This document shows positions 1 through 64,000 of a stretch of 64,000 nt of DNA, in pieces. Below the pieces are notes generated by a model that did not search any database, was not told where the DNA came from, and saw nothing but the letters and a program-made list of their open reading frames with translations. Within the stretch, counting starts at the first letter, position 1; every line of letters begins with the position of its first letter. Source of the DNA: Takakia lepidozioides. Lineage: Eukaryota > Plantae > Bryophyta. Location: NCBI GenBank assembly GCA_030704615.1, contig CM060732.1, forward strand, positions 65,534,001 through 65,598,000, written 5' to 3'. The position numbers were made by a program, and so were the translations under genes.

Positions 1-1521
1 ATTTTGCACACCAAACACCCTTCCTCTAATGTGTTGCAGCCTCTGTGGCATACTTCTTCAAGATCTCTTCCAATCTTTTCTCATAGTTATCCCTCTTCAA
101 CTTTTCCTTCTTCTTACTCTTCTTCTTGAGCTCTTGCTCTTCTTCCTCATCTGACTCCTCCTCAGAGTCCTCATCATCCCTTTTCTCTCTCCTGAGCATT
201 CCCAGTTGCTCAATTCTGTTAGCTGTTTCAAATGCCTCCTCCACTGTATTATGGGGTAGCATATCCACTTTCTTTTGCAACTCTGGTCTTAGTCCACTCA
301 CAAACCAAGTCTTCTGTAACCCTGGTGCTGGTACAGCAGCCAGCTTTTTCATCATTAATTCCATCTTTTCCATGTACTCTTCAATAGTTTCAAGCTTCTT
401 TTGCCTTAACTGTTGTAAACTTCCATACACTTCGTCCTCAGTTTTGCTTGTCCTGAACCTATTTCGGAATGCCGTACTAAGGCCATTCCAGGTCAGGAAA
501 TGTTAATCAGGGAATCTTACATACCATTCACTTGCTTTCTTAATAAGTGAACAAGGAAACAGTCTCATCTTGGCATCATCGCCATTCTCATTGTTCACAA
601 TACACATGTGCTCAAATTGGCTAATGTGTACATCATGATCCCCTTTCCCTGCGTATATTGGAAAATGTGGTTTTGCCCGTGTTGGAATACCGCCATTTGT
701 GGCCTTACACCCTGCCCTCCGGTAGGTGCTGGTCCTCTTGTTGGTGCTGGTCCTTGAGGACCTGTTGTAGTAGTGGTGGAACTCCCATCAGGTGCTGGCC
801 CCTGAGCACTCCCTGCTACTGGCCCCACTATATTCACAGTATTCCCAGCTCCAGTTGCACTACTTCCCACACTCTTTGTCCCCCCATAGCCAAATCCAGG
901 CTACCCGCCTGATCCCCCTGAACCGACACCTTCGTTGGCCTGTGATCCAAGTGCTCCACTTGATCTAGGTCCAACAGGTTGGGATGTCCTGGTTGTAGTC
1001 TCAACCTCAACTGTTGGGTCTACTTCTTCATCTTCCAATTTCTTCTCTCTGTTTTCATCTTCCAAGTTCTGCTCTTGGGTTTCTTCCTCTTCACTCATGT
1101 AACTCAATTGCAATGGTGTTGGAGAGTCTGAACTCTCCATTGGCTCTGCCACATCCACCCCTCCTTCTTTGTCTTCCGTTTCAGAAACTGGAGTTCTTGC
1201 TTTTGGTGTTCCATGCCAACTCTTATCAAAGATTTTTGTCAAATCTTTTATCCAAGGATGTACCTCAGATCTCTCCCCTCGTGGCTGATCTTCTTCCTGT
1301 ACCAAATCCCTTAATCTTTCTTGTAAAGAATAAGAAGGAGTGGCATCCAACTCTAGTTCCTCCGGTATGGGTGATGTACTCTCCGATCTTAATGGTGTGA
1401 GAGGTCCAGATGACTCCCCTATGTCTATTCCTCTCTCCCAAAGATATGGATAATTAGCTTTCAAATAACTCTCTCTCTTTGCTGAATATCTTTGAAGTCT
1501 AGCTTCTCTTTCATCACTCAT
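1..1521 (-). mobile_element. gag: Decayed Ty3/gypsy LTR-retrotransposon gag (pseudogenised)
   Basis: Minus-strand frames join to give ...KPHFPIYAGKGDHDVHISQFEHMC...AKMRLFPCSLIKKASEWYVRFPD*HFLTWNGLSTAFRNRF...LQQLRQKKLETIEEYMEKM...WFVSGLRPELQKKV...TVEEAFETANRIE. This matches the Retrotrans_gag pattern including an MHR-like motif. Premature stops at ~503 and 901, frameshifts near ~700 and ~880. The acidic N-terminal part is ORF 901..1521. Confidence 0.85.
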
Positions 1522-2065
1522 GTCCCATGTCTTTCATATCTTCAATGACGCAATAACCAAAACTCTCTTCTGTAGTATCTCTCGTATATGCCTGGGTTTC
1601 TTTCAAGCTTCAAAGCACCCTTGGCTATACTAGAAGTCTCTGTTTACCATATAACCATATGGCAAACACGTTTGGAAAGTTGTTCTTGGTGTAAGTTTGA
1701 TCCACAAGATATCCTTGGGAATCCAATTCTTTACCAGTACCACCTCTACAGGCCACCTGATAAATCTTTATCACTCCTTTCTCCAGACCCCACTCAGGGT
1801 CAGCATCATGCACTCTCTTAAGAATGTTTTTTTTACAACCGTCTGGCAATTCCAAGAACCTCAGAAAGAATTGTTTGGACAATCTTTCTTTCTCAGTTCC
1901 ATAGGGAATTTGATTCACATCAAATTCTTTAATTCTCCAACCACCATGATCCCACCAGATGCCTGTCACATCTGGTTGTTCTTGACCCAGTTCCCCAGTA
2001 TGGTCGCCAAATGTCGAGCGACTTTTACTTACCCATCCCTTCGCTATCCGAGGTGGAAACTCCAA
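1513..2065 (-). mobile_element. Extra ORF upstream of gag in the same retroelement (unknown function, interrupted)
   Basis: 146-aa ORF 1625..2065. The frame continues through two stops to a TGA overlapping the gag ATG (CATGAGTGA at ~1514-1522). Confidence 0.4.
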
Positions 2066-2099
2066 GATAGAAGAGTTGGATATCTCTAAGCACTCAGCC

Positions 2100-2883
2100 C
2101 GTTCAAAACAATCAGTCGTGACCTACAGTTAGTGAATCATGGTTGTGCTTCCTATTTGTATTTCTTCTTGCCTTCATGTTAGCAATTTACCTTACTGTGT
2201 ATACTGAAGCATCAGATTGCTTCAGTATCTACCAAGTTCCATTCACTCATCCATTCATTCCACAGCTTCACTCATGTCTCTATACTTAGTGTGATTGTAT
2301 CGGATAAGTATCAGATTATGATTTATCAGGTATCAAGCCAATGCCATGGTGACTCTAATCTGCCCTACAATATCACTACAACTTTGCATGTAACAAGCAT
2401 CTACTATTCATCTTTCCTCCTTCACCGTGCTCTCCATCCTTGCTCCCGTTCTTGCTCTTCGCATGATCTCCCCTCATGCATGACCAAGAAGCGCTCCCCG
2501 TGAAGTGATCCCCTACCTGGTGCTGCTCTGCCTAATCTACCTGCAAGTTGTTCCAACCGCCTAACTAACTAACGGTCACCCCTGAAGTAACACGTTCCCT
2601 CTGCAGATGTCGTTCCCACACAGTAGTTCCCTGCCAATGATAACTGTTCCCTCCGTGCGCTGTGACGGGCTGTGCCAAACTGTGTTGGGCTGTGACTGGC
2701 TGTGCAAAGCTGTGTCGGGCTGTGATAACCCATGACTTGACTGTGTGAGCCTGTCTACCACCCCTAAACCTGTGTGGCCTAAGTCTACCATCTGTAAGTC
2801 TGCGAAAAATTAAGGGCACCCCACAGAACCCGTAAAAGCGTCTAAGTCCCAAACAGCCCTCTAACAACATCAACACCCTGTCA
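2100..2883 (-). repeat. Putative 5' LTR/UTR of the gypsy element with a ~30-bp tandem repeat (2659-2730)
   Basis: Unit GCTGTGAC(G/T)GGCTGTGC...CTGTGT(T/C)GG x~2.5. The minus strand begins TGACAGGG at 2883, next to a switch to PPR-derived sequence. No PBS recognised. Confidence 0.35.
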
Positions 2884-2989
2884 TTGAATTTTTGTCGGAT
2901 GTGCTCAAGCTATGGCAGTCTCAGGTAGACTTGGGCTGGAATCACGGGGTGAGCGTACCGCCTGGACTATGGATATGTCTGAGCCAATG

Positions 2990-4340
2990 TTCACGAGGAA
3001 CGGTGACTGCTTGCAGGGTATGCATAGCAGAGGCACGGGATGGAGGCTTTGGAGACCTATGAGCAAATGATTGGGGAAGGGTGAAGCCCGACCACATCAG
3101 GTTTGTGTGCGTTTGCAGTGCGTGTGCAAGCCTGGCGGCCCCAAAAAAGGGCAAAGAGGTGCATGGTTGCATCGCCAAAGCTGGAATTGTACCAGATGTG
3201 ATTCCCTGTGGATCAATAGCTAAAAGAAACCTGCATGGGTAGATGGTCAACTAAAGGCTGCAGCTGCAGCGGCACAGTTCATAAAACCAGGCACCTCAAC
3301 CATAACCACAGCTTTTGAAAGAGAATCAAGAGAGAGTCCAAATGCCTCTTCTGGCACTTCTGGGCATGTGAAGATGTTTTGTGATAGGCAGACTGACAGA
3401 GGCTCTACAGACTTCAAACCAATGAGGCATTTCAGCAGATTCAGGTACGTATGTCTGTCCCTTGCTTAAGTGCATCAAGATGGAAGGTCTGGACGCTGGA
3501 AAGCAAGGGACTAGTTCGACAATATGGCTGAACGAGATGTGGTGTTTTGGAGTGCCATGATTGCAAGGTATGTGCAGCATGGGTATGGGATTAAGGCTTT
3601 GGAAACCTAAGAGCAAATGATGTGGGAAGGGATGAAGCCAGACCAGGTCATGTTCATTTGTGTTTATAATATGCATATGCGAGCCTAGCAGCCCTGGGAA
3701 TGGTCAAAGAGGTTCATGGTTGACATTATCAAAGCTGGAATTGTACCAGATGTCATTCTGAACATTCCCCTGGTGTACATATATGCTCACCAAGTGTTCA
3801 ACAGAATCCCTCAACGATCTTTGATCACGTGGAATATAATGTTGGCAGGATTTACCAAGCATGGGTGTGGTACAAATGCTTTGGAGACCTATGATGATGC
3901 TAGAAGGGGTGAAGCCCAACCGCATCCATTTGTTTGCGTTTGCAATGTGTGTGCGAGCGTGGCAGCCCTGGAAAAGGGCAAAGAGGACCATGCTGACATC
4001 GTCAAAGCTGGAATTGTCCCAGATGTCATTCTAAACACTGCCTTGGTGGACATGTATGCCAAATTTGGGTGCATTGAAGATGCAAAGGCAGTGTTCGACA
4101 AAATGGCTAAACGTGATGTGGTGTCGTGAAACGCGATGATCGCATGATATGCACAGCAGGGTCGTGGGATGGAGGCTTTGGAGACCTATGAGCAAATGAT
4201 GCAGGAAGGGATGAAGCCCAATCAGATCACCTTTGTTGGTGTTCGCAATGCATGTGCAAGCCTGGCAGCCCCGGAAAATGGCAAAGAGGTCCATGGTGAC
4301 ATTGTCAAAGCTGGAATTGTACCAAATGTCATTCTGAACA
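2990..4340 (+). pseudogene. PLS-class pentatricopeptide-repeat (PPR) gene relic containing an OSB-type PDF half-motif (3200-3290)
   Basis: P/L/S motifs: ALVDMYAKFGCIEDAKAVFDKMAKRDVVS, MEALETYEQMMQEGMKPNQITFVGVRNACASLAAPENGKEVH. Many stops and frameshifts. DSLWINS*KKPAWVDGQL at ~3200-3252 precedes a typical PPR-tract lead-in (GRLTEALQ...ADSGTYV..LLKC). Truncated at 4340 by a CACTA end. Confidence 0.85.
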
Positions 4341-4750
4341 CACTACAACAGATGAGCGTTTTTATGACTGCACATATGACTATTTTTTCAGTCCTATATG
4401 CGTTCATGACTACATTACTCTGCAGTGAAAAAAGCCCTATCATAGCGACTAGTCTTTAGGACTGCGTTTTGCAAGTCATAGCCGTGACTGCATGCGTGGC
4501 ACCTGGAGTCATGCTGTAGAGAGCGATGTAGTCACAACTATATGATTTATATATGACTAACTATATGACTACATGTCTACAAAGTATGACTCCATTGGAG
4601 AGGCGTCAGAGGGACACATGTAGCACTCCGGATGTGACACGTGTCCACATGGACAACATATATGACCTACACGTGGGAAAGAAAATCGTATCATATAATG
4701 CCACGTTGCCATGATGTAGTCATGAGTATATAACTTCATGACTAAAGAGG
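4341..4750 (+). mobile_element. CACTA (En/Spm) transposon terminus with subterminal repeats
   Basis: CACTACAACA starts at 4341, exactly where the PPR frame (…VILNT) stops. More than 12 copies of (T/C)ATGACT or its reverse AGTCAT follow in both orientations. The other end was not found. Confidence 0.7.
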
Positions 4751-5289
4751 TTTTTTAATAATATTTTAATTTAATAAATTAAATCATACAATTATAATAT
4801 TTAGATTATTAATTGATTTAAATTCTCATTAGGTTTCTAGGAAAATAGAATGGAAGCCATTGTTGTCTTTTTTTATTATTTTTATTTTGGTTAACAAAGA
4901 GGGACAGTGGGGGACAGTGGCCTCCAGAACTTTATAGGTAATGGACATAAAATGTCCTTGGATACAAAGAGGAAAAAATAACCTCTGGATAGAGTGCCAT
5001 AGAGGCTGAAAGAGGAAGACACAGCTTCGCGTACCAAGACAAGAAAGAGTAGTAAGAAGGAAGGCAAGCAAAGAATGGGGTCTGCATAGAGCTAAAGAGT
5101 CTAGCAGGAAAAGAGACTGCAGCCAGAAACTACTGCCATAACTTGGAAACAGAAAGGCACCGAGCTGAGGAGAAGAACTGAAAATCAGCTAACACTGTCA
5201 TAAGAAAGCTGGGCCCTAGCCTTCCACTTCCTAAAAGATCTACAGATGGAGAGACATCCCTGCAGGGGTCGTGCTCTTCAGCTCAAAAC

Positions 5290-6075
5290 CAACCAATTGA
5301 TCATCTATCCATGCAGGTTTCTTGTAGCTATCCTTCCACAAGGAATCATAGGTAATGTGGAGATTGAAATCCGGCCCTCTTGGATGAATCTGGACCCATG
5401 CACTCTATCCCTGCTCTTTCAGCTATCCATGCCTCTGCAAAATCATGTATATATCATTGCCTTGCTCCTAGCAGCTGACAATGACAGCCTAGAATTGTTC
5501 CAGCAAACACCCCAACCCTACTTACCATACTCGCTGACTTGCGTCTACTTCCAACAAACATTCACCTTTTTGCCTTGATTGTTCCACCATTGACTGGGGT
5601 CGGAAACGTATTCTTTCCAGAGCTTCTCCTCGTCTCTGTTATCTGTTTTTTCAATACTTTCCTGTCGACCACATTGGCAATAACATGTCAAAATCATTCC
5701 AAAACCACCAGAGATCCACCAACGCGGAGCTAACTTGCAGAATTCAACATGAAAATATAGGGACAACTCTGATAGCAGGGAAAAACAGGGTGGAATATGT
5801 TGAAGAAGGTATCTTCATTAGTAGTGTCTTGTTCTATCAATTGTGTTGCTGCCGCTGCTGTTTTTAGTAGACCATCTACCCACTTGTAGCCGTTGTGCTA
5901 TTGAAGAAGGTGTCTTCGTTACCAGTGCCTGATTTATCAATTGTGCCGCTGCTACGGCAAATTCCAGTTGACCATCTACCCATGCAGGTTTCTTGTAGCT
6001 ATCCTTCGACACAGGGAATCATAGGTAATCTGGAGCTTGAAATCTGGCCCTCTTACATGAATCTGGACCCACACT
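5290..6075 (-). pseudogene. Relic exons encoding tandem OSB-type PDF (ssDNA-binding) motifs
   Basis: EEKLWKEYVSDPSQWWNNQGKK | GT-AG intron 5565..5390 | IHPRGPDFNLHITYDSLWKDSYKKPAWIDDQL. An upstream second copy reads IHVRGPDFKLQITYDSL/(frameshift)/KDSYKKPAWVDGQL at ~5960-6062. Confidence 0.75.
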
Positions 6076-6189
6076 CTATCCTTGCTCCTTCACCTATCCA
6101 TGCCTCTGCACAAATCATGCACAAATCCTTGCCTTGCTGCTAGCAGTTGACAATGACAGCCTATATTTGTTCTAGGAAACAACCAACTC

Positions 6190-6720
6190 AACTTATCACA
6201 CGATCTCGTTCAGCCATAGTGTTGAAGGCTCCCTCCACATCCTCAATGCTCCCACATTTGGCATACATGTCCACGAGGTATTGTTTAGAATCACATATGG
6301 TACAATTCCAGCTTTGGTGATGCAACCATGCCACCTCTTTGCCCTTTTCTAGGGCTGCTAGGCTTGCACACACACTGCAAACAAACACCAAAATGATGTG
6401 GTTGAGCTTCACCCTTCCCCCATCATTTGCTCATAGGTATCCAAAGCCTCCATCCCGCACCCCAGCTGTGCATACCCTGCAAGCATCGCACTCCACGACA
6501 CCACATCTCGTTTAGCCATAGTGTTGAACACTCCCTTCACATTGGCATATATGTCCAGAATTAGGGGATGTTCAGAATGACATCTGGTTATAAAATTCCA
6601 GGGCTGCCAGCCTTCATACACTCCTATGATCATGCTGACCCTACCAAGTCCCTTGTAAACGACCAAGAGGTCCATGCCCCAATGGTGACATCATCACATT
6701 TTAAGCTGGAATTGCTCCAA
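6190..6720 (-). pseudogene. PLS-PPR fragment
   Basis: VFNTMAKRDVVSWSAMLAGYAQLGCGMEALDTYEQM; CSVCASLAALEKGKEV; LVDMYAKCGSIEDVEGAFNTM. Frameshifted. Confidence 0.85.
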
Positions 6721-6784
6721 GAGTCATACTGAACAATATTCTATTTTACCCCCGCCTCCTTGCCCCCTGCCTTCCCCATCCTGC

Positions 6785-7010
6785 AACTGAAAGAGGCTCT
6801 ACAAACTTCAACCAGCTAGGCATAATTTCAGCATATTCAGATACCTAAGTCCCCTGTCTCAAGCATAAGAGCATCAAGCTGAAAGGCCTGCAAACTGCAA
6901 ATCAGGTGCATATGCTCACATTATATTAAGTGGATTGAAGGCATTAAATGATTTTCTACACAACACCCTTGTCAACATGTATGTTAAGTGTGGTAGCTCG
7001 TGGATGCACT
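6785..7010 (+). pseudogene. PPR N-terminal tract fragment (opposite orientation to its neighbours)
   Basis: LKEALQ..., ANQVH..., NDFLHNTLVNMYVKCGS. Homologous to 3395-3505. Confidence 0.6.
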
Positions 7011-7214
7011 TGTAGTTTCCCACCCCAAGTTTAAATTTCAGTCTAGTGACGAGGGCAGGTAGGCCATTGAGATAGTCCTTAAGGTCCTTGCCCATGTCAC
7101 ATATTCAAAACAAGTTTAGGGAGGTTTAATGCCTAATTGTATTTCCACTGGACAGTGTGAGGGCATCAGAGGAGGAGAGAGAGAGAGAGAGAGACTCACC
7201 GGGGAAGGTGGTCA

Positions 7215-7640
7215 TCATGGTACTCCAAGACACCACATCTTGTTCAGCCATGTTGTTGAACACTCCCTTTGCATCCTTGCTACACCTACATTTGGGATAC
7301 ATATTGTCCACCAGGGGAGTGTTCAAAATGACATTTGGTACATTTGCAGCTTTGACGATGCAACCATGGACCTTTTGCCCTTTTCCAGGGCTGCCAGGCT
7401 TGCACACGCATACACACGTTATGTGGTCGGGCTTCAGTATCCCTTCCCTCATAATTTGCTCATAGGTCTCCAAAGCCTCCATCCCACGTCCCTGTTGTGC
7501 ATACCCTACAAACATCGCACTCCATGACACCACATCTCGTTCAGCCATAGTGTTGAACACTCCCTGTGCATCCTCGATGCACCCACATTTGACATACATG
7601 TCCACCAAGGCAGGGGCAGTGTTCAAAATGACATCTGGTA
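7215..7640 (-). pseudogene. PLS-PPR fragment
   Basis: ORF 7126..7626: ALVDMYVKCGCIEDAQGVFNTMAERDVVSWSAMFVGYAQQGRGMEALETYEQIM..., with small indels. Ends at a (GA)n tract. Confidence 0.85.
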
Positions 7641-7649
7641 ATCTGACAG

Positions 7650-7965
7650 GTATTTACATTTTTGCCTCGGTTGTCCCACCATTGACTGGGGTCAGAAAAG
7701 TATTCATTCCAAAGCTTCTCCTCATCTCTGTTACCTCTTTTGGATACTTTCATGTTGTCACATTGGTAGTATCTTATCAAAGTCACTCCAAACTATCCCA
7801 GGTTCACTCAACCAACTAACTTGCAGAATTCAACATGAAAATTTAGGGCCGATTCTGATAAGAGGGAAAAACAGGGTGAAATGTGTTGAAAAACGTGCCT
7901 TCATTAGCAGACCATTTTCTCATTAGCAGATTTCTTGTAGTTATTGATCCACGGGGAATCAGAAC
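7650..7965 (-). pseudogene. Further OSB-type PDF motif relic directly upstream of the PPR fragment
   Basis: RDEEKLWNEYFSDPSQWWDNRGKN followed by GTAAAT; DSPWINNYKK at ~7930-7960. The intervening non-coding sequence is near-identical to 5730-5825. Confidence 0.75.
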
Positions 7966-8347
7966 TAATAATATACATACCAGACTGATAGATTAAAAGC
8001 TTAATACCTACCTTGATACCATTACCTGCCAGGTATGAAGGAGGCCTCTTCACCGACAATACCATATCTTGGCTGGTATGAAATGTTGATGATACCAGTC
8101 CAACACTGGTGCAGACACTTAAAGGGATAGGTGGATACACTCAAGGGGCAGTTGAGGATTGCCAAAGAATAGGGAACCAAGTGGCTCTCATGCAATACTG
8201 TATTGCTAAGAGCAAAGGGAAAATGCAGAAAGTAGGCTACTCACAGCTAACATAGAGAGAGAAATTGCCTTACACAACGAATAGGAATGGAAGCAGCAGC
8301 TGGAGAAGCTGACACTGCAAGCAGAGCTGGATGCAGCAGACGCAGCC

Positions 8348-8914
8348 TTGGCCCGAGCATGGTTGAGTGAAGGAAGTGAGCCAAAAATGAAGAAACTCAA
8401 CAGGGCAATGATAAAACAAATGAAGTGTCAGTTGGCGAAATTGGTGACAGACATTCACGAGGAATTTCTACCACCAATTCCAGAACAAGAAGAGCTCACG
8501 AATGAGGACGATCAAGAGGAGCAAGACCATGAACATGAAGCACCAATACAATCAACAACAACAACACCAGCACAAACACCGCCAACAACACAACCACCAC
8601 CAAGTCAACAGGCACCGATACAGGCCATAGCAGGGCCATCTATTCAGGAGGTAAACCCCGTACCATTACCAAGTGTTCTGGTGGCATCAGCTTCAGTAGC
8701 AGTGGATGATTTCCAAATCATGCCATGCAAGCATGATGGGGAGTGGCTAAAGTATTCAGAGGAATACTTTAAAATGATGATACTCCCAGTCCACCAAATC
8801 CCAGAAGTACTAGAGAAGGTATTCAAAGCCTTAACCCCCCTGCAGGTCATTGGGTCAATTGCATTTGCTCAATCAAACTCTTATACCTTTGAGATACAGG
8901 ATGAGACCACTTAA
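8348..8914 (+). other. Acidic/Pro-rich ORF fragment, probably TE-derived
   Basis: 188-aa ORF with no ATG start and low-complexity E/Q/P/T stretches. It is cut by the adjacent hAT relic. No domain recognised. Confidence 0.25.
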
Positions 8915-9830
8915 CAATTGTCAACTGGGATAGTGTCTTGAAAGCCAAATTGCACATATATGCCATGCAATGCACCCACATACAGAAGGGAGCATGCTTG
9001 GATGCAATTTGCTTTGTGACACCATTCCTCACACCTTGGAAGGTGCTCACACCATCAGCCCCAAAACAAAGTAGTTTCTGAGCTATAGAAGATTCAGTGA
9101 GTCCTCCACCCTTTCGCAATGCATCCATTATGACTAGAGTGAGGTTATCAGCCCCACTCCAGTACACAATTTTTTGGAGAGAGATCATCACGGGGATTCT
9201 TACCCAATTCTGCACAATGTATGCATGGACGGTGAACCACGAGCCATTGTTCACATAGGTTACCTCATCACAAATCAAGGCAACAAATCTGGCAGCTCTT
9301 ACAGAAGTCAGCATAGCCTGTTGAACCTCACTGTACATGAACTCTGTCATAATCCACTTATCACAATTGGTTACACTTATATATGTTTTTTAGAGTCCAT
9401 AGCACACAAAAAACTGTGCCGATGACAAAACAGTATTTGAGATTCCAAAGTCCATAGCATTCTTATAGTTCATCCAATTTGCAAAAAAATTGTTACATTA
9501 CATAGGTCTTGTAGGTGGTATACAAGAACTAATGTCATTTATAATAAGATGAACTATTGTGAACAAATAGAAAGATAACATGAAGCACAGTCACTGAAAA
9601 ACTGCCCGATGACGTTCAAACTGAGACACCATATCCTGCAACTGCCCTCCTCCCTTTGTGCTTGACGAGTGTGTCCCACTTGGGGAGCCATGAACATGGA
9701 CCTCTTGTTGATGGTGAAGTAGACTTGACTTTGCTGCCCTCACCAACTGGAATTTCCTTGAAGTCCCTCCCAATAAACAAGCGCACACTAAACGAACCTG
9801 GTGACGTATGTGAACTCAAGGCACAACATA
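8900..9830 (-). mobile_element. hAT-superfamily (ZNF862-like) transposase relic
   Basis: FVALICDEVT...WVRIP...GADNLT..IMDAL...KLLCFGADGVSTFQG...VHCMAY..NLA (DDE core with CxxH-type region). Upstream LPKWDTLVKHKGRR. Truncated. Confidence 0.8.
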
Positions 9831-12444
9831 GTAGGCGATGAACTTAGAGTGACAACCGCCGCGTAGTGGCGACGGCCACCCCCTCCAGCCCTAAAACGCT
9901 TGGCAAACGGACGGCCCAGGGCGCAGCACGTGGCGAGATCCCCCACGGCTGCCACTCCAACAGGCGCCGGCCGTTGGATGGGGGGTGCCACGGGATCCGG
10001 TTCCCAGGCGCCAAGGGGTGGTTCCCTTGGTGCTTTATGGTGACACTCCGGTAGGGAACGCAAGCTTTTTGGTTTTTTTTTGTTTTTTTGTTTTTTTGTT
10101 TTTTTGACAAGGGCGTGTCGCAGCCCACAAAGTTCGAGTGCTTTCTGGCTTTATTTCGCCTAAAAAATATGGACTGGTCGAGAGGGTAGTCTTGTTTGGT
10201 ATATTTTCTATTTTTGCCTGCTTCTGATGTTATGTGTCACAAGGTTGGTCTATACAGCCAATACCAGCCTAGGTAGGATGTTGATACACGCATCATAACA
10301 ATAGAAAGTCTAATACAACGCTTCTGGACGGTCGAGCTCACATATGGAGTTGCAGATTAAGACATATCTTCTCGGTGTTTGGTTAGCATTTGATTGGTGC
10401 AAGCGATCTTGGCAATCCTTGCACGCATCTTTATCAGCTGCAATTTCAAAACATCATCCAAATTGCATACATTTCATCTATATATTCTCATATAGGATGT
10501 GATGGCCCTCCTCTCGAGCATTACATGTGCCCCGGATAAATATTAACGTTTGGGGGGAGAAAAAAAATAACATTTAGACAACAGTTAGGGAGGTTGTAAT
10601 AAGGCTTAATATCTACAAAGTGACACTTACACAATATCCAATTTTTTTATACGAGCAGTTGGAGTCATAATCTCAATACCATATACTTATGCTCAAAACA
10701 TCTCATTAAAAGAAGTGCATGGCAAGGTTTTTTGCAATCGAAAGAGGTGGGAATCTGTCTCATTTGCATTTCCAATTGGTTATAATCAAGTTGTTCGCAA
10801 CAAGTGTCATATAAGCAAACAATCTGATCAAATCATATTTGGGTTGGGACAAACATCTGTCATGTGGGCATACAATAATGTACAAGAAATTTAGGCAAGA
10901 TCGTTTATATACCTGGAAAGGTATGTTAGGTTACTGTTTGAAAGATATTGGTCAACCTCATTTTAAATTTTTTTTGTGAAAATGTTATTACGGAAGAAAT
11001 GGAAGAGAGAAAGGAGTTGGATGCTTTGAATGGTAGTGCAGAGTTGAAGAATCGTGTTTGTCTAACACCAACAAATGTTTTTGAAATAGCATTTATCTAT
11101 CATATCCACGCACGACCAGGAAAGTGCCTGACAAGCTCATTTGTTGGGTATTTATTATCTATGTTAAAATCCAACAAATTCCATGCATCTGGAGCTTTCT
11201 TGCAAAATTGGGATGGATATGAGCAAATGTGAATCGCTCTGGCATTCCATGTTATTCCCGAAGGATACATGAGTTGAACAAGTGAAGCAAATATTTTTTG
11301 ATTCGAATCTGCATCATTGACATACGACATCTACAGATCGTTATTTCAATCGGGGGCACCAGATAACACCGACCTATTCGATCTTAATGTTAGTTACACG
11401 GGTGCATAATTTGCTGTTATCAACTAACAAGAGTACATTCTGTTGCACTTTGGACCTATCAAACCGGATATATGTATTCTGTAATATTTTCTATACTTAT
11501 ATATATATATTACGCTTCAATTCGACGCTTTATGTGTGTGGACTCGAATTTTACTCAATCGAGGAGAATAGGGTGCAATAGGGCGCGATACTAACGTAAT
11601 TAGAAAATTATACTTCTGCAAATTTTGAAACAGATCGAGATCCACATCCTGTCTACCGACTCCAACTGTGCAAGAAAGCTCGAAAACAATTTGCCTTTTT
11701 TTGTCTGCACCGGGCTTCTTATTTGGACGACCCGCTTCTTATTTGGACGACCTCTACGCTTCACCAACGATGTAGTGGCTACTGGCATAATTTCCATTTC
11801 TTCCACTCTCTACTTCTCCGACTGTCGCCAAACTAACACGCCCTCACCCTCATATAGCTTCGACAAATTCTAGAAACATCTAAAAATCTCCAAACTATGC
11901 TATCGCCAAGTGCCCTTACCATGCAATAGCCATTTTTCTTCTGCATGCAATAGCCATGTGGTTTGTACATGCAATTGCCATTTTCCTTGTATTGCAGTAA
12001 GCTATGTACACCCTCCATGCGTTGACCACGTGGGCCTCGCGTGCAGACATCTGCTAGCGCGTTTAGCCTCCATTGGCTATTTTCATTTTTCAAACGATGG
12101 GGTTACATATTTACGTTATGATAATCATGCATTGTCCAAAGCAAGATGCCTCGCATCTGAAAAGATTGTCCGGTCATAGGGTCTGATCCTATGATTGATT
12201 ATGCTTTAGGATGTAATTTTATCTTAACTTAGCTAGAGCTTAATTTGGGCCTAGCTGCACCATGCTGCTAGCATAGCACGCCTGCTAAGAGCCTATGTAG
12301 ACCCGACCCCTTCCAATGACATCATCGTTGGAATGGGTTTGACCCAAGGCCTGACCGTTGACTTAGCGACGGGTTCTAGCTAAGAACATGTGTTGGGGGG
12401 GGGGGGGGGGTATAACGGGATTTCTATCCATGAAAGGAAAGAAA

Positions 12445-12775
12445 ATTATGACGCCTCCAAAAGGAAGCGCAAATTATGGTGTCTCCAGACCCCAAAGTGC
12501 TACTGCCACCAATTGGTGGACTAAACCCACAACCACTTTCGAGGAACTTTGTTGTCAATGTGTGGGAACATCATGGGCTTATACCAAGTTGTAGCTGGGG
12601 GGGGGGATGACTGAGCAGCAGCAAAAGTAGTAATGGGCACATACCACCTGGATGTGCACATGGAAGTGGTTGTGGGTTCAATCCATGTCACAAAGGTGTC
12701 CACTTTCCTGCGGGAAGGAGTTGCCCTTCCAGGTGAAGAGACACCATAACTTGCCTCAGGGAGGTGTCATTATGT
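12445..12775. mobile_element. Foldback/MITE-like element with long imperfect inverted repeats
   Basis: TATGACGCCTCC...AATTATGGTGTCTC (12447-12485) pairs with GAGACACCATAACT...GGAGGTGTCATTA (12738-12772). Inner TGGACTAAACCCACAACCACTT pairs with AAGTGGTTGTGGGTTCAATCCA. Confidence 0.6.
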
Positions 12776-13630
12776 TATACAGATGGGGTCCATAAAGTTG
12801 GGGTTTTTCAGGAATGACATTATGGTTGTAATGACACTCCCTATTTGGACAAACATGCAGGTCTCACATATCCATAGTATAGCAATGGCCTATTCAATTG
12901 CTCTGTGTGCACATTGCACCACAGTGTGAATATACCAACACATTGGAGAAGTCCTCCACATCTAACTCTGACTACATTTGCCAACTACTTCACTTCTATT
13001 TAATATACGAAATAGGCATGATCACATTAAGCCGGTAAAACCATCTGGGCAGGATGGCATTTGGAGGCCATGGGATCATCAAATGGCTATAGGTATCAAT
13101 TATCTTGCCCTCTTGTGATAAGAAAACAAGTGGCTAAGCTAGGCTCTCTAGGGCTCTTCCTTGTGAATAGTGAAATCTACTTTCATCCATCATGAATTTA
13201 CAATTTCATAAGTCGGTCAGCAAGAGAGATGTTACCTGAGGGAGGTGTTACCTGGAGAAGGCATATCATACAGGAGAATTGCAGGGATGTAGCATGGTCC
13301 TTAAAACGTCCCTTCAGCTTTGTGCTGCGCTCATGCAAAGTACTCGTCTTAGAGATTGAATCCACAAGAAGTGGAGACTGGAGACACCCGAGTGGGCATG
13401 GTCGGTGACGCCACCTCTGCAGTGGCGGCAGTGATAAGAAATGCAACCAACACAAAGTGAGAGCTGAATGCAAAATCTGTGTATACTGATCCTGCCCTAT
13501 CCGTCCCAAGGTGTGGACGACCCTTCTTCGTCATATGAACAGGTTCGGTGGGTGATCATGGTAAGTATCAGACCCTTGGCTGAGGGTTGAAATTTGTGGA
13601 GATTATGTCGCCTTTCCATGCTGTCCACGG

Positions 13631-13746
13631 AGAAAGAAAGAAAGAGAGAGAGAAAGGAAAACAGCTTAAAGAAAGCAAGAAAGAGAGAGAGAAAGTAAAA
13701 CAGCTTAAAGAAAGAAAGAAAGAGAGAGAGAAACAAACAGCTTAAG
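13631..13746 (+). repeat. ~39-bp purine-rich tandem repeat x3
   Basis: AGAAAGAAAGAAAGAGAGAGAGAAAG(G/T)AAAACAGCTTAA repeated three times. Confidence 0.9.
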
Positions 13747-16700
13747 TAATGGTGGGACAAAAGAACAAAAGCAAGCAAGAAACGAGGAAAAAGGTGGGGC
13801 CCTCAAAGATTCGAAAACCTAGGCTTTAACATCGAGAAATTCTCGAAGTTTGAAACTCTGTCAGGGCTTGGCTATCTTCTGAAGAAACAGCGGATTTCGT
13901 AGTACCTGGAGCATCTGTCCCATCTGCCCGTCTCCATGCTCAGACCGTGGGATCCCACCCTGAACCGACGTAGACGGCGGTGCATGCATCATTGGGATGT
14001 ATGATTCCGTCATGCGAGGGAATGAAAGGAACTTTATAGGTAGCCTCCGGCGATCACTGGGAGCTCAAAGAGCATCCGAGACGATGGGAAAAAGCAGACA
14101 GCAAACGTGGGCCCCCAACAAGAATCACAAAGCTACAACCACCGTGGAAAACCCAGAGACGTGTGTAAGGAGAAAAAACTGAAACAAACGAAGATATAGA
14201 AGTTACAGCTTTAGGGAGAGAAGAACAAAGATAGCAATAATAACCAAAATGTGCCCAGCTCATATTGATCAGCTGGACTTGGGAAGGGTTCCACCAACCT
14301 TGGGTCGAATTGACTTCAGAATGTGCCAATATGCGCGCCTCTACACACCTCAATCCACTAATAACGTACAACTTAGTTTGCCAAAGGCGCATGATGTGAA
14401 TCTGGGAGAGAAGGCCCATTAGCTTGGTGAACATGTCAGTGATTCAAGTTAGAGATTGAATTGCTGAATTGCACAAGTTACAATTTTAAATGGAGAAGGA
14501 GATACTCTGGATTGAGGGTTTTTTTAACAATTGTATCAGGTGCAACTAGGAGCAATTTCAGAATCTTTGAGGCTTTTCAATGTCTACAAGGATAGAAGGC
14601 TCATTAGCTCGGATGGTATGTGATCAAAATCTCCCGGGACCTTATGTACCTGTGATTTATGCGCGGGATGTTTGTCAAACTATCTTTCTCTTTACTGGAA
14701 TTGCATAGAGCAGAAGGCACAATTTTTCAGAGTTAAACAATCACTGACTGCACTGCAATGCTCTGAAGGTGGAATATGGAGATCCACTTATTAGCTGCAG
14801 CTCTCGAGCTACGGGATGGAACTATGTAAGTACCTCTCTTTCTTCTTTGGGCTTCCGGTACCTAGCACCTAACCTCTACACTGACAACTATCTCGCAAGC
14901 CTTGAAAATTACCGGTATACTCCAGCATGTATCAATGGCATTGTTAGGTTTCGCAGATGTCGAGGGGATGTCGCAGCGTGGAAGACTTTCTATGGATAAA
15001 CCACGCGCCGGTACTCCATTGGAACACGTCCGAGTCAGTTAGCGATACGTCAGCTGCATTGAGTAGGTAAGAGATGTATCTGTTAATGAGTGCAGGAGAA
15101 AATTGCTCACCTTCTTTACACGCTGTATGGGCTAGCCCCGAAACCCTAATCTGCAATCAGGATTCCTGTCAGTAGTAACGAGGTTTGGTGGCATTATGGC
15201 TCATCAGAGAAGAATGCCACATTTGTGGAATGTCCTCAGCTTATGTATGTACAAGCAGCTGAGAATACAAAATTGAGATAAGATTGGCAATGACAATCTA
15301 ATAAAGTCTGTCTTTCAGAAAGTGCGCTTCTGAATCGTGTGACTCGGGTATACCTTGAATGCTGCGAGACAAGGGATAAGTTAATCGCGGATAAATGTGC
15401 TATTGGAGAGACGGACGTTGAAGGGCTGACTCGGCCAACTTGTATAAGAGTTTCGAACTCTAAAATCTCTGTAAACCTTTGCAGGAGTTTCGAAAGCTTC
15501 ACTTTGAGGTTTTCTGAAGTTCTTGGACAGATGGAAATTAGATTATGGGTGATCAAGCATCTTTGTTCATTTTGGCGCATCAAGATAAAATCTTACATAA
15601 TCTCAACATACAAGTCCATACCATCATTGTCGAAACAGCTAAAACTCCTGGATTGAATTTGAAAATTTCGTCTTCATGATTGCCTTTTGTTTTTCACGGA
15701 AAGTCCACATACCGTAGTGAACCCTCCAAGTGAGTTTTTTGTTTTTTGTCTCGGTAATACTGATTGACCGCTGATTGTGTTCCACTGCCACCGACAAGTC
15801 AGTAGAAGAAGAATATGACTTCGGCTCAAACCTCAGTAACTAATGTCACTTCATCTCTACTGCCCCCTTTGGAGAACGGGCCCCCTGTGTAGTCTCTACA
15901 ATTTAAATCCACTACTATCTTCGATGGCACCTACGAAAGTGCAAAATAGCTTTCGGATACCACGAAGTTGATCGTTAAGTTCTATGAAGAACCTGAAAGA
16001 GTGAGAATCTCTCCTAAAAAGGAGAAGAAGATCTACTACCTGTAGTGTTCAAATCAACACACGGACAACACCACCATCTCCCCATTGTAGATCATCACGC
16101 AATGGCAGGAACTACTATACACCAGATCTGACTGTCACAGCCTCTACAATCATTAGAGCGACCCCCAGAAATGATTGTCGTCGTTGAAATGATATCGAGG
16201 ACACGGAGCTGGGGAGACTGTGAGATGATGAGTGATGGAAGCGAGTTTCTTGCAAATGAGAAGTGAGAGAGACGATGCAGCCGTGACCGACCTGCGAATG
16301 TCCTCGTCAACGTCCGTCGTAACGATGATGGACGTTAGACGGACAGACTGTAAGAATTAGTTTCTAACTCTTGCTTCGCTCATATTTCGTTGACGTTCGT
16401 TGACATTCCGTTTCGCTGGACGTACCGAGTGCGGAGAAACGCATGAGAATGAATAATTCGTCACGTGTTTGTATGTGCCTAGTAAGTTACTAGCATCTTT
16501 CTATTTGCATGCTGCACCGACACGTGGATGGGAACCGGGCAATGTGTCGGCCGGGCCTTGAGGACCGCGGTTTCTCCGGGCGCCTGGCAGAAGCAAGACG
16601 AGGTGCGGGTGTGCAATGCATCGCGAAGAGAATGAGACAATGGAGCCGCCCGTCGGATCGCTGAGTGCAAATTCACTGCGGTTTGCGACCAAATTTGAAT

Positions 16701-17706
16701 GCAGGAGTGAGAAGAAGAAGACGACGATTTTGGTGAGTGCAAATTGTTTGTTGGTTGCCAGAGAATTTCAGGACAAGAATGTTTTTGTGGTGCTCAAGAT
16801 CAGTTGTTGTTGTTTGGAGGACAATTTGAAGACAGACAGGTCTTGGCGAGGTCGTTGTAGGCGAGTGAGATACATGTATCACTTCTTGGTAGATCTCTAC
16901 TCGGGCAGGGTTGATTTGGGTCGGGGTAGATCAGTTGGTGTTTTGCAAGACAATTTGCTGGCGGGAGTGGAGAGATGGTCAATGCGAGTATAGGTCAGTT
17001 GTGAGCATGAGACTAGCAGTTGCGGTTGAGAAAAGACTGTCCAGGTCTGGAGGGAAGAGTGTGATAAGGAATTCTAAGGGTGGTTTGAAGAGCGTGAGCA
17101 TTGATTGACTTATCATGCTGAGGTCAGGCGTGCACCGCAGTTCTATAATTGTCATTAGGTCAGATCATTTCTCTCGTCAGAGTTGTGGGGTGCTGGTCGG
17201 GTCCGGATTACAGGCAGCGTGGTTAGTGTCACTCTAAAAACAAATTGGAAAACTGATATGCAAGATCAGTAGGAGAGAGAAAAGGAGCCCCTCCCCGTTT
17301 CCGATTATAGGAGAATGGGGGAACACCTTGGATGTCAGCTTCGAGTGGAGCTGACATCTGGGTCAAAAGAAAATGAGGGAGGAGAGACTTGGAGTGGGTG
17401 GAGAGGACCCATGGGAGAGGTGCATGCCCAGCCGAGGGGAATTCCCTTGCGTCAGATTACAATTGATTGGGGGAGAGGTGAATATGACGTTTCAGAGATG
17501 CAAGCTCCTCGATTTCCTTTGAGTCGAAGATGAGGGAAAAAGTCTTTTGTTTTAAGCAACTGGTTCCCACAGATTTGTTAGGAGGGGAATGAGCTCCAGA
17601 AAGATCAAGAGCAACAACGAAAACATGGTCTGTCTCAGGTTCTTGGATCATTTTGTTCGCCGCACTCATAAAAGAGGGAGGAGGGGGACGAAGAAAGGCG
17701 GTAACA

Positions 17707-20700
17707 ATGCAAAATTGGAGGAATGCAGCATGCACGGTGCGCTCCACGATTTTTGTGGTGATTTTACTCGTGGCCACTTTGCTGCTATGCGATTACTACA
17801 AATGGCGTCGTCTCTCTCTGCCCTGGTATGCCAGCTCAACTCTAGATGTCTTCGATGCGCCTATCCTGGCCCCTCCATCCAATGGAGAGACTGCTGGCCA
17901 GTATTCTGTTGAAAAAGGTCAGTCTCTTCAACTATCTGTTCATTGTAAATACTGCCGAGAACAATTGCCCGAGGTAGGCTAGACGCTCATGTTGTTAGTT
18001 TAATTGGGCATTCTGGAAGTGTCAGTGGAAATTTGCCAAGGCCTTTGAAGAATCCCCCATCAATTCCTTTTCAGTTTCACTCTTGCGAACGTACTTCCAA
18101 GGTGGGGTCGTTATCTACAGCACTGCACGGGTCAACGCGCATACGTTTAGACCAGAGCGGTGCTCTAGCTAACGCGTTAGGTATCCTGCCTGGGGAGTAT
18201 GTTTGCAAGGATGGAACTCAGGAATTGTCGGGGGCATACAAGTAGTGGAGTATGCGGGATAAATCGATGCAACGCCAAGAAGCTTACTTTCTCTGGAGCA
18301 ATCTACTTTGACCTCAACATTACAGTGACTGTGTCAGATCTGGACAGTAATTGAACTTCTTCAACTTCAAAGATCTAAGTGTAGGGTACTACTGTGGTAA
18401 TATGGGCCACCTGTGGGTCTCACTGGTTTGCCTGGCCCATGGAATCCCACCCACACTGCCTTACATCCAACAGTATTATGTTGAAAAGTGAAGCTTTCTT
18501 CAAGCTCAATTTTCACCCGTAGTCATTTTCAGGTGTTGTTTTTAATTTAAGTGCCTCTTCATGATTTGCTGAAATCTTTTGAAGATGTCAAACCACCTCA
18601 AGCCGGCCTGCAAGTGATACCCTGTGATGCCACAAAGGAAAAGACTGTCTAACTGGAACTTTTATCCATTGCAGGCCCAGCTGATTCTTTAGGGACACAA
18701 AACACATTAGCCCCCTTTGCTACCCCATCATTGCAGACTGACAATTCAAACCCTGCAACACAAACTCCCATTGCTCAGTCATCACCAACAATGGAAAATC
18801 CCACAACTGTGCCAGCACTCACAACAAGCCCCTCTCAGCCATCGCCTGATGTCCCTGTGGCAGTTCCTCCCACGGATCCTCATGTCAAGGTTGGTAGCAC
18901 AGTTTTTTTACTCACTAACCACCAGTGCCTTGCTTAATTTTCATTCTTGTCCATTAATCTCTTACAAATTTTGAATTGTGTAGCAGCTCTGCCAGCACCT
19001 TCCAGCAATGACCCCATTGTGATCTCTCCTATGCATGCTCATTATGTCTACTTGGTTGTGATCTTAGCGTGGACTGCTAAGATTTACGTGTGATCTAGTG
19101 CCCCACATTGATAGCTGAAGGAATTAAAAGAGGCAGGTAGTTTAAGTCTTAAATTGGGCATACAGTTAGGTTAGTCATACAGCAGGTTGGCAAATGGTTA
19201 ATTCACATATGGAAATAGGGTCAGGCTTCTGTTGCTTGATTCTAACATTGAGACAGTCTTATTCACAACGGTAGGTTCTGTCAAACTATCTGCAGAGTCA
19301 ACTGACAAGAGGGCACTGTTTATTATTCTCTTCTGCAACTGTTGGAGTTACAACTTGTTTGGGTGCTTGTGGTTCTGCTGTATGCATTGCTGATCAGCTG
19401 CCACCAATTAGGCTCACCCTGTTGTGGCGGTTGCAGAAATCAGCACCCAAGTTGTCAAGTCTGCAGAAGCTGGAAGCAGGCTTGGGGCACGCACGCTCAG
19501 CAATCAGGAAAGCCGTAGTAGGGGGGATTGACTCCACAAAGCCAGGTGGGCAAGGCAGTGATTATGAGCCATTTGGGGATGTCTACAGAAATGCTGCAAC
19601 ATTCCGCCAGTATGGACCTCCCTTCTCCCACTCGATTTCTTAAGTGACTTGATCGTTTGGCAATTGAATGCTCACTTTAGAATGACTTCTCATAGATTTC
19701 TCCATGAGATTGAGAACTGTGACAAGGACAGCTTGATATGGAAGGAGTCAAAGTTCTGATTGACTTGGAGTTGGCAGGAGCTACTGGGAGATGGAGAAGC
19801 GGTTCAAGGTGTTTGCATATCCAGAGGGTGAGGAGCCACTGGTGCATAATGGACCGTGCAAAGAGATATACGCAATTGAGGGCCGCTTCATTCAAGAGCT
19901 GCAAGGGGATAACCCCTTTTTGACTACTGATACCACAGAAGCCCATGTGTTTTTTCTTCCTTTCAGCGTCGCGATGATGGTAACCTACCTCTATGAAGAT
20001 GAGACGCAAGATATCCATCCCCTCCAACACTTTGTCAAGGACTATGTTGATGTTGTAATGCAGAAGTACCCTTTTTGGAACCGGAGTGGTGGCGCCGACC
20101 ACTTCATGCTCTCTTGCCACGATTGGGTAAGTGATTAAGATCTTGAACTTAACTGACTTCAAAAGTTTCTTTCGAGACAATTTTGTGTAAAATTTGAGAT
20201 CGAGTGTCTGGTCATTTTCATTAGGTTTCTTGTTTCTTCCGGTTCCTTGTATACTGGAGGATCCTGGGAAGTTCAGGTATATTGAATCTTAATATTCTTG
20301 AAGATACTCAATCTCCAGTATCCTCTGACTAGGTGGACAGCTCAGCTATCTGTGTAGATTTTCCTTCTTGTGTTCTGGGGTGTGGGGGACGCATGGGGTC
20401 AGGCTCCTGAACTTTGAAGTGGCCTGTCTCAAGTTCTGCAGGGTCCCGCAGTAACAAATGTGAACCCCGATTTGGCAAAAAGCTCAATTCGTGTGCTTTG
20501 CAATGCGAATACATCAGAAGGGTACGTACCATGGAAGGATGCCAGTCTGCCTGAAATCAATTTGATAGGGGGCAGGATTCCAACAAAGCTTGGTGGTGCC
20601 CCAGCCAATGAAAGACCCTACCTAGCATTCTTTGCAGGGGGTGACCATGGCCCTGTGCGGCCGCACTTGTTCAGATATTGGGAAGGAAAAGACGAGGATG

Positions 20701-21603
20701 TGAAGGTGTATCGCTCACTGCCTGCAGGCCTTGATTATCACGAACTCATGAAGAAGAGCAGGTGAATCTCATAGGAACTACGGCCATGAGTGCTGGTCAC
20801 CCATTTCGAAAGAGTGGTTGGTGTTTTAGCCTTAGCTACGGCACATTCTGATGCTTTCAGGGTGGACTTGTCTTTTTCATGTTGGGAATCTATACTCAGA
20901 AATTTAGCTTTTAGGACTGAGGGCCTACGGTCAGTTGGATTTGAGTGAAGTTACATTCAAGCATTGTGGGAGAAACAGTGTTTACATTTTTGTGGACCTG
21001 ACTTTCAGCTGCCGTCAACGCAGGTTTTGCATTTGTCCTGGCGGTTACGAGGTCAACAGCCCACGAATTGTGGAGGCGATCTACAATGACTGTGTGCCTG
21101 TGGTCATTGCAGACAAATTTGTGCTGCCATTCAGCGATGTGTTGAACTGGAGTTCATTCTCCATTCATGTGAATGAAAGTGAAATCCCTAATCTGAAAGA
21201 GATTCTGCAAGCTATCTCCATAGAAACGTATGTCTCCATGCAGGTCTCTCTCTTTCCCCTACACACTATCTCCATGTTAACATCATTTTTTTACTATGAT
21301 GACAATGTCTTAAATGAGCACTTGAAAATTCCCTGGAATGTATGAGGACGGATCTCACACTCGCTGTATTTCCTCCTCTCATTTTCCGTCAAGACAGTAA
21401 TGATCATGGGTGAGCTCTGGAGTTGATATTCAGGGATCCACATACTAATTATTAATCGTTTGCACAACTGACTGCAGGAGCAGGTGAAACAGGTGCGACT
21501 GCACTTTTTACTCAACCAACCACCTGAGAGATATGATGTATTCCATATGATTCTTCATTCCGTGTGGTTGAGGCGTTTGAACATTCGGATAAACACTCTG
21601 TAG
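17707..21603 (+). CDS. Exostosin-family (GT47) glycosyltransferase, type II membrane protein; 7 exons: 17707-17917, 18675-18889, 19437-19609, 19778-20126, 20442-20761, 21024-21243, 21478-21603
   Basis: N-terminal TM ([14 protein letters not shown]) and P/S/T-rich stem. GT47 motifs [76 protein letters not shown]. All introns GT-AG with consistent phases. Confidence 0.95.
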
Positions 21604-21959
21604 ATTGGCTTCTCACCTCCTTGGCTCCTTCATACAAAGCTTTTATAAGGGTAGGGAAATCTTGAACCTTGCCCCTTCACAGGATCATTCATTATTTGAC
21701 TCATCTTCACAGATCGCAATAATTCTCCTTCGGGTTTCCTGTTTGCATTCAAAAGAAAGGCAGATTCTTGCAGAATACAGTATTCTAATAATGCCGAGGA
21801 AGAATACGTCGTCGAATGTTGGTGTAATTGCAGAAGACAATAAATGACTTGGAGAAGGATGAAAATTTTATCTGGGATGAGGAAGCTCAATTTCTTCAAC
21901 CAATCAATCTGATAAAGAATGTGGGATTTTCATCCCTTGAATGCAACATGGGCCTTCCC

Positions 21960-22120
21960 CAATCACATTCAACAGGTGACCTTTCTGAGGACCTTTCTTG
22001 GGATTGTGAATGCCCATTGTGTGGGCAACCCGAAGACTATATCCACCTTCTGATTCTTTGTCCTGGGTTACCTCACCAGAGAGGTACTCTTCAAATCCAT
22101 CAAGGAATTGTTCCTGTACC
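21960..22120 (+). mobile_element. Non-LTR (LINE) zinc-finger (zf-RVT-like) fragment
   Basis: CECPLCGQPEDYIHLLILCP fits the CxxC-x-E-xxxHL-xxxC motif of LINE ORF2 C-termini. Confidence 0.45.
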
Positions 22121-23435
22121 TCTGTTTACCAGAGCACTGGCCATTACACCCAACTACACATTATTGGAGCGTTTGAAATTTTTCCACACGGGTTCCAGAC
22201 ATGTTCTTTAGGTTCAGTACACTTTCTTATCAGCTCAGAGATTCCGTATCTTTCCATTTGAGTTTCACAATTGTAGTTGACGGAATAGTACTCACCTTGT
22301 CCAGAACTCCATGCCACGCACCATCAATAACATCTAGATAGCTGATTCCATGATCAATCCAGGGTGCTAAAGCCAATGGACACTTTCCTTGCACGCATTC
22401 TACTAGTCATAGAGCGTGTCACGAAGATATTCGAGCTGAAGTGGGGGGGGTTTGATGGATGGAAATTATTGATGATTCTGCCCAAAGTTTGATGAAATAC
22501 GTTTAATAGAAGGGCTTTTGGGAGGAAGGGGCGCAAGGGCAAATCCTTTGGGAAACGCAGTGTCTTTTGGCACCTTCGCTGGCCCTAAGTTCCCCTCCCT
22601 TGCCCTCTTTGGGCTTCTGTGGTGACGCTTGCCGCTTCAATCCACCACTGTAGTTTACATGATATTCATCTCTGAAGTCGTGCATGTTTCTTTCATTAGC
22701 TCTAGTTGCAGTAGAAAGCGAAGTTCTTATGTGCTAATACATTATCCTGCATAAGCAAGAATTAGTTCCACAGATAACTCTCACAACTGATGCATGCAGT
22801 CTGCAGCATTTATGGGTGAAGTGATGGTTACATTAGTGCTTTCACATCAGACATTATTTCGACGGATGATGTACATGCCCTAGACTGCCTTCTGCTGTAC
22901 CACGCTTGCACTGACAAGCTGTTGAGAAAGAGAAATGAAATGAAATGAAACGGTGCTAAAGAGAAAGAGAGAGAGGACACCGGCTGAAGCCAACGTAAAT
23001 CAGAGTCTCTGGCACTTGTGGGTGTTGCCGGGGGTGGCTCTACGCAAGTTTATTTAGTTAAAGGCAACAATATGCATGCAGGGTTACAATGATCATGGAT
23101 ACGGTGGTTAGATTATGGCCGGCAATTGTTTGAGTGCCCGAACTTCAACTGGTATAATCAGGTTACTTTCTCGTGATTTTTGTGGTGAATAGCAGACTTT
23201 CGGTTTCCGTTATCCATGGTAGATAGATAACCACACATGGCGAAATGGCCAGCCTGGATTAAGAGTCCCTTTGCAACGAAGGAGCCGGAGCCACCGCCTG
23301 CACCAGCGCCAGTGCCATTTTTCCCTCCATACAACAGTATTTCTAGTGTAATCCTTGCTACCTTTATAATAACGCATTTCTACCTTTTGTTCAAGCGGTA
23401 TTACATTTGACAAGAGCGTAAGCGGCCGCCTCATT

Positions 23436-23443
23436 TATATAAA
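23436..23443 (+). promoter_or_regulatory. Candidate TATA box for the first Gag-RNase H gene (possible 5'-UTR intron 23772-24610)
   Basis: TATATAAA at 23436; donor AAG|GTGGGT at 23771/2; acceptor TTGTAG| at 24610, 82 nt before the ATG. Confidence 0.35.
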
Positions 23444-24692
23444 AAGGACACGAGGAAAGGGAAAGGGAAAGCCGTCTAATCACGACCTAGTGCCGGGGTT
23501 CACTGAATGAAGAAGACTCGGTACTGATGTGGTCCACGGAAAAATCACGGAGATCCCTCCATACAATTGGGTTTCTAGTGTACTTCTGGCTGCCTTCTTC
23601 CTAGCGCAAAAGTATTCTGGTATCAAGCGCTATTCTATTTGAGAAGATCTCTGACAATGTGATGTCAAGAAGGAAGATGGACAACTCGGACGATGGAGTT
23701 GACTGATGAACGGAGAAGACTCAATCACTTCGAACCTTCCGCAACAGATAGAGCTCTGCTTCCCTAACAAGGTGGGTTATATGATATATAGTCGAAGGCG
23801 TGAGGAACACATTTATGCTGGCCACCGTCTTCTACTAGAGGGTTCAAGATGGGCGTTCTGTGTAACCACCATCACTGCAGGATGGAAGCTGCACTTGGAT
23901 CCTGAACAAGTTTGCAAACTTGAGATAGCTTGTAAAGATTTTCAGTGCTTCAATTTGACACGACAATCTTGATTTCTAACTAAAAAAATCAGTGATGTTC
24001 CTGTTTTGGCAAAAAATCAGTGATTGTTTCCTACCAGTTGGGCATTGTAGTGTTCAAGGACGCCAAAGATAATTTCACCGTGTATATAGATCGATAGCTA
24101 GTTACTTTGATTTGCATTCTAAAGCTCAAAGCTTACCTGGTCTGGACACGAAATATACATAGTTTCTCAGATTATGTTAACGTACGTAATCATTGAGCGA
24201 GCAACTTTTACTATATCATATATACAAGCTGAGGCGCTTCTGAAAATACCGTTCTGAGGTCCGTCCCAGTAAGCTCTAGATGAATGTCGTCTTCTCTTCT
24301 CGATCTAGTCTAGACGTCTCTAGGTATTTGCGTTCGAACTAGTTGTTGCCGGGTTGTTGCCTGGACGATGTTGGAAGCTCAATGTCACTGTTTCGATCGA
24401 TTTGAGATCATCCTCTTTATAAAATGTAGAATAGTGAAATGATGTGGGAGCCTTGTCGATTTCGGTTACCCCGTTCGATCAACCTTTGTCTAGGCGAGTC
24501 TAGACTGCACTTGAATGCTGACCAATTGTGGAACACTTTTAGAAACGTTCGCAGATGTTGAGTGGTGAACTGCTGGACCTTGTGCTCACAGAATCTAGTT
24601 TGTATTGTAGGTATTCTTGGATCTCTGAGGGCATCGCAAGTCTGATATGACTCATTAACTCAGGAAGTGTCGAAACTTACTACTGTCAAAGT

Positions 24693-26188
24693 ATGAGGCG
24701 ACAATATGCGTTGAGCCCTCACCTAAGGCGTTACATTAGAATCTTCTTGAAGCGTGACTTTCGTCGACCGTCGCCTCAAGGCATTGTCATCCAACCTTTT
24801 TATGGAGTTGAAACAGTGGCAGAAGCTCAGCAATGGCTTTACGACTTCACTCAGTGGTCGGTTCAAGAGGATCTAACTACACAGGAGAGATTGTCCTATG
24901 TGGTCACGGCTATGTTTGGTGACGCCTCTACATGGTGCGCAGGCTTACAGCTGGAGAATGCGACATGGCTGGAGTTCTACTATCTTTTCTCGGAGACATT
25001 TATTTGCAGGATACTGCAATGGCCAGGTAACTCAATTATACTAGACCTCATGAGGGCTGAGAAACAATATTGTCTTCAGCATTTACAAACATTTGCCAGA
25101 AACGTTAGATCACGTCTTTCAGGCCGCACCGGGTTTCTCTTCTTCAGAAACACTGAAATCACTTCACAGGATACTTGCAAGTTACTTAATTGTCTGATGT
25201 ATGCTGTTGTGTACATTCCACAGGAGGGTGCTGCGGGTGCTTAAAATTGCAGATATATATATACCTTCATGCTCCCTTCATGGCATGTATGCTAGACCAG
25301 ATTAAAATATTCGCTTGTTAGACTCAGTGCCTGGATTGTGGTGCCTGCAGGCTCACGTCTTTACCCATACTTTCTACATTTTTGTGGGATCGCACGAGAG
25401 AATATAGGGCGGCCCGCTGGGCCTGCTGGAATAGGGACAGTTTTAACCACGCCGTCCCTAGATCATGACTGTGGCCATTTGGGCATGCGCATTGGACCCC
25501 AATGCACAATCAACGTGGCAGAATATGAGGCCCAGCTCATTGCAGGCCTAGAGGCAGCCCTTAAGCACGGTGTGAAGCATATCCTGGCTTTTGGGCGCTC
25601 TCGAAGGGTTTACAATCATGTAATGAATCAGCTTGAGCAAACTAATTCCTCTACAATTGGCTTCACTTTTTCTACAGCGAGCTCTTAGTGTCCACGACTT
25701 CGTGACTTTACGCCTGACTGCGTGATTATCTGATTTTGTTAGCTGGTCTCTGGATTTTAATACGCACGACAAATACGACTGACTTATTGTGTCTGGTGCA
25801 GGGTTTCTGTACATACTTAATGTCCATGACTGGTAGTTAGTGAGTGCTTTTGATATAATTCTTCAGGTCAGCTATGTAGAGTAGTACTGCCAACTCCTCA
25901 ATCTCGCAGATTTTGTTCCATTTGCAGGTTACTGGAACGTGGAAGGCATCTGATCCAGGGATGAAGCAATGCTTGATCAAGGTGCAGTGTCTTGCAAAAG
26001 TATTTGACAGCTTTGAGATTCGATGTTGCAATGGAAGGAAATACCATGCTGAGGCACACAGGCTTGCTCGTCAAGCCTTGGAGAACACTGTGCTTAAGGG
26101 CAGGGCAAAGGCCGACGCTCTTACTTACTCTGCCACCTGCCGGACTCGCCTCCCAGTGGAACCAGCTTTGCAGTCGGTCCAAGCCTGA
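24693..26188 (+). CDS. Gag-capsid-like / degenerate RNase H1 fusion gene, copy A (287 aa); exons 24693-25026, 25351-25619, 25928-26188
   Basis: Exon 1: PFYG...QQWL...ERLSY...MFGDASTWC...ATWLEFYYLFSETF (gypsy Gag pattern). Phase-1 intron CAG|GTAACT...TGCAG|. Exon 2: YFLHFCGIARENIG..GPAGIGTVL...TINVAEYEA..IAGLEAALKHGVKHILAFGRS. Phase-0 intron CAT|GTAATG...TTGCAG|. Exon 3: VTGTWKA...FDSFEI...HAEAHRLARQAL. Spliced frame is open (864 nt). Confidence 0.8.
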
Positions 26189-27610
26189 TCCTTGTCCCAT
26201 GACCCTTATGGCTCAAAGCACTTGTGACAGCAACGAGCCGAGGCCAATAAGTTCAGTGCCTGAACACTATAACTGGTAGCCAACACCAACGCCAACACAA
26301 ACAACAACATCTTTACCTCATGCCTGCATGAGTTTAGATAATTCGCCACGTGCGACTTCAGTGTGATCTGTCCAAAGTTGGTATTTGGTATGCCCACTGC
26401 TAGAGCCCACTGCCAGAGAGTCCTGATCTAGGAATGTCCCTCTCTTTGAAGAGCGACTGTTTTCAAGAGAATATTTCACAGCTGGACAGGATTAGTCTTC
26501 TGAGACTTGAGAACTTTCCAGTATAATTCCTTCAGGGGACCCTATTGCATGATAATATCATTTGATTCTCCCCTGGATTGACAAAGCCACATGCTGGGCT
26601 ATGTGGATTTGAACCCAGAACTGTTGCAGCACGGTGGCATCCTGGGGATTGCAAACTGTGTAAAAGTTGGCGAAAGGGCAAGAGAGGAGACGAGAAGATA
26701 CAGAAAATGGCAGAATCCTTTAGAGATTTGTTGGGACCCAACGGTTATGAACTGTGACCAGGAACGTCGCCTCCATAGCCGCGGCTTTACAAACTTCCTG
26801 GAGCCTCTAGTGTCCTGGTCCGTGGGCTCAGGTCCGTGGCCTCGAAAGGGCCATTGGGTGCCTTGAGCTTCAGCATTATCGCACATTTCAAGAGAATGTG
26901 TCCGCAACCTGTATATACATGGATCTAAGCTCCAAGGTCATGATCAGTTTGCAGAGATCTCGCAGTTGGGTGCTTCCCATTGCCATGCAGTATCTCAAAT
27001 AGAGGCTTGTTTTGATCTAGGTAGGATAATGGCAGCTCGGATCTGACCCAGTTCAACGGGCATGGCCTTCGAGTCGCATGCGATTCTTTGATCTGCCAAG
27101 GCTCACTCATCAATTAATTGATATGCTTGTTGATGATCATGTATACATACAACTTTTGGTTTGAAGACCAAGCCATTGATGATCACGTAGCCGATTTCAC
27201 CAGTCCTGATCAAGTAATTTTCACTGGTACCTACGTCTGCGTTCAGTTCTAAGTTGCCACATATCCATGCATGTTTTGTGAGGACAACCGCATGATTTTC
27301 TGTATGTACGTCAGTTTCTTGAGCAGTTATCAATTTAGATCTTCTCAAGCACTTGATTATGTGGAAGGTGGTGATTCCAATGAGGACCGCCATGTTCAAG
27401 ATCTTGAGCAGCTCAAATCTTTTCCTCTCTACCGAGATGCTGTCCAGATTGACGGTTGTTATGCGCTCGCAATCTTTCGATTTAATCTAGATGCTATCAA
27501 TGAATGTGTTCACGCCCCAATGAACCTGGGTAGTCCCTTGCCGCACTTGGCACGCCATCTATACGTCCACTGATGCACTCTGCAGCTTCAAAGGTGACTT
27601 TCAAGAACAA

Positions 27611-29480
27611 ATGGAATACATCTACAGTCGACGGGAAAAAATCTTGAATGAGGTGGAATCAACAAGCATCTCGATGCCCACAAATTGGAAGTTAGATCAA
27701 CTGTTAAGCTCCCAGGAAGTTGGAACGCAAAGAGTCAAGCAACACATGACGCCTAGAAACTTTAGGAAGCAACGGCATGCTCTGAGTGAAAGACTACGGC
27801 AAAACATAATAACTGTACACCAGGACGAATTTCGACCAGCATCGGATATTGATACGCTCGTCGAACCCTTCTATGGAGATGAGAATGCACAGCAATCTCG
27901 CAACTGGATCAGAATCATGCAAAACTGGGGCTCGGAAGAGAACCTTTCTCCGGAGGAAAGATGGAATTATGCTTTTCTAGCTCTTTTTGGTGATGCTTTT
28001 AGGTGGTGCAGAAAATTACAGCTGCAGCGTGCCACTTGGAGAGAATTTTACTATCTTTTCACTGAGACGTTCGTTCGTCGTTGGCCAGTATGGCGAGGTA
28101 ACTAACACATTTCTTGCCCTGCAGCCCAAGGTTCTCTGTCAGATTGTCTAGTTGTACAAATGCTTGGAAAAAGATTCAATGAATACCCGACATAACTAGT
28201 GTCCACGTCTATAATTTCAGAGTTATACGCACTTTGATCCCCGTTGTGCATCGTCGTGCAGGCTCACTTCTTTACCCATACTGCTTGCAATTCCACGGGG
28301 TTGCTCGTGGAAATCCTGGGCATGCTGGAGTAGGGGCAATTTTAACCACCCCCAATCAAGAGCATGACTTCAGCCTGATAAGTACATACCTCGGCCCCCA
28401 TTGCATGAGCCATGTGGCCTCATATGAGGCCCTCATTGCAGGCCTTGAAAATGCACTGAAGTATGGTGTCAAGTATGTTGTGGCTTGTGGAGACGATACA
28501 ATGATCATAAATCAAGTAATGGTCAGATCGCACTTTCATTCACGTGCATGCATATTTTCGTTTCGTGCAGTTTCACATGCACATTATATACATGTTACAC
28601 ACGTGCTTCTACACATGCACAAATTTCATGTGCAGGACACTTCCAAGTTTCAGAGCTTGGCATGCCAGGCCTGCACTCGGTTCACCAGTCAGTCATGCAT
28701 GCGCTGAGCCAGTGGCCACGCTTTCTTTGAAAAATGTGTGTCGCGCCGGTAAGGTGCTTAGGAAAAACGAGGGGAAAAACCGTTGGGCACAACCATGCCA
28801 TCACGCTGCACGGTTGCTTTCAGTAGTACCCTGGAGTTAGAATCTTCAATCTTAAGCTGCACGGTTCACTTTCGATAATGTCAGACTGTGTGAGTGGGGT
28901 AGGGGCGAAGTGCGTCCAGGCGTGAAGTACTAGCTTAGAAGGACATTCAATTGGCCATGTCAAGCTCACCAGATTTTTTCAGTTCCGATTGGTTCTGTGC
29001 GCCTCCATTCCGGCAGTGACGTCCTGAGACGCAATTAGTCACATTTCGAGCTGTTCAAGACAAGCTTGATACATTGCTCTAATAATGAATCTTACTTTCA
29101 TATGCGGATTTTGACTAATATGTTACTGCGAACCCCTATTGCAGGTTAAAAGACTGTGGAAGGTTCCATCCGATCCAGAGCTGAAGCATTGCTTGTCACA
29201 AGTGTGGTACCTTGAAGAGCAGTTCACCAGCTTTGAGATTGTAAGTCGCAATGAAAGGAGGTATCACTCTCCGCCAGCAAGGCTTGCCAATAAGGCCATT
29301 GACAACTGTCCCCATCCAAACTGTGGAGAGAAATTTCCGTGGAAAAAGAAAGGATGCGCATCAACAAGATTACAGCCAGAAAGAAGAGTCCACCCAGGTA
29401 CAGATCCCCAATGGACATGGACTCCCATGGCATCAATTGAAGCTTCCATGACACATGCTGTCGCTTCGCTTTATCAATGA
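27611..29480 (+). CDS. Gag-capsid-like / degenerate RNase H1 fusion gene, copy B (358 aa); exons 27611-28097, 28262-28515, 29145-29480
   Basis: Same architecture and intron phases as copy A: EPFYG...LFGDAFRWC...ATWREFYYLFTETF | YCLQFHGVARGNPGHAGVGAIL...VASYEALIAGLENALKYGVKYVVACGDDTMIINQ | VKRLWKV...FTSFEI...RLANKAID. Spliced frame is open (1077 nt). Confidence 0.8.
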
Positions 29481-31331
29481 TCCAGGTCAAGATAACATCT
29501 CGATCTAATATCTGATTACAAATACTTAACCATAGACGCACTGACTACACGTTCAGTATATGGCTGTCCTTCAAGTGGTCGGGTATCTGGTATATCTACA
29601 TTGACAAACAGTATTTGCACACAGGGAGGCATCTCATTAGGTAGGCATCGGTACTGACAATTGATGGGTTCTGAATCGACTTTCAAGGCATTTTGATTGT
29701 CATGAATATATATCTGGTTTGCAAGGTTGAAACTCGGATGAAATGCAATGCGTTGCAAGTTTCACAGCCACTAAGTTCTACCTAGGTTCAGCTCATCAGA
29801 GGGTACGTAAGGCTCTCAGGTCTTGATCAAAGAGGCTTCATGAACAGGTTCTTTCTGCTAGAACTTCAGTTGACTCCGTAAGTCGATCCCAAATGTTCAA
29901 AGGTAGTGATTTACCCAAGAGGATTCATCAGATCTTACAAGTACTGGCAGGTCTCTTCAATTCTCGGTGCCCTTCAAGCACTTTGCAGGTCACATGTTAC
30001 TTCTTGCTCGAAATTGGCCAGTCCTGCATGCGGCAGATCAACGCTTCGTCGTGCTTGGCTTGCAAGGTCAACTAAGTGAATTTCATTTCCGCACATGAAT
30101 CCAGCACCCGCCCTGCACCCGCAACCCATGTTAGCTGCTGGTCTGAATCCATCTCCTTAGGACGAACCCAACCCACAAAGCACTCCTGGCGCAGCTGCCA
30201 CCTACTTCATATTGACATCACTCACGAGCTGCAAAGACCTGCGGGTCACATCGATAAGAGCAACGTCTGATGACAGGGAACATTCAAGGTCTTGTTCCCA
30301 GCGTCGCCACACCGTCACACCGTTGGGCTAATTAGTGTCGGCAGTCTTCTCTCTTTCCGTAGCTTCCTAAAAGCTCACGTGGTAAGTACCGGCATCGTAC
30401 ACACTACACACATGCTTGACCTTATCTACAGCCGCCTCTCCTCCGTTTCTGTCTATTCATTCCAACACACATTGTAAATGGGTAACTAGTGCCGGACAAC
30501 TACTGTGTGGAACTTTCGTGTATGACTCTAGGAATCCCCCTTCCACAAGTAATCCTTGCGGGTGAGGAGACGCCATAGATACCTTCATTTTAGATCGTTT
30601 ATCTCAAAAACAAGAAATAACCCAAATATGGATGGGTGAAGGTTTGAACTTTGGACACCAGATCGTCATAAAAAGAGCCCTTAGTTGCAAGGCCAAGTCA
30701 GACCCTAACACGTTTTGATCTCAAAGTTCAGCCAATCATACAATTGATACCATTCGAAAAAATCCAATCTGGCGGAAAAATAAAATTGTCAAATAAAACA
30801 AAATTGTCCACAAAACATGTATATACACTGTGGGTAGACTAAGTGGATAAAGAGCGTTAAGTTGTTTTGGTTCAAAATTTGTCAGGGCACGTGTATGCAA
30901 AGATTCCTCATACTTCGACTCGTGAGCAGTTGTTGAGTGCATTGCAAGTGACCAGAAAAGTGTGAGGGAGGTACAGGCAACATGAAGCAGCCATCCGAAC
31001 GTTGGGTGATGCCTGTTCGGATATATAAGGGAGGCAGTGATTGCTAGACTGGATATATGCTTGTTATATGTATATTGTATTCTGACAGATTCAAGTTTTG
31101 GGGTGGCGGACTGGACCAGTCCAGTCCTGGTTTACTAAGTTCGAGGAGAAAATCCTTGGGACTTCAGAAATTAGCGCACGCAAGTTTAGTTGCAAATAGG
31201 CTGCGAGTCCAAACTTGATTAGTTAGTTGGACTTGGTGCTGTCCATCGACACCACATCTTTTTGTGTGGCAGAATGTGCCCTTAGTTATGGTGGCAGCTA
31301 AAGTTCCAGCCTTGTAGTAGTGTAACACTTG

Positions 31332-31461
31332 CGCATGAGAGTGTTTCTCAATATGTTTTCAGTTGCCTTTGATTGTTTTTTAATGTGGTTGGGAGTATAC
31401 GCAAACGCATTGAATAGCACTCAAAAAGCAACTGGAAACATATTGAGAAGCCCTCGATGCG
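31332..31461 (+). ncRNA. Candidate pre-miRNA hairpin
   Basis: ~47-bp stem (31345-31391 with 31402-31449) and ~10-nt loop. Four deviations from a perfect inverted repeat are U:G wobbles on the + strand. TATA-like ATATATAA at 31021. Confidence 0.5.
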
Positions 31462-32659
31462 GAATACAGAATATGTAACATTTGAATCCATCAAGGTGTG
31501 GAAGCCTTCGTTTCGGAACCTTGGATGTGGATGAGCTAGAGACCAGTCTGAGGTGAATCGACTATTTCACTCTTTGGCCAGATAATGGGATTTCGGGTAT
31601 TCAATCATCTCGGTCGACAGCACTAGCTGGAGATAAGTATCTAAGATCTAGCTGCTGGATTACACAATATGGGTCATGAATGCGGATTTCCCTGATTCAA
31701 ATGTGGTCTTGAGAGGTCGTATTGTGTTCGATACTCTACTTTGAATATCTCTGTCTCTACCTAGACTGATCCCTCACATTTTCCTGCTTGTCCTTACCTT
31801 TGAAGTGTAAGTACAGATCACCTAGAGAACTCATTTTCTTCCTCATCTTGACAATGCATTTTGAACACATCCATCAGATTAAGAATTCACACTGAATATT
31901 CAACTGGTAATTCGCAGGACGTTTTTATTCACTGCAGGGATGTACGTGATCAGTACTGTACTCCGCAAAAAAATTATTGTATATTTCACCCATATATGTC
32001 ACGTTGAATTTGTTTTCTTGTCAGGCGTGGAAATGTCTTGCGACCTCCATACTGTCTGCCGAGCTCTCTTTCCACATCCAGCCCGTCTGACGCAGGTCTC
32101 TGGCCGCCTGATGACTATAGCCCCTCCACCAGTCCAAGTTCAATTCTAAGATTGTCCCACAACCAAAACTGTATGGAGGGGGCATGGAAACGCTTTAACT
32201 AGTGGAAATTCTCGGTAAGGTTTGTTTTATGGCGGACATTGTTCATGGTCACTAACTACAAGCAAAAGGTCCTTCTTTCCTTCTCTCTAGAGTCTCTTTC
32301 TTTCGTTCTTCCTCGAGGAGCCTGTGTGTCGAAATTTGCAGAAGCTTGAGCTGTGAAGTAGATCTCCAAGGTAGTGGTTTTCCTTTCATGAGTAGAGATC
32401 AGAGAGAGATCAATCACTCTAGTGGAATATGGACAAGTGAGATTTTGGTCTACAGTTGGAAATTCAAGATGGAGAGGATATATATGTTATATGTTAAGAG
32501 CATCCCCACCGGGGCCCGCTATCAGCCACGGAAGCGTGTCAGAGAGAAAAAACACAAAGCCCATGCCCCATGTTATATAGAATCAACCTTGAGTTCTGAA
32601 TTTCGCTTTCCACCCTGTACACATTCCATCAAACCTTTGTACAGATTCCCTCCACGACC

Positions 32660-33190
32660 TTCCACTATGCGCACGGGCATGAATATATACACGATCATTC
32701 TTGGGATTGAGAAATTGGTACAGTGGATCAAGAACCATATGTCACAAAACTTCGAAATGACAGATATTGGAGAATCAGTGGAATACTACATAGGTGTTCA
32801 AATGGTCAAGGCAGAATCTCAAAGACTCTGAAACTGGGCAACACACGTACTTTTCAGATCTCTTGAAGAAGTTTGGCATGGAAGATTACAAACCCGTTAG
32901 CACTCCTATGGACCCTAGAGTGAACCTGGTCAAGGAAGAAGGTTGTAAGTCACTATCTAGAGGAGGAAGAACAAATGAGCAAAGTTCCTTTCAAAGTTCT
33001 TGGAAGCCTCATAAATAAAACCAGATAGATCACCAAGATGGGCTTTGCGCTTGTGGGGATTACAGCTGACCTGCAAGAACCTGTCAGTTTCTTGCGGGAG
33101 AAAAGGATATCAGTTTGTCATTGCTTCTGCAAGTAAAGAGTAAAGTCCTAAGGACTTGGCATGCATGTCGATGCGTGTGAAGTCACATCT
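32660..33190 (+). mobile_element. Ty1/copia reverse-transcriptase relic
   Basis: WIKNHMSQNFEMTDIGE..YYIGVQM / QHTYFSDLLKKFGMEDYKPVSTPMDP (RVT_2 C-terminal pattern). Frameshifted. Confidence 0.8.
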
Positions 33191-33944
33191 GCTAGGAATA
33201 CTATTTCAACACTTGGGATCCAGAGTGCTCTAGTGGAAGCAAAATCTTATATCAGTGTAGATGGTAGAATTAGAGCATCACTTTCTTGCAACAAACTAGA
33301 GGTAAATAGCCAGAAATCATTGTGATCTAGGTTGCCCTTCACTGTTGTTTGGCAATTAGCCAGAGTTTCCTAGTAGCTGAAATATCCAGGCACACTAGAA
33401 AAGTCATTCTGCAACACAATCTGGCTTTCGCGAGCACCATATAATGACTCAACTACTGCACCTGCCATGCACCTCCTGTCAACCATTATCTAGGTCACGA
33501 GGATAAGAAGTCTGAATTAACAGTCAAACCAAGAAGGCCATATCATCATATCCATCCTGCACCTTCCAGACATGAAATGCATGACATCCTTGCTCTTTTG
33601 CAGGTATAAAGACCTGTTCACATCCATAAAGTCATCTGTTTGAATAGATTACATGTATTTACCAACTATTATTTCCAGTCAGCTTTGGGAACGTAATAGA
33701 TTTGAGCCACAGAGCTCCACTCAACCTCATGCAAGGACTCAGATTCCGTCGCAAAAAAAGTTTATCAGGAATTGCCTGCAATCTCTGCTTAACTACCTCT
33801 TGGGTTCTATCACAAGCTGGATCCTAGCCTACTGAATGGCCCTGCTAAATGAAAAATATGTCTGAAAACAGGGCATGTGTTCTTGGGCCCACCCACATCG
33901 GTGACATTACTTCTGGACAGCACCTGGGATGTCAAAAGCAGCTC

Positions 33945-36900
33945 CTATTTGCGGTGGTGGCGACGAGACTTCATGTCAGCCCTCAGACGCTTGTCGTCCT
34001 CCCATTCCCTTTCATACATCCTGCCACTGAAAGTCAAGGAAATCTTGTCTGCATCCTTACCCACCAGAGAAAACGATAGAAAAGGGCACCCTCCCTCCCA
34101 CAGTTAAATCATTAAACTCCACTTCTTGGACAATTCCATGGCTGGAACAGCCTTCAGTGCTAACACTCCACATCAACCTACATTGAACGTTGCCTTGTCA
34201 TCTGACTTGTCATGTCACTCGCTACTTCAATGACATCAACAAAACCACGCCTGCTAGTCTATACACCTTGGGTCATGCACTCAGAATCGAGTTTTGACAT
34301 CTAAGTTATCACACCTTTTGTTGGGACCCCAACATCACTAGGTACATTCAGGCATCAATGGTATATTCCTCCAATGGGTAAAAAATCTGGTGCAACCACT
34401 GCTGTAGCTAAAGGAACTACCTTCATTCGTGCTTCAAGTGACTTCGAGAAATTTTCTGTCTCAAAAGGTGGTTTCTACGGGGCTGGCTTTTGTCCATCCA
34501 GTGGTGTCGTCTGTCAGCTTTAGAGTATTGCTTGATTGGCAACGGATCTTGGATAGAGGATATGGGGTGGAAGTGCCGATCATTATGGCCAATCCTGACA
34601 CAATTCCAGCCATGCACGGGCTTTAAATGACAACCCTAACCCAGTGTTCTTGTGGAAGCTATAGCTACCTCTGGAGTAAGCACAGGATTTGAGGATCTAA
34701 ATGGTGAAACAAACAATTCACAAAGACCAGCTGACAAAGAAGGATACTGCTCATGCTCACGCCGTGCCGGTTTGCTGGTGTCTTTCCCATGAGCACGTCC
34801 GCTGCTGGGACCCTTCGCATCATAGGCAACATCCTCCATGTAAACATTGCGAGCCGTAACTGCCCCCCCCTTCCGGTCACGGTCACGGCCCTCATACGGG
34901 AGAGCCGTGCCTACAAGCATCGGTGGTGGCGCAGGTCCAAAGTTGGGAGCTAAATCACCAGGTGCCAAGTGATCACGTTTCAGACGCCTCCGTTTTGATG
35001 ATGCAGCTGCTGCTTCGGCATCCTCCTTCAGCTGCATTGCCTTCTCCTTCTCCCGCTCCCTCTCCTTGTCCACCTGCAGAGCTTATTCTTGTCTGATTGG
35101 TTGACATTCACTGAAGTAGCAACAGAACTTTTGATTGATAGTCACCGGAGTACCAAACCCCAGTAATAAGACAGCTGGGCCACGGAAGGTGTCTGTCTGT
35201 AGTTCCATTCGCACACCAGAACTGGTCACTAAGGGGCATTTGTGGCTTTTGCAGCGGAGGCTATGCTAATTATTGTCCCAGCTGAGGGTGACGGTGTCGG
35301 AGTACCTCCGATTGCCACAACTGATCCATGCATGGAAAGCTTTCAGGTTTTTGCTGTGCTTGCGGTAGCAGAACGAGAAGACTATTGGTGCCTGCATGGG
35401 TGCAGAAAAGCACCCATTTTGGCCAATCGCCCCCACATCATTCTTCTCCTGGAGTAATGGAGCTTCTCACCTCTTCAATAACCTCTGATTGGTTCACACT
35501 GGACCTATAATAGGCCTGCCTTCCCTTCCCCATTCAGAGAGGTGCATGAATCTCTTCCAAGTGATGCACGCTGTAGACCATATGGCACAAAACTGCACCG
35601 GAGAGAACCAACGGGCTCATGGTGGTGACCTGCCCTGGCCTCCCCAAGGACCTGTGGTCTCGCGTGCACATTGAAATGATTACGTGTATAAACTCAATAT
35701 ATATTTCAGGTATGAAAAACAGGTATCCCCACTACAAGACAATGCTTCTGAGTTGGTCAACAGCAGCCGCGGAGTTACATGACATGACAGTAACCACCAT
35801 TTTCCAGGTTTCACTTGTCAGAATAGGTAGAGCTATCGAACTCAGATTTGTTTGTGTTATTCGGGAAGCCCGTCTGTGGTCAATGCAACCACTGAGCACA
35901 ATAGAGGACTAATGAATTGGTGTCCTAATTTGAAACCAAATGTCAGAGCAAAGTTCTGTAAACCCATGCAAAGTCAATGGCAACAACGTCCACCTACCTT
36001 CATTACCATCACATCTCGATCATCATTGCGTTTTCGATCACGGGCTTCATCGTCTCGCCTCCTCTTCAACTCCTCCATTGCCACCACTGCAACAGCATCA
36101 TCACTTCGCCTCTTCTCAGCCTTATCATCCCGGCGTGGGGAAAGCCTCGGCACACTACGAAGAGTTCTTCCATCCAAAACTTCTTCTTCCCGTAAGCCTC
36201 TGCTGGCTGTTACAATGCGAGGCACCACATTGGGAGGGATAGGGGGTGGTGGTGGCAGGTTCTGCATTGGAAAACGGTCATCTGGGTGTGGTTGCTCCAC
36301 AGGCAAGTCAATGTACCTTGGTCTACTCCGGTCATCCTTGCCGCGGTCATCACGGCTCCGTTCAATAACTCGTTCAAAAACCCGCTCAGCTCCTTTCTCT
36401 GAACCTCGATCCACAGACCTCTCCCTGGCAAACCGTTCAATCGATCTATCTCTGAACCGATCGACGATATATTCATCACCACGATCCCTGTCTGGTCTGT
36501 CAACAACCCGCTCTGCAACCCGGTAGTCTCGCTCAACCCGTTCCACCACTCTCTCTCCCCCCCTGTCCCCTGCCCTATCCCGCCCTCTGTCTATAGACCT
36601 CTCCCGAGGCCTCTCTGACAGACGTTCATCATGGCTCACTCTGTCGCGCTCAGCTGATCGCTGATCAGAGCGTGATAATTCTGTAGCCCGCAGGTCCAAA
36701 ATCCTCTCTCTCTCAGAAGACCGCAGCTCCCCTGCTTCTGCAATCTTCTCTCCACCGCTTTCACCCTTCCTCCGCTTGTTGGTGCGTTCTGTATCATCCA
36801 ACCCAACCAAACGTTTCGATTGCCTCTCTTTACTTGTATCTTCGACAAGTTTGGCAGACATGTTGCTGCCATCATCCCGGTGCAATGGAGAGCTTGATGG

Positions 36901-39900
36901 TGGCCTCTCATTCCCTTCCACTCGCTCCCTATCTCTCTCTCCCACCCCTTTCGTTTCAGCAACCTTCAGGGCCAATATTTCTGTTTTTGTACTGGTTTCC
37001 GTTCTTTTTAGCGCATCAACACTACGCCGAACTGTGGCATCCTGAGGACCTCTATCTAACCCTGCTCTAGCTGCCGACAGTACTGGACCCTTAGCTGGGC
37101 CAGCCCCTGCACTCCCATTAGTCAATGCTTCTGCAACTGTGGAGGTGCGCTGACGGACTACCCCAACATCAGAGCGACTCTCACGCTCAGCCTTTGAAGG
37201 AGAGGTAGCTGCCGCTCCTCGGATAGACCCAGCCTCCTCCCTGGCAGCACTGTTTGGATACACTTTGTTAGTTGTCCACATGCACTCTAAGCAAAGCTGG
37301 AATTCATATACAGAAAACATTTCACCTTCAGAATCAAGGAAATCCCAGTAAATGAGAAATACTTAATCCACAGACTGTAAGAAACTAGGAAACAAACTTG
37401 TCTGAAGATCAATCTGGCACGGAGTGATGTCGAGGGCAGGCATGGATCAAGGCTAAGACAGAGCTCACTCTAAATCCAAAGCCGGTTTAAGCCAAATGCA
37501 AGATCCTTTAGGGGCCTTAGAGATGGGGACTAACATTTACATTGATACTAGAGAGCAGAACAGTTACTGCTTGATCAAAACTGTGACACTGGCTGGTTGC
37601 AGTATGACTGACCTGCTTGCGGAAACCTGCAAAACAGCAGCTGAGGTTGGCCGTCGAGGTTGAGGCCGCACAGCCTGTGAAAAGGAGTTCTTAGACAATG
37701 AGATAGAATGGCAACACTATAGCCTCTTCCCTGTGTATACAAATATATAAAAGAACTAAATTGTCAAAGGTCCATGAATACAACCCTTGTCAATACCTCA
37801 GCCTCAGCACTCGCTGGCTTCGCGGATTTGGTAGCAGCATCCTCAATTTTCACACCCATTGCAGACCCTTGGGTGGATTGTGCCCCACGAGGCTGTCCAT
37901 CTGGTCCTGCTCTACTGGATGCTGGGGCTGACCCCCTACTAGGTGGCCCTGTGGCCTTCGAATCATGTGCACCTGACAACTTTGTTGTAGCAGCCACATT
38001 GCGCGGAGCTGACTTAACCGTAGGCACAGACCCTTTGATTTGTGACTCAGAAACAACCATGGTGGGCAGCACTGGTGACGGATGTGGTATATCACCACTG
38101 GCACTAACTGATTCAGTGCCACCTCCCCCACTACCTGTATTGGATGAAGGTTCAGTAGCTAGCATCATGCTTGGGGCACCAGATGAGAGTGGGGCTGCTC
38201 CAGACTTCCCAACTGAGGATCCTGGTTTAATTTCAAGATAACCCATTGTAAACTCTTCATCTGTGAGCCATACACTCTGCAAGAAAGAAACAGTTCAAGC
38301 CACATACCCCAATTTCGTCATTGTTGTACCAAAAAGAGAGATAACATCCTACTACATTTCGGCAGCCTTGTCACCATAACCCCAGAACCAGTGTTTTTTT
38401 TTTCATATTTCTAAAATCGCTGGCGGGGCCACCTGTGAATTCTACCCAGTGCCCATGTGGCGAGAATATCGAGGTAGCATTTTTGGAAAAGAGGCTATAT
38501 TCCAGGTGTCACGTTTTAACTAGTCCACGTCGGCAAGATTAGGCCCCCGAAATTTATCTGCTGCTGCTTTTTGGCGAAAAAGTCATATTTTACCCCCCCA
38601 TAATTCCTTTGTACAAGTAGCTGACGTAGTTTCCAGGTCAAAATTTGGCGATTTTTCGCCAGAAAGAAAAACACTGCTAAGAACCCTTTTAGAGAGAGCA
38701 TTACAGGGGGACAGTGAGCAGTAGGAGAGCAGAATAGCACCATCCCATCTTGGAAGGCTCACTTTAGTGAGAATTGACCTATAAATATAATCAGTAAGAT
38801 ATTCTCTAGACAAAAACCAGGATTCAGCCCCAAGGAGGGATGATACTTTCAGCATTGTCTCTGAGCCTTTCGAGCTATACAAATAGAAGTCCAGTGCCAT
38901 TGTTTTGATACTTTCAGTGAAACTTTTCGAAATGTGGTGCAACCTTTACAATTCATCAGAAAAAGTTCACTTCTGGCTTAGTTATATGCACAGATTCCTC
39001 TAATGGGTTTTCTGTTTCTGAGGTGGGTTACCAGATAACCATTCTATTGTCCAATTGAAAGGCCAAAAGAGAAAAAAAGAATGAAAATTTCTAACATCTA
39101 CGGTGAAGCTCAAAGGGCTTATGGGACAAAAGACAGAAGATACAAAAAATAATGTGGGGACCTCAACAAGCAGCCCAAAAACAACTGTTCAACATTAAGA
39201 GATTTTCTCAAGTAGAGAGCCTCATGCAGATTGGCTGCCAAGAGAAAAAGAGAATGGGGGTGAGAGCATAGGGGACAAAAAGACCTTGCGAGTAGCGAGG
39301 GCGGCAGCCACCCCAGTAGCAAGCACCTTAAGGTCTTCTCTTTCATCTCCTTTTATTTTGCTAACCTGCAGAACGTCAACATGCCAGTGAAGATGCAGTG
39401 GCTTGAAAGAGACCAGGCATTGCCAAGGCAATGCTACCATGGCACATAAGATGCCCTCTTTCAATTGTGACAGCTACAAGAAGCATCCTGGAAGCCAACT
39501 TTCACATGGATCTCTCGTGAAAGACAGAGAGTACAAACACCCTTCCATGCATGGAGCCCACAATGAAGTAGTGCAGCAGTTTGAACTTGCATGCCAATTT
39601 AGAAAGCCAGGAGACGTAGTCCAAATGTTCACACATCGTTCTGATTACTATAATCACCAGATTTTGTGGACTGCTGAAAACAAACTGTCACCTATCCGCC
39701 TATGTGCAATCTAATACTTTTAAGGGTAAAAAGATAAGAACTTCGAACCCTCCGTTCAAGATTGACGCCACTTTTCTTCGTAACAGGGAACACACTCGCT
39801 ATCTTTGTCAGCACGGTGAGTGCGTTACGAATCTCCATATACTCCTCGGACTCCAAGCATTGAATGAGCAGTTTGGTCAGTCGTGAATTCCACTTCCAGT

Positions 39901-42900
39901 GCACCTGCCACCCACACAGGTGCAACTCTTAAGCAAGGTATGTTGCACAAACACAGAACTGTAAGTAAAGGTTCCTCTAGTTTTAGGGTGATTCTAGAAG
40001 CTTAGCAACTTACAGCCCTGCCTGCCTAAACAGGCGTTTGTACCCTGGCACTACAGCAACCAGCACACCTGCCATTTTATGCGAATTGACCCTTTGCAAA
40101 TAGAAGCAGAACATACTTCTCTTTATCTTTTCTAGACAGAACATTTTCCAACCCATTCCAAGACTCTGGACCAGTGAAAGGCTCAGCTTCGAATGCTGCC
40201 TGGTCAACTGCTGAACTGCACATTTCAAACACAGGCCTCACTATAAAAGAGCGAGGTTAAAGACTCACCCGAACGTACTGACCAAAGGTCACGCGTGTAC
40301 TGTTTGGATCTCTGTACAGAACCGCGAACCCAGGCATATTTCCACACTCCTTGTCATATAATGCCTCTTCGCTCTGCCCCCCATGTACACCAATAACCAT
40401 GGCAGTAAGATGAACTGAAGCGGTAAGGAACCAATGAAGATAAGATGATTGAGAAGTGCCCCAACATCATCTAGCTAAAAAAAGATAGTATTGACACTTC
40501 AGTGTGAATTCCCTTCAGAGCTGAAAGCAAACCTTCCAATGGTACGCCATCTTCAAGGTTTCATACAAAAACCGTCCAAGTCGGCCTGCCTCAAATTCAG
40601 TGCAGCAGCAAATCATAGGAAACAATGTCTTGCAGATGAGGACATCAATGTGGTTGACCGAATTGAAAAATGGTGTGCCGAGTGAGTGGATAATGTGCAC
40701 AAACCTGCACCGAGCAACACTAAAATAGGTCAAGAGTGTAGACTATAGAGAACAACACTGGATCTCTCTTTGCCAATACCCACATAAAAGCCAGCTGCTT
40801 CCAGCTAGACACATCATGACATCTGATTGCACAATAATCTTACAACAAATCACACACAGCAGATTGATGCTTGTGTGAAGGGATTTCTAGAGGATATCTG
40901 GAAAACCCGGATTAATTCTTTATATGGAGGTAAGTCTTACTACCAACGTCAGCCCCTGACAGAGGTAGGTTCTGTCCCTTTTGTTCCCGCTCAAACTGGG
41001 CGCGGGGTCAATGGCCACAAGGCTACGGCAAACAACGTCTTATGAGTACAATAATCTTACAACAAATCAAACCAATCACACTCACTAAGGACAACCAAAA
41101 GCAAGCCAAGGCAATGCTAGGAACAACAACAGACAGAAACCAATTTTGCCGCTCTGAGATGCACATAAAATCAGGACAACAAAATCAGCAAATACATAGG
41201 ACCTACAACCCTCTGGATTCACCAACCTGGCACAATATACAGCATCCATCATACTCATAACACAGCGTGGGAAAATGCAGCGCTGCAAAAACTCCATGTT
41301 GATCTTCAAGGATTCCGAACACGAAGTCAACCATGAATCCTTCTCTCGCACCAACCGCTGGTTCACAGCAGTCACATTGGCCTCCTGCTTCTGCAACTCA
41401 ATTGAGAGGCGATCCAGCACCTCCTGAATCTTTTCTTTATCCTTCTTCCGCTTGGCTATTGCAGCATGCGAGTTGTCCGAGCTCTCCTCCAGGGTCTTCA
41501 GGGCTGCTCGCTGCTTCGCAATCTCTGTCTCGTATCTTTTGCGAGGTACATAGAGATCGTGCAGCGTTAAGCCCCAGAAAGTGGTGTATAATTCAGGTGA
41601 GAGGCTGATCCATGCCTTGGCTGGCAATATGGCACGAACTGCTGCAAGTAACTCCGACCACCTGGGGTGACCAATTCTGGAACAAAATTTTAGCATGGAA
41701 ACTTCATTGTGCAGAGACACCCTGCCATACTGTAAACATATTTTATAGCACAGCATCCTTGTCCTCATTGCAAAATCCGGAGATGATGACAAATGGTCAG
41801 TTCCTGCAGGGTAAAAGCACAACTTCTGTATGTCGAAAAATAGAGATTAGGCTCACACATCAACTTTCATTTATCTCATAATGCATCTTCTGGCTTTCCT
41901 GCTCTCCATGCATATATACTGTCACAATTTGACCTGCAGACCCATTTTTCCATTTCCCTTCTTTTCTACAAATGCTATGTTTCAACAACATATTGAAACA
42001 GTCATGGAATAAGAGGAATTGTGGTGTGTTCTACTGAAAGCCCAGCAGTGGTAGTCCCAACAAGGAGAATATATCTTACGTTACAAGCTTGCGATGAGGT
42101 CCTAAATCCAGCACCAACTCTGAAGATGTCTTAGTTGTCCCAGTTTCTTCTTTGTTTGGACCGGAATGAGCAGAAGCCTTGGAAGTGTCCACAGGCCAGG
42201 CCAGACTGGAGCCTTTATGAGGCTTGAAGAGTCGCATAACAGGCCTGTATATTAGGAAGGCTACCTGCACCAAGCTCCAGATACGAATGTATAATACACT
42301 GGGTAAAAATATACTCCTAAGCCAGATGATTGATGCAAGCCTACAGCTAGATTGACCTGGTATTTAGTTTGCATCCTAAATTGTCAGTCTGAAGAAAGAT
42401 GAGACTCACTAAACAACGCAAACCAAAGCATAAACCAAAGCATTGTGACCATATAATTGCATCCAGCTGGGATTGAGGAGAGACGCAAACTGCAAGGGAA
42501 AAGAACGATACTAGAAGGTACACGAGAGGGGGAGAAGTGCAAAAGTGTGGATACAGATAAGAGAGAGAGGAGGAAAGGATTGGGAGTTGCACCTCAGGTT
42601 CAAGATGATACTTCTGGACCAGATCATCAAGGCTCGGGATGAGCTGGGCATAAGCAGAAACGGGGGACACAGCACTTGTCAAGAAATCAACATACTGCAA
42701 CAATGTGCCATGGCACCGATCAAACTGCTCGCTCACCATTTTGATATATGGCGCACTTGCATTCACCACCACACTGTACAGGGGGAGCAAACTGCTGGTG
42801 AGGCCACTTTTATCTCAACCATTAGAGTGTTCTTTTCACCTTTCTAATCCAGAACTGAACTGCTGCACAGTCTTTTCTCTATCCACTTGTGAGACAATCC

Positions 42901-45900
42901 ATCATACCACAGCAAAAGAATCGATCAAATGTTATCATAGTTTTTAAGCCCCAATCCATCAGGTGCTCTCAAGATACTTACTGAGATCTTTGCTGAGCAA
43001 TCAGTAACAGCAAGGGCACTGCCAACTTTGGTTCATCCTTGGACAACAAGGAGTCCCGCAATCTGTTTGTTGACTTCATAAGCGCCTGCCCCACCAACAA
43101 CTCATGCTTAACTTTCCAACTTGACAGCCCTAAAAGAGTTCAAGCCACTAAAACCTACTGTTTTATAGAGGGCTAAAAACCTACACGGGTGATCGGAACG
43201 GATCTACATCACAATAACCTGCCCACAATCAATCATACACTTGTCAATGTAAGAAAAAAGATTGACTCCTGCTGAAGCAAGCGTAAATTATTGTGTCAAT
43301 TACACCGATCGACTACAGCATTCCGTTTGGACCTTCTAACAGCCGTAACCGCGGCAACTCAATTGCCCAAACCACCCCCAAGGACTCAAATGTCCCCAGG
43401 TACGCACACATTAGTTGACCAGTTGACCAGGGCCCCCATTTTATAGCTGGGTTAGCAATGTCCTTGCAACTAAACTTGGAACCTAACCCACACCAGCTTT
43501 GCACGTGTTGCCCCTCCATCCAGCATACCTTGTTGTTCCGGGTTACACCAAACGCTGTGGCCTGATAACGTATAGCATCTCCACCTGCCATCGCCTCCAA
43601 CTGGTCTTCAGTCACATTCTCGGTATATTCCACACTCGCCATCTGCTGCATCAATTCCTGCACAGCAATTTTCAGAGTCAGCGTTGATAAAAGAGAGAGA
43701 CAAAAATTTTCGGAGGCCAAGTCTTCCGACAAGGTGTGAAGACCAGAAGTGCTTCCCTGCTCACCTCAAGAGGCACTTCGTCTCGGCAACCATTTGAGAC
43801 ACTGTACTAGGAATCACATTCTTTTGGTCCATACAATGCATCGTGTTCATGCCATGCACTACCGTCTTCTGGAGCTGATTCACCAATTGGCAACAATTCA
43901 AGCTTAAGATCCAAGTGTAAGTCCTCTAAGACATAATACTGAATTGAGTCAAATTACCTGAAGCAGAATAAGCTCAATCCCTTCCCCCTTCTTCAGTTGG
44001 TTGACAAGGTACTGAAAAAGCCCCCGCAGCTCCATTGATGGATACTTCTTGCATCTGCAGTAGGAACCCTACCTTGAGCACAGGTCCTCTAGCTTAGAAA
44101 CCATGCTCGAAGTAGCCGTCTTATCTTATAGGTTGCAGTAGATTAAACTGATATATATAACTTCCGAGAGAGGAAACCTGTCCTTTGAAGGACCAAATTG
44201 CAGGTGCTATTGCAGAAGTAATCGCATCCAAAAATTGTGGAAATCCATGCTGAGCTGTAGAGATTGTAAAGGCTGCTGAAGGAGCGTAAAAACCTTCATG
44301 GAAGCCACTGCAAGAGCATAAGCAGGAGACCCCACAGAGAAGAAAGAAAATAAATACAAAAGAAGGAGAGAAGCGGAACATACAGATGGCCCCAAAAAGA
44401 GGCAAGTGACTGCAACCAATCAGACACATTAAGGCCATCGTCTTTCAGCTTTTCACGGCCACTCTGTGCCAGTCGCTCTATGACAACATATTCGAGGACA
44501 TCATACTCCAGCTGCAGCAGAAGCAGAAAACAGTCCATGTCAGTTCCAAACAGTCAACTTAAATTTACAGCTCAGCTCACTCCCTGATTGCATGTAGTTG
44601 TCCAGTCTACCTCTGAAATCAGCCGCAACTACTCCTGCCTGTTCAGGGACAGCCAAACCCTCATTCAGGTCTTTCATTATGAGAATCAGAGAAGCCTGAT
44701 GCTCTCTTGATGTTGGATCATAGTTTTCGGGCTGCTTGTTGAGAGTGCCAATTTCTTATTTACTCCTTTCTTCGGTGCCATAAGCTCTTCGAGCTTCCCC
44801 TGGACGTTATCAATTGTTTTCTCTTTCTTACCTCACTCAAACAAAGAGACTTACTTGTGTAAGATATTTGAAAGCGTCAACAACCGGCGCAATCATGTCC
44901 TTGTATGCCTCTATCTGCAACCATTGCCAGCAATCACTCAATGGATATCCACAAAAGTAAATAAACAACCAGATATTGCCTGCATGTCAATCCTTATACA
45001 AGGTATAAAGGAATAAACGAGGTAGTATCCAAGACAACGAGGTACCATACCTGGTGAACAATTGTCCGGAGAACTGTCATCGGGTTGGCATGTGCTATTT
45101 TAGCAACCATACGACCTAACTGCTTGAGATTCTCCTTGGCTAGCCTCTTCAGAATGCGTCGCGTGTCAAGCTGCTCCATTAACCACCCCACATAAGTTTT
45201 ACACATCTATGAAAATGTCAGCTCTCCAAGACCAAAAAAAAGATACACAAATATGGACTTCTTTGCGAGGACATAACGGCAAAGACAAGAGAAAACAGGA
45301 TATTTGCTATGGAAGAAAGCATTTCACGTCATGAACTTGACGGAGATTACCCGAGCCGTTTGGCGGGCTGCCAGGACCATGGGAATGTGCTCATCTTCTT
45401 TATCCCACTCCCCATACAGTCGATATCTCACCTGCACTCCCCCATTCCCACCAATGAATGTATCCTTCAAGGTTGTCCAAAGACACAACTGTGTAACCAT
45501 ATCCGAACTCAACAAATCAGCAAACAAGAGAACATAGGAATCGCTAGTAATCGCCAGTCAGCCATCGGCTCATAACAACAGGCAAGCCTTTTTAAGTCGA
45601 CAAGCTGTTCATGGAATGTAATCTGAGAAACAGAAAACCCCACCTCATAGGGTAGAAGACTCATAACTTCCCAGATTTCAAGCCCAACAGCTGGATTGGC
45701 TGGCAAAAGCTGCAATGAAGGAAGAAGACAAGCACCCAGCGCCTCCTCCAAGCGCAATCGAGCCTCTTTCAGAGCCTGACGTCCGTCTCTTTTCTCAATT
45801 TCTCCATTGTCTTGAGCACCCACAACTTGGGTTGGATGCAACGCTGACGAAGAAGCTGCTGAATAATACCCTCGTAATACGCGGCAAACCTGAAACCGTA

Positions 45901-48900
45901 CATACCCATACATTCTTTGATATAAGGAAAAGGTCTAATAATCTTTCAATGTACCAACTGATATAATGAGAGTCTGTCTGGCTGTATCTGGCTTCCTGTT
46001 TCTGTCTCACTTACTTTTTGAAGGAGAAGTACATCGCGGTGGAGATAAGGCCCGATACATGACAGCATTTGAAACAAGTCCCTTGGAAGTTCTGGCAAGC
46101 TGGCCGGTGTCATTTCAACATCCCCACCATTTGGCACTCCCAATTTGGACAAATATACAGGTCTCACATATCCATAGTATGGGGCAATAGCCTTTTCAAT
46201 TGCTCTGCTTGCACATTCCACCACAAAACTGTTAATATAGCAAATATGTGAGGACGACACACAGAGTACAAATATGTTTCCAGACAAGACATCTGCTGAA
46301 AAGCAATGACAGCAATATGCTACTCGAAGTTACAATTTTACGAGCTTACATACCTGCATAGCCCGTTGCAAATCTGGTCAAGAGCAACCGGATGCAAAGG
46401 AGCCAGACGCTCAAACAGAACATGTGCATGAGGCCTGCACCAATAATCCAACTTCACATCTGACTGGAACAAAATAGCATCACGACAAACTATGTAACCA
46501 GCTGTATTGCATGGCCAGCATCCACAACGGAAGTCCTGAGGCTGTACAGTAACTGCAGCTATTTGAAGCCAATTCATACTTTCTGGGAACTTCAACCCCC
46601 ATCACAACCTACCTCATTGTTCAGAAAGGACGTCATTTGGAGACACCTCAAGACCTAACTGGCATATTTACAGTCAAACAAGCAACATACTCACCAGTCG
46701 TCTACAGAGAGGAAGCCAATAAGAAGCCCCAGCTTTTGGTTAGTCAAAAGCTCATTTGCCCGCTCTGCCACTGCCTCACTCTCCATGTCCAATGGCGCAT
46801 ACAAATCAATTGTGACCTCCCCAGGTTTCTCATCTTCCATAAGATCTTTTCCTATAGCTGCCAAGTTGATCTTCCCTATCCTGTTAGCCTGCAAACCAAG
46901 GAGATATAGGCATCCACTGTATCTCAGTGATGGAAATGGGAGCAAGCAGGATGAAAGACATGAGCCATATGTATTTATCTCTTGTTCTAAATGGTTGGGA
47001 AAATCCCAAAGTCAAGACATCGCCAACTATTAGAGACTGCTGTAGCACGGCGTATTAATGCTGGGACAAAATGATTTCTTTGCTTTAAAAAGCATCTTTA
47101 GATGTACACCAAGCCGGTTCAAGGATTTGACTTCAAGAGTGGACATTTAGGTGCAAACTGACGTATTATTCATATATATAAAAGACTCATGTGTCAGGTG
47201 GTCATGATGTTTTACGTCACTAAGGCCGCCCATGCAGAGAATCAATGACAAAGGAGTCTGGAGAACATATACCTCATCCATGCGTTTTTTTGAAACTTCT
47301 TCATATTGCTCAAACGCCTCTCCATCCTTTGGCAACAAATGTGCGTATCTATTTCCAAGCAAACCAACACAAGACATCCAAACATGGCCACAACATCTTG
47401 ATGTATAACCAACCAAGTAAGGAGTAGAAGAGAATGTACTCATAGGACGTAGGAGTAGAAGAAGAGAGAGAGAGAGATCACATTACTTCCAGGCCTTGTC
47501 ACATAACCCCAACCCACAGGCCCCAGAGAACTGCAGATATCCCCACAAAAACGAAAAGTGTCTATGAAACAATCTACATTGTGTTCCAGCACAGCACTGA
47601 ATTAAACGCTACAGCATTACATGTACAATCAGAGTAAACTTACTGCCTCATGGTGGCTTAGGCTTCGCAGCAGTGACTGTGAGGTCCTCCCTTTGCAGTT
47701 CCAAGGAGAAACACCGCAGCCACCATTGGTCCAAAATCAGTCCCTACTAATGGGCTAGGTGATGTACATCTATACTAGCTTTGCAAGTCGAGATTACGAA
47801 TGTGATCAATAAACAACCACTCCTTTAAAATACTTCCACTGGCAACAAACGTGGCTACCAAGCAGAGGGGCAGCAGGTGACGTACATGCTATCTAGGTCT
47901 ATGCAGTCTGCTTTGATCAATGCAGCTGCTAATCTGTACAAAAAACTAGGCACTGGATCTTCGACGTCAGGTCGCTGGTAATATTGAAACTTGAAGCCAA
48001 GAATATGTGATGTGTGCGACTGTCACAGGCCACCAACACAGCCCACTCATGCAGTTAGACACAACAACAGTGGTCTGCGTATAGACCCCACAGGAGAAAC
48101 TATGGCCTTCTCAAAACTGACATGGTAATTTAGGACACCCCAGTAACCATCATTGAAAACAACACACTCAATAAGCCAAGACTGAGCCTATCAACTGCCA
48201 CATTTATTATTCATAGTCTGTAACCCCTGAAAGTTTTCACAGATGTCTGATTTCTCAATGCCTACCTGATTCCCAAAGTTACACCCTCAGGCATACCCAC
48301 CAAGTCCCAGTGTTGACACTCAAAAGAGGAATGCACCTTACCCCTTAACTTCCCACCATTTCTGGGGGAAAAACCAAATCATACGGTCTGCCTCAGTTCT
48401 TTGGTCCTCAAAGTTAATCAATGAAAGCTTACTAGCACCATTCAGGAAAACCTAAACTTACTGAATTTGACCACTATATAATTGGGCTGACTGACAAGGA
48501 GGTCAAACACAATTAAGAATGTACCTTGGGAAACAAAGGTATAAGCTCCAAAAATGTGTTGTTGTCCGGTTGCAACTCAAAACACTCCAACACCTGCCCC
48601 AAACGATCAATGGCACTTCACCTTAGCATGTGTTGACTCTTCCAACAGAGCATTCTTGGGCTAAACCCTATGCCAAAAATAGAGGAAACTGACAAGAATG
48701 GTGGCATGAGGCACGAAAGATGCACTTAAGACTAATATGAAGAGAAGTTAAGCATCACTTACAATGTCAAATACACGATTGGGGTCAAGATCAAAGTGAC
48801 CAATCAAAGACTGCAAAGTGAACAAGTACTTGGTTAGACACAGAATGACACTCCGCTGTCGACAGACAGTAACATCTGTTCCAATCTAAAAGCCCACTTT

Positions 48901-51900
48901 CTCAATCTGGAATGAGAAAGACATTATCTACTTGGCAAGCCACAACTACCTATTCTGAGTTTTAGAGATTTCCGGTCCCACTATATGCCTTAGGCATTCA
49001 TCTTTGAACACCACAAGTGACTGGCATACCTTCATAAGGCACTTCGTCAGCGTTTGGTATCTTCTTAAGGGGAATCTTTGGTTGTTTGTCCATAGGCTCC
49101 CCACAAGCGATATACTCTGTCTACGCCTCTTCAACTCCCTAAAGAGTCTTTCCACACTGGGCAGAAGTTACAACTATGAGTATCCTGCCTACCTTGTACA
49201 GGTCGAGAATTAAAGAACCCATGTGCACAATGTGAGGGCATGACGGGGAAGGACAGTCTACATTCTTCTGACATCCTGCAGCTGGTACTCATCCACATGA
49301 GAGCCCCTCTCAAAGGCTACAGAAAGCAAGTCTCTGAGGTAATTATCTCTCTAGCAACAATCATGAACCAACCCTGACATCCAATTAATTCTAAGCATCT
49401 TTGATAAAAATAAACAAACCTTGATGGTGCTGATCACTGTAGGGGCCGTCTGCTCTGTCAAACCATCAGGGCCTCGTTGGCTTAGTAGCGTCAACTGCAG
49501 AAAACCAGGAGAAAATAAAATTCTGAATAAACTTTGCTCTCAACACTCAGAATGTCTTCATCAACAAAATGCATGGTGATTATGAGCTAGAAATTTCAAA
49601 AATAAGAACACAACGTTGCTAAAAGCTAATGACTCCTTTCAAACTCAAGATGATCTTATAAACAATCAAGAGGTGTAAGTGCCTGTAGATTCTAGGCGCC
49701 CCTCCAGCAGTACAAGCAAGATTCAACCTCTGAAGGCACATTAGACATTGAGTTCTCAGCTACTCCCATAAATGCACAGAAGGCCAGTCTCTGGATGCCA
49801 ATCCCATCTGGTCAAGGCCGAGGTAGCCAGTTCATGAAGTTTGTTCCAAGTGTCCTTTCCCCTCCAAAACCAAAACAGGCAATAACTACAGAATGTACTC
49901 ATAAGACGTTGTTTGCCGTAGACTTGTGGCCATAGACCCTGCGCCCAGTCTGTGTGGAACAAGAGGGAACAGACACTACCTTTGTGAGGGGCTCACTCCA
50001 GTAGTGGGACTTACCAAAATAACTACAGAGTGAACGTACCCATAAGACATTGTTTGCTGTAGCCTTGTGGTCATAGACCCCGCACCCAGTTTGGGCGGAA
50101 CAAGAGAGAACAGACACTACCTTTATGAGGGGCTCCCTCCAGTAGGGTCAGTTCTTCCTGCCTAATATTCAGGTAAAAATCTCCTCTACCTTCTCCCACC
50201 AGGACGTAGGCTGCATAATAGGACAGTTTTGCTTCCAAGAAATAGAGTAGATCATCTTAGGGTATCTGGTATTAGGCGTGCAATTCAACTGACCAGCATC
50301 TGACGACCTCATCACGTCGAGAGCTCAAGGGTGGTTCGCCAAACTCACCCAGAACAGCCATGTTAGCTGTTCTAGAGCACAAGAGAGAGACAGAGAGACA
50401 GAGAATGTGGGCGGGTGGGTGGGTGTTGTGTGTATACCAGTTTTGCATAGCCCTCACTCTCCTCCCGTAAAAGGTTGAACTTTGTTTGCTGATATAGAAG
50501 CCTCGTATTTACTCGAACCTGTGATCCCAACTTCCCAAACTCACCTCAACTCTCTGTTCCACATCCCAGACTCTACTACTAGATGTTGGAAATTTATTTT
50601 ATGCACATATCCAGCTGCACAAGAATCACCAAACAAACCAGCTCACTCACTAACTGAATTTCCAGATTAGGCACACAGAGGTGATAGAACCAGGAAAAGA
50701 CCCTGTCTACCTGTAGCGACAAAATTCTAAGTGTGTTGAAGGTGCCCTGCATTCTCTATCCCCTTAGGATAACAAGGTAGAAAAGCTGGGAGGGCTATCT
50801 AACACACAAAACACCATGAATCAATCTTCTCCCTGCCTACAACACTTCAAATCCACTTAAGAACGGCAGAAGGAAAAGCAGCATACCTCTTTAGATTTCA
50901 AATCAGGAGCTTTGATCTTGATCATTTCAGCCTCCCACAAAAACTCTGCCTGTTATCATGCCAAAAAAAAGCAACACCAATACAACTGTTCAGGTCTGAT
51001 GGGCAAAAGATGAAACCTTGAATTCTAACCCAAATACAGCTAGCAATCAGATAACAACTTACTCTGGCATTCCATACAGACTTTCCTTGCACAGGTCGGT
51101 ACCTTCACATTTCTTAGACCAGAAAATGTTGACAACGTGAGTCACAACTCTAGCTTAATTGCCTTCATGTCTATCTAGAACACCTACACATTCCTAAAAC
51201 CATTGCTCTGCTATCATCATTCCATGGCAGGGCCTCTGCAAGACTATGGGGTCAATCAGATCCACCCTCATCTTTCTCGCTTCCCAACTATTACAAACCA
51301 GAATCAGCTACCGAAGTTTCAAGCTCCCTGCTTTAGTCTTGCTAACTTGGTCGATTTCGTCTCTGCATGCATAAGCTTCTCTGTCAGGCTGTCATGTCTC
51401 TACAGTCCCAAAACAGGACAGAGGGAAGGAGTGGCAAAACCAGATTTCCATGATAGTTTATTACCTCGCAGCGTTCCTGCAGCAACTTGACAGGCACCAA
51501 GCCTGAATCCACCAGCCATTTTGCCTGTCCAGCAATAACAATCACACTTAGCTGCAAGGCCAGGACAAAGTGAAGGCCAAATAAATGGTATGATCTGATG
51601 ACACGCAAACGACCAACTTCGAAACCCACACACTCACAGATTGAAGATAGTTCACCTGCTTGCCAACTGCCAATGGATCCACACAGACGACCTCAGACAG
51701 CTTAAGAATTTAGTACATGCTAATCACCAATCAGTTCTTTGGACATCCTTGCAACAACTTCTCATTGACGAACCAGAGAATTGTCACAGCTTTGAGTGTA
51801 AGCTATTGAACAATCCAGTCTCCAGATTTTCAGGCTTGCTCCAAATGGATAGTGTACAATAAGCTATATCATCCCTCAATCCAGTCTCCAGATTTTCAGG

Positions 51901-52478
51901 CTTGTTCCAAATGGATAGTGTACATTAAGCTATATCATCCCTCATAATTATTTCATTGAAATCCACAAGAGATCAAAACACTGCAGATATGAACGGCCTC
52001 GGTTCTCGCAGCCCATCAAACTTGTTGCCTAAGCATGCATTGAACAATACTGGACCAGCTTCCACCTCAGAAATCAAGAAAACTGAAGAAGAGCTCTCCA
52101 CTTACAGCTTCTATCAAACGACTCCGAAATTCACCAGGCACAGTGAGCTGCAAAAGATGACAAATACAGCCTTAGTTACTACCAAACATTCTGGTAACAA
52201 CAATCACCACCTTGAAAATGTCAAACTGCTGGCGAACAAAGCCTTAAGACATAGTTTTCACTGTCTGCTATCTGCCAAAGAGAATGCCATTCGTTTGGGG
52301 GGGGGATTCCAGTCAAGACTAGCGCCGTTACCACAAACCATCTACTGCCTCACATATAATATTAAGACCTCACGAGACACACTAGAATCAGGCAACCCTC
52401 GAAGGCATATTTAGACGCTGTAAGTCTCTCTCTCTCTCTCTCTAATGGCCACAAGGCTTCGGCAAACAACGTCTTATG

Positions 52479-52512
<34 letters not shown>

Positions 52513-53005
52513 ATTCATGTGGCATAGCAGCATTTGAGTGTCTGCTAGGGCCAAATTTACGACAGCGACTCTGCAAGACCTAATGTATCAACAGGAAATT
52601 AGAGAGGGGCCAAAGGAGGGTGTGGCCTACTTCTTGCCCCAAATGAGCAACAGCATCTGCAAGGAGAGATGCTGTTTCCTCCTTGGAAGAGGGCTCGGCC
52701 AGATTCACAGCATCTAGTGCAACCCGGCATTTTGTGAAGGGTAGCTCTCCCCGTACCTGCACAGTAGAGTGATGTAATTGCAGCCTACATTTTTGGATAG
52801 TGCAACTTCCAGACAAAACACTCCCCATCCCACACCCCCAACCGAAACAAAAACTCAAAAGCTTACGCACCACTGTCTGGCAAAGCTCAAAGACAAATCG
52901 CGCAGGCACCACATCCACAAGAATCTTGCGGGCACTGTTAGTTGCCCTCCACTCCCGCACGCACTCCTCCGTGACATACCTGCATTGCACTGCAGAGAGA
53001 GCCAT
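33945..53005 (-). CDS. THO2: THO complex subunit 2 (TREX mRNA export), about 34 exons
   Basis: Start [19 protein letters not shown] (ATG 53005). Conserved segments [140 protein letters not shown]. Long R/D/E-rich C-terminus. Last exon 34020-33945 ends ...SRRHHRK*. Confidence 0.97.
38389..38676. mobile_element. hAT-type MITE in a THO2 intron
   Basis: Terminal inverted repeats CAGTGTTTTT...AAAAACACTG. Flanks CCCAGAAC and CTAAGAAC (6/8 match) fit a decayed 8-bp TSD. Confidence 0.7.
40929..41050 (+). repeat. ~120-bp dispersed SINE-like repeat, copy 1 (others at 47436-47451, 49894-50015, 50036-50147, 52444-52483)
   Basis: Shared 3' end ...GGCCACAAGGCTACGGCAAACAACGTCTTATGAGTAC. Copies occur in both orientations inside THO2 introns. 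Confidence 0.75.
49881..50147 (-). repeat. Two tandem copies of the same SINE-like repeat
   Basis: Both match 40929-41050 in reverse. The flank AATAACTACAGA is duplicated with them. Confidence 0.8.
51811..51942 (+). repeat. 66-bp direct tandem duplication (intronic)
   Basis: CAATCCAGTCTCCAGATTTTCAGGCTTG(C/T)TCC...ATCATCCCT x2, with 2 mismatches. Confidence 0.95.
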
Positions 53006-53305
53006 GATGTATGGCTCTCCCGGAGCAGGCTCTTCTTTCCCACACCTCTCTTCCAAAATTCTCCAGACAACCCTAACCCATCTTATGAGCCTGCAGCGCT
53101 GGTCAGTTAAACCGCAGATGGTTCTGAGTTCAAACTTCCCAGGGACTTGCAATGAAGGAGGGATTTGTTTTCCTGCAGAAAAACTGACAGAACAATATTT
53201 TTGACCTAACTGTTATGAGAATGTTCCCCCCCCCCCCCCCCCCCCCTCTCTCTTAAGAACTGTTGGCTCCCAGTGGAATCTCTCTCCTCTGCCTTATTAT
53301 TATGG

Positions 53306-53895
53306 GGAAGACAATAGGAATAATGTAAGAACTTAATGGACGCGTGTGATCTGACAGTACTTTCGCCGGGTTCCGGCAACCTCGGCAACCTGGGCTCCTC
53401 CGGAGGGGCCCCTGTCAAATCCTCCCCACCCCGTATTACCTATCACTATTATAAATACTTATGAATCCGAAGGGGGTTGCAAGCTGTTGTGGGTAGCGTG
53501 ATGGTAAGGTGATCCGGGTTCAATTCTTGATGGTAGGCTCTGGCAGTGTAACCCTGCTCCATGTAACCCTCCACTTGGTGTAACCCTCTGAAACCCCGAT
53601 TTCTCATGTAACTCTGGTTGGTCCATTTTATACTTAACCATTTGGACTTCGTCCAATTTCGAGACCAAGTGTGGGTTACACCGATTGGAGTTACACTCCA
53701 TTCTGTGTAGCCCCGAGTGGAGTTACACACCTCGTCGTGTAACCTGATGTAACCCCGACTGGAGTTGACACTCTTTCAGTTCCATGTCACTCTCAAGAGA
53801 GGGTGGGGAAGATTTGACACGCCGGAAATCGGCATACCAACCTGTCAGAGGTTGCACATGTGCATTAAGTTCTTGCATTATTCCTATTATCTTCA
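53306..53895. mobile_element. Foldback/MITE-like element ~300 bp upstream of the THO2 ATG
   Basis: GAAGACAATAGGAATAATGTAAGAACTTAATG... pairs with ...CATTAAGTTCTTGCATTATTCCTATTATCTTC. Inner TGTCAAATCCTCCCCACCC pairs with GGGTGGGGAAGATTTGACA. Internal GTAACC/GGTTAC repeats. Confidence 0.7.
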
Positions 53896-54985
53896 GTTGA
53901 TATATGAGGTCCCAGACTTCCAAAAAATTGGTGATGGATATATTATTGATGGGAATGATACGTTAACCCTTAAAAGCCCACCATGCCCAAAACGGGCTTC
54001 AGGACCCATTTAAACGGAAATTGGGTTTTCAGATCTGCTTCAATTTTTATGAGATTAGAATCATAGAGTGGTCCCTTTCGTGCACCACTGCCAGGATTGG
54101 AGAATTGATTGCCTCAATTTCGAGTTAAAGCAAAATTGTCTCATCACGCAAGCAAGGGGGGTCAAGCTTTGATGAAGGTAATTCTATCTTTTTCATGTGT
54201 GTGTTAGTTAGGGGATCTGACCAGGTTTGACCCAGTAGTAGCACTCCATGTGTTGGCCAAATTGGATGGTTTTTGGCTTGTTGGATGAGGGATCCCAAGG
54301 GGATGACTGAGCCTCAATTGGAGTTGATCCCATCACTCAAATCTTTAAAAAACTGCTAAAGGGTCCCACATTCAAGTGGTGTTTTGTGGATTTGGGGCTG
54401 ATTGTCCTGGAAATTGGCTGGTGGGTGCAGGAGGAAGATATGCACATTGTGTGCCGTCAATTTCTTAAAAAAAACAATATTCTAAAAATTACATCATTTT
54501 CCCCCCCAACTGATGTTGGGTACTTATTTATTGGTTGCAAAGGTTTAGGAGCTGCACAGCTGCACTGCCACTCATAGTTTTGACCTACAACCACAAGAAA
54601 TGCTAGACTTTTTCCCTACAAAGGATCTTTCTGTGCCCAGCTTTCTGGCCGTGCTTAATGCAATATTCACTATGTAACCGGGGATGGAATGTGCTACAGC
54701 AAGGACATTAACCAGCCACTAATGTTGGAGAAAGCGGGTCCGCAAAAGTCTCAAAATTTTTCCCTCATATGGGCGAATTAAGGTATTTGTCTGGCTAATC
54801 TACAGTCATGAGATAGGGCCATTGATCAGGTGGCAACAATTCCCAGTGTCAGCTGCATTAAATTCAATTAAACACCAGCTGCATCAAATGTGTATTCTCT
54901 ACCTTCTACTGAGGTCCATCTACCACTGTTCACAAATTGCACAGGAAACCTCGTGCAATACCTAGTTTTGAATCCTGTTGCCCTC

Positions 54986-57900
54986 CTAGAGGCCATCCCA
55001 TGGTCGGGGCCGCAGCAGTCGCTTCATAAATTCGTAAGTCATGAACACAATGCCAACGCTGGGAATGACCTTGAAGTACTCTGGTACTATTCCCCTATAT
55101 AGCCCAATCCACCCCTCTGTCTGGATTATGTGTTTGAATGTACCAGCCAGCCCTGACTTGTACACCAAAGCTCGTCCCCCTGCCCCTTCTAATTGCATAC
55201 GCCGCCTCACCAAATCAATTGGGAACGTTGCTGCATTTGCCAGTTATTCGAAAGGTCAATATCTTTTGTCTTCTGTAACCAACATAATCTACCCCCGCTT
55301 CAATCTCTCCCATTAGCCCCTTACCAAACAAATCCACCCCCTTCCTTTCCATTTTTCCATAACCAAAGGGACAAACTAAGAGCTAATGTGGAGACAGTTT
55401 GTTCAATCAAATGTAAATCAGGTGAAGCTATGTAGTAAATAACTTGGACAGAGTAGCTTTCTACCTGTGGAAGAGCAAATCCCAGCAAGGCTGCCGCACC
55501 CAAGGCTCACAAGTACGGGAGACTGATCTGGCCTGCATTTTCAAACACGCTTCAATAATAAGCTGCCTGCATGGTATGGAAACCCAAATCCACTACAACA
55601 AGTGCACAACTTACTTGCCTTACCCTAGTCTGGTGACCAAATTGGCTCAACTACCAGAAATAATTGAACCGACACATGGCCTCCCAGGTGCACTGAACAA
55701 TCAATCAGGCCCTGGGCACTAGGTGACAACTAGTCTGAGAAAAGCTCTCGACCTCATGCTCAGCACAAAGTGCTGATGCAAAGACTTGGCCACAAATTGG
55801 TGAGCCACCTTAATATAGGCGCTCTAGCCTCATGTAGCATCTTCTGTGCATGACGATGTGCAACAGGTTGGATGAGGTTGCAATTCATAAAGGCCAACAA
55901 CCACTCCAATTGTCATGAGAGAAACAAGGCGGGATGTTCCACTGCTGGATGCTGGGAGGAGTGGATAATGGATACCGTCCTCGTCGATGGACAAAGAGCT
56001 CCTTTCAGGATGTCTCAAGTTGTAAAATGGTTCACTACATAGAGGAGGTTATGGGAGTGGGCTTAAGGCAAACTGCAGAAAGAGCGGTGAGTAAAGGCCA
56101 AAAACGTCTCCGTGAATATCATATCCCACCGCTATCAAGCTTTCATCAGTACAACGAGCAAGGAAAGAATCAGCACAGAAAAAGAAGACTGACCTTCGAG
56201 CAACCCACATTGACTTCAGAGTTTCATAGACGCAAAAATTTATTGCAATGTTGGGCCCCACTCCCTGTTTGGACAGAGCAGAACCAGTCTTAGGCAAGGA
56301 AACCAAAAAAGGAGAAAGACAACATACAATGCAATTGTCATCATCAGACGTCACAAACTAAGAGAGGAAGGAGAGAAAGACACACAGAAGTTGGGCATTA
56401 AGCACCCTATCTGAGGTTTAATTAGTTGCATTTGGTGTCAAAAACATAAGGGTCAAGAACTATCTTCACTACCGAAAGGCTTAAACAGTGTACTGCATCA
56501 TATCTGGCCTTCCATGCGGGCAAGAGCCGGTTGGGCATCACTGGAACCCCACCCGTTATGTGACTTGGGAACCCTTCAGCAATGCCCGACGGACGTTTAC
56601 CTGCATGCATACCAGTAGTAACGTGTTCCCGGATTCCATTATCAGCCAGGCTTTTGTTTGAAATTCTCCCCTGACTACCACGGGGATCAGCCAAAGCTGC
56701 TAGTTGCTATATCTTTTGGGTACATTATTTACACAAGATCACTGTTAATTCATTCATGTTCGAGTGTACAAGAAAAATCACATGGTCAATCACTTGGTTT
56801 TGTCCACACTTCAAAGTAGGCTTCAAATCTAAGGGGATGGGTCCCAGCCCTTGTCTCTCATACACACTAAAGCCTCAGCTCAAAGCACTTGAGGAAAGCT
56901 GTGGCATTCAAAAAGTGACCAAAGGTGACAAGAAACTTTTATCTCCCTAGATGCAACGCGTCATCTAAAACACAGACCCCTGTGATGGACATTTAGGTAT
57001 AAACAACATCATAACAAAAATATCTTACTTGTGTAACGGGCATCCTTAAGCATTTGGCTAGATCTTCCACCCTGAATGATCAAACTGGGGATCCCAGCAT
57101 GAACAAACACTACAGGGACAACTTCAGTGAACACAATTACTCTAACTCCCTTCCTAGCAAGTTGCTGTAAAACTGAAGGGAAGAAGTTTTGAAGGAATGT
57201 GTTAAGCAGTAAACTTAACAAAAATCAGCAGAAGTCATAAGATCACTTACCAACAGAGTGGGACCTAAGCCCTTGTAGAGGCCCTTGAAACCTTCCTCAC
57301 GATGGATTGTTATCAGTGCATGTGTTATGCCCCTGTAGTACATGTCACTTGTCTGCCACAATCCCCCCCACGGTCCAACTTGAGAGAACGTCCAACTTGA
57401 ACTGTTTCAATTGCTTAAAACATAGAATGAAGACAAATTGGAGGTGGACATAACGGCTCACAAAAGATCTTAACCAGAGGAACAGGCTGTTTTCCTCTCT
57501 CAATCACCTATTCAAAAGAAATAGGCAAAGCGAACCTGCCACTAAATTACAACAGATTTCTCACACTCGAATGTTCAGATACACGGCAAGATGGAGTCTG
57601 AGATAACCCATCTATCAGGCGTGGTAGAAAAATCTGTTAAGACACCAGCTGGGTGCAAAAACTATTGCCGCTCTACCCAATTCCAAAGCACCCTTGAAGT
57701 TTACTACTGTTCATTCAGGACTTGATAAGCAGCATTAGCCTTATGTGGGTTATAGCTTCTTCACACTGAAAAGGTATGGCACTCATAAATCTCACTTGTG
57801 TTGCCAAGCGGGTTCGAACCAGGTCCAAAGGGTAAGTCAAAGATGCAGCCGTGATACCAGCTCCACCGCCAGCAAACAAACGTGTACCCATTCCCACTCC

Positions 57901-59388
57901 AAGGCTCTCTTGCCTTCCTTCTATGCCCAAAAATCTCCTAAAAAACTGCAAATAAGTAGCCATTTGCAATCAGTATTTCCCATGTCTGTCACAACAATTC
58001 AAGAACCCACTTCAATTATGAACATATTTCGGGTAAAACTCCACAAATCCTTGAGGACACGACTTCACTTAAGTCCCAGCGGCAATAAACAACACAGTTG
58101 CAATGGTTCACCAAGGAAGGATAGCAGGAAATGCCTCACCATTTTGTACTGCTCATAAGCGAAAAAACTGATGGATGAATAGGGAAGCCGATGCACAATG
58201 GTCACTCCATTGCCCTTCCAAAACGCTCTGAACCCTTCTTCCCGCAATATTCTTGAGGCTTCAGTGAGAATTCTGGGGCGGCTTAACTTGGCACCGTCTG
58301 AGTGCATGCCTTGGACCTTTGATGCCATGGCCCACCCCCCAAACAATAGAAAATAAAAAATCAGAACCAGAGAAAGCTCCATCATAGGACACAAGAACAC
58401 ATATAACCCCTTTGCTCCAATAGCTCATCCATTGCCATACTTAGATCATCTTTCTTGGGTTTCATAAACTTCTATTTGCATATTCCCGATTGAAAATCCC
58501 ATCTCTCCCACTTTCAGAACACTTGTCATAGTTCCTCTCTCATCTTTTCCTACAGTGTCTTAAGCAGGTCTGAAGATTCATGGTGTTCAGCTCAAAGAAA
58601 GTGTCAAATTAGATATGGTAGAACTACCATATGCCCCTTTCCATTAGACAAACTTTATCCGATCTTCAGCCCTAATTATGTAAAGGCAGCAGAGGATTTT
58701 GACAGCTCTTTCGGAAAATTGCACTTCAGTTTCAAGCCGAGCACTCTCCCACCCCTCTCATCTACGGAGTTTCCCTGGATGACTTTGAGCCTCAAATCAA
58801 CTGACAAGGTCGAGCAGATTATGTATTCAGTCACTGACATATTAGGGTATTATGCATGGATCTCGCAGTCACCAAATCGATGAGGCTGAAGTACACGATT
58901 TCCCCAAAGAACCACGCATGAAAGGCCTTCTAACGGGTCAAACTGCCGCTGTCAATTCCGTAGATGTCATTTCAAGCGGTTCGTCATGCAGACAACCGAA
59001 AGTAGGCTATTGGGATGGTAGTATTGCATAAGGTATCTAACAAAATTGACTTGGGAATACATACACTAAGGAGGCTCCAGTGACTAAGAGATACCTGGAA
59101 GAGAATGGTGAGGCGGGAAAGAGGCGCTATGCAAGTTTTGCTGAAAGCGCCGGCAACTCCACCGGCAAGGAGCTGGGACGCGGTGCTGATCTGTGAGGGG
59201 CGCGCCACCTCCCTCACTTGCGCCTCCTGGACCACGGTGGCGGACCGCACGGCATTGTTACTGCCGGGCGTTGCGATGGACTCGTCGACGGTCCCTGCCA
59301 GTGCTCTGTGCGCACCGTCCACCAAACCTACTATCGGACCGCTGCCTGCATGTAGCCGTCCTTCTGCTGCCGCTGCCTTCGTTTGCAT
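54986..59388 (-). CDS. Mitochondrial carrier family (SLC25) protein; 7 exons: 59388-59095, 58316-58140, 57945-57796, 57352-57251, 56264-56194, 55532-55465, 55230-54986
   Basis: Three carrier repeats: AGGVAGAFSKTCIAPLSRLTILFQ..EEGFRAFWKGNG; TYPLDLVRTRLA..EEGFKGLYKGLG; TFPIDLVRRRMQ..EGWIGLYRGI. Splice phases consistent. Confidence 0.95.
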
Positions 59389-61925
59389 TCCTGCCCCTTC
59401 CCTCTCAGCTGTTGCACATGCTGCAGCTCCAAATCTTGTAGCGACCAATACACATGAAACAATCAAGCTCCGATCGACCGCCTCCTCCTCCGCTTTCTTT
59501 GCTCCTCCTTCTTGGATCCAACCACAGAAAACACGGCAAGATCACAAGGTTGCACGCATCAAAACCAACGTACCCTCACCCTTCCCACGTAAGTATCTCA
59601 TGACCAACACAAAACCCTAAACCGGTCCACCTCTTCGAGAGTGCATGAAACGTGGAAATCCTTGACCGGCCTACTTTCCTCCTATCCTATTTTATTTTTT
59701 TGGATATTCCGATTCCTGAGCGGATGTTACACTACAGCCCAGCGGCCCTTCCCGAGTGAAATTTCCGGTGTTGGGAGGGTATTGGGTGCATAACCGAGGT
59801 TTGGAGGCATTTTGTCAACGTGGCAGAGTTTAATTTGTCCTGGACAGGCCTGTCACTCGCCGTAGCCCACCACCACTGGGTTGTGTCCGGTAGACGGGAA
59901 GGCTTGACCAGCTACTGGGTATAGCCGGACACCAAGAGTGTTCTCGCTATACCCCCGGTCTCGCCTCCCCGGCTACCTAGTCCGTAGAGGGTATCAACAC
60001 AAGTATCAATGCGGGTATGTGGACCCGGACCCAATTGTTCAAAACCTACCCGCCGTTTAAGTCCTGAGCTGATAATGATGCTAAGACCCAGACTTGGAGG
60101 CTAGGATAACGCTTTGGTGATATTGACATTGATATTTATGAGGGCTAAAAAAAACTAGATTTTCCACATATCGGGGCCTTACGACACTAGCGGCAGAGGA
60201 AGTCCCCGCAACGTGCTGAAGGCATGCTGATTGGTTGATGGATCATAAACTGACACCCTCACCTACCACACGGGAGGAACGGCAGCTAGACGGCAATGTG
60301 ACGTGATGCTTATGTCCGTGAAAGTAGGATTTCCAGGGACTATTGCCTGGAAATCCGAAATGTTAGGGAACTTCTTTGTCTGATGTGTTCCTTCTCGTGG
60401 TGGCCCTCATCCGAGTCATTCATTTTTGCTTCTCAATGATATGTTCCGTGCCGATTGCTGCTCATGCGGTAGCGTTGGTTTGGCCTACTCTCCATAACAT
60501 ACACGTGCTACAATCCTAGCCAAGGACTTCCATGTCACTCGAGCTCACTGTTGCTCTTGTGGTAAGGCCCTCAATATCAAGTGGCTGGACATGTCACATT
60601 AAATGTTATATTATAGTTTCGAAACCTATCCCTGTCGCTTCAGGGATTTACTACCCCCTTAAAAATAAATCAGCAAGTGATACTAATATTTAAACGCTAT
60701 CAAACATTGCCCAAATTTACACACCATACCTTAAAAATACAAACTACTTAAAGTACTTAGGAATATTTACTAACTTTATAATTCTAGCCACCTAAATAAG
60801 TACATTAATATTTGTATTAGTTAATGATTAAATAATATTTTGATTTAATTAGTTAGTATTCCTCATCACTTTTACAAGTTTGGATAAATTTTTTATGGAT
60901 ATGGCGCTCTTAAAAAATGGTTGAAGAAACTTTTTTAAACCCGGCCCCGGGTTGATAAGAGTGTGTTATTATCCATGTTTGGTTGTTATTGATATGTTGT
61001 TTAATAATGTTAATAATGGGCTCGATTGGTAACCCTGGCTATGTAAAAACCTAAATAAATCTAGTACTGATCTCTGGCAGGTATGTCCACAACCTCACAC
61101 CACCAAAACCCCAAACCAGCGGGTCTTACAAAAGATAATAACCTCCCAACACTGGAAATTTCCCTTAAAAAAGAAAAAGAAAAAAAAGAAGACAAGAATA
61201 CTTCCAGGCTTTTTCCGACTCCAAACGGAGGTCGGAAAAACAGCTCTGCTTACTATGGAAAAACATTATGCAAAAACATTCACTTCTGATCATTGGTTTA
61301 CTCTGTCACGGGGTGGTATCCCCACTTCAAGCCGTCACGCCCTTGGGTGGTTATTTTTTCCACTTCTCTTAATATTTTTCCAGGGCCTCTGTCTGTTTTG
61401 GAAAAAAAAAAAAAAGAACGGCGGTCTCCACTAAGGGCCTCTTTATACTACCCACCATTCTGTTGCCAAATATGTGGTGGAGGCCCCCATTGGGTGAAAC
61501 AGCCTCTCAGAAATCATCAGGCGGAATTTCAATTTGGAGTGGTGCATAGGTGCTTATGGTGGCACGGGAATTGCCCAAAGATGTAGGCAGTATTTTTTGA
61601 ACAATTCCATGTATTGGGCCTTTGCTCGATTTGCAAAAGTGGGAGCAAAAAAGGCAGGCATGAGCGGTTATAGGGGTCATATGTTTGCAAAAGAAAAAAC
61701 CAGGCCTAGGCGGACATGTACTGTTGCGTCCATAGGGTCAGTTACATGGTCTATGTGATGAATGTGTTTATATACTTAGGTTTTCTAACACAGACAGAAA
61801 GTTCTAATTGGATTCTTATTTATAGGACTTAAATTCACTTGGAATTACTGAAGGGAAAGGCTTAAAACCTCGTACAACCATGAGGCACACCATGAAAAAT
61901 AGAACAGGAATAGGGTGCCATAGTG

Positions 61926-62001
61926 CCACGTCATATTTACCACGTCATCGTAGACACGTCATCGTCGTCACGCCACGTTGCCGTCGTCAACCACGTCATC
62001 G
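61926..62001 (+). promoter_or_regulatory. Cluster of unfolded-protein-response elements (CCACGTCA / TCATCG) upstream of SDF2
   Basis: CCACGTCA at 61926, 61940 and 61991; ACACGTCATCG at 61954. The reverse complement TGACGTGG is the UPRE consensus. Confidence 0.7.
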
Positions 62002-62253
62002 TCGTCATTTTTAGGTGTCGGTTGTAAGGGAACCTCGTTTTACATCCATCCGTCCGTCTGGCCGTCGGAGGTTTTCTTTTGTCCTTTTGGATCGAAGTGG
62101 AAGAAGAGTTTGAGACTTGTGCGCATGTGTTGTTGTGTAGGCCTTGTTTCTGGAAGGATCTGAAGGAGCGAGGAAGACTGTTAGGGTTTCAGATTTCCAA
62201 GGAGTTTTTCACGTGCAGCTTGTGCAGGATCGGTGTTTTAGGGGGCTTTGGCT

Positions 62254-64000
62254 ATGGGGTGGTTGACGCTGGCAGTGCTGACACTTCTTGGATTCTTTCA
62301 TAACTCCGCCTCATCTCTTGTCGTTGCTTCCACCGAGGGCAACAAAGAGGTGGGTCGTATGGAGATCTTCAGAGACATTGTGAGTTGGAGCAGATTTGCA
62401 GATGGCGGGTTTGAAATTAAACTCATGGATTTATCTGGATCAGGTGACACATGGGAGCGTAATAAAATTGTTGCACGAGCGCACCAAGTTTCGTCTGCAT
62501 TCACACGAAGTGCCTTATGGATCGGGCAGCGGACAGCAATCTGTTACTGGCTTCCCAGGTGTTGAAGACGCCAACAGTTACTGGGTGAGTGTTCGCTTTA
62601 CCTACTGGTTTGTTCTTATGGAATGTAGACTGCATTCCGAAGAATGTTGCCGAAGCTTTACTATGGACTTATACTCTGTTGGTGGGTGCTTTGAATGTGG
62701 GAGCTATGCAAGCCTTGCTCTCTGGTATCTTAGCATGGTTCTGTTGTGCTCAAAGATGGTACAGATTGTACGGGGTCCCGCTGAAAGTGAAGCCAAGCAA
62801 GGTGATGAGATCCCAAACAATTCTATCGTACGGTTCCAGCATGTTCGCACTCGCAAGTGGCTCCACAGTCACCTTCATCAGTCCCCAATTTCTGGCAATC
62901 TTGAGGTATACATTCCATATCACTGTGCCACACTGTTCTCTTTGCAGTTGCTCACAAAATGACTTCTAGTTTCAGATGTGAAGTATAGATCACATCAATA
63001 CTCGGTCTTTGCCACCGAAACTACATCGAACAGGTCTCTGGTTTCTGTTCCCAGCCTGAAGTCAACCAATTTCCTCAAATGGGAAGGCAGCTACATAATC
63101 AATCAGACAGAGGCATTGACCTGTAATCAGAATATAAGGGCTCAAAATGCACCATTTTCACGACCAATCTGCAGGCAGATGACAGGGCCAACCTACAGAA
63201 GGGCACCTAGCATTCCTTTTTATGGGCTGTCTTCTCAAGTCTACAGAGTCATTTCTTCCTAGTAAGGTGTCCTTTCACATGAAGTCTACACTTTTAGGAT
63301 ATGCGCATGTCGAAATCATCATCAGTTTCATTAACCTGTCAATGTGTGGAAACTGGGTTGCAATATGGAAAGTGAGTAGTTTTTAATTTTTGTAAGGAGA
63401 CACCGAGTTTGATTCTGAATGCAGGTGAGTGCCTTTGGAGGAGACGATCAAACTGATACAGGCGATAACTGGAGGTATCTCCTTTTCGACATGTGCTCCT
63501 CCGTTTTACAAGTGCCACATTGTCACTCCTGGATTGGATATTATGTTTTTTAGCAAGCTGGCAAGTCCTGGTTTCTTATCAACATTTAGTCACCTTGTAT
63601 TTGCATTGTTGTTGTCCATTGTGAGTGTGATGGAGATTACTGGTCCTGAGTTTCCTGTCCTGGTAGTGAACACTCCCAGGCGGTTATCTCACAGGCAACA
63701 TGCGGTACGTATGTCATTCTCAATGTTCACAGGAACAGTGAATGAATTTATCTTTACCATTAGTTTGATGTGCTCTGTTTTATTGTTTAAGCAAGCATTC
63801 CACCTTCCTGTGGACATCACTGCCAGGGATTGAGGAAACCGTTTTGTGCACGTCCATTTGTATGTCTTCTGTTATATCTGAGTGTATCTGCTGATACCCC
63901 TTGTTGTTTCTGCTAGGGAGGATTGATCTCATATTGTAGTGTAGAGCAGTTGTTGAGGGGAACCGCTGAAGACAGGGGGTGGTGTGGCAGGCTGGAGGTA
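62254..64000 (+). CDS. SDF2: Stromal cell-derived factor 2-like ER protein (MIR domains), 5' part; exons 62254-62349, 62444-62584, 62765-62905, 63425-63474, 63991->64000
   Basis: Signal peptide MGWLTLAVLTLLGFF; VTHGSVIKLLHERTKFRLHSHEVPYGSGSGQQSVTGF; RKWLHSHLHQSPISGNLE|VSAFGGDDQTDTGDNWR|LEV. Runs off the window. Confidence 0.93.

What the first reader, a model, noticed from the sequence alone, without database searches (positions are those of the whole stretch)
24693..29480. Tandem pair of intron-containing genes fusing a retrotransposon Gag capsid lobe to an RNase H1 fold: candidate domesticated anti-retrotransposon or hybrid-binding system
Seen in sequence: six ORF-track fragments splice via canonical GT-AG introns, in identical positions and phases (1, 0), into two uninterrupted proteins of 287 and 358 aa. 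Exon 1 carries the Ty3/gypsy Gag pattern (PFxG...W...L/MxGDAxxW...TWxEF...F). Exons 2-3 carry an RNase HI fold (FxGxxRxNxG.AG.G.VL; AEYEAL; W.V; FEI; RLA). No protease, RT, integrase or LTR lies between or around them, so this is not a retroelement. The Gag domains are only 34/71 identical by my hand alignment, yet both frames and all four introns are intact, whereas every TE relic nearby is riddled with stops. Established knowledge: gag domestication (Arc, PEG10, PNMA, Fv1) and Gag-fragment restriction factors (Ty1 p22) exist. I do not recognise a described Gag-RNase H two-domain host gene. Inference: the Gag lobe could co-assemble into retrotransposon particles and deliver a hybrid-binding domain to the reverse-transcription intermediate, or it could act as an oligomerisation module for an R-loop reader.
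Basis: partly seen in the sequence, partly recalled or inferred. Interest (0 to 1): 0.92.

Follow-up and report, generated by a model that had tools for sequence, protein, structure and literature searches.

The report
Capsid-lobe plus dead RNase H genes
Two neighbouring plant genes each join a retrotransposon capsid (Gag) lobe to an RNase H domain with a ruined active site; they belong to a small, conserved, expressed bryophyte family that I could not find described.

Summary
Both three-exon models are in the sequence as described: GT-AG introns, phases 1 and 0, 287 and 358 codons. The contig is from a land plant (PPR, GT47, THO2 and SDF2 neighbours), not human.

Exon 1 is a Ty3/gypsy-type Gag capsid N-lobe. 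An 18-sequence family profile hits the Drosophila Arc1 capsid lobe in the PDB (E 5.5e-6). An AlphaFold model (pLDDT 95) retrieves mainly Gag capsid lobes.

Exons 2-3 are an archaeal-type RNase H (Pfam RVT_3). None of 10 family members keeps the DEDD catalytic tetrad, so it is a pseudo-enzyme.

The architecture and both intron positions recur in Sphagnum, including an annotated 315-aa protein that adds a CCCH zinc finger, and in other unidentified assemblies. A spliced transcript-like contig exists. An unsaturated orthologue pair gives dN/dS 0.23 (p 2.5e-7). No LTR, protease, RT or integrase is nearby, and copy number is low.

The same Gag lobe is fused to a protein kinase in Marchantia (hhalign probability 99.3%).

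These are real domesticated host genes. A capsid-binding or oligomerising module coupled to a non-cutting nucleic-acid binder is the likeliest mechanism. The anti-retroelement role is inference only.

I never built or searched the joined spliced proteins.

The parts
24693..25026 (+). Gene A exon 1: Gag capsid N-lobe-like domain (111 codons plus 1 nt). It ends TGG CCA G|gt.
   Evidence: Sequence read. Ty3_capsid E 0.015. Family profile hits dArc1 at E 5.5e-6. AlphaFold pLDDT 95.1. Foldseek top hits are dArc1, dArc2, Ty1 CA, PNMA2 and Arc.
25027..25350 (+). Gene A intron 1 (GT..AG, phase 1)
   Evidence: The same position and phase occur in the Sphagnum genes L011 and L012, and this intron is absent from the spliced contig L010.
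25351..25619 (+). Gene A exon 2: N-terminal two thirds of an archaeal-type RNase H (RVT_3). The catalytic positions read C, E, R in place of D, E, D.
   Evidence: RVT_3 E 5.6e-6, 26.7 bits against a cutoff of 21.6. Alignment A7.
25620..25927 (+). Gene A intron 2 (GT..AG, phase 0)
   Evidence: The position matches the N-Q|V-T-G-x-W junction of the Sphagnum homologues.
25928..26188 (+). Gene A exon 3: C-terminal third of the RNase H fold plus a short tail and stop. The fourth catalytic Asp is replaced by His.
   Evidence: BLASTP to P0182 residues 207-259, E 0.002. That stretch of P0182 aligns to the C-terminus of the Rv2228c RNase H. Alignment A8.
27611..28097 (+). Gene B exon 1: an N-terminal extension of about 50 aa, then the Gag capsid N-lobe-like domain. 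It ends TGG CGA G|gt.
28098..28261 (+). Gene B intron 1 (GT..AG, phase 1)
28262..28515 (+). Gene B exon 2: RVT_3 RNase H-like. The catalytic positions read H, S, D.
   Evidence: RVT_3 E 1.8e-9, 38.0 bits. PDB hits: Rv2228c RNase H 1.7e-7, LC11-type RNase H 2.5e-7, Halobacterium RNase HI 1.9e-4.
28516..29144 (+). Gene B intron 2 (GT..AG, phase 0)
29145..29480 (+). Gene B exon 3: C-terminal part of the RNase H fold, with Ala at the fourth catalytic position, plus a Cys/His-containing tail of about 55 aa and stop.
   Evidence: The tail has no significant match.

Best explanation
A and B are two old tandem paralogues of a small, low-copy host gene family in bryophytes, assembled from retroelement parts.

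Domain structure:
- The N-terminal domain of about 110 aa is a single Ty3/gypsy-type Gag capsid N-lobe.
- The C-terminal domain of about 130 aa is an archaeal-type RNase H (Pfam RVT_3) whose DEDD active site is degenerate in every member examined. The protein therefore cannot cut RNA:DNA hybrids the way an RNase H does.
- Some Sphagnum paralogues add a TTP-like CCCH RNA-binding zinc finger.

Shown here: the gene structure, both folds, the loss of catalytic residues, conservation of architecture and introns across genomes, splicing of a homologue, purifying selection, and absence of transposon hallmarks.

Inferred mechanism: the capsid lobe is a protein-binding or oligomerising module. It would bind itself or the Gag shell of LTR retroelements or pararetroviruses. 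The dead RNase H, plus CCCH where present, would be a non-cutting nucleic-acid-binding module. The protein would tether or sequester a nucleic acid, most plausibly a retroelement RNA or replication intermediate, inside or beside a Gag assembly. That resembles a dominant-negative restriction factor.

The same lobe heads a kinase in liverworts. This fits the lobe being a portable recognition module with exchangeable output domains.

Confidence is about 0.85 for the identity and domestication part. It is about 0.3 for the anti-retroelement mechanism.
For: Gene models.

RVT_3 is above its cutoff in exon 2 of A and B and in 5 of the 6 homologous exons scanned (the sixth, 20.9 bits, falls just short). 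The full RVT_3 domain (positions 8-123 of 123) is present in the natural full-length homologues P0182 (E 4e-22) and L010 (E 1.5e-22).

Gag lobe:
- The family profile hits the dArc1 capsid at E 5.5e-6 and 2.6e-6.
- 8 of 18 members hit Ty3_capsid and 3 of 18 hit Retrotrans_gag at E below 1.
- The AlphaFold model has pLDDT 95.1 and pTM 0.87.
- The top 12 Foldseek PDB hits are all Gag capsid domains; dArc1 has probability 1.00 and TM 0.58.

Dead active site: 0 of 10 members keep all four positions. A reads C-E-R-H, B reads H-S-D-A, P0182 reads S-E-D-H.

Conservation:
- The three-exon layout is present in L001-L005, L008 and L009.
- A spliced contig, L010, lacks the intron that genomic L011 carries at the same phase-1 junction.
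- dS 0.136, dN 0.032, dN/dS 0.23, Fisher p 2.5e-7. Exons have no indels; introns and flanks have 11-76 nt of indels.
- A and B each group with different foreign orthologues, with support 91/89 and 93/90.

Not a TE:
- Only 14 clusters in 1.84 billion representative proteins.
- No TE domains or LTRs nearby.
- The Sphagnum orthologue sits between Ribosomal_S30 and Peptidase_C97 genes with no flanking long repeats.

Kinase fusion: Marchantia MpRLK-Pelle_WAK_LRK10L-9 and relatives. hhalign probability 99.3%, E 1.3e-20.

CCCH finger.
Against: No expression data exist for the window's own genes; the transcript evidence comes from a Sphagnum-type homologue.

The Gag assignment fails Pfam's curated thresholds for every single sequence, and Foldseek E-values are modest (best 2.9e-3).

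Only one capsid lobe is present, so capsid-like self-assembly cannot be assumed.

Nothing tested here shows nucleic-acid binding or any link to retroelements.

A pseudo-RNase H could equally be a pure protein scaffold, like the retroviral connection domain.

The A-B pair itself has pN/pS 0.61 at near-saturation, which is weak evidence on its own.

One homologue (L003, minus-strand copy) has an apparent frameshift in exon 1, so some copies may be decaying.
Confidence: 0.8

Rival explanations
1. The Gag lobe is a sensor or 'bait' domain of an innate-immunity-like system. It would recognise incoming or assembling capsids of LTR retroelements or caulimovirid pararetroviruses. The attached domain would be the output: a kinase in liverworts, and a dead RNase H with or without CCCH in mosses. 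This is analogous to integrated decoy domains on plant immune receptors.
For: One homologous lobe sits on two unrelated C-terminal modules. The Marchantia kinase keeps the HRD, DFG and VAVK motifs (sequence). The family shows tandem or clustered paralogues, old duplications and variable tails. Exon 1 is among the more divergent parts between distant paralogues (pN 0.36-0.41, like exon 3, against 0.23-0.27 in exon 2).
Against: No positive selection was detected. Exon 1 is under strong purifying selection in the close pair (pN 0.028 against pS 0.189). No pathogen or retroelement link has been tested. The RNase H module has no obvious signalling output.
Confidence: 0.15
2. This is a housekeeping-type RNA or R-loop regulator with no remaining connection to retroelements. 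The Gag lobe would merely dimerise or oligomerise the protein. The dead RNase H, plus CCCH where present, would read RNA:DNA hybrids or structured RNA to regulate transcripts.
For: The RNase H fold is conserved without catalytic residues. A TTP-type CCCH finger is present in Sphagnum paralogues (PDB E 1e-7 to 3e-5). Selection is purifying. The genes sit among ordinary host genes.
Against: The distribution is narrow and patchy: 14 clusters in all, and none found among annotated Physcomitrium or vascular-plant proteins. Sequence turnover between lineages is fast. Both are unusual for a core regulator.
Confidence: 0.25
3. These are decaying relics or a non-autonomous mobile element. The ORFs and splice sites would be fortuitous, or inherited from an internally deleted LTR element carrying gag and an archaeal-type RNase H (Tat-like).
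For: Both domains are typical retroelement modules. Tat-lineage Ty3/gypsy elements do carry an archaeal-type RNase H (PMC4408406). One homologous copy has a frameshift.
Against: Both reading frames are intact with four canonical introns in conserved positions and phases across genomes that have saturated synonymous sites. dN/dS is 0.23. There are no LTRs, PR, RT or IN. Copy number is very low. A spliced transcript exists.
Confidence: 0.03
4. Exon 1 is not Gag-derived. It would be an unrelated small helical domain that resembles the capsid lobe by convergence.
For: No single sequence passes Pfam's curated cutoffs. The viral-structure library gave no significant hit. The whole-library HMMER search with a two-sequence profile found no retrotransposon Gag.
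Against: The profile-to-sequence match to dArc1 (E 2.6e-6 to 5.5e-6) covers 72-75 residues and includes the hallmark F-x-G...W...A-x-x-W...T-W-x-E-F pattern. Eight independent members point to Ty3_capsid. The top 12 structural hits are all retroelement capsids.
Confidence: 0.07

Closest known systems
Domesticated Ty3/gypsy gag genes (Arc/dArc1, PNMA, RTL/SIRH including PEG10; plant Crtg8-Crtg11 of Wang & Han 2021, PMC8321522)
   Same: It is a Gag capsid-derived coding sequence kept as a host gene. It has introns or host-type structure, is under purifying selection, and lacks LTRs and pol. The closest solved structure by both sequence profile and fold is the dArc1 capsid N-lobe.
   Different: Only one capsid lobe is retained, whereas Arc, PNMA and RTL keep two. 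It is fused to a dead RNase H, or to a kinase in liverworts. It is found in bryophytes, whereas the four published plant co-options are all within angiosperms. No capsid formation is implied.
Gag-fragment restriction factors (yeast Ty1 p22 and Drt2, mouse Fv1, sheep enJS56A1)
   Same: It is a truncated Gag capsid piece encoded by the host. The Ty1 CA-CTD, p22 and Drt2 structures appear among the fold hits. This is the model for the inferred mechanism of co-assembly with, or poisoning of, a cognate capsid.
   Different: Those factors are Gag-only, and restriction has been shown experimentally. Here nothing functional has been tested, the lobe is the N-lobe of Ty3/gypsy type, and a second nucleic-acid-type domain is attached.
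Archaeal-type RNase H (aRNH; Pfam RVT_3) of plant L1 elements, Tat LTR retrotransposons and stand-alone plant or prokaryotic genes (PMC4408406)
   Same: The sequence family is the same (RVT_3 above cutoff). The best solved relatives are Rv2228c-N, LC11-type RNase H1, Halobacterium RNase HI and Sulfolobus RNase HI.
   Different: aRNH is defined as an active enzyme with a DEDD core plus a conserved Arg. Here DEDD is lost in all 10 members examined.
Degenerate RNase H 'connection/tether' domains of retroviruses and Tat elements
   Same: It is an RNase H fold kept after loss of the catalytic residues, presumably as a structural or binding module (PMC4408406).
   Different: Those derive from the retroelement's own gypsy-type RNase H and sit inside Pol next to RT. 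This one is an archaeal-type RNase H in a host gene next to a Gag lobe.
Marchantia polymorpha MpRLK-Pelle_WAK_LRK10L-9 (BBN11155.1 / PTQ32743.1) and liverwort relatives
   Same: It has a homologous N-terminal Gag-lobe-like domain (hhalign 99.3%, E 1.3e-20).
   Different: Its C-terminal module is an apparently active Ser/Thr kinase rather than an RNase H fold. The two groups are well-separated clades (99/99).

Membership tests
Ty3/gypsy Gag capsid (Pfam Ty3_capsid PF19259 / Retrotrans_gag PF03732) | Single-sequence match above Pfam's curated gathering score | tested here: not met
   Exon 1 of A scores 15.1 bits against a cutoff of 29.1, and exon 1 of B has no hit. The best member E-value is 2.2e-4; 8 of 18 and 3 of 18 members give sub-threshold hits.
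Ty3/gypsy Gag capsid (Pfam Ty3_capsid PF19259 / Retrotrans_gag PF03732) | Significant family-profile similarity to a bona fide Gag-derived capsid lobe | tested here: met
   Profiles A4 and A6 hit the dArc1 capsid at E 5.5e-6 and 2.6e-6 over 72-75 residues; dArc2 is weaker.
Ty3/gypsy Gag capsid (Pfam Ty3_capsid PF19259 / Retrotrans_gag PF03732) | Helical capsid-lobe fold | tested here: met
   The AlphaFold model has pLDDT 95.1. Foldseek against the PDB gives dArc1 at probability 1.00, TM 0.58, E 2.9e-3. The top 12 hits are all Gag capsid domains.
Ty3/gypsy Gag capsid (Pfam Ty3_capsid PF19259 / Retrotrans_gag PF03732) | Two-lobed CA (NTD plus CTD), usually followed by a CCHC nucleocapsid knuckle | tested here: not met
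   Only one lobe of about 75-110 aa precedes the RNase H domain. No CCHC knuckle is present.
Type 1 RNase H, archaeal type (Pfam RVT_3 PF13456) | Sequence match above the curated cutoff | tested here: met
   Exon 2 of A scores 26.7 bits and exon 2 of B 38.0 bits against 21.6. Full-length homologues score 78.9 and 80.2 bits across the whole model.
Type 1 RNase H, archaeal type (Pfam RVT_3 PF13456) | DEDD catalytic tetrad | tested here: not met
   A reads C-E-R-H and B reads H-S-D-A. 0 of 10 family members keep all four, and at most two are kept.
Type 1 RNase H, archaeal type (Pfam RVT_3 PF13456) | Mg-dependent cleavage of RNA in RNA:DNA hybrids | not testable with these tools
   This needs a biochemical assay. 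Sequence predicts no activity.
LTR retrotransposon (Ty3/gypsy, including the Tat lineage) | Flanking LTRs, protease, RT and integrase, and multicopy dispersal | tested here: not met
   No long direct repeats flank the genes. No PR, RT or IN domains were found in the surrounding ORFs scanned. Only 14 clusters were found in 1.84e9 representatives.
Co-opted (domesticated) gag gene | Purifying selection on the Gag-derived coding sequence | tested here: met
   L004 against L013: exon 1 pN 0.028 against pS 0.189 (Fisher p 1.1e-6). All exons: dN/dS 0.23, p 2.5e-7. Distant pairs: pN 0.25-0.36 against pS 0.59-0.87.
Co-opted (domesticated) gag gene | Orthologues retained across species in a host-gene context (synteny) | tested here: inconclusive
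   Orthologue groups for A and B have support 91/89 and 93/90. Intron positions are conserved. However, GT47/THO2 synteny is not seen at the one Sphagnum locus with flanks, and the other contigs are too short.
Co-opted (domesticated) gag gene | Expression as a spliced mRNA | tested here: inconclusive
   Shown for a Sphagnum-type homologue: L010 has an uninterrupted 351-aa ORF, and genomic L011 carries an intron of about 507 nt at the same place. There are no data for the window's own genes.
Gag-derived restriction factor (Ty1 p22/Drt2, Fv1) | Interference with assembly or uncoating of a cognate retroelement capsid | not testable with these tools
   There is only structural resemblance among the fold hits.

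The most novel reading that the evidence does not exclude
A single ancient capture of a Ty3/gypsy capsid N-lobe, before mosses and liverworts split, produced a portable 'capsid-recognition' module. Bryophytes then wired it to different outputs: a kinase in liverworts, and a non-cutting RNase H with or without a CCCH RNA binder in mosses. Together these would form a previously unrecognised plant surveillance system against LTR retroelements or pararetroviruses. This would also be far older than any plant gag co-option reported so far.
Probability: 0.15. Interest if true: 0.9.

Novelty: new variant of a known kind. Interest (0 to 1): 0.66.

Why it matters
Gag domestication is well known in animals (Arc, PEG10, PNMA) and as restriction factors (Fv1, Ty1 p22).

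In plants, the only systematic survey I found reports four events, all within angiosperms. It concludes that co-opted gag genes are rarely kept for very long (PMC8321522).

This family occurs in mosses (named Sphagnum species) and, with a kinase partner, in Marchantia. If inheritance was vertical, the co-option is of much greater age.

The family also pairs a capsid lobe with a second retroelement-type domain that has become a pseudo-enzyme. I could not find that architecture described.

It offers a tractable test, through the Marchantia kinase fusion and Sphagnum genomics, of whether plants use capsid fragments to sense or block retroelements.

Tried and rejected
- AlphaFold on a two-sequence alignment gave an unusable model (pLDDT 47.6). 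It was replaced by the 18-sequence run.
- The Foldseek search of the viral library (BFVD) gave nothing significant. Caulimovirid coat proteins and a metavirus ORF1 appeared only at E above 1.
- A word-indexed homologue search with the gene A exon-1 ORF found nothing. The search with Sphagnum P0182 found only two proteins.
- Rfam found nothing in the window.
- The species could not be pinned down. The SDF2-like ORF gives its best exon-level matches to Sphagnum (90%) and Physcomitrium (86%), but nothing near-identical. I call it a land plant, probably a bryophyte.
- Synteny with GT47/THO2 was not found.
- No CCCH-finger exon lies downstream of A or B, or in the other loci searched.
- A weak third Gag-like tblastn hit at 30015-30179 (minus strand, E 0.05) is full of stops and was dismissed.
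- My impression that ORF 21828-22211 resembled a LINE zf-RVT motif was not confirmed by Pfam.
- The exon-1 tree does not resolve the placement of A and B.
- The bacterial promoter and terminator scan is irrelevant for a plant locus.
- All searches were exon by exon, by reference. Selection statistics were computed per exon and only the counts were summed. Natural uninterrupted homologues (P0182, and L010 ORF 21-1073) stood in for the full-length protein.

Full report
**Scope and rules**

The contig is from a land plant, not human. Its neighbours include a PPR gene, a GT47 exostosin gene, THO2 and an SDF2-like MIR-domain gene. The best SDF2 exon matches are to Sphagnum and Physcomitrium.

I never built, searched or folded the joined 287-aa and 358-aa proteins. 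Natural uninterrupted homologues from the databases served as full-length proxies. Selection statistics were computed per exon and only the counts were added.

**1. The observation**

- Gene A: exons 24693-25026, 25351-25619 and 25928-26188.
- Gene B: exons 27611-28097, 28262-28515 and 29145-29480.
- All four introns are GT..AG.
- In both genes intron 1 splits a Gly codon after its first base (TGG CCA G|gt in A, TGG CGA G|gt in B; phase 1).
- In both genes intron 2 lies between codons (phase 0), just before V-T-G-T-W in A and V-K-R-L-W in B.
- Exon lengths add up to 287 and 358 codons plus stop.

The paralogues are 44%, 52% and 37% identical in exons 1, 2 and 3. DNA similarity between them is limited to the exons.

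**2. What the domains are**

*RNase H part.*

- Exon 2 of both genes passes Pfam's curated threshold for RVT_3, the archaeal-type RNase H family. Scores are 26.7 and 38.0 bits against a cutoff of 21.6.
- Its best solved relatives are type 1 RNases H without a basic protrusion: Mycobacterium Rv2228c N-domain (E 1.7e-7), a metagenomic LC11-type RNase H1 (2.5e-7) and Halobacterium RNase HI (1.9e-4).
- Exon 3 alone hits nothing in Pfam. It aligns to residues 207-259 of the Sphagnum homologue P0182 (E 0.002).
- That stretch of P0182 is the C-terminal third of a complete RVT_3 domain (positions 11-123 of 123, E 4e-22). It aligns to the end of the Rv2228c RNase H.

*Capsid part.*

- Exon 1 gives only a sub-threshold Ty3_capsid hit for gene A (E 0.015).
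- A whole-library HMMER search found just 14 related clusters in 1.84 billion representatives.
- An 18-sequence alignment of these (A4) shows the classic Gag pattern F-x-G...W...W...A-x-x-W...T-W-x-E-F...F.
- As a profile it hits the Drosophila Arc1 capsid lobe in the PDB at E 5.5e-6. The RNase-H-linked subgroup alone gives 2.6e-6.
- Eight of 18 members individually point to Ty3_capsid and three to Retrotrans_gag.
- With this alignment AlphaFold gives a confident model (pLDDT 95.1, pTM 0.87). It has a short strand-helix-strand followed by a four-helix bundle.
- The top twelve Foldseek PDB hits are all retroelement capsid domains: dArc1 (probability 1.00, TM 0.58), dArc2, Ty1 CA-CTD and Drt2, PNMA2 and human Arc.

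Exon 1 is therefore a single Ty3/gypsy-type capsid lobe. There is no second lobe and no CCHC knuckle.

**3. The RNase H is a pseudo-enzyme**

I aligned exon 2 and exon 3 across ten family members. Catalytic positions were fixed by the HMMER alignments to Rv2228c.

| Member | Asp 1 | Glu | Asp 2 | Asp 3 |
|---|---|---|---|---|
| Gene A | C | E | R | H |
| Gene B | H | S | D | A |
| Sphagnum P0182 | S | E | D | H |

The other members read F, N, D, D, S, G and S at the first position. No member keeps more than two of the four residues.

What is conserved is the structural framework: Y-P-Y-x-L-x-F-x-G, G-x-A-G-x-G, L-T-T-P and A-x-Y-E-A-L-x-x-G-L-x-x-A-L-x-x-G-V-K. Catalysis of the RNase H type is not expected. 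Binding cannot be judged from sequence.

**4. A conserved, expressed host gene family, not a transposon**

*Layout in other genomes.* tblastn of the six exons finds the same three-part layout in loci from other assemblies: L001/L002, L003 (two copies), L004, L005, L008 and L009. RVT_3 is confirmed on their second exons.

*Source of the relatives.* One source sample is a Sphagnum microbiome metagenome (PMC9584203). NCBI holds annotated Sphagnum proteins of the family: S. jensenii and S. tenellum (215 aa) and S. troendelagicum CAK9231167.1 (315 aa, P0182).

*CCCH finger.* P0182 carries the lobe, a full RVT_3 domain and a C-terminal CCCH zinc finger. The finger resembles TIS11d/TTP fingers (PDB E 1e-7 to 3e-5).

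*Genomic context in Sphagnum.* The gene has five exons and lies between a Ribosomal_S30 gene and a Peptidase_C97 gene. It has no flanking long repeats. Its first intron sits at TGG TCA G|gt, the same position and phase as in the window.

*Transcript evidence.* A 1413-nt JGI contig (L010) carries an uninterrupted 351-aa ORF with lobe and RVT_3. A 97%-identical genomic contig (L011) has about 507 extra bases exactly at that junction. L010 is most simply a spliced transcript. Its CCCH finger lies after the stop in another frame, which suggests alternative splicing or a retained intron.

*Selection.*

- Distant pairs have saturated synonymous sites (pS 0.73-0.87) but pN of only 0.25-0.36.
- An unsaturated orthologue pair (L004 against L013) gives dS 0.136, dN 0.032 and dN/dS 0.23 (Fisher p 2.5e-7).
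- For the Gag exon alone pN is 0.028 against pS 0.189 (p 1.1e-6).
- In that pair the exons have no indels, while introns and flanks carry 11-76 nt of indels.

*Age of the duplication.* An exon-2 tree groups A with L003m and L005 (91/89) and B with L004 and L009 (93/90). One sequencing run supplies members of both groups. The A/B duplication is therefore older than the split between these species, and both copies were kept.

*No transposon hallmarks.* Around the window genes I found no protease, RT or integrase domains in the ORFs scanned and no LTR-like repeats.

**5. An unexpected relative**

The same lobe forms the N-terminus of a cytoplasmic RLK-Pelle kinase in liverworts. These are Marchantia polymorpha MpRLK-Pelle_WAK_LRK10L-9, M. 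paleacea, and two further contigs with a kinase ORF just downstream.

Profile-profile comparison of the kinase-linked and RNase-H-linked lobes gives probability 99.3% and E 1.3e-20. The two groups are separate clades (99/99). The lobe thus behaves as a portable module with exchangeable partners.

**6. Mechanism**

Shown: the architecture, the folds, the loss of the active site, conservation, splicing in a homologue, and constraint.

Inferred: the lobe mediates protein-protein contacts, either self-association or binding to retroelement or pararetrovirus Gag. The dead RNase H, plus CCCH in some Sphagnum genes, holds a nucleic acid without cutting it.

My preferred reading is a Gag-directed, non-catalytic binder that interferes with or monitors retroelement replication, by analogy with Ty1 p22/Drt2 and Fv1. 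I give that mechanism about 0.3.

A retroelement-independent RNA or R-loop regulator (0.25) and a sensor-type immune module (0.15) are live rivals. 'Relic or mobile element' and 'not Gag at all' are largely excluded.

**7. Comparison and novelty**

The closest known kinds are domesticated Ty3/gypsy gag genes and Gag-fragment restriction factors for the N-terminus. For the C-terminus they are archaeal-type RNase H and degenerate 'connection' RNase H domains.

The family fails membership as an active RNase H (DEDD lost) and as a retrotransposon (no LTR or pol). It meets most criteria for a co-opted gag gene.

The one systematic survey I found lists four plant gag co-options, all in angiosperms (PMC8321522). 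Full-text searches for this architecture returned nothing. The Sphagnum entries are annotated only as 'RNase H type-1 domain-containing' or 'C3H1-type domain-containing'.

I therefore rate it a new variant of a known kind.

**8. Limits**

- The source species is unidentified.
- There are no expression data for A and B themselves.
- The origin of the two domains was not tested: one Tat-like element with an internal deletion, or two separate captures.
- The taxa behind most Logan and ENA contigs are unknown.

Noticed in passing
P0014 / P0046 / P0047; L006:3686-5844; L007:1914-3835: The same Gag-lobe-like domain is the N-terminus of a Ser/Thr kinase in liverworts (Marchantia polymorpha MpRLK-Pelle_WAK_LRK10L-9, and M. 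paleacea). Two unidentified contigs have a kinase ORF immediately downstream of the lobe exon.
   Followed up: partly
P0182 residues 285-309; L012:12144-12290; L010:1109-1225: Sphagnum paralogues carry a TTP/TIS11d-like CCCH zinc-finger exon after the RNase H domain. In the transcript-like contig L010 it lies after the stop in another frame, suggesting alternative splicing or a retained intron. No such exon was found near genes A or B.
   Followed up: partly
L003:1705-2059 (minus strand): The A-type copy on L003 has its exon-1 match split into two frames overlapping at 1880-1884. This is an apparent 1-nt frameshift: either a decaying copy or an assembly error. A second, divergently oriented family member lies about 4 kb away at 6037-7196.
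   Followed up: no
window 29300-29400 (gene B exon 3 tail): The C-terminal tail of gene B contains a Cys/His-rich stretch (C-x4-C-x3-F ... C ... H) that faintly recalls a C2H2 finger. It has no significant match (best PDB E about 1). Gene A lacks it.
   Followed up: no
window 35974-37320 (minus strand) and 41085-41822 (minus strand): A 448-aa single ORF rich in R/D/E/S repeats has no Pfam hit. It lies on the same strand as, and downstream of, a Tho2-domain exon (E 9.6e-40). It is probably the low-complexity C-terminal exon of a THO2 gene spanning roughly 36-58 kb.
   Followed up: partly
window 19791-21345 (+), 7126-7626 (-), 62396-62962 (+): Ordinary host genes flank the pair. These are a GT47 exostosin gene (Pfam E 2e-17 and 1.6e-24), a PPR-repeat gene, and an SDF2-like MIR-domain gene whose best exon matches are to Sphagnum and Physcomitrium.
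   Followed up: partly
L012:8365-8904: A tandem array of units of about 73 nt (six overlapping 172-nt copies) lies about 1.1 kb upstream of the Sphagnum troendelagicum family member. Further short repeat families lie downstream at 13.3-16.1 kb.
   Followed up: no
window 31339-31455 and 23322-23608: Two small repeats lie near the gene pair and have no evident link to it: a 32-nt inverted repeat (88% complementary, 53-nt loop) downstream of gene B, and a 55-nt direct repeat pair (76% identical, 232 nt apart) upstream of gene A.
   Followed up: no
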